Assembly (NCBI GenBank): GCA_037133055.1
Contig: JBAXOY010000007.1
Span: 1 to 45,886, forward strand
Direction of reading: 5' to 3'
DNA: 45,886 nucleotides
Source of the DNA: Chlamydiota bacterium
GTDB taxonomy: Bacteria > Auribacterota > Tritonobacteria > UBA1439
Made by a program: the position numbers and the translations under genes. Position 1 is the stretch's first letter, and every line of letters starts with the position of its first letter. This document shows, piece by piece, positions 1 through 45,886 of the stretch. The notes under the pieces are model-generated. The model had not been told where the DNA came from, did not search any database, and was given only the letters and a program-made list of their open reading frames with translations.

Positions 1-1113
1 GTCGCCGCGCTGCAAACCGCCCGCGGCGAGCACACGGCCACGCTGCTGCCGAGCGGCCAAGTGCTGGTCGTGGGCGGCTATGACCGCCACGGCAATGCGC
101 TCGCTGCCGCGGGACTGGCGCTTGTCCTTGTCGCGGCCGCCGCAAACGGCGCCCGTCACTGGCGGATCGGTTTCTATCCGTGGCAGACCGCGTTCTACAA
201 TGTCGCGCGCGAGCTCGGGCCGCGCTTCGGGACAGGGGCGCGCTTCGGGGCGTTCAACGCCGGCATCTACGGCTACTACTCCGCCGCGCCGGTCGTGAAC
301 ATGGACGGGCTCGTGAACAACCGGGCCTTCGACGCGATGAAGAGGGGGACCCTTTTCACCGATTTCATGCGCGAATCCGGGATACGCTTTGTGGCGGATC
401 AGGAGATGATCGTCCGCCAGTTTTGGGGCTTCTTCGGAAAGGGGCCGATGGAATCCGTGCTCAGCCCGGTCGCCTCCTTGGAGACGCCGTGGCGATTCTC
501 GGACGGCACACCTGCCCGCATCGTAGTCTACGAGGTCGTCCCTCCACCCCCGTCACTCGATAGCTCGATAGCTCGATCGCTAAATCTTATACCGCTCCAC
601 TTCCCTCGCAAGGGCGGGAGAAAGCTCGGCCTCGATCAGCACGACGTCGCCCTCGTACTTCTTCGAGAGCACGGAGCCTTCCCGGTGAAGCCGGGAGATC
701 AGCGCCGCTTCGGACTGGGGAACCGCCAGACGGATGGAGATCATCCCGCGGGCGAGTTCCTCCTCGATCGTCTCCCGCAGGTCGCCGCACCCCGTGCCGC
801 GGATCGCCGACACCGCCGCGTGGACGGGGAAGTTGCGCGCGTAGCGCGCCAGTCTCGACTCTTCGACGAGAAGGTCTGTCTTGTTGAAGACCGCGATCGT
901 CGGTTTCCCGCCCGCACCGATTTCCGCAAGGACTCCGCAGACAGCCCGGACCTGTTCTTCCGCCTGCGGGTGCGAGATGTCGATGACGTGGAGCAGGAGG
1001 TCGGCCTGCGCCACCCCCTCGAGGGTCGCCTTGAACGATTCGACGAGGTGGTGCGGGAGCTTGCGGATGAACCCCACCGTGTCCGTGAGGAGCGCCTTTT
1101 TCCCCTTGGGTAG
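1..1113 (+). CDS. 5'-partial ORF: C-terminal part of a GT-C-like (membrane glycosyltransferase-associated) protein. The first ~37 codons are a Kelch-type motif. The meaningful part probably ends near 579.
   Basis: Frame 1 is open from base 1: ARGEHTATLLPSGQVLVVGG (Kelch motif), then a hydrophobic stretch and FNAGIYGYYS...VVNMDGLVN, typical of the extracytoplasmic C-terminus of GT-C-like proteins. Beyond 580 it is antisense to hflX. Confidence 0.45.
   Translation, partial: VAALQTARGEHTATLLPSGQVLVVGGYDRHGNALAAAGLALVLVAAAANGARHWRIGFYPWQTAFYNVARELGPRFGTGARFGAFNAGIYGYYSAAPVVNMDGLVNNRAFDAMKRGTLFTDFMRESGIRFVADQEMIVRQFWGFFGKGPMESVLSPVASLETPWRFSDGTPARIVVYEVVPPPPSLDSSIARSLNLIPLHFPRKGGRKLGLDQHDVALVLLREHGAFPVKPGDQRRFGLGNRQTDGDHPAGEFLLDRLPQVAAPRAADRRHRRVDGEVARVARQSRLFDEKVCLVEDRDRRFPARTDFRKDSADSPDLFFRLRVRDVDDVEQEVGLRHPLEGRLERFDEVVRELADEPHRVREERLFPLG
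556..579 (+). repeat. Octamer tandem repeat (CTCGATAG)2-CTCGATCG at a convergent gene junction
   Basis: Read directly; abuts the hflX stop codon at 580-582. Confidence 0.8.
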
Positions 1114-1863
1114 AATGAGCTCGCGGGTGGTGGGGTCGAGCGTGGCGAAGAGCCTGTCCTCCACCAGGACCCCGGCCGAGGTGAGCGCGTTCATGAGCGT
1201 GGACTTTCCCGCGTTGGTGTACCCGACGAGCGCGACGACCGGGATTTCTTTCTTCCGCCGCTGCTTCCCCTGCGTCGCGCGCTCGCGCCCGACCTCCTCG
1301 ATCTTGTCCGTCAGGCGCTGGATCTTCTCGCGGATGCGGCGCCGGTCCACCTCGAGCTGCTGCTCTCCCGGCCCGCGGGTCCCGATTCCGCCCTCCTGGC
1401 GGGAGAGGTGCGTCCATGCCCGCGTGAGGCGGGGGAGCATGTAGCGGAGCTGGGCGAGCTCGACCTGGATCTTGCCCTCGCGCGAGCGGGCGCGCTGCGC
1501 GAAGATGTCCATGATCAGCTCAGTCCTGTCGATGACGCGGCACCCGGTGAGCTCCTGGAGATTCTTCACCTGGGCGGGGCTGAGCTCGTCGTCGAAGACA
1601 ACGAGTTTTGCCTCTTCCCGCGCGCAGAGCGCGCGCAGCTCGTCCGCCTTGCCCTTGCCGATGTAGTACGCCGGGTTCGGCGCGTGGAGTTTCTGCACGA
1701 GTGTGCCCGCCACCTCGGCCCCGGCCGTCAGCGCCAGTTGGCCGAGCTCGGCGAGGTGGTCCTCGACCTGCCACCGGCGTGTCTCCCCCGTCTCGAGGCC
1801 GACGAGGACGGCGCGCTCGTGGGGCCGCGCCGTCGGGACTGCGCCGCGGTCATGTCCGGTCAT
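580..1863 (-). CDS. hflX: GTPase HflX
   Basis: GYTNAGKST (G1), DRLFATLDPT, DTVGF (G3), NKTD (G4), GTRGPGEQQLEVDRR; downstream of miaA. Confidence 0.97.
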   Translation of the reverse strand: MTGHDRGAVPTARPHERAVLVGLETGETRRWQVEDHLAELGQLALTAGAEVAGTLVQKLHAPNPAYYIGKGKADELRALCAREEAKLVVFDDELSPAQVKNLQELTGCRVIDRTELIMDIFAQRARSREGKIQVELAQLRYMLPRLTRAWTHLSRQEGGIGTRGPGEQQLEVDRRRIREKIQRLTDKIEEVGRERATQGKQRRKKEIPVVALVGYTNAGKSTLMNALTSAGVLVEDRLFATLDPTTRELILPKGKKALLTDTVGFIRKLPHHLVESFKATLEGVAQADLLLHVIDISHPQAEEQVRAVCGVLAEIGAGGKPTIAVFNKTDLLVEESRLARYARNFPVHAAVSAIRGTGCGDLRETIEEELARGMISIRLAVPQSEAALISRLHREGSVLSKKYEGDVVLIEAELSPALAREVERYKI

Positions 1864-2875
1864 AGACTACTCCACAGTGCGATTCCAGGTGCCTGAGCAT
1901 CCGTTCGGCGGTCACCGCGGACGTCTCATCCGGGGCGACGTCGAACCAGAGGATCCTCGGATCCCGGTTGAACCAGGTGCGCTGCCGTTTCGCGTAAGCC
2001 CGCGTCGCCTTCGCGATCATCCGGACCGCCTCATCGAGTCCGTATCTCCCCTCGACGACCCCGAGGATCTCCTTCGTTCCGAGCGACTGCCAGAGGGTGC
2101 CCCGCGCCCCCCCGCAGCGGTCGAGGAGCCACCGGGTCTCCTCGACGGCGCCGCCCGCACGCATCCTCCGCGTTCGATCCTCGATTCTCCGCGCGAGATC
2201 CTCTTTCCCCCGCCGCATCCCGAGGAAGACGCAGCCCCCGCCGAGGTTCCGGCTCAGCCATGGTTCGCCGGGTGCGGGCTTTTCTCCTTCCGATTTCCAC
2301 TCGCGCTGCATCGACGAGATCGTCCGCCCGCTCGTCTCGAACACCTCGATCGCCCGGACGATCCGCCTCCGGTCGTTCGGGTGGATTCTTGCGGCGGCTT
2401 CCGGGTCGACCGCGGCGAGCCGCGCGTGGAGCGCCGCGAGCCCCCCGGCGTCCGCGAGGCGTTCGATACTCTCCCGCAGCGCCGCGTCGCGTCCCTTCCC
2501 CGCGAAGAGCCCGTCGGCGAGCGCGCGTACGTACATCCCCGAACCGCCTGTAACAACGGGCACGCGGCCGCGGGCGCGTATCGCGCCGATCGCTTCCTTC
2601 GCGAGGCCCGCGTAGCGTGCAACGTCGAACCACTCCCCGGGCTCGACCACGTCGAGGAGGTGGTGGGGGACGCGCGCCCGCTGCGCGGAGTCCGGCTTCG
2701 CGGAGAGGATGTCCAGGCCCCGGTAGACCTGCATCGAGTCGGCGGAGACGATCTCGCCCCCGAGCCGCGCGGCGAGTTCCACGGCGACGTCGCTCTTGCC
2801 CGACGCCGTCGCTCCCATCAAAAACAGTAGCACAGGAGGACTCACGGGTTTCTTCGACTTGTGAGGTGCGCGCAA
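1850..2875 (-). CDS. miaA: tRNA dimethylallyltransferase (start uncertain)
   Basis: GATASGKS P-loop, IVSADSMQVY, TGGSGMY, HPNDRRRIVRAIEV, YAKRQRTWF. Confidence 0.96.
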   Translation of the reverse strand: MRAPHKSKKPVSPPVLLFLMGATASGKSDVAVELAARLGGEIVSADSMQVYRGLDILSAKPDSAQRARVPHHLLDVVEPGEWFDVARYAGLAKEAIGAIRARGRVPVVTGGSGMYVRALADGLFAGKGRDAALRESIERLADAGGLAALHARLAAVDPEAAARIHPNDRRRIVRAIEVFETSGRTISSMQREWKSEGEKPAPGEPWLSRNLGGGCVFLGMRRGKEDLARRIEDRTRRMRAGGAVEETRWLLDRCGGARGTLWQSLGTKEILGVVEGRYGLDEAVRMIAKATRAYAKRQRTWFNRDPRILWFDVAPDETSAVTAERMLRHLESHCGVVYDRT

Positions 2876-3046
2876 TGGTTTCGATCAGGGTATCAGACGT
2901 CGCCTGGGGACGCAAGCGGATCACACGGGCCGGCCGAGGAGCCCCACGCGAAAATTCCACACCCCTCGCAAAAACTTCTTGATATTTTGCCGCGGATGGC
3001 GGAGTATAGTGTCCGGTTCGCACCACTTAACCATTGGGGAGGGAGC

Positions 3047-3382
3047 ATGAAGAGATTTGCGATTGCGGTGGCGTTTCTCGCTATCGCCGGCGTCCTCTTT
3101 GCACAGGACGCCCCGAAGGCCGAGAAACCCGAGATTGCCGCCCCGTCAGCGGCGGGCACTGAGGTGAAGGCGGCTCCGGCGCAGGCGGCTCCGGCGGCGG
3201 CAGAGGGCGAGTTCTGCGCGAAGGTGAAAACAGTGGATGGCAAGGAAACATTGGGGAAGTGCCACAAGAAGGGCTGTAAATTTTTCCCGAAAGGCAACCT
3301 CAAGTGCTTCCCCACCGCCGACGCGGCCAAGAGCGCCGGTGCCGCGAGCTTCTGCAAGATGTGCTGCAAGGAGCTTCAGTAG
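3047..3382 (+). CDS. Small secreted protein with an Ala/Pro-rich linker and a C-terminal Cys-rich Ada-metal-binding-like domain
   Basis: GGGAGGGAG RBS before ATG 3047; signal peptide MKRFAIAVAFLAIAGVLFA; C-terminus CHKKGC...NLKCFPTADAAKSAG...CKMC; followed by a terminator. Confidence 0.7.
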   Translation: MKRFAIAVAFLAIAGVLFAQDAPKAEKPEIAAPSAAGTEVKAAPAQAAPAAAEGEFCAKVKTVDGKETLGKCHKKGCKFFPKGNLKCFPTADAAKSAGAASFCKMCCKELQ

Positions 3383-3414
3383 AAGCGCCCACGCTCATCC
3401 CGTTATGTGATCGG

Positions 3415-3453
3415 GATAAAAAATGCCCCTCAGCGATGAGGGGCATTTTTATC
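3415..3453. terminator. Bidirectional intrinsic terminator
   Basis: GATAAAAAATGCCCCTCA-GCGA-TGAGGGGCATTTTTATC hairpin with A and T tracts, between convergent genes. Confidence 0.9.
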
Positions 3454-3480
3454 ACTCCCGCCTTCCTGCGCCATCCGCAG

Positions 3481-5226
3481 TCACGTCCGTTTGAACTTCC
3501 TGTCGAGTTCCGTCGCGCTCATCCGGATGATCGTCGGGCGCCCGTGCGGGCAGGTGAACGGGGTCTCGCAGCTCATCAGGTCGTCCACCAGGCGCCGGAG
3601 TTCCTCGTCCCTTAAATGATCGCGCCGCTTCACGGCGGCACGGCAGACCTTCACGGCGACCGCGGCCGCGACGCCCTCCCGCACCGCCCTGCTCCTCCCC
3701 TCCGCCGCGAGCCCGGCGAGGACGTCGTGCAGGAGCGGTCCCGGGTCGAGAGCGCCGAGGCACGCCGGCATCTGGTCAACTTTAAGCGCGTCCTTCCCGA
3801 ACGGCTCGATGCCGATCCCGAGCGACCGCAGCGCATCCAGGTACTCCCCCGCGAGCGCCCGCTCGTGCGCCGAGAGGTTCACGACGGCCGGGATGAGCAG
3901 CCGCTGGAGCTCCCCCTTCCCCTCCCCGCGGCAGCGCATCACCTTCTCGAAGAGTATCCGCTCGTGCGCGGCGTGCTGGTCGATCACGGCGAGCCCGTCG
4001 GCGTCCTCGCAGATGACGTAGAGGTTCTTCACCTGTCCGACGACCCTGAGGCCGTGCGCCGACCCCGGAGCCGCTTCCCATCCCGGATGCCCGCCCGCCG
4101 CGCCCCCCACCGCGGCATCACCCCCCTTTTCCCACGGGAGCGGCTCCTGTGTTTCCGCGGCGATCGGGGCGCGCTCGACGACCCCCTCCCGCGCGCGCGA
4201 TTCGTAGGTGAACGCCCCCGGCGGCGGCGCCGGGCGCGCAGTCCCGCGGAGGGCTTCCGAGGCCGCGTTCCTCACGAGGTCCCTGACGAGCCCGCCGCTG
4301 CGGAAGCGCACCTCGCGCTTCGCGGGGTGCACGTTGACATCCACCTCGTGCGGCTCGATCTCGAGGAAGACGAACGCGACCGGATGGCGCCGGGCGGGGA
4401 GGACCCCGTCGGAGGCGTCCGCGAGGGCGAACGAGAGTATCCGGTCCTGGACGGGGCGGCCGTTCACAAAGAAATACTGGGCTGTGCGGTTCCCCCGCGT
4501 CACCCCGGGCGAACTGATGAACCCCTCGACGCGAGCGCACCCGCCCGCGCCCGCGAGGGGGATCAGATCCTTCGCGAGCTCCGCCCCGAAGAGCGCCGCG
4601 ATCCTTTCGCGCGGCGAGGCGGCCGGAGGGGCCTCCAGAACCTCCTCACCGTCGGCGACGAGCGTGAAGCCCGTCCCGGGGCGCGCGAGGGCCTCCGCCA
4701 TGAGAGACGCGGCGATGTGGGAATTCTCTGTCGCCTCCGTCTTTAGAAATTTCCGCCGCGCGGGGGTGTTGAAGAACAGATCGCGGACGACGACCTCCGT
4801 CCCGTCCGGCGCCCCGATGTCCCGCGCCTCGCCGACGCGCCCCCCCTCGACAACGAACCGCGTCCCGGAGAGCGCCCCCTTTTCCTTTGTCACGATCTCG
4901 ATCCGGGAGACGGCGGCGATCGAGGGGAGCGCCTCCCCTCGGAACCCCATCGTGCGGATGGAGAAGAGGTCGTCGGCGCCGGAGATCTTGCTGGTCGAGT
5001 GGCGCGCGAGGGCGAGAAGGGCGTCGTCGCGCGCCATGCCGCACCCGTCGTCGCAGACCCGCACGAGCGCTTTCCCCCCGCCGCGGATCTCGACCGTGAC
5101 GTGGGCGGCGCCCGCGTCGAGGGCGTTTTCGACGAGCTCCTTCACCACCGAGGCGGGACGCTCGACCACCTCGCCCGCGGCGATCTTGTTGATCACCGCG
5201 TCGTCGAGCACCCTAATCCGGCCCAT
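3481..5226 (-). CDS. mutL: DNA mismatch repair protein MutL
   Basis: IAAGEVVERPASVVKELVENALDAG, GFRGEAL, DVNVHPAKREV, endonuclease motif DQHAAHERILFE, CPHGRP. Confidence 0.98.
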   Translation of the reverse strand: MGRIRVLDDAVINKIAAGEVVERPASVVKELVENALDAGAAHVTVEIRGGGKALVRVCDDGCGMARDDALLALARHSTSKISGADDLFSIRTMGFRGEALPSIAAVSRIEIVTKEKGALSGTRFVVEGGRVGEARDIGAPDGTEVVVRDLFFNTPARRKFLKTEATENSHIAASLMAEALARPGTGFTLVADGEEVLEAPPAASPRERIAALFGAELAKDLIPLAGAGGCARVEGFISSPGVTRGNRTAQYFFVNGRPVQDRILSFALADASDGVLPARRHPVAFVFLEIEPHEVDVNVHPAKREVRFRSGGLVRDLVRNAASEALRGTARPAPPPGAFTYESRAREGVVERAPIAAETQEPLPWEKGGDAAVGGAAGGHPGWEAAPGSAHGLRVVGQVKNLYVICEDADGLAVIDQHAAHERILFEKVMRCRGEGKGELQRLLIPAVVNLSAHERALAGEYLDALRSLGIGIEPFGKDALKVDQMPACLGALDPGPLLHDVLAGLAAEGRSRAVREGVAAAVAVKVCRAAVKRRDHLRDEELRRLVDDLMSCETPFTCPHGRPTIIRMSATELDRKFKRT

Positions 5227-7825
5227 TGCTCTTCTCCTTCAGCCGTTTCAATATGTTCAGGGCCTCTATCGGCGTTATCCGTTCGAGGTGGAGCTGCCGG
5301 AGTTCGTCCACGACCGGGTTCGGCCTCGTTTCGAAGAGGCTGAGCTGCCGCGGGCCCTCAGGGGCCCCCCGCCCCTCCTCCGGCTTCGGGAGCCGGTCCT
5401 CGCGGATGCACCCCTCCTCGAGGGCGTTCAGGATATCCTTCGCCCGCTCGATCACCTTCCGGGGCAGGCCCGCAAGGCGCGCCACGTGGATCCCGTAGCT
5501 CTTGTCGGTCCCGCCGGGGACGATCTTCCGGAGGAAGATAATCTCGTCGTTCCACTCCTTCACGGCGACGTTGTAGTTTTTCACCCCGGGGAGGTTCATC
5601 TCGAGCTCGGTGAGCTCGTGGTAGTGCGTGGCGAAAAGGGTCCGGGCGCGCACCAACGACGTGTTGTGGAGGTACTCCGCGACGGCCCACGCGATGCTAA
5701 TCCCGTCGAAGGTGCTGGTCCCCCGCCCGATCTCGTCGAGGACGATGAGGCTCTTCTCCGTCGCGTTGTTCAGGATGTTCGCCGTCTCGTTCATCTCGAC
5801 CATGAAGGTGCTCTGCCCGCGCGAGAGCTCGTCGGACGCCCCCACGCGCGTGAAGATCCGGTCCGCCACGCCGATCGTCGCCCGCGCGGCGGGGATGAAG
5901 CTCCCGACCTGCGCCATGAGGGTGAGGAGCGCCACCTGGCGTATGTAGGTCGATTTGCCGGCCATGTTGGGCCCGGTGATGATGAGAAGCTGGTCGGTCT
6001 CCGTGTTGAGGAGGGTGTCGTTCGGCACGAAGCGCTCGTCGGCGAGCGCGAGCTCGAGCACCGGGTGGCGGCCGTCGACGATCTCGATCACGTCGGCGTC
6101 GTTGACCACCGGGCGCGTGTAGCCGTTGCGGCGGGCCGCCGAGGCGAGGGAGTTCAGGGCGTCGAGGAGCGCGATCCCCCGCCCGATCCGCTGGACCCGC
6201 TCCGTCTCCCCGACGACCCGCTCCCGCACCTTTTGGAAGATCGCGTACTCCATCGCGGCGGCTTTCCCCTCGGCGTTGAGGACCTTCTCCTCGTACTCCT
6301 TGAGCTCGGGCGTCACGAACCGCTCCGCGTTCACGAGCGTCTGCTTCCGGATGTAATCCGCCGGCACGGTCCCGAGGTTCGTCTTCGTCACCTCGATATA
6401 GTACCCGAAGACCCTGTTGTAGCCGATTTTCAGGGACCTGATCCCCGTCCGCTCCGCCTCGTGCTTCTGGAGCGCGGCGATCCACTCCTTGCCGCCGCGT
6501 GAGACGGCGCGGACCTCGTCGAGCTCCGCGTCGTAGCCCTCGCGGATGATGCCGCCCTCGCGCACCGTGAGCGGCGCGCTGGGATCGATCGCCTTCCCGA
6601 TGAGCTCCGGGAGGCCGCCCGTGTCGCCGAGGAGGCCCCGGGCTTCCGCGACGAGCCGAGAATGTAAAGGGGCGAGCGCCTCCGCGAGCGCGGGGACGAG
6701 GCCGAGCGATTGCGCGAGGGCGAGGAGGTCCCGGGCGTTCGCGTGCCCGCAGTCGATCCGGCCGATCAACCGCTCCGTGTCCTTGAAATCGGAGAGGAGG
6801 CGCCCGAGGGTTTCCGAGGCGGCGTTCCCGACGAGCTCCTCGACGCCGTCCATGCGGGCCCCTATCTCCTCCGTGTCCACGAGCGGCTGGAGGATCCACC
6901 CCCGGAGGAGCCGCGCGCCCATCGCAGTCGAGGTGCGGTCGAGCACCGAAATGAGCGTCCCCTCGCGCCCGCCGTTCCTGAGGTTCCGGACGAGCTCGAG
7001 GTTCCGCTGCGTCGCGAGGTCGAGCACCATGCGGCGGTCCGTGGAATACGGGGCGAGGCGCGTCACATGGGCGAGCGAGGCGTGCCCGGTGTCCTTCAGG
7101 TACTGCACCACCGCCCCCGCCGCCGAGATTGCGGGGACAAGGCCGGCGCAGCCGAAGCCGTCGAGGGACTGCGTGCGGAGGAGCTCCCGCAGGCGCCGGA
7201 CGGCGCTCTCGTGCTCGAAGAGCCAGTCGTCGCACGGGTTGACGAGCCCGCCCGAGACCCCCCTGAGGCGCCGCATGAAATCCCGGTCTTCGGCGAGCTC
7301 CTTCGGCAGGAGGAACTCGCTCGGCGACAGGCGCCCGATCTCGTTCAAAAGGTCGGCCTCGCGATCGAGCTCCGTCACGAGGAACTCGCCGGTGGACAGG
7401 TCGAGGCAGCAGAGCCCGAACAGCCCCCCCGCGCGGTGGATCGCCGCAAGGTAGTTGTTGCTCCCCTCCCTGAGAAGCCCCTCGTCCAGCGCGGTCCCGG
7501 GCGTGACAATCCTCGTGACCTCGCGCTTCACGAGCCCCTTGGCGAGGCTCGGGTCCTCGACCTGGTCGCAGACGGCCACCTTGTGCCCGGCGCGGATGAG
7601 CCGCGCGATGTACTCCTGCGCCGCGTGGTAGGGGACGCCGCACATCGGGACCTTGTTCCCCTTGCCGCCCTCCCGCGCGGTGAGAGTGATGCCGAGGATG
7701 CGCGAGGCGGTGAGGGCGTCGTCGAAGAACATCTCGTAGAAGTCGCCGAGGCGGAACATGAGGATGGAGGGAGGGGTCTCCCTCTTGATCCTGCGGTACT
7801 GCTGCATCATGGGGGTCAGGGTCAT
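5213..7825 (-). CDS. mutS: DNA mismatch repair protein MutS (start revised to ATG 7825)
   Basis: TPMMQQY, FRLGDFYEMF, GPNMAGKSTY, DEIGRGTST, FATHYHELT. The upstream in-frame extension is only a heptamer repeat. Confidence 0.98.
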   Translation of the reverse strand: MTLTPMMQQYRRIKRETPPSILMFRLGDFYEMFFDDALTASRILGITLTAREGGKGNKVPMCGVPYHAAQEYIARLIRAGHKVAVCDQVEDPSLAKGLVKREVTRIVTPGTALDEGLLREGSNNYLAAIHRAGGLFGLCCLDLSTGEFLVTELDREADLLNEIGRLSPSEFLLPKELAEDRDFMRRLRGVSGGLVNPCDDWLFEHESAVRRLRELLRTQSLDGFGCAGLVPAISAAGAVVQYLKDTGHASLAHVTRLAPYSTDRRMVLDLATQRNLELVRNLRNGGREGTLISVLDRTSTAMGARLLRGWILQPLVDTEEIGARMDGVEELVGNAASETLGRLLSDFKDTERLIGRIDCGHANARDLLALAQSLGLVPALAEALAPLHSRLVAEARGLLGDTGGLPELIGKAIDPSAPLTVREGGIIREGYDAELDEVRAVSRGGKEWIAALQKHEAERTGIRSLKIGYNRVFGYYIEVTKTNLGTVPADYIRKQTLVNAERFVTPELKEYEEKVLNAEGKAAAMEYAIFQKVRERVVGETERVQRIGRGIALLDALNSLASAARRNGYTRPVVNDADVIEIVDGRHPVLELALADERFVPNDTLLNTETDQLLIITGPNMAGKSTYIRQVALLTLMAQVGSFIPAARATIGVADRIFTRVGASDELSRGQSTFMVEMNETANILNNATEKSLIVLDEIGRGTSTFDGISIAWAVAEYLHNTSLVRARTLFATHYHELTELEMNLPGVKNYNVAVKEWNDEIIFLRKIVPGGTDKSYGIHVARLAGLPRKVIERAKDILNALEEGCIREDRLPKPEEGRGAPEGPRQLSLFETRPNPVVDELRQLHLERITPIEALNILKRLKEKSNGPD

Positions 7826-7829
7826 GGAG

Positions 7830-7860
7830 AAATCCCAAATCCCAAATCCCAAATCCCAAA
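7830..7860 (+). repeat. Heptamer tandem repeat (AAATCCC)4
   Basis: AAATCCCAAATCCCAAATCCCAAATCCCAAA immediately upstream of the mutS start. Confidence 0.9.
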
Positions 7861-7880
7861 AAGGGGGAGGAATACGCACT

Positions 7881-8210
7881 TCATGTGTGCCTTTTCCCCC
7901 TGTCTCCGGCCCATGGCTGTGTATCCCCGGGGGAAGTCCCCCCGCGCGATGCCTTCAGCCTCGCCAGCGCATCCTCGGCGTCCCGCGCCCGTTTCCTGAG
8001 CTGCAGCACGTGCGGCAGGATTTCGCAGACGGCGATCAGGACCCCGACCAGGATCGAGATGAAAATGATGATGCTCACGGGCCATCTGCCGATCGTCCAG
8101 AAGAGGAGCTTCACGCGGCATTCCTGCCCGAAGTTCTGGATGGCAAAGATGATGAGCAGGATGCAGAGAACCAAGGCAACGACGAGCTTGACGACGGTCT
8201 TTTCAGGCAT
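7881..8210 (-). CDS. LapA (DUF1049)-family small membrane protein
   Basis: Two hydrophobic helices flanking IFAIQN...V.LLFW, followed by a coiled-coil tail. Confidence 0.75.
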   Translation of the reverse strand: MPEKTVVKLVVALVLCILLIIFAIQNFGQECRVKLLFWTIGRWPVSIIIFISILVGVLIAVCEILPHVLQLRKRARDAEDALARLKASRGGTSPGDTQPWAGDRGKRHT

Positions 8211-9561
8211 GGGCTCCTCCAGCGGCTTCGGCCGCGTCCCCGATCAGGGTGAGCGCGGTAGCCTCGCGAATGGTAACACAGGCGAGCCTCCCGATCAAAT
8301 CAGGGCTCCCGGGGAACGCCGTGCGGCGGTTCGTCCCGGTCCGCCCGAAGAGGCGCCCGGGGTCCCTCGGGCTCACCCCCTCGACGAGCACCTCGACGCG
8401 CGCCCCGACCATCGCGATGTTCTTTTCCGCGTTGATCCTCTCCTGGACGCGGAGGAGCGCGGCGTGCCGCCGGATGATCTCGTCCCCGGGCACCTTGGGG
8501 CCGAGCTCCATCGCCCGCGTCCCCTCGCGGTCGGAGTATTTGAAGATGAACGCGCCGTCGAAGCGTATTTCCTCGAGCGCGCGCAGGGTTTCGCTGAACT
8601 CCTCGCCCGTCTCCCCCGGGAACCCCGCCATGAGATCGGTAGTGAGGGCAAGGCCGGGGATTGCCCCGCGCAGCCGTTCGACAAGGGAGCGGTACTGCGC
8701 AAGGGTGTAGCCCCGGTTCATCAGGGCGAGTATCCGGTCCGACCCGGACTGGAGCGGAAGGTGGAGGTGCGGGCAGACCTGCGGGACCCCCGCCATCGCG
8801 GCGAGGAGCTCGCCGGGGAAATCCTTCGGGTGCGAGGTCATAAACCGGATGCGGAGGATCCCCTCGACCCCGCCAATCTCCCTGAGGAGCCCGGCGAACG
8901 ACACGCCCGAGGCCCGGTAGCTGTTGACGTTCTGGCCGAGGAGCATCAGCTCGCGACAGCCGTCCCGCGCGAGGCCCTCGACCTCCGCGATGATCTCACC
9001 CTCAGGCCGGCTCAGTTCGGGGCCTCGCACGTACGGCACGACGCAGTAGGCGCAGTAGTTCTCGCAACCGCGCATGACCGCGACGAACGCCTTCAGCCGG
9101 TCCTTCCGCTTCCGGGGAAGCCCGGAGGTCCGCGGATCCCTGTCCGTCCCGATGTCGATGACAGGGGCGCGCTGCCCCGACGCCCGATCGACGAGTTCCG
9201 GCAGGCGGTCGAACGCCCGCGTGCCGCAGATGACGCGCACCCAGGGGCACCGCCGGGAGAACTCCTTCGCCCGCGCCTGCGCCATGCACCCGCAGACGGC
9301 GACGATCAATCCCGGTTCGCGGGCGGCGCGGCTTTTCAGGGCGAAGATCTTTCCCCATACCCTGTCCTCGGCGTGCTGCCGGACGGAGCATGTGTTGAGG
9401 ATCACGACGTTCGCCTCGTCCTCCCGGTCCGTGAGGACCCATCCGTCCCGATCGAACAGCCCCGCGACCACCTCGGAGTCGTAGTCGTTCATCTGACATC
9501 CGTAGGTGCGGAGGTGGACCTTCCGGGGTATTTTCCCTGGCTGCCTCATTTCTTCGCTCAT
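8203..9561 (-). CDS. miaB: tRNA-2-methylthio-N6-dimethylallyladenosine synthase MiaB
   Basis: TYGCQMNDYDSE, NTCSVRQHAE, GCMAQ, radical SAM motif CENYCAYCVVP, C-terminal TRAM-like domain. Confidence 0.96.
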   Translation of the reverse strand: MSEEMRQPGKIPRKVHLRTYGCQMNDYDSEVVAGLFDRDGWVLTDREDEANVVILNTCSVRQHAEDRVWGKIFALKSRAAREPGLIVAVCGCMAQARAKEFSRRCPWVRVICGTRAFDRLPELVDRASGQRAPVIDIGTDRDPRTSGLPRKRKDRLKAFVAVMRGCENYCAYCVVPYVRGPELSRPEGEIIAEVEGLARDGCRELMLLGQNVNSYRASGVSFAGLLREIGGVEGILRIRFMTSHPKDFPGELLAAMAGVPQVCPHLHLPLQSGSDRILALMNRGYTLAQYRSLVERLRGAIPGLALTTDLMAGFPGETGEEFSETLRALEEIRFDGAFIFKYSDREGTRAMELGPKVPGDEIIRRHAALLRVQERINAEKNIAMVGARVEVLVEGVSPRDPGRLFGRTGTNRRTAFPGSPDLIGRLACVTIREATALTLIGDAAEAAGGAHA

Positions 9562-9650
9562 GCGGCTATTCCAATATAAAGCGCGGCGGGGCGCTCCAAC
9601 CTATCGGAGAGGGAATCCCATTGTGTCCAGTCAGTCATCTTCTCCCTTAT

Positions 9651-9773
9651 GTCGAACGGCGAGCTGAACTACGACCCGGAGTGGCGCGGTTCATGCCTTG
9701 CATGAACCGTGATGCGAGGGGTTGTCAGCTGACGTTTCGGCGGTATCCGATAACGTCCGGCCTCTTGTTCTGC
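9651..9773 (-). other. attC site (123 bp, branched variable region)
   Basis: Minus strand GCAGAAC...GTTCGAC, starting 2 nt after the antitoxin stop; internal hairpin CGGTTCATGC-AAG-GCATGAACCG; homologous to the attC at 11811-11939. Confidence 0.78.
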
Positions 9774-9775
9774 CA

Positions 9776-10048
9776 TCATCCTGGCTTTTCAACCAGCCGG
9801 CCGTTGATGTATTTGTGCAGGACGCTGGAGAGAAGTGTTTGGTACGGCAGCCCTTCATGGACAGCGGTCTTCTGGAAGCGGATAAGGTCGCGTTCGGCCA
9901 TTCTGATATTCACGCGCTTGTCCTTCCGCAGCGTTGCGCGTGCCGCGTCGCGGTACCGCGTCGACTCTAGATGGAAGTCCGGAATACGCTTCCATTCCCC
10001 CCTCTCGACGGAGTCGAGTAGGCTCTTCTCTTCCTGTGTCAGTTTCAT
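9776..10048 (-). CDS. Antitoxin, CopG/RHH-like (partner of a BrnT-like toxin)
   Basis: KDKRVNIRM...EGLPYQTLLSSVLHKY; 4-nt ATGA overlap with the toxin. Confidence 0.85.
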   Translation of the reverse strand: MKLTQEEKSLLDSVERGEWKRIPDFHLESTRYRDAARATLRKDKRVNIRMAERDLIRFQKTAVHEGLPYQTLLSSVLHKYINGRLVEKPG

Positions 10049-10326
10049 TGTGTATCACCTCCCAAATACAGTTTTGTCATCTTGCGACTGGGAATGATTG
10101 TCTTGAGAAAGATCACCTCCTCGCCTTCCAAGAATGGCACGAGACAGGCGTAGCCTTCCACATTGACGATGAAGATGCGTTGATCAGGGTACTGCCGCTG
10201 ATTGGGGTGCTCGATTGTATCGAGCAAACCACCGTGCGCCAGATGAAAGACAACGTCCTCGAACATGATGCCACGCATCTGTCTCAGCCATTCGTTCTTC
10301 GTATCGTCCCAGTCGTATGGCTTCAT
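10045..10326 (-). CDS. BrnT-like type II toxin (RelE-fold)
   Basis: YDWDDTKNEWL...RGIMFEDV...HPNQ...LVPF...FLKTIIPSRK; toxin-first gene order. Confidence 0.85.
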   Translation of the reverse strand: MKPYDWDDTKNEWLRQMRGIMFEDVVFHLAHGGLLDTIEHPNQRQYPDQRIFIVNVEGYACLVPFLEGEEVIFLKTIIPSRKMTKLYLGGDTQ

Positions 10327-10332
10327 GCACCA

Positions 10333-10361
10333 AACATATCACGATGTGTGCACTTTGGCAA
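10333..10361 (-). promoter_or_regulatory. sigma70-type promoter of TA cassette 1 (probably leaderless)
   Basis: TTGCCA-17 nt-TATGTT-6 nt-ATG. Confidence 0.65.
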
Positions 10362-10388
10362 CAATTTCTTTTCGGCTCCTTTCTTGAC

Positions 10389-10453
10389 GAAGAACGTCAC
10401 GGTTCAGGCTGAGGCGCGCCTTGGCGCCGATAGGTTGCAACCGGTTGTTGGGC
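10389..10453 (-). other. attC site (65 bp)
   Basis: Minus strand GCCCAAC aaccggttgcaacct...agcctgaaccgtgac GTTCTTC, downstream of the Imm5-like gene. Confidence 0.8.
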
Positions 10454-10478
10454 AGTCGCAGTGGTCCGAGAGAGCCGG

Positions 10479-11006
10479 TCAGCAATCGAATAAGGACCAG
10501 CACTTCTCATTGCGCAACCTCTGGTCGTCGAGCACGAGTTCTCGGATCTCGCTGGGAAGCTGTGCACGCTGCCACTGGCACTCCAGGCGACCAGCCTCCT
10601 CATGCTCATCTTCAGGAGTCGCCGCGCGCGCGGCCCTGATCGCGTAGGCCGCTGCACCCAGTTCGTGAGCTGCCACATGAGCCACCGCCACGGCGTGACC
10701 GGCGGCGCGAGCCGCTTCCTTCGCGGCGCCGAACGCCTCTCTGGCCGCAGCGTGTGCGGCAAAGGCGGCCGGGCGGGCTTGAGTCATCGTAATCTCACCC
10801 CGCGCCCAAGCGCGCGCCTGTTCGATCGCTCGGCGCGGACGGTCGTCACTGGGTTGCGTTTGCTCGAAGAGGTGCAGCACGTGCTGCGCGCAATCGGCCG
10901 CCCACACTGCAAGAAGGCGATGATCGGCGTCCTGTAGGGTGCCGCCGCGACGCACGGTGACAAGCCTGGGGTCTCGTCTCTCGGTGAAGATGATGCGTCT
11001 GTCCAT
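10479..11006 (-). CDS. Imm5-like putative immunity protein (Ala-rich helical)
   Basis: LAVWAADCAQHVL...DDRPRRAIEQARAW...AARAAGHAVAVAH...HELGAAAYA; AAGGAG RBS just after the attC GTTAGGC. Confidence 0.75.
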   Translation of the reverse strand: MDRRIIFTERRDPRLVTVRRGGTLQDADHRLLAVWAADCAQHVLHLFEQTQPSDDRPRRAIEQARAWARGEITMTQARPAAFAAHAAAREAFGAAKEAARAAGHAVAVAHVAAHELGAAAYAIRAARAATPEDEHEEAGRLECQWQRAQLPSEIRELVLDDQRLRNEKCWSLFDC

Positions 11007-11019
11007 TTGCGCTCCTTTT

Positions 11020-11083
11020 GCCTAACGCCAAGTTCATCTGCAAGTTGCGTAGCAAATTGTCAGTCTGAAACTTGATGTTAGGC
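11020..11083 (-). other. attC site (64 bp)
   Basis: Perfect GCCTAAC...GTTAGGC ends; the upstream gene's TAA stop lies inside the inverse core site GCCTAAC, a classic cassette feature. Confidence 0.92.
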
Positions 11084-11635
11084 GTTTTCCGGCAAGGTCC
11101 GAGCACGGATGCCCGCGTCCAACTCATAGAGGATCGTGTTCAACCGACTGTTACCCGCTTGACGAGCGGGCATCTGTAGCAAGACTTCGCGCACTTCAGA
11201 AGTGACGTGTTCGATTGCCCAACGAACCTCACCATCACCGATGCTTGGATCGCCGACGTGGTAGAGCTCAAGCGCCAGCGCGGCATAGGCCGCTGGACCG
11301 AGAATGTGCTTCGTTTGGTGGACATCCGCCAATGGATGCGTGTAGGCGCTCGCCGCTGCAAGGCCCGCGGCGCGAGCGGATGCTGCTGCGGCGGGATCGT
11401 CTGCCTCACGTGCAGCGGAATACGCCGACCAGGCAAGGGAACGCAACTGAGCGCTTCGCTTTCCCCCACCAGCAAACACCCGAATGCCCTCAATCGCGGC
11501 ACGAGGCCGGGAATCTGAATCAGCATGAGTCTCATAGACCGACAGCGCCCTCTCAGCGCAGTCCGCAGCCCAACTCCCCAAGGCCCTAAGTGACTCCAGA
11601 GTCAGCGTGAAATACTTGGACTCACGCGCCATCAT
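11078..11635 (-). CDS. Imm5-like putative immunity protein, paralog of 10479-11006
   Basis: LGSWAADCAERAL...DSRPRAAIEG...ARAAGLAAASAY...HILGPAAYA; GGAGG RBS. Confidence 0.72.
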   Translation of the reverse strand: MMARESKYFTLTLESLRALGSWAADCAERALSVYETHADSDSRPRAAIEGIRVFAGGGKRSAQLRSLAWSAYSAAREADDPAAAASARAAGLAAASAYTHPLADVHQTKHILGPAAYAALALELYHVGDPSIGDGEVRWAIEHVTSEVREVLLQMPARQAGNSRLNTILYELDAGIRARTLPENA

Positions 11636-11673
11636 TCACCTCCATAAATTTTTCAAAATCATGTGATGCCATA

Positions 11674-11793
11674 AATGTATCGCAGAGGGAATAGATGACC
11701 TGCGGAGATTCTAATTACAAAGCAAGCTATCCAGTTTCTTGGGGGGCGGGTCAAATGGTCTTGCCATGCTCTAATTACTGACCCTGGTGGTTT
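11674..11793. repeat. Direct repeat, copy 1 (102 bp ungapped plus a 15-bp tail), shared with 13628-13779
   Basis: AATGTATCGCAGAGGGAATAGATGACC...CATGCTCTAAT; 5 mismatches in 102 bp by hand count; TGACCCTGGTGGTTT follows in both copies. Confidence 0.92.
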
Positions 11794-11810
11794 GACTGAT
11801 GGTTTGCCTG

Positions 11811-11939
11811 GGCCAACGGCCAGATGAGCTGCGACCCGGAGTGGCGCGGGTCATGCCTTGTATGAACCGTGACGCGAGGGGTTGTCAGCGTTTGTCCGCC
11901 CGCCGCGGGCGGGCAATACGTTCCGCCCTGTTGTTCGAC
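11811..11939 (-). other. attC site (129 bp, branched variable region)
   Basis: Minus strand GTCGAAC...GTTGGCC; the distal ~75 bp are closely similar to the attC at 9651. Confidence 0.78.
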
Positions 11940-12229
11940 CACGATTCCGTTCTCTGAGTTCTTCGCTCTGCTTTGATGCCCCATGCCAGGTAGAGTTTGG
12001 CAAGGCTCTGGTAGGGAACATCACGTTTGTTGGCGAGAACCTTGAGCTCATCCAGCATGTCTTCCGGCAATCGGATCGAGATAGATTTCAGAGATGGACG
12101 AAGATTGGAAAACGATGCCCGCGTTGCGGCGGATATATCAAAGTAGTCAAGGGGGGAGTGTGACGCCCAAAACTCTCTTTCTTCATCCTCCGTCCGGAAG
12201 GTCGGTTTAGTCTTTAGCCGCGTGCTCAT
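11885..12229 (-). CDS. BrnA/CopG-like antitoxin; reading frame runs into the attC
   Basis: FRTEDEEREFWASH...NLRPSLKSISIRLP...ANKRDVPYQSL. Confidence 0.85.
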   Translation of the reverse strand: MSTRLKTKPTFRTEDEEREFWASHSPLDYFDISAATRASFSNLRPSLKSISIRLPEDMLDELKVLANKRDVPYQSLAKLYLAWGIKAERRTQRTESWSNNRAERIARPRRADKR

Positions 12230-12509
12230 AGAATTGCCGCTCCTTTCTACTCATGTCTCGAGCCGAAATCACCCGAAGCAAACCCGCTCGTTGCGTGTAG
12301 ACGACAACCAGCGGTCGTCCTTGATCTGTCTGGCCAAAGGCCGCACACCGCTCTTCGGCGACGGTGTGCTTCGGGTCATCGAGAATCATCAGCGGTTGAT
12401 TGAAAAAGACTTGCTCACACTCGGATGCCAGAACCCGGCGTTTCAGGTTCTTGTCCCTATTACCATCATCCCAGTCAAACCCCGTGAACTCTGGGTAATC
12501 ACGTGTCAT
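12207..12509 (-). CDS. BrnT family toxin (start 12509 or 12515)
   Basis: GFDWDDGNRDKNL...ECEQVFFN...DPKH...EER...G.T..GR.L.VVYT.R...RVISARDMSRKER. Confidence 0.9.
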   Translation of the reverse strand: MTRDYPEFTGFDWDDGNRDKNLKRRVLASECEQVFFNQPLMILDDPKHTVAEERCAAFGQTDQGRPLVVVYTQRAGLLRVISARDMSRKERQFYEHAAKD

Positions 12510-12515
12510 AGGCAT

Positions 12516-12544
12516 ACGGTATATCTACACAATATACATGTCAA
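12516..12544 (-). promoter_or_regulatory. sigma70-type promoter of TA cassette 2 (probably leaderless)
   Basis: TTGACA-17 nt-TACCGT-6 nt-ATG(12509). Confidence 0.65.
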
Positions 12545-12569
12545 CTTATTCTTTTAGGTGCATCTGCTG

Positions 12570-12695
12570 GCCGAACGTCCAAGCTCAGCGACCGCCGCTG
12601 GAAACGCCCGGGCGGTTGCAACAATCGCGAGCAAATTCTCCCAAACCGTCCGACTGCCCAGCGGGGCAGCGGTTCGCTGCAGCGCCTTGTTAGGC
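12570..12695 (-). other. attC site (126 bp)
   Basis: Minus strand GCCTAAC aaggcgCTGCAGCGaaccg...cggtCGCTGAGCttggac GTTCGGC, with the typical L''/L' extra-base asymmetry. Confidence 0.9.
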
Positions 12696-12777
12696 GCTTT
12701 GGTGCGGTATGAATAGCAAGCCAAATCCAATGAGGCATAAAGGCTGAGGCAAACAATGGCAGATACAGGGCGAGTCG

Positions 12778-13050
12778 TTATCCGGCCTTTATTTTTAAAT
12801 CTCCTTCGACATATCGATGAATTAAGCCGGAAATAAGCGTTTGATAAGGAACACCCATTTCCATTGCCTTTTTCTGGATACCGATGAGATCGTGATCATA
12901 AAGGCGGATGGTTATACGTCTGTCCTTTCTGAAGGTGGTATCGGCTGCCGTCTTGATTGCTTTGATTTCTTCTTTGGATGGCGTAGAAAGCTTCATCTTG
13001 CCACTTTCCAAGGAATCAAGGATATATTTTTCTTCCTTGCTAAGTTTCAT
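12778..13050 (-). CDS. Antitoxin, CopG/RHH-like; paralog of 9776-10048
   Basis: MKLSKEEKYILDSLESG...RKDRRITIRL...GVPYQTLISGLIHRY. Confidence 0.85.
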   Translation of the reverse strand: MKLSKEEKYILDSLESGKMKLSTPSKEEIKAIKTAADTTFRKDRRITIRLYDHDLIGIQKKAMEMGVPYQTLISGLIHRYVEGDLKIKAG

Positions 13051-13330
13051 TTTGGGTCTCCTGTTCTTCTAAGAATAGATGTGTTGCTTTCCTGCTGGGG
13101 ATAATTGTCTTCAGAAATATATGATCCTTTTCAATAATGTGCGGCACCAGGTATATGTACTTTTCAATGATGACAAAATATATCTTCTGCCTGGGATACC
13201 TCATTTGGTCAGGGTGATCAGCGATCCTCCATACATCCCCCCGAGATAAATGAAATATCACCCGCTCAAATGATATATTTCTCTCCTTTTTCAGCCATTT
13301 ATTCTTGTCCGGATTCCATTCGTATCTCAT
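13040..13330 (-). CDS. BrnT-like toxin; paralog of 10045-10326 (start revised to 13330)
   Basis: MRYEWNPDKNKWLKKERNISFERV...HPDQ...LVP...FLKTIIPSRK. Confidence 0.85.
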   Translation of the reverse strand: MRYEWNPDKNKWLKKERNISFERVIFHLSRGDVWRIADHPDQMRYPRQKIYFVIIEKYIYLVPHIIEKDHIFLKTIIPSRKATHLFLEEQETQNET

Positions 13331-13336
13331 TGTCAG

Positions 13337-13365
13337 ATTGTACATCTATTGTCTGTACATTGCAA
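13337..13365 (-). promoter_or_regulatory. sigma70-type promoter of TA cassette 3, with two TGTACA palindromes (likely antitoxin operator)
   Basis: TTGCAA-17 nt-TACAAT-6 nt-ATG; TGTACA occurs twice within the promoter. Confidence 0.7.
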
Positions 13366-13515
13366 TGGTGAATTACCTTGTTCTTCTATCTACACCGGAT
13401 AACTTGGTATCTTACGCAAATTCCCTTTTGCCGGGGGACATGATTGCCCTACGATCTCACCGCCAGGTTGTGCACATCCATGAATGGAATCCCACACGAA
13501 TAGTAATACTTGTCG

Positions 13516-13646
13516 CGTTCATATGGCATCCGAAAGTCCGAAGATGGACTTTTCGGGGAGTAGCTTCAGTGGGTTTGGCCTGCTCGGTTATGCGGCCATT
13601 CTAATAAAAAACGCGGACGGATGCTTCAATGTATCGCAGAGGGAAT
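13516..13646 (-). pseudogene. Degenerate duplicate of the miaB 5' end and upstream region
   Basis: Translates to TPRKVHLRTFGCHMN versus MiaB IPRKVHLRTYGCQMN; ungapped alignment to 9486-9616 at offset 4030; the start codon position is ATA. Confidence 0.85.
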
Positions 13647-13779
13647 AGATGACCTGCGGAGATTCTAACGACAAGGCAAGCTATCCAGTTTTTTGGGGGG
13701 CGGGTCAAATGGTCTTGTCATGCTCTAATCATCAACTATGCGCCTCTTAGTGTATAGTTAAGGGTGACCCTGGTGGTTT
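13628..13779. repeat. Direct repeat, copy 2, carrying an extra hairpin-containing segment (13730-13764)
   Basis: Matches 11674-11793; the extra segment contains AACTATGCGC-CTCTTA-GTGTATAGTT. Confidence 0.92.
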
Positions 13780-13804
13780 CCTCATCAATAAAGACCCGGG
13801 GAGT

Positions 13805-14239
13805 TCAGCGTGACCCTGCCGCGGGCGCCGTACCCTCGCCCTGGGCGGGGACGGCAGGCGCCGCCGTGTCCGGCACAGGAGAGGCCGCCTTCTCCGGAAA
13901 CCGGGCTGCCCTCGCGGAGCTCGCCTTTTCCGGGATCTTCGGCGTGGCCGCCGATTTCGACGCCTTGCGCGCGGCGGACTTGGACGGCTTGAATTTTACG
14001 TCCACCCCCTTGACCTTGTACCCGGAGCCCTTCTCCTTCATCTTGAACTTCTCCCCCGTCCCCTTGACTTTGTAGCTCGATCCCGATTGCTTGATCTTCA
14101 CCTTCTCGTCGGCGCCCTTGACGGTCATCGTGTCGTCCGACTCATCGAACTTCACCTTGACCTTTTCCTGCGCGATCCCCGCAGTCGCGATCAGCGCCGT
14201 GGCGAAAATGCCCGCCGCCACAATCCGTCCGTGTCTCAT
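13805..14239 (-). CDS. Secreted Lys-rich hypothetical protein with internal repeats
   Basis: Signal peptide; repeats EKVKVKFDESDDTMTVKG / EKVKIKQSGSSYKVKG / EKFKMKEKGSGYKVKG; GGGAG RBS. Confidence 0.7.
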   Translation of the reverse strand: MRHGRIVAAGIFATALIATAGIAQEKVKVKFDESDDTMTVKGADEKVKIKQSGSSYKVKGTGEKFKMKEKGSGYKVKGVDVKFKPSKSAARKASKSAATPKIPEKASSARAARFPEKAASPVPDTAAPAVPAQGEGTAPAAGSR

Positions 14240-14335
14240 CCCTGCTCCCTCCCTGTTGCAATCCCTGCCCCTCTACCATGGTACCATGTATCCGGGGCAA
14301 TGCCAGCGGGTATTCGGCACGGGTATTCGGCCGGG

Positions 14336-14460
14336 TCATAGTCTTATAGGTCTTGTAAGTCCTATGGAACCTATTGGACGCCGCGGCACGCCCACACGCC
14401 GACACGCCCTTACGCCCATACGGATGTCCCTTTTACAGGATGTCCCTTTTTGGATGCCCT
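14336..14460. repeat. Composite of short degenerate tandem repeats in a divergent intergenic region
   Basis: 9-mer-like TAGGTCTTA units, 8-mer CACGCCCA/CACGCCGA/TACGCCCA units, and GGATGTCCCTTTT twice. Confidence 0.65.
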
Positions 14461-14522
14461 CGCCCCCGGCTTCTGCTATCCTTATCACCGAGCGGATCGC
14501 GCACCGCACTCGGGAGGGACCT

Positions 14523-15389
14523 ATGAAACACGCTCTGCGGACCGTAACGGCGGCGCTCTTCACCCTCGTCTATTCCGTCTTCGCCCAGCCGGCCACCCCC
14601 GGGGCGCCCGCATCCGCCGTCCCCGCCGCGAAGCCCGCGGCGGCAGCGGCCACCGCCCCCGCGGACACGCTCCGGATCATCTCCGACTTCAACTCGGCCC
14701 CCTTCGCCTACCGGGACGGGATTAAAAAGACCGGTGTCGACGTCGACCTCGCCGAGGCGCTCGCGAAGGAGATGGGGAAGAAGGTGGAGTGGGTCCCGAT
14801 GAGCTTCGATATCAGCGCCTATGCCTCGGCGCTCGACCGCGGGAACGCCGACGCGGCGATCGCGTCCATCAGCATCACGGACGAGCGGGCGAAGATACTC
14901 TCGTTCACGAAGCCGTACGCCCGGATGGGGCTCGCCCTCGCGGTGAGGAGCGATATCGACTGGAGGCACAGCTGGTTCACCACGGGGCTCAAGGACTGGC
15001 GCATCGGGGTGCTGCGCGGCACCACCGCGGAAAAATGGGCGAAGAAGAATCTCGATGGGCGGGTGGAATATTATTCCTCGCTCGACCGGATGATCCAGGT
15101 GCTGAAGAATTCACCCATGCCCACGGAATCCGGAAAGGGCGGAACCTGCATCCTGTATGACGAGGTGCCGCTGCGGTGGACCCTCTCCAAGTACAGCTAC
15201 CGGTACGAGATCGTGGAGACGGGAATAGAGATTCAGAGGTACGGCATCGCGGTCCGGAAGGGGAACACCGTCCTCCTCGACGCGATAAATTCGGCGATCT
15301 CCCGGCTCAAGGAGAGCAAAGAGGCGGGCGCGATACGGGAGAAGTGGCGCTCCCGGGCGCAGGGGCTCGACTTCTTCAAGGAAGACTGA
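14523..15389 (+). CDS. Polar amino-acid ABC transporter substrate-binding protein (family 3), with no permease nearby
   Basis: Signal peptide; APFAY...GVDVDLAEALAKEMG...DAAIASISITDERAKILSFTKPY...IGVLRGTT...YGIAVRKGN; GGAGG RBS before ATG 14523. Confidence 0.88.
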   Translation: MKHALRTVTAALFTLVYSVFAQPATPGAPASAVPAAKPAAAAATAPADTLRIISDFNSAPFAYRDGIKKTGVDVDLAEALAKEMGKKVEWVPMSFDISAYASALDRGNADAAIASISITDERAKILSFTKPYARMGLALAVRSDIDWRHSWFTTGLKDWRIGVLRGTTAEKWAKKNLDGRVEYYSSLDRMIQVLKNSPMPTESGKGGTCILYDEVPLRWTLSKYSYRYEIVETGIEIQRYGIAVRKGNTVLLDAINSAISRLKESKEAGAIREKWRSRAQGLDFFKED

Positions 15390-15398
15390 CCGCGGCCC

Positions 15399-16613
15399 TC
15401 ATCCTCCCCGCCCCGCCCCGAGGAGGAGATGCCTGAACCGCGGCTCCAGCAGCTCCGCCTGCCAGCGCATCAGCGGTCCGCACGCCGCGAGCTCTTCGAC
15501 GTTCTGCGGGCGCCTCCGCGACACCGAGACGAGCGCTGCGCGGTTCGCGAGGACCGCCGGATCGAGGTCGAGTTCCACCGCGCAGCGCGCGCACTCCTCG
15601 CGCAGCTTTTCCATCAGGCCGATCGGGTAGTGCTCGGTCACCCTGCGCGGAAACCTCTCCGGCCACTCCTCCTCGCGCATCACGCGTCCCCTCTCCAGCG
15701 CCCCCTCGAGCGCCTCGATCCGCCGCCCGACGCAGGTGCGGGGGAGTTTTATCCCCCCGAGGCGGAAATCCCTCCCCGCTGCCGACGCGGCGACCGCCAG
15801 GGCGAGGAGCTGCTCGTTCCCGAGCACCTTGAACGGCGGGAGGTCGGCCTCGCGCGCCTGTGCATCCCTCCATCGCCAGAGCTCGCGGAGATAACAGAGC
15901 TGCCGCCGTTCGAACCGCCCCGTCCCCTTCAGCCGCCACGCCTCTTCGTGATCCCGCGGCGCGTCTCCCGCCGTGGCATTGACCACGCGCGCGCAGGATT
16001 CGCGGTGCCAGGCATCGCGCCCGCGGGCGCGGAGCTCCGCCTCGAGGCGCTCGGCGATGCCCCCGAGGTAGTGCGTGTCGCAGACGAGGTAGTCGAGATG
16101 GGAGGGAGTCAGGGGGCGGCGGGACCAGTCGGACTTCTGGCCGTGCTTGGAGAGCGCGACGCCGAAGAAGCGCTCCGCGAGCGCGGCGAGGCCGAACTGC
16201 CGGTACCCCAGGAGCTTGGCGGCAAGCATCGTGTCGCAGACCTCGCGCCGCGGCCGGAAGCCGAACGAGGCGCGCATCAGGCGCAGATCGTAGTCGGCGC
16301 CATGGATGATCAGCGGCTTTTCCTCGATGACGCGCACGAGCTCCGCGAGGTCGAGCCCGGCGAGCGGGTCCACGATGTAGTTATCCCCGGAGAAAGAGAG
16401 CTGGAAGACACAGACCTTCTCCCGGTAGTGATAGAGGCTGTCCGCCTCCGTGTCGAGCGCGACCCGGTCCGCACCGCGCAGCCGCGCGAGGAGCCCCGCG
16501 AGCGGCTCCGGCGACCGGATGTAGCGGGAGGATATCCGGGACGGCACAGCCGCGGACGGGCCCGGTACGGCGGGGGGACGATCGCGCGCGTCCCCCGGGT
16601 GGGGCGTGCTCAC
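15399..16613 (-). CDS. rnd: Ribonuclease D-like 3'-5' exonuclease with HRDC domain (start uncertain)
   Basis: ALDTEADSLYHY, HGADYDL, DTMLAAKLLG, SDWSRRPL, LWRWRDAQAREADLPPFKVL. Confidence 0.9.
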   Translation of the reverse strand: MSTPHPGDARDRPPAVPGPSAAVPSRISSRYIRSPEPLAGLLARLRGADRVALDTEADSLYHYREKVCVFQLSFSGDNYIVDPLAGLDLAELVRVIEEKPLIIHGADYDLRLMRASFGFRPRREVCDTMLAAKLLGYRQFGLAALAERFFGVALSKHGQKSDWSRRPLTPSHLDYLVCDTHYLGGIAERLEAELRARGRDAWHRESCARVVNATAGDAPRDHEEAWRLKGTGRFERRQLCYLRELWRWRDAQAREADLPPFKVLGNEQLLALAVAASAAGRDFRLGGIKLPRTCVGRRIEALEGALERGRVMREEEWPERFPRRVTEHYPIGLMEKLREECARCAVELDLDPAVLANRAALVSVSRRRPQNVEELAACGPLMRWQAELLEPRFRHLLLGAGRGG

Positions 16614-17125
16614 GTCTCTCTCCCGCCGGTAACATCATCGATACGGTCGTCTTTCTCCCCGGTGAGATCTTCTATGATGTCGTCTTCGCTCAGCGTGGCC
16701 CTGTGGGGCGCCCCGGGGTCATCCTCCAGCGCGTCCGGCTCTTCCCCCGTCTCCTCGATCATGGCCTTGAACTCTTTGTCGATGGCATCATCCACCCTGG
16801 GCTCGAAATGGAAGGCCGGTGTTTTCAGCCAGAGGATCACCACTGCCGCCACCGCCACGCCGGCGATGCCGACCGCGACCCAGATCCCGTACGTGACGCT
16901 GGTGATCGCGGAAGCCCCGCCGCTCAGCGGGGGGGCCGGTGGCGCGCCGCTCTGCCAGGCGTTCTTCGCCTGCTCCTGGGCCGCTTCCTTGGCCTTCGCC
17001 TCGAAATACTTCTGCGGGTCGAAATGCTCCGCCCCCGCGCGCGGAGGCGCGGCGATCGCGAGCGTGGCGAACAGCGCCCCGCAGATGAAGGCCGCAGGCA
17101 GGTGCCGCATGGATGTGCTCATCAC
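16610..17125 (-). CDS. Hypothetical membrane protein (signal peptide, one TM segment, acidic tail)
   Basis: Co-oriented in the operon; 4-nt overlap with rnd; hydrophobic segments. Confidence 0.6.
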   Translation of the reverse strand: MMSTSMRHLPAAFICGALFATLAIAAPPRAGAEHFDPQKYFEAKAKEAAQEQAKNAWQSGAPPAPPLSGGASAITSVTYGIWVAVGIAGVAVAAVVILWLKTPAFHFEPRVDDAIDKEFKAMIEETGEEPDALEDDPGAPHRATLSEDDIIEDLTGEKDDRIDDVTGGRET

Positions 17126-17192
17126 TCGTGCCTCATTGGTGCGCAGGCATCATGCCCCGCCCGACAGGCCGGTGCAAAAACCGCGCCCCCTC

Positions 17193-18098
17193 TCACGTAA
17201 CGGGCGTGGGCGCGACCGGCGGCTCCACGAGCTCGAACTGGGCGGTATCGAGGTTCGAGACGCGGTTCGATGCCTTCGTCGGGTTCTTGCCGGGAGAACA
17301 GAGCGTCCCGTAGACGGTGTACAACCCGAGCGGCGCGGTCGACGGCACGTCGCCTAAGCCGACGCTGCTGACCGAGTTTTCGACCTCCATCTTCTTCACG
17401 ATCGGCGTCGCTTTCGAGACGAGGGCGCCGCGGGCGTTCAGGTAGAGGATCCCGCCGCCCGGGATGCCGACCGCCAGGTAGGCGTCCTCGGGATAGCCCG
17501 CCCAGTCGTTCGCCGTCACTTGGACTCGGACGAACGGCTCCTCGCCCCACGTGTAGATTGTGGTGGATTCCATCCGGAGATTCACCTCGGGGGGCTTCCC
17601 GTGCGGCCTGGGGGTCGGGGTGGGCCCCGGGGCCACGATGGTGACGGACCCGTTCTGCGACGAAGCCGTGTACCAGTAGCCGTTGTAGTCGTCTTCCCAG
17701 ACCGGGACGCCGACAAACCGGACGGGCGTCGTCGTGGAGCGGGCGGAGGACGAGATGGTGAAGTCGAGGATCGCCAGCTGGCTGATGTCATCGGCCCAGT
17801 CACCCCACGACGACTGGGTTGATATCCGCACTGTGCCGCGCGGGGATTCGTTGTACCAGAGCCGGTAAATGTAATTGTCCTCCGCCCCTTTGCTGAGGTA
17901 GATGTCCTGCAGGATGAGGAGCGACGGATCGTACTGGAAGGTGCAGCCGAAATCCGTCACCGGCTCTTCGGGGTCGATGCTGAGGGAGAAGCTCACGTCC
18001 TCGCCCGGGGCGCCGGCGCCGGTGCCGAAGCTCATGATCTGGCCCCCGCACGAGGCCGCTGCGCCGAGCACCGCGACAATACTCACCACCCGTCTCAT
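17193..18098 (-). CDS. Secreted cohesin-domain protein with PT linker and the shared C-terminal domain
   Basis: GAPGEDVSFSLSI...FQYDPSLL...LAILDFTISSSA...NGSVTI (cohesin pattern); PTPTP linker; DAYLAVGIPGG...GLYTVY. Confidence 0.75.
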   Translation of the reverse strand: MRRVVSIVAVLGAAASCGGQIMSFGTGAGAPGEDVSFSLSIDPEEPVTDFGCTFQYDPSLLILQDIYLSKGAEDNYIYRLWYNESPRGTVRISTQSSWGDWADDISQLAILDFTISSSARSTTTPVRFVGVPVWEDDYNGYWYTASSQNGSVTIVAPGPTPTPRPHGKPPEVNLRMESTTIYTWGEEPFVRVQVTANDWAGYPEDAYLAVGIPGGGILYLNARGALVSKATPIVKKMEVENSVSSVGLGDVPSTAPLGLYTVYGTLCSPGKNPTKASNRVSNLDTAQFELVEPPVAPTPVT

Positions 18099-18120
18099 AC
18101 GCTCCCTCCCGATGGCGCGT

Positions 18121-18639
18121 TCATACGACCCGCGCGCGCACGAGGGCCGCGATGGTCTTCGCGTCGACGATCCTGCCCGACCGCAGGAGCTTCACGACCT
18201 CGCTCCGCGTGAAGACCCGCGTCGTGATGACCTCGTCCTCCTCCCGCCGGCACTCCGTCCGATCGAGCCCACGGGCGGCAAAGAGGTGGATCTTCTCCGT
18301 CGTGTACCCCGGCGCGGGGTAAAGAAAACCGAGCCGTTCCCATTCCCGCGCCACGCACCCGATCTCCTCCTCCAGTTCGCGCCTCGCGCACCGGAGCGGC
18401 CGCTCCCCTCTCTTCAGCGTCCCGGCGGGGAGCTCCCAGAGATACGTCTCGATCACCGGCCGGTACTGCCTGATGAGCATGAGGCGGTCACGGTCGATGA
18501 AGGGGACGATAAGCACCGCGCCCGGGTGCCGTATGATCTCAAGCTCTGTGACGCGGCCGTTCGGGAGCCTCCGCGCGGCGAGGCGGAGCTCGATGAGCCT
18601 TCCCCGGTGCACACTCCTTTCCCGCGCCCCGCGTGGCAT
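18121..18639 (-). CDS. Nudix hydrolase (ADP-ribose pyrophosphatase-like)
   Basis: Nudix box ELPAGTLKRGERPLRCARRELEEEIG; HPGAV; DAKT. Confidence 0.92.
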   Translation of the reverse strand: MPRGARERSVHRGRLIELRLAARRLPNGRVTELEIIRHPGAVLIVPFIDRDRLMLIRQYRPVIETYLWELPAGTLKRGERPLRCARRELEEEIGCVAREWERLGFLYPAPGYTTEKIHLFAARGLDRTECRREEDEVITTRVFTRSEVVKLLRSGRIVDAKTIAALVRARVV

Positions 18640-18718
18640 GGGATAAGTATAGCATGCGCGATCTTACGAGGTCGAACGAAAAGGGCCCGTGCGTTCCCGC
18701 CCGGGGGCGACAGCGTCC

Positions 18719-18746
18719 TTGACATCGGCCATCCCCCTTCTATAAT
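18719..18746 (+). promoter_or_regulatory. Consensus sigma70 promoter for the CoA-transferase/mutase operon
   Basis: TTGACA-16 nt-TATAAT. Confidence 0.75.
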
Positions 18747-18798
18747 GGTCGCGGGATGAAAGCAGTTCCGGGCACTGTGCTCTTCCAGGAGGAAATTA

Positions 18799-19983
18799 AT
18801 GAAACCGCTCGAGGGGGTCAGGGTTCTCGACTTCACGCGCGTGCTCGCCGGCCCGTTCTGCACCATGACCCTCGGCGACATGGGCGCGGAGGTGGTCAAG
18901 GTCGAGCAGCCGGTGAAGGGAGACGACACCCGGGCGTTCGGCCCCCCGTTCGACCGAGGGGAGAGCGCCTATTTCCTGAGCGTCAACCGCAGCAAAAAGA
19001 GCATCACGCTCGACCTCAAGGCCGAGGCGGGCCGCGAGGTCGTCCGCCGCCTCATCGCCCGGTCTGACGTGCTCGTCGAGAACTTTCGCCCCGGCACACT
19101 GGGAAAACTCGGCTTCGACTACGACTCCGCCGCGAAGCTGAACCCGCGCCTCGTCTACGCCTCAATCTCCGGATTCGGCCAGACCGGGCCATGGGCGGCC
19201 AAGCCCGGGTACGACCTTGCGCTGCAGGGGCTCGGGGGGATCATGAGCCTCACGGGCGACCCCACGGGCCCGCCGTCCAAGGTGGGCGTCTCCCAGGCGG
19301 ACCTCGTCGCGGGCCTCTACGCCGTGCAGGGGATACTCCTCGCGCTCTACGCGCGCGAAAGGACCGGACGCGGTCAGCGTGTGGATGTGGCGATGCTCGA
19401 CGGCCAGCTCTCGCTCCTCACCTATCAGGCGGGCATCTTCTTCATGACCGGCGCCCCCCCGGGGCGGATCGGCAACCGGCACCCCACCATCTGCCCCTAC
19501 GAGACTTTCAAGGCGAGCGACCGCTATATCAACATCGCGGTGGGCAACGACAAGCTCTGGAAGACCTTCTGCGGGCTCCTCGAACTCGGGGCGCTGTGCG
19601 ACCACCCCGACTACGCAACAAATCCCGCGCGCGTCGAGAACCGGGACAGCCTCTTCCCCATCATCCAGGAGGTGATCCAGGAGCTCGACAGCGCCCACTG
19701 GCTCGCAGTCTTCGAGAAGCACGGGATCCCCTCGGGGCCGATACTGTCCGTGCGGGAAGCCCTCGCGCACCCGCAGGCCGCGGCGCGGGACATGGTGGTG
19801 ACCGTCCCCCACGGCACCCTCGGCCCCGTCAAACAGACGGGGATACCGGTGAAGCTGTCCGAGACCCCGGGGGCGGTCGAGAGCGCCCCTCCGCGCCTCG
19901 GCGAGCACACCGATGAGGTGCTCGCCTCGCTGGGTTTCTCGGGCGCGGAGATTCAGGCGATGCGCGCGAGCGGCGCGATCTGA
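18799..19983 (+). CDS. CoA-transferase family III (CaiB/BaiF)
   Basis: PLEGVRVLDFTRVLAGPFC, NRSKKSITLDLK, ENFRPG, catalytic Asp in ADLVAG, APPRLGEHT. Confidence 0.93.
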   Translation: MKPLEGVRVLDFTRVLAGPFCTMTLGDMGAEVVKVEQPVKGDDTRAFGPPFDRGESAYFLSVNRSKKSITLDLKAEAGREVVRRLIARSDVLVENFRPGTLGKLGFDYDSAAKLNPRLVYASISGFGQTGPWAAKPGYDLALQGLGGIMSLTGDPTGPPSKVGVSQADLVAGLYAVQGILLALYARERTGRGQRVDVAMLDGQLSLLTYQAGIFFMTGAPPGRIGNRHPTICPYETFKASDRYINIAVGNDKLWKTFCGLLELGALCDHPDYATNPARVENRDSLFPIIQEVIQELDSAHWLAVFEKHGIPSGPILSVREALAHPQAAARDMVVTVPHGTLGPVKQTGIPVKLSETPGAVESAPPRLGEHTDEVLASLGFSGAEIQAMRASGAI

Positions 19984-20115
19984 ATGTCACCACGGAGGCG
20001 CGGAGAGACGGCCGTGTGGGCGTAAGAGCGTGAGAGCCCGAACTTTTCCCTCCGTGCTCCCTGCCGGCAGGCAGGTCCGCGCCCCCTGGTGAAATTTTCT
20101 TCCGAGGGGAAGGCC

Positions 20116-21780
<1,665 letters not shown>

Positions 21781-21795
21781 AATAAGGAACCATCC

Positions 21796-22188
21796 ATGAG
21801 CAGGACGATCAGAGTCCTCATCGCCAAACCCGGCCTCGACGGCCACGACCGCGGCGCAATCGTGGTGGCGCACGCGCTGCGCGAGGCGGGGATGGAGGTC
21901 ATCTACACCGGGATACGGCAGACGCCCGAACAGATCGCGCACGCGGCGGTCCAGGAGGATGTCCGGGCGGTGGGACTGAGCTGCCTTTCCGGGGCGCACG
22001 CGAAGCTCTTCCCGAAGGTCGTCGCACTGCTCAGGGAGAAGGGGGGCGATGACATCCTGATTTTCGGCGGCGGGATCATTCCGGAGGAGGATATCCCGGC
22101 GCTCAAGAAGGCCGGGATCGCGGAGATATTCGGGCCCGGGACGCGGACCTCCGCAATCGTCGAGTTCATCCAAAAGAGCGTATGCTGA
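21796..22188 (+). CDS. Methylmalonyl-CoA mutase, cobalamin-binding (small) subunit
   Basis: [10 protein letters not shown] (DxHxxG), [19 protein letters not shown]. Confidence 0.94.
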
Positions 22189-22222
22189 AATCGTTTTCCC
22201 CATTTCCCAGGACCGCCGAGCC

Positions 22223-23161
22223 ATGGGGCTTGCCCAAAAGATATTCGCCCACGACACCCGCGCCGCGAGCCGGCTCCTGAGCTGGATCGAGGACGGAGAC
22301 TCGAGGGCCTCCGGAGAGCTTCGGGAGATCTTCCCCCGCACCGGCGCCGCCTACCTGCTGGGTATCACCGGCGCCCCCGGCGCGGGGAAGAGCACGCTCA
22401 CGGACCTGCTCATCTCCCTCTACCGATCGCGCGGCCTCATCGTCGGGGTCCTCGCCGTGGACCCGTCGAGCCCGTTCACCGGCGGGGCAGTCCTCGGCGA
22501 CCGCGTCCGGATGCAGCGCCACGCGACCGATGCCGGCGTCTTCATCCGCAGCATGGCGAGCCGAAGTTGGCCGGGGGGGCTTAGCCGGGCTGCGACGGAG
22601 GCCGTCAGGGTGCTCGAGGCGTGGGGGTGCGGGCTCGTGATCATCGAAACCGTGGGCGTTGGACAGAACGAGGTCGAGGTGTCGAGGCTTGCCTGCACCA
22701 CGGTCCTCGTCTGCGCCCCGGGCGCGGGGGACAGGGTCCAGGCGATCAAGGCGGGGGTGACGGAGATTGCCGATGTCATCGCCCTCAACAAGGCGGATCT
22801 CGCGGACGTCGAGCATGCCGCCAGTGCCCTCGAGATGACGCTCGCGCTGCACCCGCGCGGGGAATGGCGCCCCCCCCTGGTCAGGACGATCGCCCGGGAC
22901 GGCATGGGGGTGGAGGAGCTCGCGGGGGCCATCGATGCCCACCGCCGTTTCATCGAGGGAAACGGCACGCTCGCGGAGAAAAAGAGGGAGGGACTCAAGG
23001 ACCATCTGAAGGAGATCATCCGCAGGAAATTGCACGAGAGGATATCAGGCCGTCTCCCCTCCGACGGCGAGCTCCGATCCCGCGTCGCGGAGATCCAGCA
23101 AGGCCTCGCCGATCCGTACACCGTCGCGGAAGAGATCGCCGCAAAGGAGATTATGCCATGA
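22223..23161 (+). CDS. meaB: MeaB/ArgK G-protein chaperone of the mutase
   Basis: GITGAPGAGKST, AVDPSSPFTGGAVLGDRVRM, ETVGVGQ, NKAD. Confidence 0.93.
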   Translation: MGLAQKIFAHDTRAASRLLSWIEDGDSRASGELREIFPRTGAAYLLGITGAPGAGKSTLTDLLISLYRSRGLIVGVLAVDPSSPFTGGAVLGDRVRMQRHATDAGVFIRSMASRSWPGGLSRAATEAVRVLEAWGCGLVIIETVGVGQNEVEVSRLACTTVLVCAPGAGDRVQAIKAGVTEIADVIALNKADLADVEHAASALEMTLALHPRGEWRPPLVRTIARDGMGVEELAGAIDAHRRFIEGNGTLAEKKREGLKDHLKEIIRRKLHERISGRLPSDGELRSRVAEIQQGLADPYTVAEEIAAKEIMP

Positions 23162-23562
23162 TCACGAAAATCGACCATGTCGGCATCGCGGTGAAGGATA
23201 TCGAGGCGGCGCTGCCCCTCTACCGCGACCTGCTCGGCCTGAAAGACATCCGCATCGCGCGCGTGCCGGAGCAGAAGGTGCGCGTGGCGATGCTGCGGGT
23301 CGGAGAGGTGAAAATCGAGCTCCTTGAGGCCCTCGGGCCCGACAGCCCGATCACGAAGTTCATCGAGAAAAAGGGAGAGGGGATGCACCATATCGCGCTC
23401 GCGACGGACGACATCCGCGGCGCGATCGCCTCGCTCAAGGCCGCGGGGCTCACGCTCATCAACGAGACCCCGACGCCGCGGGCGGGAGAGTACGAGGTGG
23501 CGTTCATCCACCCATCCTCCACCGGCCGCGTTCTCCTGGAGCTCTGCCAGGCGCTGAAATGA
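23158..23562 (+). CDS. mce: Methylmalonyl-CoA epimerase
   Basis: KIDHVGIAV, IELLE, KKGEGMHHIA, AFIHPSSTGRVLLELCQ; ATGA overlap with meaB. Confidence 0.92.
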   Translation: MITKIDHVGIAVKDIEAALPLYRDLLGLKDIRIARVPEQKVRVAMLRVGEVKIELLEALGPDSPITKFIEKKGEGMHHIALATDDIRGAIASLKAAGLTLINETPTPRAGEYEVAFIHPSSTGRVLLELCQALK

Positions 23563-23767
23563 TCCCTCCCTCCCCCCGGGATCCGGATGAACGGCGATCC
23601 CCGCTGCCCGCCTTCCCGGGGATGGCCGGGATAGCGCGCCGAGCGGAAATTTGACCGGAAATTTGTAGTTGTGAAAATTCCGCAACCTGCTATACTTACA
23701 CAAGAGGGTTAAGGGGTCTATCCGGCGTCGAACGGCAGCGCGAATCCCGACAAGAGGAGGGCGTTCA

Positions 23768-24652
23768 ATGGAAGGGCGAGTCGGAAAGGGTGTCATCACG
23801 CTGTTCCTGTGCCTCGTGGTTCTTTCTGCCCTGCTCTTCATATTCTTCGAGAACAACCGGAGCGAATCGACAGCCCAGACGACCGGCGTCGTCCCCGTTC
23901 CGCCCCCCCCGCCCGTGCTCGTGGAAACGGTCGACCCGTGGGCGTTCACCGGCATCATGGCGGACTACGACTTCGACCTCTACCGCGGAACGGACGACGG
24001 CGGGTACTCGTACGTCGCCCCCCCCGCGCTTGACTACACCGATCCCGCCACGCTCGACGACCTCGCCCTCGGCGAGCTCGGCGTCGCCACCTACGAGATA
24101 GACCCCGCGAGCCGCGAGACGACGATCAACCTCACGCTCTTGCGCAAGCCGCCCAACCCGCCCACGCCGCTGGCAAACACGCCGCTGGCAAACACGCCGC
24201 TGCCCGGGAAGCCGACTCCCACCCCCCGCCCGACCATCACCCCCTTCCCGATGAGCCTCGGGCAGTCCACAGCCCTCACCTACTACCTCACGGCAGCCAC
24301 CAAGACCGTCATCCTCGACGGCGGCGCCTCGACGGCCACCGTGAAGATCATGCCGGACGTCTGCGATGCCTACGTGGCCGTCCGCACGCCCGAGGGGAAT
24401 ATCGTCTTCGTCAACTCCTTTTCCCATATCCAACAGAACTACACCTCTTATCCGGTGCCGATCGTCAGGAATTCCCAGATTATCAGGCTCACGGGCCCCA
24501 TCTTCACATTCCGCATGACCAGCCTGAACCTCCCCGGGCACTACAAGATCTACGCCGTGATGGTGCCGCCGGGAGCGAACGTCTGGGACTCTAATAACTG
24601 GATCAGCAACCTCGCCACGATCCAAATGAGCTACGGGATCGTCGCGGAGTAG
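23768..24652 (+). CDS. Exported or membrane-anchored protein with PT linker and the shared C-terminal domain
   Basis: GAGGAGG RBS; N-terminal TM/signal; DAYVAVRTPEG...GHYKIY...PPGANVWDSNNWISNL; TGcTATACT element upstream. Confidence 0.75.
   Translation: MEGRVGKGVITLFLCLVVLSALLFIFFENNRSESTAQTTGVVPVPPPPPVLVETVDPWAFTGIMADYDFDLYRGTDDGGYSYVAPPALDYTDPATLDDLALGELGVATYEIDPASRETTINLTLLRKPPNPPTPLANTPLANTPLPGKPTPTPRPTITPFPMSLGQSTALTYYLTAATKTVILDGGASTATVKIMPDVCDAYVAVRTPEGNIVFVNSFSHIQQNYTSYPVPIVRNSQIIRLTGPIFTFRMTSLNLPGHYKIYAVMVPPGANVWDSNNWISNLATIQMSYGIVAE
24163..24202 (+). repeat. 15-bp coding tandem repeat (TPLAN)2-TPL
   Basis: ACGCCGCTGGCAAAC twice, then ACGCCGCTG. Confidence 0.85.
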
Positions 24653-24700
24653 CCGCGATTCAGGGGTTCGCCCGCGCGAGGCCCCGGGAAGGATGGGTCC

Positions 24701-25000
24701 TTCACCCCTGACGACAACGAGCGATCGATCGGCGTGCTCCTGCGGTACGGTGGGTTCAATTATCGCACCGGCGGCGACCTCCCCACCAACGCCGAGGAAC
24801 CGCTCGGAACCGCGCTCAATCTCGACAACATCACGGTGGTCATCCTCCGCGTGAGCCACTATGGCGCCGATACGTCTTCTTCGAACCACTATCTATTCAC
24901 CATCCAGCCGGACTTTGGCGTCATTTCTGCGGGAACGGGCAACGGGGAATATCATCACCCGCGGCAGAGCACACTCGATCATCGTCACACGGAGGCCTGA
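24701..25000 (+). pseudogene. Fragment of a ComEC/Rec2-type MBL-fold gene (C-terminal half only)
   Basis: DDNERSIGVLLRYGGFNYRTGGD...ILRVSHYG...GVISAG...YHHP aligns to the C-half of the downstream protein; the HHG motif is HYG here; no N-terminal HxxxDH half. Confidence 0.65.
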
Positions 25001-25002
25001 GC

Positions 25003-26472
25003 GTGAAACCTCGCCATATCGCAACGTCGGTTGTCGCGTTTGTCGCGTTCGCAAGCACGGTTGGGGCCGCGGATTTGAAGATATGGAGCGTCTGGGCAAA
25101 CGAGAGCTCGGGAACGGGCACTCTCATACAGGGGCCCGACGGGACAACGGTCCTTTACGATCTGGGCGGCGGCGCCACGTGGGCGAACTACTGCAAGGAG
25201 GTGATGGACGCGAACAGCGTCAGCACCATACAGTACACCGTCGCCGGCCACTATGACAACGACCATATCGGCAGCCTCGATAATCTCGTCGATCTCACTG
25301 GCGGCAATTCCGCCACCGGCTACTCGCCGAACGTCGGCACGGTGAAGTTCTACGATCGCGGCGGATCCGTGGGGCAGGACGGCGAGGACATATCCGCATC
25401 CTACCTCGACTTCGTGACTGCAACCGGCAGGCGCGCCACCGCAAAGGTGGACGGCACGACCGACATCTCTCTCGGGAGCGGCGCGACGCTCCGCTTCCTC
25501 TCCGCGGGCGCAGCCGATACCACGAACACCCTCTACGTCCGCGGCAAGGCGAACTCGACCGTCTCGAGCGAGAACGACCTCTCGATCACGGCGCTGGTCA
25601 CCTACGGTGGGTTCGACTTCTACGTCGGGAGCGACGCGGAAGGGGTGAACGAGAAGGCGATCGACGACGTCGTGGCCACCGGACTCGGGCGCCACGTCGA
25701 CATCCTGCACGTCGATCACCACGGCTCCGACACCAACGGCATCAGCTCCCCCGAGTTCCTCGGGAACATGGACCCGGAGGTCGCGCTCATCTCGGTGTGG
25801 AGCAACTCGTTCGGACACCCGAGGGCGACGACGGTGACGAACCTCCAGGCGGTCGTGGAGCCGCTGCCGCAGCGGATCATCCGCCTTTCGCCCGGCGACA
25901 CGGCCCATCCAGACTGGGCGCCGGAGACGATGAGCTACTGCCACACGACGAACGGGCACGTCACGATCATGACGAACGGCTCGACCTACACGGTGAGCGG
26001 TAACGGAATCACGGAGCCGGGGCTCGTCAACCACGCCGTCGACGACGGCCCGGAGCCCACCGCAACACCCACGCCGAGAGGCCCCACGCCCACCCCCGGC
26101 AGTCCCACCTGGCCGGTAAAGCTCCACGTGAACTCGACGACCTTTTCCAGGACCGACTCGATCTCCGTCAGCGCAGATTTTCAGACGTGCCTGACCCCGT
26201 TTTTCCCCTACGCGCGGCTCATCGATCCGTTCGGGCGGCTGATCTACCTCCAGAGGGCCCCGGCCTCCTCCACGCGGCTCTCCTGGACCTCCCCCGCGCG
26301 CTTCATCGAGAGCGGGCCCTGGGTGCTCAATTATGACCTCGACTACTTCCCCGTGCTGGACATCTCGTTCATCAACGCCGCCGAGGGCACGTGGGCGATA
26401 CAGGGCGCTTTTCTCGACATCTACGGGAACATCATCGGCGGCATGAACGAGAAGCTGCTCACCGTCCAGTAG
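25003..26472 (+). CDS. Secreted MBL-fold (ComEC/Rec2-like) hydrolase with PT linker and the shared C-terminal domain
   Basis: Signal peptide; LYDLG, GHYDNDHIG, ENDLSI, DILHVDHHGS, FGHP; PTATPTP linker. Confidence 0.82.
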   Translation: MKPRHIATSVVAFVAFASTVGAADLKIWSVWANESSGTGTLIQGPDGTTVLYDLGGGATWANYCKEVMDANSVSTIQYTVAGHYDNDHIGSLDNLVDLTGGNSATGYSPNVGTVKFYDRGGSVGQDGEDISASYLDFVTATGRRATAKVDGTTDISLGSGATLRFLSAGAADTTNTLYVRGKANSTVSSENDLSITALVTYGGFDFYVGSDAEGVNEKAIDDVVATGLGRHVDILHVDHHGSDTNGISSPEFLGNMDPEVALISVWSNSFGHPRATTVTNLQAVVEPLPQRIIRLSPGDTAHPDWAPETMSYCHTTNGHVTIMTNGSTYTVSGNGITEPGLVNHAVDDGPEPTATPTPRGPTPTPGSPTWPVKLHVNSTTFSRTDSISVSADFQTCLTPFFPYARLIDPFGRLIYLQRAPASSTRLSWTSPARFIESGPWVLNYDLDYFPVLDISFINAAEGTWAIQGAFLDIYGNIIGGMNEKLLTVQ

Positions 26473-26522
26473 CCACGCGGAGGGCCGGGGACGCTCGCCC
26501 CCGCTCCCCCATACCGGATCCC

Positions 26523-27452
26523 ATGCGTATTTCCGCAATCGACATCGGCACCAACTCGGTCCGCCTTCTCGTCGCCGACGTCTCGTCCGGCGGCGAACTC
26601 GCCCCTCTCGATCGCGGGCTTGAAATCACGCGTTTGGGCGAAGGGATGGCGGGGCGGGGCACCATCGGGGACGCCGCGGCGGACAGGACGCTCGCCGCGG
26701 TGGAGAGATTCGCCGCCCTCGCCCGAAAGGCGCGCGCGGAGACGATCCTGCTCTTCGGCACCTGCGCGCTGCGGGAGGCCGCGAACGGCGGATCATTCGC
26801 CCGCCGCGTGAAAGAGGCGACGGGGCTCGATGTCAGGGTCCTGAGCGGGGAGGAGGAGGCGGGCCTCGCCTGGCGCGGGATCACCCGGACGCTCTCCCGC
26901 CCTCTCGACGGGACCGCGGCGATTGACATCGGCGGGGGCAGCGTCGAGATCACGGCCGCCCCCGGCGGCGGCACACCGGCGCCTGCGAGCATCGACCTCG
27001 GCTGCGTGAGGATGACGGAGCAGTTCCTCCTCCATGACCCTCCGGGGACGCAGGAGCTCGACGCCCTCCGGGCTTTCGCCTCCCGCGCGCTCGCGGCCGA
27101 GGTGTCTCCCTCCGTTCCCCGCCCCGCGGCGCGTCTCGTCGGCGCCGGGGGGACGATCACCGCCGCCGCCGCGATCGACCTCGGCCTCCGCCGCTACGAC
27201 CCGGAAAAGGTGCACGGGGCCCTCCTCTCCTCCGTCCGGGTCTCCGCCCTTGCCGCGCGTCTCGCCGCCATGCCGCTCGCCGGGCGGAAGTCGGTCCCCG
27301 GGCTTGAGGAGAAACGGGCCGACATCATCGTCGCCGGGCTCGTGGTGCTGGAGGCGGTCATGGACTATTTCTCCGCGCGGACGCTCACCGTGAGCGACGA
27401 GGGAATCCTCCACGGCGCGCTCCTCGAATACGGCGAAGGAAACTCAAGGTAG
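26523..27452 (+). CDS. Ppx/GppA family phosphatase (short form; start revised to 26523)
   Basis: AIDIGTNSVRL, ALREAAN, LSGEEEA, DIGGGSVE, RADIIVAG, VSDEGILHG. Confidence 0.92.
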   Translation: MRISAIDIGTNSVRLLVADVSSGGELAPLDRGLEITRLGEGMAGRGTIGDAAADRTLAAVERFAALARKARAETILLFGTCALREAANGGSFARRVKEATGLDVRVLSGEEEAGLAWRGITRTLSRPLDGTAAIDIGGGSVEITAAPGGGTPAPASIDLGCVRMTEQFLLHDPPGTQELDALRAFASRALAAEVSPSVPRPAARLVGAGGTITAAAAIDLGLRRYDPEKVHGALLSSVRVSALAARLAAMPLAGRKSVPGLEEKRADIIVAGLVVLEAVMDYFSARTLTVSDEGILHGALLEYGEGNSR

Positions 27453-27515
27453 CCACACAGGACACAGAGGCCGCAGAGATCAACGTTCAACACGGATAAA
27501 CACGGATGCAAAGAC
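27452..27515 (+). repeat. Degenerate 9/10-mer tandem repeats after the Ppx/GppA stop
   Basis: CACACAGGA-CACAGAGGC-CGCAGAG and ACACGGATAA-ACACGGATGC. Confidence 0.6.
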
Positions 27516-27618
27516 GGCCAGGAGTTGAGGTTCTCTTCTGCTTTGCGGCGATGGAGAAGCCCGAAGAATCTCTTCGCCGGGCTCCGAGTTGGGTTCTTGA
27601 ACTCAACGAGCAAGAACT

Positions 27619-28119
27619 CTATTTCGTATTGATGTAGCGAATTGCTTCGTCTATTACAGAAATATCCTTTATCTTGGAAGAGAAAATTTCGTCTTTGATT
27701 TTTTCCACCTCATCTACGCTTTCAACAATAAAATCTGAAAAAGTAAAAATAAACGGGTGAATCCAATCTTCAATCACTTTTCCATGAAAGGCTACATTAG
27801 AACGCCTATGATGAGTTTCTTTGGGAAGGACGGAAATGACGGGCTTCCTGAAATACTTTGCAATGACGAGTTCTTGAGCGGTTCCTGCCCCAAGTCTTTC
27901 TTCGGCGTTAATTATCACTGCTGCGCTTTCCTTTATGTGCCTGCAGTCCTGGCCGACCACTGCCAAATAATCACCTTCATCCAATTCCTTGTGATAGGGC
28001 TCGATAAAATCCGCATCAAAAAATTTCTGCAGAGATTGAATATATCTGCTCCTCCAGTCGTCAAATTTTTTTGCTTCCTCGTCCCCCTTGGGAACACTGC
28101 CTGCTAAATAGATTTTCAT
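27619..28119 (-). CDS. Low-GC nucleoside 2-deoxyribosyltransferase-like protein
   Basis: KIYLAGS...W...D.RHIKES.AVII...GAGTAQELVIAKYF.KPVI; AT-rich codon usage unlike its neighbours. Confidence 0.65.
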   Translation of the reverse strand: MKIYLAGSVPKGDEEAKKFDDWRSRYIQSLQKFFDADFIEPYHKELDEGDYLAVVGQDCRHIKESAAVIINAEERLGAGTAQELVIAKYFRKPVISVLPKETHHRRSNVAFHGKVIEDWIHPFIFTFSDFIVESVDEVEKIKDEIFSSKIKDISVIDEAIRYINTK

Positions 28120-28233
28120 GGTATTCCCTATCTCGTGATTCTTGGCGTGATACCCACGACGGTCCCCCCTCTGCCGGCCAACCGCCGCACCACTTCGAGG
28201 GCCTGTTCCCCTGTCAATCTGCGGAGCACATCA

Positions 28234-28258
28234 TCCATGGACCATGGACGATCGACTA
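28234..28258 (-). repeat. Heptamer repeat TAGTCGATCGTCCATGGTCCATGGA overlapping the argF stop; near-identical to 37581-37604
   Basis: Direct comparison of the two sites. Confidence 0.75.
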
Positions 28259-29188
28259 TTCGCGCATCAGCAGGGACATGATGCCCTTCTGGACGTGCAG
28301 GCGGTTCTCCGCCTGGTCGAAGATGATCGAGGCGGGGCCGTCGAGGACCTCGTCGGTCGCCTCCTCGCCGCGGTGGGCCGGGAGGCAGTGCATGACCATC
28401 GCCCCCTTCTTCGCCTTTGACATGAGGCGCGCGTTAAGCTGGAACGGGGCAAAGACCCTGAGGCGCTCCTCCCGCTCCTTCTCCTGCCCCATGCTCGCCC
28501 AGACGTCGGTGTAGATGATGTCGGCGCCGGCGACCGCCTTCGCGGGGTCTCGCTCGATCGCGATCTTCGCCCCCGCCTTCTCCGACGCGGCCCAGATCCC
28601 CTTGTCCGGCTCGTAGCCCGAGGGCGGGCAAATCGTGAAGGAGAAGTCGAGCTTCGCGGCGGCCTCGACCCAGGAGTTCGCGACGTTGTTGCCGTCCCCG
28701 ATGAAGACGATCCGGACACCCTTCATTTTGGGCTTCGCGGGGTCGAGCTTCAGGTGCTCCGCGACCGTGTAGATATCGCCGAGGATCTGGCAGGGGTGGC
28801 TTAAGTCCGTGAGGCCGTTGATCACGGGGATCGAGGCGTGTCGCGCGAGGTCCACCACGTCCTGGTGCCGGAAGGTGCGGATCATGATCCCGTTCAGGTA
28901 GCGGGAGAGCGTCTTGGCGGTGTCGGCGATCGTCTCGCCGCGGCCGAGCTGGAGGTCGCCCGCGCCCATGTAGAGAGGGTATCCGCCGAGCTGGACCATC
29001 CCGACCTCGAACGACACGCGCGTGCGCGTCGACGGCTTGTGGAAGATCATGCCGAGGGTCTTTCCGGCGAGCACCGGCGTCGGCGTCCCCTTCTTCAACG
29101 CGTCCTTCAGCCGCTTCGTCTCGGCGAAAATCTCGTGGATCTCGTCCCGCGAGATATCCGATATATTGACCAGGTCCTTTACCTTCAT
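28256..29188 (-). CDS. argF: Ornithine carbamoyltransferase (canonical)
   Basis: KPSTRTRVSF, HPCQ, DGNNVANS, TDVWASMG, HCLPAHRG, QAENRLH. Confidence 0.92.
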   Translation of the reverse strand: MKVKDLVNISDISRDEIHEIFAETKRLKDALKKGTPTPVLAGKTLGMIFHKPSTRTRVSFEVGMVQLGGYPLYMGAGDLQLGRGETIADTAKTLSRYLNGIMIRTFRHQDVVDLARHASIPVINGLTDLSHPCQILGDIYTVAEHLKLDPAKPKMKGVRIVFIGDGNNVANSWVEAAAKLDFSFTICPPSGYEPDKGIWAASEKAGAKIAIERDPAKAVAGADIIYTDVWASMGQEKEREERLRVFAPFQLNARLMSKAKKGAMVMHCLPAHRGEEATDEVLDGPASIIFDQAENRLHVQKGIMSLLMRE

Positions 29189-29207
29189 TCTTTCCTCCAG
29201 CTAGTAT

Positions 29208-30446
29208 TCACGCTATCCCGGCGGCGGAGACGGCCTTCTTCAGGCTCGATAGCTCCGGCTCGATCGAGATCGTCTTCCCGGCGATCTTCATGGCCGTGTC
29301 CACATCCTTGAGCCCGTTCCCGGTGACCAGGCAGACGATACGCTCGGAACCGCTGATCGTCCCCTCTCGCGCAAGTTTTTTCAGCCCCGCGATGCTCGTG
29401 GCGCCCGCGGGCTCGGCGAAGACGCCGCAGGCCCGGGCGAGGAGCGGTATCGCCTTGAGGATCTCCTCGTCGCGCACCGTCACCGCGAGCCCCTTCGACT
29501 CGCGCACCGCCCGCACCGCCATGTCGCCGTCGCGCGGCAGGTCCACCGAGATGCTGTCGGCGACCGTGGTCGCCTTGACGGGCCTGATCACGCCGTCGCC
29601 GTTCACCGCGTCCGCGATCGCGCTGCTCTTCGCGGACTGCACGGCGACAAGCCGGGGCAGCCGGTCGATGAGCCCCACGGCGTACAGGTCGCGGAACCCC
29701 TTCCAGACTCCGCTGATGATGTTGCCGTCGCCGACAGGCACGAGGACAAGGTCCGGCGGATCCCAGTTCAGCTGCTCGCAGATCTCGAAGGAGCAGCTTT
29801 TCTTCCCTTCGCGGGTGTACGGGTTGTAACCGGTGTTGCGGTTGTACCAGCCGTACTCGGCGGTCGCCTCGAGGCAGAGGTCGAACGCCTCGTCGTACGT
29901 CCCCTTCACGGCGAAAACTTTCGCGCCGAAGATGAGGAGCTGGGCGATCTTGGCCTTCGGGGCGGTCTCGGGGACGAAGATGATTGGGCTCAGGCCGATG
30001 CTCGCGCAGAGGCACGCGGTCGAGGAGGCCGCGTTGCCGGTCGAGGCGCCGCATATCTTGTCGAAGCCGAGCTCGACCGCCTTCGCGACCGCGACGGAGC
30101 TCGCCCGGTCCTTGTACGAGGCGCTCGGGTTCCTGCCGTCGTCTTTCACCCAGAGTTTTTCCACTCCGAGGGTTTTTGCGAGCGTATCCGTGCGGTAGAG
30201 GGGGGACCAGCCGATCTGGAGCGGCATCACCGCCCCGCGGTCCTTCAGCGGGTACAGGTCCCAGTAGCGCCAGACCGAGAAGTCGTTGTTCTCCGCGAGC
30301 GACTCGCGCGTGAGCGTATTCCTGATCGCCGCGTAGTCATAGATAACGTCGAGGTTCTTCCCGCAGGCGTCGCAGACGTAGGTCATGCCGCGCGCGCCGA
30401 ACTCTTTTCCGCACCCCGTGCACTTCAACCCCAGAACGTGGCTCAT
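29208..30446 (-). CDS. Threonine synthase-like fold-type II PLP enzyme
   Basis: N-terminal CxxC..CxxC, NPSASYKDR, ASTGNAA, PVGDGNI, EPAGA, TGNGLKD. Confidence 0.85.
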   Translation of the reverse strand: MSHVLGLKCTGCGKEFGARGMTYVCDACGKNLDVIYDYAAIRNTLTRESLAENNDFSVWRYWDLYPLKDRGAVMPLQIGWSPLYRTDTLAKTLGVEKLWVKDDGRNPSASYKDRASSVAVAKAVELGFDKICGASTGNAASSTACLCASIGLSPIIFVPETAPKAKIAQLLIFGAKVFAVKGTYDEAFDLCLEATAEYGWYNRNTGYNPYTREGKKSCSFEICEQLNWDPPDLVLVPVGDGNIISGVWKGFRDLYAVGLIDRLPRLVAVQSAKSSAIADAVNGDGVIRPVKATTVADSISVDLPRDGDMAVRAVRESKGLAVTVRDEEILKAIPLLARACGVFAEPAGATSIAGLKKLAREGTISGSERIVCLVTGNGLKDVDTAMKIAGKTISIEPELSSLKKAVSAAGIA

Positions 30447-30464
30447 GTTTCTCCTCTAAAGAAT

Positions 30465-30504
30465 TCGAGGGTTGAGGGTATGATCTTCGGCCCTCAACCC
30501 TCGA
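30465..30504. repeat. 14-bp perfect inverted repeat built from GAGGGTT heptamers
   Basis: TCGAGGGTTGAGGG...CCCTCAACCCTCGA between arcC and the threonine synthase-like gene. Confidence 0.8.
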
Positions 30505-30574
30505 TGGTCACTCGTGCCTCTTCAACCCGGATGCAGGGGGGCATGAAGGCCGCCCTGCACGAAAAGGGCCGGGA

Positions 30575-31546
30575 CTATTCCTTCACCGGGTCCGGGACGA
30601 TGCGCGTGCCGGCCTTGCCGATGAGGGCATCGATCGCCTTGTCGAGGCTCGTGATGATGGCGCAGTCGCCGCCCCACTCGATGAAGCGGATGCAGGCGAG
30701 CACCTTCGGCCCCATGCTCCCGGCCTTGAAGTGTCCCTCCTTGTGCAGCTTCTTCATCTCGGAGAGCGTCACCGTCCGGACCGCCTTCTCCTGCGGCGTG
30801 CCGAAGTTGATCTTCGCCGCCTCGACGTCCGTGAGGACGAGGAAGATGTCGGCGCCCACGACCTCCGCCAGCCGCTCGCCGGCCTTGTCCTTGTCGATGA
30901 CCGCCGCGGTGCCGCGCAGGTTGTCGTTCTTGTCGTACACCACCGGCACGCCCCCCCCGCCGGAGGCGATGACGACGATCCCGGAGTCCACCATGCGGCG
31001 GATCGCGACGTACTCGATGTTGCGGATCGGGTCGGGGGAGGCCACCACGCGGCGGAACCTCTTCACCACGCTCTTCGGCTTGACCTCCTTGATGACGTAG
31101 TCGGGCCGCTCCTTCCTGATCTTCGCGGCCTCCTCCTCCGTGTAGAAGGGGCCGACCGGCTTCGACGGGTCCTGGTAGTCAGGGTCGTCCTCGCTGACGA
31201 GCACCTGGTTCACGATCGAGACGACGGGCAGCGGCAGCTTCTCCTTCCAGAGCATGTTCTGCATCGTCTGTTGGAACATGTAGCCGATCTGGCCCTGGGT
31301 CATCGCGCCGACGATGTCGAGCGGCTGGGCCGGCACCTCGGCGAGGGCGCCCTCCTGCTGGAGAAGAAGGTTGCCCGCCTGGGGGCCGTTCCCGTGCGTG
31401 ATGACGAGCCGGTGGCCGAACTTGAGCATGCCCACCAGCTGGGCGCTGGTGATCTCGACGTTCCTGAACTGCTCCGCGGCCGTGCCCTTCTCGTCCGCCT
31501 GCTTGATCGCGTTACCGCCCAGCGCGACAACGATGATCTTCCTCAT
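30575..31546 (-). CDS. arcC: Carbamate kinase
   Basis: VALGGNA, THGNGPQAG, AMTQGQIGY, PSKPVGPFY, RRVVASP, GGGGVPV, AVIDKD, GSMGPK. Confidence 0.95.
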   Translation of the reverse strand: MRKIIVVALGGNAIKQADEKGTAAEQFRNVEITSAQLVGMLKFGHRLVITHGNGPQAGNLLLQQEGALAEVPAQPLDIVGAMTQGQIGYMFQQTMQNMLWKEKLPLPVVSIVNQVLVSEDDPDYQDPSKPVGPFYTEEEAAKIRKERPDYVIKEVKPKSVVKRFRRVVASPDPIRNIEYVAIRRMVDSGIVVIASGGGGVPVVYDKNDNLRGTAAVIDKDKAGERLAEVVGADIFLVLTDVEAAKINFGTPQEKAVRTVTLSEMKKLHKEGHFKAGSMGPKVLACIRFIEWGGDCAIITSLDKAIDALIGKAGTRIVPDPVKE

Positions 31547-31551
31547 TGCCT

Positions 31552-31857
31552 CTACGCCTCCCTGTTGTTTCTCCTCAAAGCCCCGTCATTTCCAGGTTCT
31601 TTCCCGCAGCGGCGCGGCTCCCCGCCGCGCCGCCTGTGCCCGATCGCCCAGTGCGCGAACGCAAGGACGCCCGAGGTCGCCACGAAGCTCGCGATCTGCA
31701 CCGGACGGGGGTATTTCAGCAACGCCTCGACCAGGGCGACCAGCGCGGCGATGCCGAGCACAAAGAGCGAGGACCCCATCCGCATCCACGCCCCCATCAT
31801 CAGGAGGGCGGTGACGAGGGCCCATGGCATCCAGGGCTGCACCGTGTACGGGTCCAT
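31552..31857 (-). CDS. Small hydrophobic membrane protein (about 3 TM segments)
   Basis: Fills the gap between co-oriented genes; hydrophobic; purine-rich RBS-like sequence upstream. Confidence 0.55.
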   Translation of the reverse strand: MDPYTVQPWMPWALVTALLMMGAWMRMGSSLFVLGIAALVALVEALLKYPRPVQIASFVATSGVLAFAHWAIGHRRRGGEPRRCGKEPGNDGALRRNNREA

Positions 31858-31890
31858 TCCGTCAGCCTTCCTCCCGTTCCGCCGGAGCGA

Positions 31891-32907
31891 TCAGAGCTTC
31901 GCCATCGTGAGCGCCATGATCGCCTTCTGGACGTGCAGGCGGTTCTCCGCCACGTCGTAGATAATCGAGCGGGGGCCGCTCGCCACCTCGTCCGTCACCT
32001 CGTGCCCGCGATCGATGGGCATCGGGTGCGTGTAGAGCGCGGCGCGGGTGAGCTTCATCTTCGGCGCGTCGCAGATCCAGTCCGTGTACTTCAGCGCCCT
32101 GTCGACCTCGCCCTGCTTGTTGAACTCGCCCGAGTCGTAGGCGTGCGAGGTCATCCAGTTACGGGAGTAGACCACGTCCGCGCCCCGGTAGCCCGCCCGC
32201 ACGTCGTGGGTGATCTCGAACTTCGCCTTGTTTCTCTCGCAGTTCTCCTTCACCATCTCGATCACGTCGGGGTCCAGGTCATACCCCTCCGGGTAGGCGA
32301 GCGTCACGTCCATGCCGTAGCGGGAGCAGATGAGGATGCTCTCCTGCACCGAGCACCACGAGCGGGAAAGGGCCCCGTGACCCCACACCTGGAGGAGCTT
32401 CTTCCCCTTCAGGTTCTTGCCGATGTGCCTCCTGAGGCCCATCATGTCCGCAAGGCCCTGGCACGGGTGGAACTTGTCGTGCGCCATGCTGATGACCGGG
32501 ATATCGCCCCACTTCGCGTACTCCTCAAGAAGCTCGTGCCCCTCGCCGTACCGGCTCACCTTGTCCTCGAGTATCCGGATCCCGAGGCCGACGGCGTAGC
32601 GGCTCATGACCTTCGCGGCGTCCTCGACGGTCTCGCCGGCGCTCTTGGAGGTCTTGAGGCGCATCGACTTCGGCTCAAGGAACTGGGCGTGCCCGCCGAG
32701 CTCCGTGGCGGCGCACTCGAAGCTCTGGCGCGTGCGGACGGAGGGGTTGTAGAAAAACATGAAGAAGGTCTTGTTGAGCAGGAGGCGGGTGAACTTCTTG
32801 TCGAAGCGCTTCTTTTGCATCTCCTCCGCGAGCTCGAGCACCTTCGTGAGCTCTTTCAGATCCCAATCCTGCGTGCACAGCAGGTCTCTTCCGGTCAGGT
32901 TTGCCAT
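31891..32907 (-). CDS. Transcarbamylase of unknown substrate (knotted AOTC/YgeW-like clade; start revised to 32907)
   Basis: NPSVRTRQSF, HPCQ, VWGHGALSRSW loop, VYSRNW, HPMP instead of HCLP, AENRLH; GAGGAG RBS. Confidence 0.85.
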   Translation of the reverse strand: MANLTGRDLLCTQDWDLKELTKVLELAEEMQKKRFDKKFTRLLLNKTFFMFFYNPSVRTRQSFECAATELGGHAQFLEPKSMRLKTSKSAGETVEDAAKVMSRYAVGLGIRILEDKVSRYGEGHELLEEYAKWGDIPVISMAHDKFHPCQGLADMMGLRRHIGKNLKGKKLLQVWGHGALSRSWCSVQESILICSRYGMDVTLAYPEGYDLDPDVIEMVKENCERNKAKFEITHDVRAGYRGADVVYSRNWMTSHAYDSGEFNKQGEVDRALKYTDWICDAPKMKLTRAALYTHPMPIDRGHEVTDEVASGPRSIIYDVAENRLHVQKAIMALTMAKL

Positions 32908-32978
32908 ACTCTCCTCTATCGCTCCTCTCTCTGGTGCGTCCCCGCGGGCGCGCACCGCGCGCGCCCCGTGAAGGCGCA

Positions 32979-33007
32979 GGTGGCAGGCGCGCACGGCGCC
33001 TGCCACC
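32979..33007. repeat. GC-rich 12-bp perfect hairpin between the two unusual transcarbamylase genes
   Basis: GGTGGCAGGCGC-GCACG-GCGCCTGCCACC; no U-tract. Confidence 0.7.
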
Positions 33008-33032
33008 CGTGATGACTCCCTTCGGCGGCCCC

Positions 33033-34043
33033 TTACATCGTCAGCGACATGATCGCCTTCTGAACGTGCAGGCGGTTCTCCGCCTCATCGTTCACGATGG
33101 AGATCTTCGGGTCGTCGATCAGCTCGTTCGTCACTTCCTTCTCGCGCTTCGCGGGCAGGCAGTGCATGTAGACCGCGTTGGAATTGGCGTCCTTGAAATG
33201 CTTGTGGGAGATGCACCAGTCCTTCGCGTACTGCGGCCCCTTCTCGGCGTGCACGTCCGGCTTGCGCGCCCAGCTCTTGCAGTAGATGACATCCGCGCCC
33301 TTGCAGGCCTTCCAGATGTCGTGCTCGACGGTGATCTTCCCGCCGGAGGCCTTCGCCGTGTCCTGCGCGAACTTGAGGTACGCGGGATCGATGTCATAGC
33401 AGCCCGCCTCGTCCGGGTAGGCGAGGACGATGTTCATCCCGAGGATGCCGCCGGCGGCGACCATCGTCTGCGGAACGCCGGCCGATTTCGCCCTGTCGTC
33501 CCAGGCCCATCCCATGACGATCTTCCTCTGCCTGTACTCCTCGCCGAACTTCTCGCGCATCGTCATGATGTCCGCCATGATCTGGCAGGGGTGCTCCATG
33601 TCGTCGAGCATGTTGAAGACCGGGATCGAGGCATCCTTCGCGATCGCCCTGAGCACCTCGCGCGCGTCGCCGTAGTCGTACTTGTCGGCGCCCATCTGCG
33701 CCTTCAGGTTGTAAAGCCGGATGGCGAACCCGTCGATGAAGCGGCTGATCATCTCCGCGGTGTCCTTCCACGACTCCTTGTTCTTCAGCTGCAGCTGCTC
33801 CGGGCTGTAGTACTGCGCGTGCCCGCCGAGTTGCGTCATGCCGGTCTCGAAGGAGATGCGCGTCCGGGTCGAGGGCGACGCAAACAGCATCCCGAGGGTC
33901 TTCCCCTTGAGGACTTCGTGCGGCTCGCCGATGGCCCATTTCATCTTGAGGTACTTGGCCACATCGAAGATCGTCTCCAGCTCTTCGCGGCTGTAATCCA
34001 TGATGCTGATAAAATCCTTACCCCTCATCTTGCGGGTAATCAT
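33033..34043 (-). CDS. Transcarbamylase of unknown substrate (YgeW/AOTC-like)
   Basis: SPSTRTRISF, HPCQ, GWAWDDRAKSAGVPQ, IYCKSW, HCLP; lacks DGNN and SMG. Confidence 0.87.
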   Translation of the reverse strand: MITRKMRGKDFISIMDYSREELETIFDVAKYLKMKWAIGEPHEVLKGKTLGMLFASPSTRTRISFETGMTQLGGHAQYYSPEQLQLKNKESWKDTAEMISRFIDGFAIRLYNLKAQMGADKYDYGDAREVLRAIAKDASIPVFNMLDDMEHPCQIMADIMTMREKFGEEYRQRKIVMGWAWDDRAKSAGVPQTMVAAGGILGMNIVLAYPDEAGCYDIDPAYLKFAQDTAKASGGKITVEHDIWKACKGADVIYCKSWARKPDVHAEKGPQYAKDWCISHKHFKDANSNAVYMHCLPAKREKEVTNELIDDPKISIVNDEAENRLHVQKAIMSLTM

Positions 34044-34107
34044 GCGTACTCCCCCCTTTCGCGGGGCCAGGGCGCCTCACCCTTCCCCATCAGTTACAGA
34101 GCGTGGC

Positions 34108-34136
34108 AGTATAGGGGACGCGGGGCCCCATGTCAA
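34108..34136 (-). promoter_or_regulatory. Near-consensus sigma70 promoter of the transcarbamylase operon
   Basis: TTGACA-17 nt-TATACT on the minus strand. Confidence 0.75.
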
Positions 34137-34276
34137 TGAAAATCCCGAAAATCCAGAAATCGCACAAAATCGCCATCGCTCTTTACTTCCCGCCTTCCTC
34201 TTTGCTATCGTGTTCTCCCTCGCTCTCCCGGTGGGAGCGGGCATGGAGCGCAGACACCACCACACGGAGGCGGACG

Positions 34277-35761
34277 ATGATCGGCATGATAGACCTGAAG
34301 GTCGACAACAAGAAACTCGAGAAGGCGGTGCAGCGGTGCCGCGAGCGGAACATCATCATCCCGACCTTCAAAGAGCAGAAAAACCCCGCGCTCGTCCCTG
34401 AGAAGATCCAGCAGCGACTGAAGAAGATAGGCCTCTGGGACTTCGACTCCACCAATCTCTTCAGGATCACCTGGAAGAACGAGCCCGTTCCGAAGGGCGG
34501 CCTTTACGACGGCGTGAACTACCTCGAGCTCCCGAAGGAGCTTACCGGGACAGACGCGCGCATCATCTGCCTCGTCGGCAAGTGGTTCCCCACCGGGGCG
34601 CACAAGGTCGGCGCGAGCTTCGGCTGCCTTGTCCCGCGCCTCGTGACGGGCCAGTTCGACCCGACCACCCAGAAGGCGGTCTGGCCCTCCACCGGGAACT
34701 ACTGCCGCGGCGGCGCGTACGACTCGCACCTCCTCGCCTGCCAATCGATCGCCATTCTCCCCGAGGGGATGAGCCGGGAGCGTTTCGAGTGGCTGAAGCA
34801 GGTCGCCGGCGAGGTAATCGCCACGCCCGGCTCCGAATCGAACGTCAAGGAGATCTATGACAAGTGCTGGGAGCTCCGGAAGACCCGCAAGGACAACATC
34901 GTCATCTTCAACCAGTTCGATGAGTTCGGCAACCATCTCTGGCACTACGAGATCACCGGCCACGCCATGGAGGATGTCCTCAAGAAGGAGATGAAGAAGG
35001 GCGACCGGTACGCGGGCGTAGTCCTCACGACCGGCTCGGCGGGCACCATCGGCTGCGGCGACTACCTGAAGAAGGTCTTCCCGACCAGCAAGATCGCCGC
35101 GGGCGAGGCGTGGCAGTGCCCGACGCTGCTCCTGAACGGCTTCGGGGCGCACCGCATCGAGGGGATCGGCGACAAGCACGTCCCGTGGATCCACGACGTG
35201 AGGAACACGGACATGGTGATCGCCGCCGACGACGAGAACTGCGTGAACATCATCCGTCTCTTCAACGAGCCGGCGGGGCGGAAATATCTCCAGAAGCAGG
35301 GCGTCCCGAAGGCCCTCACCGACCGCCTCGACCTGATCGGCATCTCGGGTGTGGGGAACATCCTCTGCGCCATCAAGTTCTCCAAGTACTACGAGCTTAC
35401 CGATAAGGACATCGTCCTCACGGTGCTCACGGACTCCATGGAGCTCTACGGGAGCCGCCTCAAGGAATACCGGGACACGTACGGGGCGTACACGGAGCTC
35501 GATGCCGCCCGCGACTACCACCGCCACATCATGGCGCTCGCGACGGACAGGATGATGGAGCTCAGCTTCTACGACCGGAAGCGCGTCCACAACCTGAAAT
35601 ACTACACCTGGATCGAACAGCAGGGCAGGGAGCTCAAGGAGCTGAACGCCCAGTGGTACGACTACCCCGGCTACTGGGACAGGATCCACGGTCAGGCGGA
35701 CGAGATCGACGCGCTGATCAACGAGTTCAACGATCGGACAGGGCTCCTCAAGAAGCTCTGA
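34277..35761 (+). CDS. Fold-type II PLP-dependent enzyme (TrpB/CysK/DAP ammonia-lyase superfamily) of unknown substrate (start revised to 34277)
   Basis: FPTGAHKVG (PLP Lys), PSTGNY, TGSAGT, HRIEGIG; GGAGG RBS. Confidence 0.85.
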   Translation: MIGMIDLKVDNKKLEKAVQRCRERNIIIPTFKEQKNPALVPEKIQQRLKKIGLWDFDSTNLFRITWKNEPVPKGGLYDGVNYLELPKELTGTDARIICLVGKWFPTGAHKVGASFGCLVPRLVTGQFDPTTQKAVWPSTGNYCRGGAYDSHLLACQSIAILPEGMSRERFEWLKQVAGEVIATPGSESNVKEIYDKCWELRKTRKDNIVIFNQFDEFGNHLWHYEITGHAMEDVLKKEMKKGDRYAGVVLTTGSAGTIGCGDYLKKVFPTSKIAAGEAWQCPTLLLNGFGAHRIEGIGDKHVPWIHDVRNTDMVIAADDENCVNIIRLFNEPAGRKYLQKQGVPKALTDRLDLIGISGVGNILCAIKFSKYYELTDKDIVLTVLTDSMELYGSRLKEYRDTYGAYTELDAARDYHRHIMALATDRMMELSFYDRKRVHNLKYYTWIEQQGRELKELNAQWYDYPGYWDRIHGQADEIDALINEFNDRTGLLKKL

Positions 35762-35876
35762 TCGCCGCGGGTGAGTCGTTCAGCGTCGGCATGGTGATAC
35801 GCGCCCCTCCCGAGCACGTTCGGGGCGCGCGGCGTCGTCCTGCCCGGGGTGACCTGGTCGTTCGTCCTGGTGCCTG

Positions 35877-35905
35877 TTGAGCACCGTCTCCGGCGATGCT
35901 ATACT
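35877..35905 (+). promoter_or_regulatory. Putative sigma70 promoter (extended -10)
   Basis: TTGAGC-17 nt-TATACT with TG upstream of the -10. Confidence 0.55.
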
Positions 35906-35945
35906 GTAATCCGGATCAAGTTCCACTGACACCGGAGGCATCGAG

Positions 35946-37568
35946 ATGAAGTCCATGCGGCTTTTGATACTCTTCGTTGCGGCGATACTATGGGTCGGCG
36001 GCGCGGTGTGGGCGCAGACCGAAACGCCCACGCCCACCTTTACCCCCACGATCACCCCTACGCTAACCCCGACCCCGCCCTCATGGCCGATGTTTCGCCA
36101 CGACTCCCGGCACACGGGCCTGAGCGCCTTCCATGGCACCCTCACGGGCAACCTTTCCTGGAGCTACCAGACGGGCGGGGAAGTGGGCTCATCGCCCGCG
36201 CTGGGGGCCGGCGGAGAGGTATACGTAGGATCGCAGGACGACCGCCTCTATGCCTTCTCCTCCAATGGCAAAGTCATATGGACTTTCCTGACCTTGAACG
36301 ATGTCTATTCCTCGCCGGCCGTCGGCATCGACGGGACGGTGTACGTCGTGTCGCAAGACTCGCAGTTTTACGCAGTTACCTCGGCGGGCGCGCTCCGCTG
36401 GAGCTACCAGATCAACACGTTCATCAGCCCCTCCTCGCCCGTCATTGCCCCCAACGGGAATATTTTGGTCGGATCGGATAACCAGAATGTCTACGCCTTC
36501 ACTCCCTCCGGCGCGCTCGCCTGGACCTACCTCGCGAGCAACGGCATTCAATCGTCCCCCGCGGTCTCCCCCGACGGGCTCGCCTATGTGGGGGCCAAGG
36601 GCGGAATGCTCTACTCGCTCAACAGCGGCGGTACCCTGGTCTGGAGCTACTATGTCGGGATCGGCGATGTCAACTCCTCGCCCGCGATAGCGCAGAACGG
36701 GAACATCGTCGTCGGCTCGTCGAACGGCAGTCTCTACTCGCTCACTTCCGCCGGGGCCTTCGCCTGGAGCTTCGTCACCACCGGCGGGATCAGTTCCTCC
36801 CCCGCGATATCCTCCTCCGGCGATATCTGCGTCGGGTCTGATAACACTGACGGCGGCGCAAACCCTGATGACAACAAGGTCTATAAAGTGACTTCCGGCG
36901 GCTCCCTGCTGTGGACCTACCAGACGAACGAAGCGCTGTTTTCCTCCCCCGCCCTCGCCTCGGACGGTACGGTCTACATCGGGTCGGATAACGCGTTCTT
37001 ATACGCCCTCAGTCCCTCCGGCACGCTCGCCTGGAGTTACCGCGCCGAGCTCGAAGTCCAGTCATCTCCCGCGATCTGGCCCGACGGAAGGGTCAGCGTC
37101 GGGAGTAGCGATTATCGGCTGTATGTCTTCGGCGGACCCGTGGCGCCGACTCCGACGCCTGCCCCGTTCAAGCCGACCCCGACCCCCTTCCCCCAGCCGA
37201 CCCCGCGCCTCGCCGTGATCGTGAACAGCCGCTCCCTGAAGGCGGGAGATCCGTTCAGCCTCAGCGTCGTGCTTCAGCCGCTCGGGTTCAAGTTCGACGC
37301 GTATGGCGTCATCCAGGGACCCGCGGGAACCTTTTCGTTCGTGCTCGGCCACCCGGACACGCTTGTCTACGGGGTAAAAGCCCTGATCAGAGAAGTGCGC
37401 GGCCTCGGCGGCGTCTATGCCTCGACCCTCTACTCCAATCCCGGGCTCCCGGACGGCATCGCGGGAAACTACACGGTGACCGTGGGCCTCGTGCGCCAGG
37501 GGAAGGCCCCCACCGTGCAGAACACCATCTACCAGTACCTCTCGGAGATGACGGTCACGGTACATTGA
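35946..37568 (+). CDS. Secreted PQQ-like beta-propeller protein with PT linkers and the shared C-terminal domain
   Basis: Signal peptide; WPMFRHD; eight SSP...G.VYVGS.D..LYA....G...W repeats; DAYGVIQGPAG...GNYTVTVGL. Confidence 0.85.
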   Translation: MKSMRLLILFVAAILWVGGAVWAQTETPTPTFTPTITPTLTPTPPSWPMFRHDSRHTGLSAFHGTLTGNLSWSYQTGGEVGSSPALGAGGEVYVGSQDDRLYAFSSNGKVIWTFLTLNDVYSSPAVGIDGTVYVVSQDSQFYAVTSAGALRWSYQINTFISPSSPVIAPNGNILVGSDNQNVYAFTPSGALAWTYLASNGIQSSPAVSPDGLAYVGAKGGMLYSLNSGGTLVWSYYVGIGDVNSSPAIAQNGNIVVGSSNGSLYSLTSAGAFAWSFVTTGGISSSPAISSSGDICVGSDNTDGGANPDDNKVYKVTSGGSLLWTYQTNEALFSSPALASDGTVYIGSDNAFLYALSPSGTLAWSYRAELEVQSSPAIWPDGRVSVGSSDYRLYVFGGPVAPTPTPAPFKPTPTPFPQPTPRLAVIVNSRSLKAGDPFSLSVVLQPLGFKFDAYGVIQGPAGTFSFVLGHPDTLVYGVKALIREVRGLGGVYASTLYSNPGLPDGIAGNYTVTVGLVRQGKAPTVQNTIYQYLSEMTVTVH

Positions 37569-37579
37569 GCGCCGCGTGC

Positions 37580-37638
37580 ATAGTCGATAGTCCATGGTCC
37601 ATGACTGCAAAAGCGTTTTTTGGCTATGGACCATGGTC
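37580..37638. repeat. CCATGGT/CGATAGT heptamer repeats in inverted arrangement after the propeller gene
   Basis: ATAGTCGATAGTCCATGGTCCATG...CTATGGACCATGGTC. Confidence 0.7.
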
Positions 37639-37763
37639 AGGTGGTTGATCTTTTCGCGGGAGGGGGATTAAGACTGGACAATTCGCCCGCCCGCGCTATC
37701 ATAGGGCATGTCGTGCGCAAATGGCGCGCGGCGCGGGCCCCGGGCATGCGGAGGAGCGGCACC

Positions 37764-38702
37764 ATGGTTACCGGCCAGAAGGGCGATCAGAGCGGCGGTG
37801 AAGCGGCGCGGCCGCAGGCCTCGGCGCAGAGCGAGTCGTGCGCCGACCTTGCGTTCCGTCTCTCGGGGTTCAGGGACAGGGTCGAGGCGCTGGGGAAAGA
37901 GCTCGACGAATTCCGGAAAAAGGTCGCCGAGCTCGGGCTGGCCCTCTCCGGGCCGCCCGCTCCTCCCGACGACGGGGGAGCCCTCCCCGCCGCGGGCAAG
38001 CTGGAGGCCGCGGCGGCAATCAAGCAGGAGGACGAGGGGGGCGGGTATCTCGAGCAGATACAGGACCAGATCCACGGCCTCATCCACGAGGAGCTGGCGT
38101 CTATGGAGGAGGCGGAGACCTCATCCACCGCCGCCGGCGCAGAGATGGTGTGCCCCTCGTGCGGGACGATCGTGAAACGGACCGAGGAGGCCTGCCCGCA
38201 GTGCGGCGCGGCGACCGAATCCGCACCGGAGCGGGGCGGGAGGGCATTCCCGCTGTCGGCGGAGAAGTTCCTCTACATCTTCAACGACCGGTTCGGGTGG
38301 TTCGTCAAGACGTCCGACAAGGCGCTGTTTTACGCGGACCGGAAAGGCGACTACGCGAAGGCGATCGATCTCCTGAAGGTGGTGGTCCTGTTCATGGAGG
38401 AGAACCTCTCGCTCCTGAAGAGCAAGCACAGGGATTTCAAGCTCGCCCTCGCCTACGCCTATCTCGGGCGGTGCTACTTCCAGAGCCAGCGCGTCAAGGA
38501 GGCGATCGAACAGTACAAGAAAGGGATACTGCTGAAGGCGGGGAACTTCTACAACTGCGAGATCGGCCTCACCGCCGTCTACCGCGACCTCGTCCGCCAG
38601 ATCGGGGAAACGGGGAAACCCCTTACGCCGAAGTCCCATCCGTTCCTCAGCCGCCGGGAGATAGAGGAACTCAACAAACTGGGGACGCGCGCCACCGCCT
38701 GA
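37764..38702 (+). CDS. Coiled-coil + zinc-ribbon + TPR-like protein (start revised to 37764)
   Basis: CPSCG...CPQCG; AYAYLGRCYFQSQRVKEAIEQYKKG; GGAGGAG RBS. Confidence 0.7.
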   Translation: MVTGQKGDQSGGEAARPQASAQSESCADLAFRLSGFRDRVEALGKELDEFRKKVAELGLALSGPPAPPDDGGALPAAGKLEAAAAIKQEDEGGGYLEQIQDQIHGLIHEELASMEEAETSSTAAGAEMVCPSCGTIVKRTEEACPQCGAATESAPERGGRAFPLSAEKFLYIFNDRFGWFVKTSDKALFYADRKGDYAKAIDLLKVVVLFMEENLSLLKSKHRDFKLALAYAYLGRCYFQSQRVKEAIEQYKKGILLKAGNFYNCEIGLTAVYRDLVRQIGETGKPLTPKSHPFLSRREIEELNKLGTRATA

Positions 38703-38779
38703 CCGCTCCCCGCGCGCCCCGCCCCCCGATCTGCATCGCCTTCGCGCGGGGGCGCCCGTCCCGCCGCGACATGCACGCA

Positions 38780-39739
38780 ATGACCACGGCAATCGATTTC
38801 TGCATCGCATGGGAGTGGGAACACGACGAGGAGTTCATCGCCATCCTCGCCCGGAAGTGCCGCGAGCGCGGCCTGACGACCTGCGTCGCGAGCCCCGGGA
38901 ACCTGCCCCTTGTCGAGGCGCAGGTGTTCGCCGGAGAGCTTTCGTTCGCGGTATTTTTCGACCGCGCCTCCGACACCAACCCCGCCTTCCTTCCCCTCGC
39001 CGCCGGGATCGCGCGCGGGAACACCCTGTTCGTGAACCATCCCCCCGACGTCGAGCGGGCCATCAACAAGGCCGCCATGCACCTCGAGTTCTCGAGCCGC
39101 GGCATCGACGTCCCCTACACCATCATCCTCCCCGTGTTCGAGAAGGACGACCCCACGGAGGAGATCCTCAGGTTCGAGAACGTCGGGATCCCCTTCATCG
39201 TCAAGCCGGCGCACGGCGGCGGGGGGCTCGGGGTGTTGCTGGGGGCGAAGACGCTGGCGGAGGTCCTCGCCGCGCGCAAGGATTTCGCCCACGATCAGAT
39301 CCTCATACAGGAGAATATCGTCCCGCGCATGCTCGAGGGGAGAAAGGCGTGGTTCCGCGCCTATTACGTCGGAGGGGACACGCTGCTGTGCTGGTGGGAT
39401 CCGGAGCTCCACGTGTACGAGCGCGTGCTGCCGGCCGAGGCGGCACGCTGGGGGCTCGGGCGGATGGAGACGATCGCGCGCCTGATTCACGAGATCGCGA
39501 AGCTGGACTTTTTTTCGACCGAGATCGCCCTGACCGATGCGATGAGATACGTCTCGGTGGACTACGTCAACGACCAGTGCGACATGCGCCTCAAATCGAG
39601 GGCCGCCAAAGGCGTGCCCGACGACGTGGTGGAAAGCGTCTGCGACTCCCTGGCGGGCTTCGTCGCGCGCGCCGTCCGCGAGCGGCGATCCGCCCCGCCG
39701 GTGTGCCCACCCTGCCCCGAGCCGAAGCCCGCCCCCTGA
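38780..39739 (+). CDS. ATP-grasp-like hypothetical protein (start 38771 or 38780)
   Basis: FVN...AINKAAMHLEF...GIDVPYT...PFIVKPAHGGGGLGV...ILIQE...STEIA...DYVND. Confidence 0.65.
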   Translation: MTTAIDFCIAWEWEHDEEFIAILARKCRERGLTTCVASPGNLPLVEAQVFAGELSFAVFFDRASDTNPAFLPLAAGIARGNTLFVNHPPDVERAINKAAMHLEFSSRGIDVPYTIILPVFEKDDPTEEILRFENVGIPFIVKPAHGGGGLGVLLGAKTLAEVLAARKDFAHDQILIQENIVPRMLEGRKAWFRAYYVGGDTLLCWWDPELHVYERVLPAEAARWGLGRMETIARLIHEIAKLDFFSTEIALTDAMRYVSVDYVNDQCDMRLKSRAAKGVPDDVVESVCDSLAGFVARAVRERRSAPPVCPPCPEPKPAP

Positions 39740-39740
39740 G

Positions 39741-41390
39741 CTACTTCCTCTCCCGCCGCACCTCGTCCTTGATCCGCTGGATGTGCCCCCGTCCCAGTCC
39801 CTTCACCTCGCACCCGAGCTCGAAGTACCGGCGGATCTTCCCGTCGTCGAGGACGCCGAAGCAGTCGACGATGGCCGCGGGCGCCCCGATCAGGCGCACC
39901 ACCTCGTCCGGATCGAGGTCCAGGTACGGGGCGTGCCGGACGGCGAAGATCACCGCGTCCGCGCCGGCGAGCGCCTTCGCGAGGTCGCTCTGGACCCGCA
40001 GCTCCGAGAGCCTGTCCTGCCCCCTGAAGAACTGCTTCTTCCCGTGCCCCTTCCCGGGGTACGACTCCTGCTTCTCGAGCTCGGGCCACGACTTCACGTA
40101 CGGGTCGTGGACCCTGATCTCCGCCCCCATCTCGGAGAGGCGTCGCGCGATGATCTCGGATCCGCTGTACCGCGTGTCGCCCACGTCCTCCCGGTAGGAG
40201 GCGCCGAGGAGGAGGATCTCCGCGGCCGCAACGGGGCGGTTCATGTTCCGCAGGGCGTCCCGCGTGATCTGGGCCGCGTGAAGGCCGCGCGTGTCGTTGA
40301 TGTCGATCGCGAGCGGCGTGATCTTGAATATCTCGTCCTCGAAGCCGAGAATGTGCCGGTAGGCCCACATCCCGAGCCCCCCATCTTTTGGAAGGCAGTA
40401 GCCGCCGATGCCGGGGCCGGGGAAGATCATGTTCGAGTGGGTGGGGCGCACCCTGATCGCCCTGATCACCTTGACCAGGTCGACGCCGTTCTGCTCGGCG
40501 AAGAGGCTCCACTCGTTGAGGAACGCCAGGGACGCCGCGCGGTAGCTGTTCTCGACGATCTTCGCGGTCTCCGACTCGATCGGGCGGTCGAGCACGGTGA
40601 GCGGGTACTTCTTCGTGTTCAGCACCTCGTTCAGGAACTTCACCACCCGCTCCCGGGCCTCCGGGTTGATGCCGCTGCAGACGCGCCAGAAGTCGCGGAT
40701 GCTCGCGACGTACTCCTTCCCGGGCATCACCCGCTCGTAGCTGTGGGCGAGGAGCGGGTCGGAGGCGATGCCGCGCTTCCGGAACGCCTTCCGCATGATC
40801 GGGTACGCCACCTGCTCGGTCGTCCCCGGCGGCACGGTCGTCTCGATGAGCACCAGCGTCCCGGGCGGGATATGCCTCGCGATGATCTCGAGCGACTCCT
40901 CGAGGGCGGCGATGTCCGCCCACCCTTTGCGGACGTCGCCGAGGGCGTACTTCGCGTAGTCGCACTGGACGTCGACGACGACCACGTCGGCGAGCGCGAG
41001 GACGTCGTAGACGTAGGTCGCAACGAGGGTCTTCTTCTCGAGGACGCACCGGCGGATGATGCGCTCCACCTCGGGGTCCTCCGCATCGACGGGCGAGACG
41101 CCGCGGTTGAGGAGCGGGATCTTCCAGTAGGAGCGGACGCTTGGGCGCTGCATCCCGATCACGAATTTGGACGGCTTCCCGCCTTTCCCCTTCGCGTCGG
41201 CGACGATCGCCGCCATGACGGCCCCGACGAACCCGACGCCCATGACCACCACGATCTCCCGCCCCGCCGCGCGCTGGACGGCGGCGGACCTCTTCAGCCG
41301 CGCGAACTCCTTCGCGTAGTCCCCCGGCTTCGGCAGCGGGAACTTCTCGCCCGCGGGGCTGATCGAATAGACCAGTTCATTCTTTTGCAT
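39741..41390 (-). CDS. Nucleotide-sugar dehydrogenase (UDP-glucose/GDP-mannose dehydrogenase family; start revised to 41390)
   Basis: GVGFVG, ETTVPPGTT, ERVMPG, AKIVENSYR, GIGGYCLPKD; GGAAGGAG RBS. Confidence 0.9.
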   Translation of the reverse strand: MQKNELVYSISPAGEKFPLPKPGDYAKEFARLKRSAAVQRAAGREIVVVMGVGFVGAVMAAIVADAKGKGGKPSKFVIGMQRPSVRSYWKIPLLNRGVSPVDAEDPEVERIIRRCVLEKKTLVATYVYDVLALADVVVVDVQCDYAKYALGDVRKGWADIAALEESLEIIARHIPPGTLVLIETTVPPGTTEQVAYPIMRKAFRKRGIASDPLLAHSYERVMPGKEYVASIRDFWRVCSGINPEARERVVKFLNEVLNTKKYPLTVLDRPIESETAKIVENSYRAASLAFLNEWSLFAEQNGVDLVKVIRAIRVRPTHSNMIFPGPGIGGYCLPKDGGLGMWAYRHILGFEDEIFKITPLAIDINDTRGLHAAQITRDALRNMNRPVAAAEILLLGASYREDVGDTRYSGSEIIARRLSEMGAEIRVHDPYVKSWPELEKQESYPGKGHGKKQFFRGQDRLSELRVQSDLAKALAGADAVIFAVRHAPYLDLDPDEVVRLIGAPAAIVDCFGVLDDGKIRRYFELGCEVKGLGRGHIQRIKDEVRRERK

Positions 41391-41526
41391 TGTGCGCTCC
41401 TTCCATAGATGCGGCAACCGGTTACAGGCGACTATTGTAGCAGATTGCCCCCCTGCGGATACTACACAGATATCGGCGCACCTATCGGCCGGAGTGCGGC
41501 CTTTTTTCCTTGCGGCCTTTTTTCCT

Positions 41527-41555
41527 TTGACATCGGGGGTCCGGAGGAATAGATT
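41527..41555 (+). promoter_or_regulatory. Putative sigma70 promoter
   Basis: TTGACA-17 nt-TAGATT upstream of ATG 41581. Confidence 0.6.
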
Positions 41556-41580
41556 CAAGACAGAGACCCACCCGGGGGCC

Positions 41581-43467
41581 ATGATGAGACTGCGAACCAC
41601 GTTCGCGCCTGCCTTCGCCGCGGCCATGCTGCTGGCCGCCGCTCCCGCATTTACCCAGCCCGCCTCCTCCCCCTGGCCGATGTTCGGGCACGACGCGCGG
41701 CACACGAGACAAAGCGAATATGCAGGGCCGTCGTCTCCCTGTCTCTACTGGAGTTATTGGACAAGCTCCATTTGGGATTCATCCCCCACGCTTGGCAATG
41801 ACGGAAAAGCATATGTGGGATCTAACTGGTATCTCTATTCCCTCTATTCCGACGGCGCACTAGCATGGAGCTATCTGACAGGTTCCCTTGTATATTCCTC
41901 CCCCGCGTTGGGCAGTGACGGGAGAATATATGCAGGGTCATCTGACGACCGTCTATATTCCCTCTATTCCAACGGCGCACTTGCATGGACCTATCTGACG
42001 GGGGGAGCGGTCAATTCCTCACCCGCACTTGACAGTGATGAGGGAGTGTATGTAGGTTCATATGATAATAATCTATATTCCCTCTATTCCGACGGCACTC
42101 TTGCATGGAGCTATCTGATGGGTAAAGATGTGTATTCCTCTCCCGCGCTAGGCATTGACGGGAGAGTATATACAGGATCAGATAACAATTTTCTATATTC
42201 CCTCTATTCCGACGGCGCACTAGCATGGAGTTATCAGACAGGCCTCGGCCTGGGTTCCTCTCCCGCGCTGGGCAGTGACGGAATAGTATATGTGGGAGCA
42301 CCCGACTACCATCTTTATGCCTTCCATTCCAACGGCGCACTTGCATGGAGCTTTCTCACAGCCAGCTTTGTTACTAGCGCTCCTTCGTTGGGGAGTGACG
42401 GGAGACTGTATGTAGGTTCAAGTGATAATAATCTGTATGCCTTCTATTCCAACGGCGCACTTGCATGGAGCTATCGTGCGGGCAGTTATGTGCGGTCCTC
42501 CCCCGCGCTGGGCAGTGACGGGAGAATGTATGTAGGGTCAGCTGACAACCGCTTGTATTCGCTCCATTCCAACGGCACACTTGCATGGAGCTATGGGACG
42601 GGATACGCGGTAGCATCATCTCCCTCGTTGGGCAGTGACTGGGGAGTGTATGTGAAATCAGAGGTGCTCTATGTTTTTCACGATCCCTCCCCGACGCCCA
42701 CGTGGGATCCTTCGATACCGACGTATACGCCCACAGAGACACCTACGGTCACGCCGACGAGAACGTCGACAAGGACACCGACCATAACCCCCACGACACA
42801 GGTGACCCCCACCCGGACACCAACCGCAATTCCCATCCCGGGGGCCGTGACCTTCTACTACCGGTCCGACATGCAGACGGTGAACGGGGCGACGTGCTAT
42901 GCGCTGGGAAGCCAGCCCTCCTCATCAATTGCGTACGTGAACTGCTCCTACGACTACATAGTCGGCGATCCCACCGGCGGAAACCAGTATTGGTCCAGCA
43001 GCGTGTACCTCAGGCACGCGAACGGATCGGAGACGCTTGTCGGCGCTATCGGCGGAGAAGATTCCGCGATCTTAACCTGCCCGACGGTGAACATGCAGCG
43101 GACGGACGCGCTGAAGATCGTCGAGACGGTCGGGATAGGGGAGGTATGCGCGAATACCGCCGGGTTCATCACCGCCCCGTTGGGCGCTGACCGTTTGAAC
43201 GGCTCCCAATGGACGATCACGCGCTCTGTCTCGGCGTGGGTATGGTGCCATGCAGGCTACTGCGACAGCTACGCGGCTCTCTCGTGGGGCGACTCATCGG
43301 ATCAGACATACGTGAGCAATGTGAGTCTCACCACCTTCACCCCCACGCCGCTGCCCACATGGGGATACGTCAGCTTCCAGCCCGTGGGCTCCGCTCCCGC
43401 GCCCGGGTTCTATCCGGACACAGGAGCGGAGTACGGGAACTACTGGGATTTCGGGTGGGTCTACTGA
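41581..43467 (+). CDS. Secreted PQQ-like beta-propeller protein with PT linker and a Cys-containing C-terminal region
   Basis: Signal peptide, WPMFGHD, eight ~40-aa blades, long Thr/Pro linker. Confidence 0.85.
   Translation: MMRLRTTFAPAFAAAMLLAAAPAFTQPASSPWPMFGHDARHTRQSEYAGPSSPCLYWSYWTSSIWDSSPTLGNDGKAYVGSNWYLYSLYSDGALAWSYLTGSLVYSSPALGSDGRIYAGSSDDRLYSLYSNGALAWTYLTGGAVNSSPALDSDEGVYVGSYDNNLYSLYSDGTLAWSYLMGKDVYSSPALGIDGRVYTGSDNNFLYSLYSDGALAWSYQTGLGLGSSPALGSDGIVYVGAPDYHLYAFHSNGALAWSFLTASFVTSAPSLGSDGRLYVGSSDNNLYAFYSNGALAWSYRAGSYVRSSPALGSDGRMYVGSADNRLYSLHSNGTLAWSYGTGYAVASSPSLGSDWGVYVKSEVLYVFHDPSPTPTWDPSIPTYTPTETPTVTPTRTSTRTPTITPTTQVTPTRTPTAIPIPGAVTFYYRSDMQTVNGATCYALGSQPSSSIAYVNCSYDYIVGDPTGGNQYWSSSVYLRHANGSETLVGAIGGEDSAILTCPTVNMQRTDALKIVETVGIGEVCANTAGFITAPLGADRLNGSQWTITRSVSAWVWCHAGYCDSYAALSWGDSSDQTYVSNVSLTTFTPTPLPTWGYVSFQPVGSAPAPGFYPDTGAEYGNYWDFGWVY
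41831..42660 (+). repeat. 120-bp coding tandem repeat (seven copies), lower GC than the rest of the gene
   Basis: (G/A)ACGGC(G/A)C(A/T)CT(A/T)GCATGGA recurs at 41851, 41971, 42091, 42211, 42331, 42451 and 42571. Confidence 0.9.
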
Positions 43468-43474
43468 GGCGCGG

Positions 43475-44761
43475 TCAGCCCTGCATGGCCTTCTCGATGA
43501 ACGCCCGCACGTTGCCCACCCATGGCCTCGCGGGGATCTCCGACTCGGGGATCGACGGCGAGCGGACGAACAGAAAGGCGTCGTCGTGGGTGTGCATCCC
43601 GGTGAAGACGCCCTTCGTGGTAAGCGCATCCGCGGCGAGGCGTCCCTTCAGGTCGAATCCCCGATTGGGCAGGATCACGAGGTCGGGGGCATTGTCGAAT
43701 TCGGGCCCCGAGTAGATTTCCTCCCTCCGGCATATCTTTTGAATCACCGGCTTCCCGTCCACCGCGAGATCGCACAGCGCGTTCGCGACCTCCTGCGCAA
43801 CCCTCGCCCGGTCGCCGGGGCTGACGCAGCCGCGCGGGTAGCGCCCGGCGAGATTGATGTAGATGCGCGCGGGGTCGAGAGCGAACGCCCTGCTTCCCTC
43901 CCCCACCCCCTCGAACGAGTCCCGCGTCGGGTCCACGATGTTCAGGAAGCCCCGCTCGGAGAGGGCCCGGTTGACGTTGACCTCTTTTTCTATCGCGGCG
44001 AACCCGTGGTCCGAGAGCATCATGAAGAGGTCGTCGTCGCCGACTGTTCCGTAGAGTTCGCCGAGATACGCGTCGATCCGCCTGAAGTGCCCGCGGAACG
44101 CCTCCGCGTACGGGTGGGCGTCGTCCTCGAACGCGTCGAAGAGGAAATGGCTCAGTCGGTCGGTGCCCGTGAATGCCAGGAAGAAAAGATCCCACGCCTC
44201 GCGCTCCCGGAGATACCGCGCGGCGCGGATCCTCGCCTCGATCGTCTCGTCGAGGTCGCGCAGAAACGCGTCCATGTCCGCGTGGCCCTTTGAGGCGTCG
44301 ACGTCGATCCGGTAGCCGAGCCGCCGGAGATCGGGCGCCAGGCTTTTCGGGTATGTCGCCCGCGCGAGGTCGAGGGCGACAAAGCCGGAGACCATCGCCC
44401 CGTTCATCTCCAGCGCGGGGTACGTGCCCGGGATGTTGATGATCGCGGCCCGTTTCCCCGGCATCTCCTCCCAGAACGGGCGCGCCTTCAGGTCGCCGAA
44501 CGTGGGGAACAAGAACTGGTAGGACCCGGGCTTGAGGCTCATGAACCCGTAGATGCCGTGGACGCCGGGGTTTGCGCCCGTGATGATCGTGCTCCAGGCG
44601 ACGCAGGAGACGGCCGGGACGGAGGACGCCATCTTCCGGAGCGCCCCCATCCTGAGTATCTTTCCGAGATTCGGCATCGTCCCGTCAGAGGCATAACGGG
44701 TGATAAGGCGGTGAGGGACGCCGTCGAGGCCGACAATTACCGCGCGCGGTCCAGGGGCCAT
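43475..44761 (-). CDS. Alkaline-phosphatase-superfamily protein (type I phosphodiesterase/nucleotide pyrophosphatase-like; start revised to 44761)
   Basis: IVGLDG, SCVAWSTIITGANPGVHGIYGF, DRLSH, SDHGF, APDLV, GMH; GGAGG RBS. Confidence 0.85.
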   Translation of the reverse strand: MAPGPRAVIVGLDGVPHRLITRYASDGTMPNLGKILRMGALRKMASSVPAVSCVAWSTIITGANPGVHGIYGFMSLKPGSYQFLFPTFGDLKARPFWEEMPGKRAAIINIPGTYPALEMNGAMVSGFVALDLARATYPKSLAPDLRRLGYRIDVDASKGHADMDAFLRDLDETIEARIRAARYLREREAWDLFFLAFTGTDRLSHFLFDAFEDDAHPYAEAFRGHFRRIDAYLGELYGTVGDDDLFMMLSDHGFAAIEKEVNVNRALSERGFLNIVDPTRDSFEGVGEGSRAFALDPARIYINLAGRYPRGCVSPGDRARVAQEVANALCDLAVDGKPVIQKICRREEIYSGPEFDNAPDLVILPNRGFDLKGRLAADALTTKGVFTGMHTHDDAFLFVRSPSIPESEIPARPWVGNVRAFIEKAMQG

Positions 44762-44880
44762 GGCTTCCTCCTGCATGAACGCACTATCGGGAACCTGTTC
44801 GCCCGTGACGGCGTGCGGGCGTTATCGGGGTGTCGGCGCAGAAGACTTACCGTTGCCCGTGCCCGCTCCGCACAACCGGT

Positions 44881-45835
44881 TCAGCGTCCGTGGGTGATGA
44901 TGCCGCCCGCGACGATGTCGTTCGCCCGCTCGATAACAAAGCGCCCGAGCTCGGGGATATCGCCGAAGAGCTCGAAGGCGAGGGGATGATCGGCCATGAT
45001 GAGGACCTCGCCCACCTCGGTCTCTTCAATCGTCCGCGCGTTCTCCGAAAGCACCTCGAGCGTGGAGGAGTCGATCCGCTTCCTGATCTCCCCGACGCGG
45101 CAAGGGGTTTCCTGCGTGCCGAGGCGCAGGGTGAGCGTTTCGCCGATGTCGAGCTTTTGCGGGGACATCCAGAAGAGGTTGGCGGTCACCGCCGTCCCGA
45201 TGCGCGGGAGGTCATCGACCGCGCTCAGGACGTCGCCCCTGCGGGGCGCGGCATCCCCGGAAAGGACAAGCCCGATGCACTCGCCCGCCTCGGCGGCGGT
45301 CCGCTCCGCGCCGAATTCGAGGACCATCGCCACGGTCGCCCGCCCCTCCCCCGGCATGATCCTCACCGCGTCCCCCTCGCGCAGCGTCCCCGATTCGATC
45401 CTGCCCGCGACGATGCGCGTCCCGTCCCGGTCGTACACGTCCTGCACGGGCATGCGCAGCGGTTTCTCGCGAAGGTCACGGTCCTTCTCCATCGCGTCGA
45501 GCGTCCCGACCAGCGTGGGCCCGGCGTACCAGGGCATCTTCCCCGAGCGGGAGACGAAGTTGTCCCCCGTGGCCGCCGAAACCGGGACGATGAACGCGGG
45601 GATGATGCCCAGGCGCGCGAGAAAGGGGCCGATCACGGCGCGCGCCTTCTCGAACTTCTCCTCGCGGTACCCGACGAGATCCATCTTGTTCAGGACGAGG
45701 ATGTTCTTCTTAAGATTGAGCATGCCGAGCACATAGGCGTGCCGCCGCGTCTGCTCCATGACGCCCTCGTTGACGTCGAGGACGAGGATCGATGTTTCGG
45801 CCTGGCTGGCGCCGGTGATCATGTTCTTCATAAAT
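44881..45835 (-). CDS. cysN: Sulfate adenylyltransferase large subunit (EF-Tu-like GTPase), 5'-truncated
   Basis: KNMITGASQA, EQTRRH, NKMDLV, PVSAATGDN, PWYAGPTL, LRMPVQDVY; G1-G3 motifs missing. Confidence 0.8.
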
Positions 45836-45886
45836 GGACCATACGACATTAATGAACCACATGATCAGGTTGTCAGCCCAGCCTCT

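Follow-up and report, generated by a model that had tools for sequence, protein, structure and literature searches.

Seven genes make up the locus, which lies in a window of 45,886 nucleotides (the whole stretch of DNA that was analyzed) whose flanks are occupied by housekeeping genes. Six of the seven form a single minus-strand run encoding two carbamoyltransferases, designated TCA and TCB, a small membrane ORF, carbamate kinase (CK), an enzyme resembling threonine synthase (ThrC-like) and the canonical ornithine carbamoyltransferase ArgF, while the seventh encodes a divergent PLP enzyme (CysK-like), the layout described in an earlier, sequence-only reading of this DNA. The run is preceded by a sigma-70-like promoter site (TTGACA-17-TATACT, 34108..34136, minus strand), a consensus match at 11 of 12 positions located 65 nt 5′ of the TCA start; promoter-like sites number 5 in the 8.8-kb region vs 1.0 ± 1.0 in shuffled sequence. 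In agreement with that reading, arginine deiminase was not found in a search of the whole genome, and neither agmatine deiminase nor antiporters were seen among the ORFs of the window.

TCA (336 aa; 33033..34043, minus strand) and TCB (338 aa; 31891..32907, minus strand) each contain both OTCace domains, and both score under every one of the NCBIfam cut-offs for OTC, AOTC, PTC, ATC and YgeW. The best match of TCA is OTC (268 vs a cut-off of 306), and TCB scores 235 against AOTC (equivalog cut-off 288) and 119–128 against YgeW (453–500). In a tree of carbamoyltransferases TCA is placed in an OTC-derived clade of seven members; it carries STRTR, HPCQ, HCLP, WAWDDRAKSAGVPQ and YCKSW motifs. TCB belongs to a distinct and very conserved family, marked by SVRTR and HPMP, whose invariant residues hold in 81/81 sequences, whose relatives occupy 161 loci in many phyla (63–87% identity), and which comprises at least 1235 protein clusters, publicly annotated as ornithine or N-acetylornithine carbamoyltransferase. 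DGNN and SMG are absent from TCA and TCB alike and present in ArgF, as previously noted. In YgeW, the pocket residues named in the available part of PMC4581275 are K203 and K270. By alignment, their equivalents are Lys throughout the TCA clade (7/7) and the TCX family (45/45), which holds the position of TCA in most of 80 loci examined, Arg in TCB (81/81) and Asp in ArgF; the TCB pocket has a further Arg at the equivalent of position 98. The acceptor pockets of TCA, which appears YgeW-like, and of TCB are different, as judged from these residues. A predicted model of TCB (pLDDT 94.6) has AOTCase as its nearest fold.

The carbamate kinase (30575..31546, minus strand) exceeds its family cut-off (TIGR00746, 399 vs 358). 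It is separated from TCB by a hydrophobic ORF of 101 aa (31552..31857, minus strand; GC3 0.88) with two to three likely membrane helices, which gave no match in family searches and which is seen at this position in just four of the 80 loci, those closest to the window (L004, 75%; L005, L006 and L010, 50–52%). ArgF (28256..29188, minus strand) passes the NCBIfam OTC models (430 vs 306 and 396 vs 281), has the DGNN, SMG and HCLP motifs, and closes the operon in 12/80 loci. ArgG is present in the same genome. Since no carbamoyl-phosphate synthetase was found there (CarB was the protein sought), ArgF probably takes its carbamoyl phosphate from this module, in keeping with an earlier suggestion, and the cluster may supply the arginine building block of the cell.

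The ThrC-like enzyme (29208..30446, minus strand) has a PALP domain and an N-terminal four-Cys ribbon, with K112 and C9/C12/C25 invariant, and passes the NCBI threonine synthase models (TIGR00260, 214 vs 167); it is nevertheless an extra paralogue, as a second, canonical ThrC is encoded on contig C68. The divergent gene (34277..35761, plus strand) encodes a CysK/TrpB-like fold-type II PLP enzyme that scores 82 against cysK (cut-off 351) and has as invariant features K110 in PTGxHKVGA and a PSTGNY loop. Its start is most likely ATG 34277, giving 494 aa, as this codon has GGAGG 6 nt upstream and homologues align from residue 1–12; a start at 34130 was rejected because it would overlap the promoter. 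The CysK-like family is found at no fewer than 597 loci in the genome collection. Among 50 genomes with TCB, the ThrC-like enzyme is present in 46 and the CysK-like in 43, whereas YgeX is present in one; in the genome of the window, neither YgeX nor YgeW was found. At 80 loci sampled by way of the CysK-like gene, the neighbors include the ThrC-like enzyme (50), CK (27), a carbamoyltransferase (27), HyuA-like (24), XDH (18) and SsnA-like proteins (13), and YgeX at none. SsnA directly adjoins one gene of the PLP pair in four genomes (G013, G028, G045 and G032), a canonical YgeW/YgeY/SsnA/YgfK/XdhD cluster (L133) contains the PLP pair and no YgeX, and in Anaerolineae loci pseudo-ATCases adjoin the same pair. 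This distribution within urate-type clusters supports the earlier idea that the PLP enzymes deaminate the product, and the two are proposed to act jointly in place of YgeX.

Conservation extends to gene order. Carbamate kinase follows TCB in about 56 of the 80 loci, and a second carbamoyltransferase precedes TCB in about 55 (both counted from the locus listing). Because these orders recur across many phyla, the arrangement of second carbamoyltransferase, TCB and CK is not a matter of chance. The module is moreover associated with genes of purine and urate breakdown. In 49/50 TCB genomes a search for SsnA (TIGR03314) gives a match at E ≤ 1e-60, and in 32/50 one over its curated cut-off, which only 1/14 control genomes pass. 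In a sample of 201 Chloroflexota, SsnA is present in all seven genomes with TCB and in 35/194 without it, so that TCB is seen there only in SsnA-carrying genomes (Fisher p = 1e-5, uncorrected for phylogeny); such co-occurrence counts ignore shared ancestry and come from incomplete MAGs. SsnA, YgeY-like or HyuA-like proteins are encoded within 10 kb of TCB in 15/80 loci, and three loci (L061, L069 and L072) have a single operon of the order SsnA-M20-X-TCX-TCB-CK-ThrC-like-ArgF. The kinship to the E. coli ygeW/ygeX/yqeA cluster that had been suspected is thereby strengthened, and XDH, SsnA, HyuA and YgeY, the neighbors it had been proposed to look for, all occur near TCB or CysK-like loci. A YgeW-type partner accompanies TCB in 47/50 genomes (TCX in 44, TCA in two and YgeW alone in one). 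YgeY persists in 26/50, with two copies in the genome of the window, and an M20 gene lies immediately 5′ of TCX-TCB in 12 loci; hence TCB does not simply take the place of YgeY, and three enzymes are candidates for removing two ureido groups. In the genome of the window, the upstream-pathway genes are on other contigs, unlinked to the module. Contig C19 encodes an SsnA over cut-off adjoining a fused GltD + PreA-like reductase, the Mo and FAD subunits of XDH, and an adenine deaminase adjoining a YgeY; the XDH-like and YgfK-like proteins score too low to pass the curated cut-offs set for the corresponding E. coli enzymes.

The cluster is probably the ureide-splitting lower module of the anaerobic, reductive uric acid (2,8-dioxopurine) pathway, in a variant form. 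The pathway had been put forward as undescribed, a claim that has to be given up as its backbone was already published in 2025: the available portion of Li et al. (2025, PMC12507026) sets out the reductive urate, or 2,8-dioxopurine, pathway, and that of Liu et al. (2025, bioRxiv 10.1101/2025.04.24.650524) the formation of ATP from 2,3-diureidopropionate via YgeW and YqeA. In our reading, what is in print does not distinguish the variant with two carbamoyltransferases and a PLP pair. Gene content and neighborhoods, co-occurrence, motifs and family assignments are what the analysis shows; from them we infer which substrates are used, in which order the cleavages occur, how much ATP is gained and that the two PLP enzymes act together, as follows. 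Urate or other purines would be converted to 2,3-diureidopropionate by the XDH-like enzyme, the fused GltD/PreA-like reductase, SsnA and hydantoinase encoded on the other contigs. TCA, in the role of YgeW, would use phosphate to split one ureido group, yielding carbamoyl phosphate, and TCB, with its arginine-lined pocket, would split the second likewise with phosphate, a step that E. coli YgeY performs by hydrolysis. Carbamate kinase would convert each carbamoyl phosphate to ATP, making up to two ATP per purine ring possible, and ArgF would use some of the carbamoyl phosphate to make citrulline. The ThrC-like and CysK-like enzymes would then convert 2,3-diaminopropionate, or a mono-ureido derivative of it, to pyruvate and ammonia. 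The original proposal of two non-ornithine enzymes acting on a di-ureido substrate accords with the YgeW-type partner in most TCB genomes and with the differing pockets, while its suggestion of a heteromer found no support. Against the pathway reading as a whole stand the separation of the module from the upstream genes in this genome, the continued presence of YgeY, the setting of the hydantoinase in what resembles a pyrimidine operon, the sub-cut-off scores of the XDH-like and YgfK-like proteins and the match of the ThrC-like enzyme to threonine synthase models.

It is unlikely that TCA and TCB do not act sequentially on one molecule and that the cluster is a general center of ureide phosphorolysis, where one carbamoyltransferase uses a ureide from another route, for example N-carbamoyl-β-alanine from reductive pyrimidine breakdown or ureidomethyl-hydantoin before ring opening. 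The sole hydantoinase passing its cut-off in the genome of the window, a D-hydantoinase on contig C28, belongs to an operon suggestive of pyrimidine catabolism (preT-preA-hydantoinase-class III aminotransferase), which lacks β-ureidopropionase. Many genomes retain YgeY together with TCX and TCB, the enzyme accompanying TCB may be of the TCX, TCA or YgeW family, a pseudo-ATCase replaces TCB as the companion of a YgeW-like enzyme in some other clusters, and the Rubrobacter UGTCase, itself a pseudo-ATCase, splits allantoate (available part of PMC4016543). However, the restriction of TCB to SsnA genomes in the Chloroflexota sample (7/7) and the tight L061, L069 and L072 operons, which contain SsnA and neither PreTA nor dihydropyrimidinase, argue against such a general role.

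An anabolic operon, in which carbamate kinase would act as the synthase of carbamoyl phosphate, ArgF, TCA and TCB would produce citrulline-type compounds or other carbamoylated metabolites, and the PLP enzymes would be ordinary threonine and cysteine synthases, is improbable. It would account for CarB not being found in the genome of the window nor in 43/50 TCB genomes, and for its being missing in 36/201 Chloroflexota, all seven with TCB among them, as well as for the recurrence of ArgF in the operon, the score of the ThrC-like enzyme and the public annotation of TCB. Yet TCA and TCB fall short of the OTC, AOTC and ATC cut-offs and lack the ornithine motifs, arginine synthesis is already covered by ArgF, a canonical ThrC exists elsewhere in the genome, the CysK-like enzyme is far from cysK in score, and the module is linked by co-occurrence to SsnA, hydantoinase, XDH and YgeY. 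Neither OMP decarboxylase nor PyrB was found in the genome of the window, so no ATCase would be needed. Fermentation of arginine or citrulline of the ADI type, or agmatine catabolism, with spare paralogues is very improbable: an OTC-family enzyme beside carbamate kinase does recall the classic ArcB-ArcC pair, and ArgF could work in reverse, but arginine deiminase was not found genome-wide, the window has no visible antiporter, TCA, TCB and ArgF are all far under the putrescine carbamoyltransferase cut-off, and ArgG points to arginine synthesis. The viomycin and zwittermicin systems rely on CysK-like synthases of diaminopropionate together with OTC-like carbamoyltransferases. A role of this cluster in producing a ureido amino acid, for instance β-ureidoalanine, for a secondary metabolite of this kind is hardly credible, in spite of the OTC-family diaminopropionate carbamoyltransferases described in the available part of PMC4581275, since NRPS, PKS and tailoring genes are absent from the window and the examined loci and the module, accompanied by carbamate kinase and SsnA-type genes, occurs in anaerobes of many phyla.

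As a probable purine-ureide module, the cluster resembles that of E. coli (ygeW-ygeX-ygeY-hyuA-yqeA with ygfK-ssnA-ygfM-xdhD) in its carbamoyltransferase followed by carbamate kinase, which in E. coli yields ATP from a purine ureide and would do so here, in its predicted final fold-type II PLP step, in the presence of SsnA, YgeY and hydantoinase in the same genome, and in the lysines K203 and K270 kept by TCA. It differs in having no YgeW orthologue (TIGR03316, 119–128 vs a cut-off of 500), two carbamoyltransferases rather than one, ArgF within the operon, the ThrC-like and CysK-like enzymes where E. coli has YgeX, and no linkage to the upstream genes in this genome, where the role of YgfK is probably taken by the fused GltD/PreA-like protein. 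YgeW itself (YTCase; PDB 3Q98, 2YFK) is a catabolic carbamoyltransferase adjoining carbamate kinase that groups in the tree with TCX and TCB, not OTC (weak support), and shares with TCA and TCX a WAY..K..VPQ loop and a Y(P/A/C)K(S/A)W motif. At 396 aa it is longer than TCA and TCB, which, from their length, would lack its extra terminal helices and long 240's insert, and TCB departs from it further in the three pocket arginines (98, 203, 270) and in an equivalent loop without proline. The best structural match predicted for TCB is the Xanthomonas campestris N-acetylornithine carbamoyltransferase (PDB 3KZM, related; TM 0.88–0.90), whose family is also its best in NCBIfam, albeit below the equivalog cut-off; identity is 33–34%, and the context of TCB is carbamate kinase and SsnA, not arg genes, in a genome with a normal ArgF. 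The phosphate-dependent cleavage of a di-ureido acid has a precedent in the ureidoglycine carbamoyltransferase Rxyl_2847 of Rubrobacter xylanophilus, encoded beside carbamate kinase, for which the available part of Barba et al. (2013, PMC4016543) describes allantoate phosphorolysis; it is a pseudo-ATCase of an oxidative (allantoin) route, whereas TCA and TCB are OTC/AOTC-like. Like threonine synthase (e.g. Aquifex 2ZSJ) and CysK, the PLP pair is of fold-type II and keeps the PLP lysine and the substrate-carboxylate loops, although the CysK-like enzyme, at 494 aa, has added N- and C-terminal parts and both enzymes, unlike ordinary ThrC and CysK, travel with purine-ureide genes.

In the chemistry described in the available text of the 2025 studies, urate is converted to 2,8-dioxopurine, the ring of which is opened by SsnA and HyuA to give 2,3-diureidopropionate; one ureido group of this compound is split by YgeW with phosphate and the other is hydrolyzed by YgeY, YgeX converts diaminopropionate to pyruvate, and YgeW together with the carbamate kinase YqeA yields ATP (PMC12507026; bioRxiv 10.1101/2025.04.24.650524; commentary PMC12990295). 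As far as their available text goes, the two studies disagree on how, and in which order, the two ureido groups are cleaved (PMC12507026; bioRxiv 10.1101/2025.04.24.650524). The carbamoyltransferase cluster of the window is probably the lower module of a variant of this reductive urate pathway. In the proposed scheme, a YgeW-like carbamoyltransferase (TCA) and a second one, of a putatively new type (TCB), would use phosphate to cleave the two ureido groups, carbamate kinase (CK) would make ATP from the released carbamoyl phosphate, two PLP enzymes, one threonine-synthase-like and one cysteine-synthase-like (ThrC-like and CysK-like; the PLP pair), would stand in for YgeX, and ArgF would tap the carbamoyl phosphate.

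Gene families in the window were assigned by Pfam and NCBIfam profile searches, and these bore out the seven-gene cluster of the sequence-only reading where it had been placed, with one correction, to the start of the divergent PLP gene. On the minus strand, 28256-34043 carries six open frames whose third-position G+C is as high as that of real genes (window G+C ~65%). These encode TCA (33033-34043) and TCB (31891-32907), each with both OTCace domains, a 101-aa small hydrophobic ORF without a Pfam or NCBIfam family match (31552-31857), which only the four closest of 80 TCB loci share, CK (30575-31546; TIGR00746 equivalog, 399.1 vs. cut-off 358), the ThrC-like enzyme (29208-30446; TIGR00260, 214 vs. 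167; NF006050, 310 vs. 303), and a canonical ornithine carbamoyltransferase, ArgF (28256-29188; NF001986, 430 vs. 306; TIGR00658, 396 vs. 281). The CysK-like gene (34277-35761) is divergent, on the plus strand, and its start is placed at the ATG at 34277, giving 494 aa, because of a GGAGG 6 nt before this codon and the extent of the homologue alignments. The TTGACA-17-TATACT site is likewise real (34136..34108, minus strand; 11/12 consensus matches) and falls within the long reading of the divergent gene, a further reason for the later start. Just 3′ of ArgF lies a 166-aa ORF (27619-28119, minus strand) with a weak nucleoside 2-deoxyribosyltransferase match (22.7 bits vs. cut-off 28.8), which was not found in the related loci. 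Elsewhere in the window, a plus-strand run at 18799-23161 encoding a family III CoA-transferase, the large subunit of methylmalonyl-CoA mutase, a B12-binding subunit, and MeaB is a propionate/succinate-type module, and a low-GC island (9700-13650; 0.50-0.58 vs. 0.65-0.69 elsewhere) contains two weak BrnT-toxin/CopG-antitoxin-like ORF pairs (10045-10326 with 9776-10048, and 13040-13345 with 12778-13050) and one strong CopG_antitoxin ORF (11885-12229; 90.6 bits), and is probably an inserted toxin-antitoxin gene cluster.

TCA and TCB score below the curated cut-offs of all models for carbamoyltransferases of the ornithine, acetylornithine, putrescine, aspartate, and YgeW types. With the two ornithine (OTC) models TCA scores 268 / 263 and TCB 218 / 206 (cut-offs 306 / 281), with the acetylornithine equivalog NF003384 they reach 230.7 and 234.7, respectively (cut-off 288), and with the YgeW models TIGR03316 and NF005538 the values are 127.5 / 135.8 for TCA and 118.7 / 128.2 for TCB (cut-offs 500 / 453). 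The DGNN and SMG ornithine motifs are, as had been noticed from the sequence, confined to ArgF, which has STRTR, HPxQ, DGNN, DxxxSMG, and HCLP, and both are absent from TCA and TCB. Residues round the second-substrate site of YgeW, including K203 and K270, are named in the available text of the review by Shi et al. (PMC4581275). At these two positions lysine is found throughout the TCA clade (7/7) and throughout TCX (45/45), the family that holds the position of TCA in most related loci, while TCB has arginine (81/81) and ArgF aspartate. TCB also has arginine at the position of YgeW Q98, and invariably SVRTR in place of STRTR and HPMP in place of HCLP. The Pro-rich WAYSPSxxKPxxVPQ loop of YgeW is kept in TCX; TCA retains VPQ with the prolines lost, and the loop of TCB is without proline. 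The YgeW type is marked by a trefoil knot and by additional N- and C-terminal helices; the length of TCA and TCB (336-338 vs. 396 aa) argues against their having such helices.

In a FastTree phylogeny rooted on E. coli PyrB, TCB forms a long-stemmed clade (support 100), beside which stand TCX, E. coli YgeW, the placement of which is weakly supported, and one odd sequence. TCX is a large family with 348- and 358-aa forms that score near or under the acetylornithine cut-off. The TCA clade, with seven members including the window gene, branches beside the group of TCX, TCB, and YgeW, and its basal members remain above OTC cut-offs. From this tree and the retained K203 and K270, TCA is predicted to be an OTC-derived enzyme with a YgeW-like pocket, occupying the position that TCX holds elsewhere, and TCB, by its predicted pocket residues, is distinct from this type. 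The AlphaFold model of TCB (pLDDT 94.6) has as its nearest predicted fold the acetylornithine carbamoyltransferase of Xanthomonas (TM 0.88-0.90, 33-34% identity). For that family Glu92, Asn185, and Lys302 (X. campestris numbering) are given as the residues of specificity (PMC4581275). Paralogues of a trimeric family, such as TCA and TCB, would probably be predicted to form a complex through resemblance alone; that the partners of the highly conserved TCB come from three different families argues against a co-evolved TCA-TCB heteromer. The possibility that TCA or TCB is a missing ATCase was also dropped: neither a PyrB match nor an OMP decarboxylase above cut-off was found in the window's genome, so that de novo pyrimidine synthesis as a whole is apparently missing.

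In a species-level genome collection TCB has 161 relatives. The 80 retained show 63-87% identity to it and represent Auribacterota, Elusimicrobiota, Caldisericota, Myxococcota, Chloroflexota, Vulcanimicrobiota, Atribacterota, Hodarchaeota, and others, with 79 of the 80 record titles bearing a MAG mark. At least 1235 protein clusters match TCB at E ≤ 1e-100; those that are named are annotated as ornithine or N-acetylornithine carbamoyltransferase, the nearest named being from Candidatus Aureabacteria. A second carbamoyltransferase lies directly upstream of TCB in ~55 of the 80 loci and CK follows it in ~56, while a ThrC-like gene comes after CK in 26 (30 by a looser count), a CysK-like gene is found in 13, and ArgF stands at the end of the operon in 12. 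The CKs are only 33-63% identical to that of the window, except in L004-L006 and L010, which are the closest four (87-94%), and TCB is thus unusually constrained. Conserved neighbours also include genes for an M20 peptidase (12 loci), a GntR/UTRA regulator, and amidohydrolases of two groups, a set reminiscent of the E. coli ygeW cluster. Four Chloroflexota loci (L027, L049, L050, L051) carry a 181-aa flavin-reductase-domain gene between TCX and TCB, e.g., L051:9416-9961.

Kinship of the cluster to the ygeW purine cluster of E. coli, suggested by the sequence-only reading, is upheld by the distribution of SsnA, which is found at E ≤ 1e-60 in 49 of 50 TCB-carrying genomes and above the curated cut-off in 32; among 14 control genomes E. 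coli alone passes that cut-off. In a sample of 201 Chloroflexota genomes, SsnA accompanies TCB in 7/7 and occurs in 35/194 without TCB (Fisher p = 1e-5, phylogeny not corrected for). In 15/80 loci an SsnA-, YgeY- or HyuA-like gene is found no more than 10 kb from TCB, and in L061, L069, and L072 the order SsnA-M20-X-TCX-TCB-CK-ThrC-like-ArgF forms a single operon. In these three operons ORF X (326-405 aa; L061:2952-3932, L069:5027-6010, L072:7548-8765) has no Pfam match at E ≤ 1e-12, and a common unassigned ~220-aa ORF and a histone-deacetylase-family (acetylpolyamine amidohydrolase-like) gene follow ArgF. A YgeW-type partner is present in 47/50 TCB genomes (TCX in 44, TCA in 2, true YgeW alone in 1) and was not seen in the other three searched, G001, G020, and G021; TCB is thus an addition to a YgeW-type enzyme, not a substitute for one. 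True YgeW, found in five of the 50, always adjoins YgeY.

The PLP pair shows the same association. YgeX occurs in one of the 50 TCB genomes, a ThrC-like enzyme in 46, and a CysK-like enzyme in 43, and in G013, G028, G045, and G032 the coordinates put SsnA directly beside one gene of the pair. An independent sample was drawn with the CysK-like enzyme (at least 597 loci, 80 kept). Here the ThrC-like gene was found in 50 loci, a carbamoyltransferase in 27, CK in 27, HyuA-like genes in 24, XDH in 18, SsnA-like genes in 13, YgeY-like genes in 13, and YgeX in none of the 80; at least one pathway gene is present in 54/80, and in 44/56 of the loci of at least 12 kb. One of them, L133, is a canonical YgeW/YgeY/SsnA/XdhD/YgfK cluster, with a YgeW 69% identical to that of E. 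coli, that has the PLP pair and no YgeX. The sole named-isolate locus, from Anaerotignum sp. MSJ-24 (L192; NZ_JAHLPX010000001.1; L129 is also without a MAG tag), has the CysK-like gene next to the ThrC-like gene, with the other pathway queries unmatched within 8 kb.

The PLP lysine and the carboxylate loops are retained in both enzymes of the pair. The view that they might be ordinary ThrC and CysK stands in part for the first, which passes the threonine-synthase models TIGR00260 and NF006050 even though it is an extra paralogue in a purine-ureide gene context, a second, canonical ThrC being encoded on contig C68 of the window's genome; it is not borne out for the CysK-like enzyme, which scores 82.3 with TIGR01139 (cut-off 351). 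This enzyme has its PLP lysine and an STGN loop. Against the YgeX model NF006058 (cut-off 276) the ThrC-like enzyme gives 32-45 bits and the CysK-like enzyme no match. Prediction of a complex of the two from their alignments (A1 for ThrC-like, A2 for CysK-like) scored 0.00, which is uninformative either way on binding, and NPYTREGKK (vs. NSLRVEGQK in ThrC) was discarded as a diagnostic motif of the ThrC-like enzyme since T211 and R212 are not conserved across A1.

Anaerolineae loci of the CysK-like sample have the order putative pseudo-ATCase, 326-aa carbamoyltransferase, kinase, ThrC-like, CysK-like, hydantoinase, which would mean that a second carbamoyltransferase was recruited more than once. 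ATCase-like genes scoring 250-263 with TIGR00670 (cut-off 237; genuine PyrB, 313-379) are found in L131, L140, L150, L182, L199, and also L081 (7360-8310), upstream of a 326-aa carbamoyltransferase, CK, and the PLP pair. They may be pseudo-ATCases of the kind of Rubrobacter UGTCase, recruited as a second ureide enzyme. The gene of L081 (Atribacterota) was considered as an anabolic tap and set aside, its score of 263 being near the pseudo-ATCase-like 250-256 and below genuine PyrB. Four loci of Bipolaricaulota and Thermotogae (L129, L130, L139, L167) have a TCX 59-62% identical to that of L028 and a further carbamoyltransferase, 42-45% identical to TCB and adjoining CK and the CysK-like gene, that may be another partner family.

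The window's own genome (92% complete) has the upstream genes on other contigs. On contig C19, SsnA (516 vs. 455.5; NF005540, 538 vs. 444) adjoins a fused GltD and PreA-like reductase cut by the contig end, and the contig also encodes Mo and FAD subunits of XDH, the XDH-like Mo subunit scoring 650-676, below cut-offs of 780-1102, and an adenine deaminase beside a YgeY. YgeX, YgeW, CarB, and arginine deiminase were not found in this genome. Three observations stand against the simple version of the scheme. First, YgeY persists, in 26/50 TCB genomes and twice in the window's genome (427 and 410 vs. 321.5), with the second copy on C1. Second, in that genome the module and the upstream genes are not linked. 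Third, its one hydantoinase above cut-off (449 vs. 393) sits in a pyrimidine-like operon on C28 (11200-16700; L115:6219-11669) of PreT-like, PreA-like (DHO_dh and 4Fe-4S), D-hydantoinase, and class III aminotransferase genes. There is no beta-ureidopropionase in this operon, which is either a reductive pyrimidine route with cleavage of its ureide elsewhere or a segment of the urate route of the UacX/HyuA type. The first of these would suit a hub in which one of the carbamoyltransferases serves another ureide, such as N-carbamoyl-beta-alanine; such a hub is unlikely, though it is the strongest alternative to a lower module of the urate pathway.

CarB was found in 7/50 TCB genomes (not found in 43/50) vs. 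14/14 controls. It is present in 165/201 Chloroflexota genomes, and all seven of those with TCB are without it; SsnA occurs in 30/36 CarB-less vs. 12/165 CarB-carrying Chloroflexota genomes, these CarB and SsnA tallies being of MAGs, uncorrected for shared ancestry and including G194, G222, and G087, which are flagged unpublished. Since about half of the TCB genomes keep PyrB (a normal PyrB in 26/51) though CarB is mostly not found, CK or ureide phosphorolysis may be their source of carbamoyl phosphate. The idea that ArgF taps carbamoyl phosphate agrees with the window's genome, where ArgG is present, CarB has no match, and ArgF, the sole consumer found, shares an operon with all of the carbamoyl-phosphate-making enzymes found. 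The same position of ArgF would also fit a purely anabolic carbamoyl-phosphate operon, an improbable reading. Fermentation of the ADI type would account for a carbamoyltransferase next to CK and, with arginine deiminase not found in the window's genome, is very improbable. Ureido-amino-acid biosynthesis is the least credible of all.

If the assignment to the urate pathway is right, TCB would swap hydrolysis of the second ureido group for phosphorolysis, and anaerobic urate breakdown would give two substrate-level ATP and not one; with phosphate used in both cleavages, this step of anaerobic purine fermentation would yield twice the energy. The ThrC-like/CysK-like pair would carry out diaminopropionate (or albizziin) lyase chemistry of a new kind, and with the module as the only source of carbamoyl phosphate, purine breakdown would supply arginine synthesis directly, by way of the ArgF in the operon. 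That all of this holds together, with TCB phosphorolyzing the second group for two ATP, new lyase chemistry in the PLP pair, and the module with CK as the sole source, is put forward tentatively, as a rather doubtful conjunction. As carriers seem to have lost carbamoyl-phosphate synthetase, their arginine synthesis may depend, in a way so far unrecognized, on CK and purine ureides. TCB itself would be a previously unrecognized carbamoyltransferase family in many uncultured anaerobes. On this reading the public labels of the key enzymes (ornithine/acetylornithine carbamoyltransferase, threonine synthase, cysteine synthase) are wrong, and metabolic reconstructions of these MAGs consequently place purine fermentation genes under amino-acid synthesis.

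The backbone of the reductive urate pathway is already published (2025), and its form with twin carbamoyltransferases and a PLP pair is not separated in the literature found. The search, which did not extend to the preprint supplements, turned up no description that sets this variant apart and no paper joining ssnA, a carbamoyltransferase, and threonine synthase. According to the available text of Li et al., every PF00185 protein counts as YgeW in their neighbourhood maps, and every PF00291 protein as YgeX (PMC12507026), so that the TCB/PLP-pair variant would be included in those maps, unrecognized. The pathway was solved, as the available text of the two studies has it, only for gut bacteria with YgeW, YgeY, and YgeX (PMC12507026; bioRxiv 10.1101/2025.04.24.650524). 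The variant would extend it to very diverse environmental anaerobes among the Auribacterota, Elusimicrobiota, Caldisericota, Chloroflexota, Myxococcota, Vulcanimicrobiota, Atribacterota, and Asgard archaea, and its two distinct carbamoyltransferases would offer a natural system for testing the disputed order of ureido cleavage.
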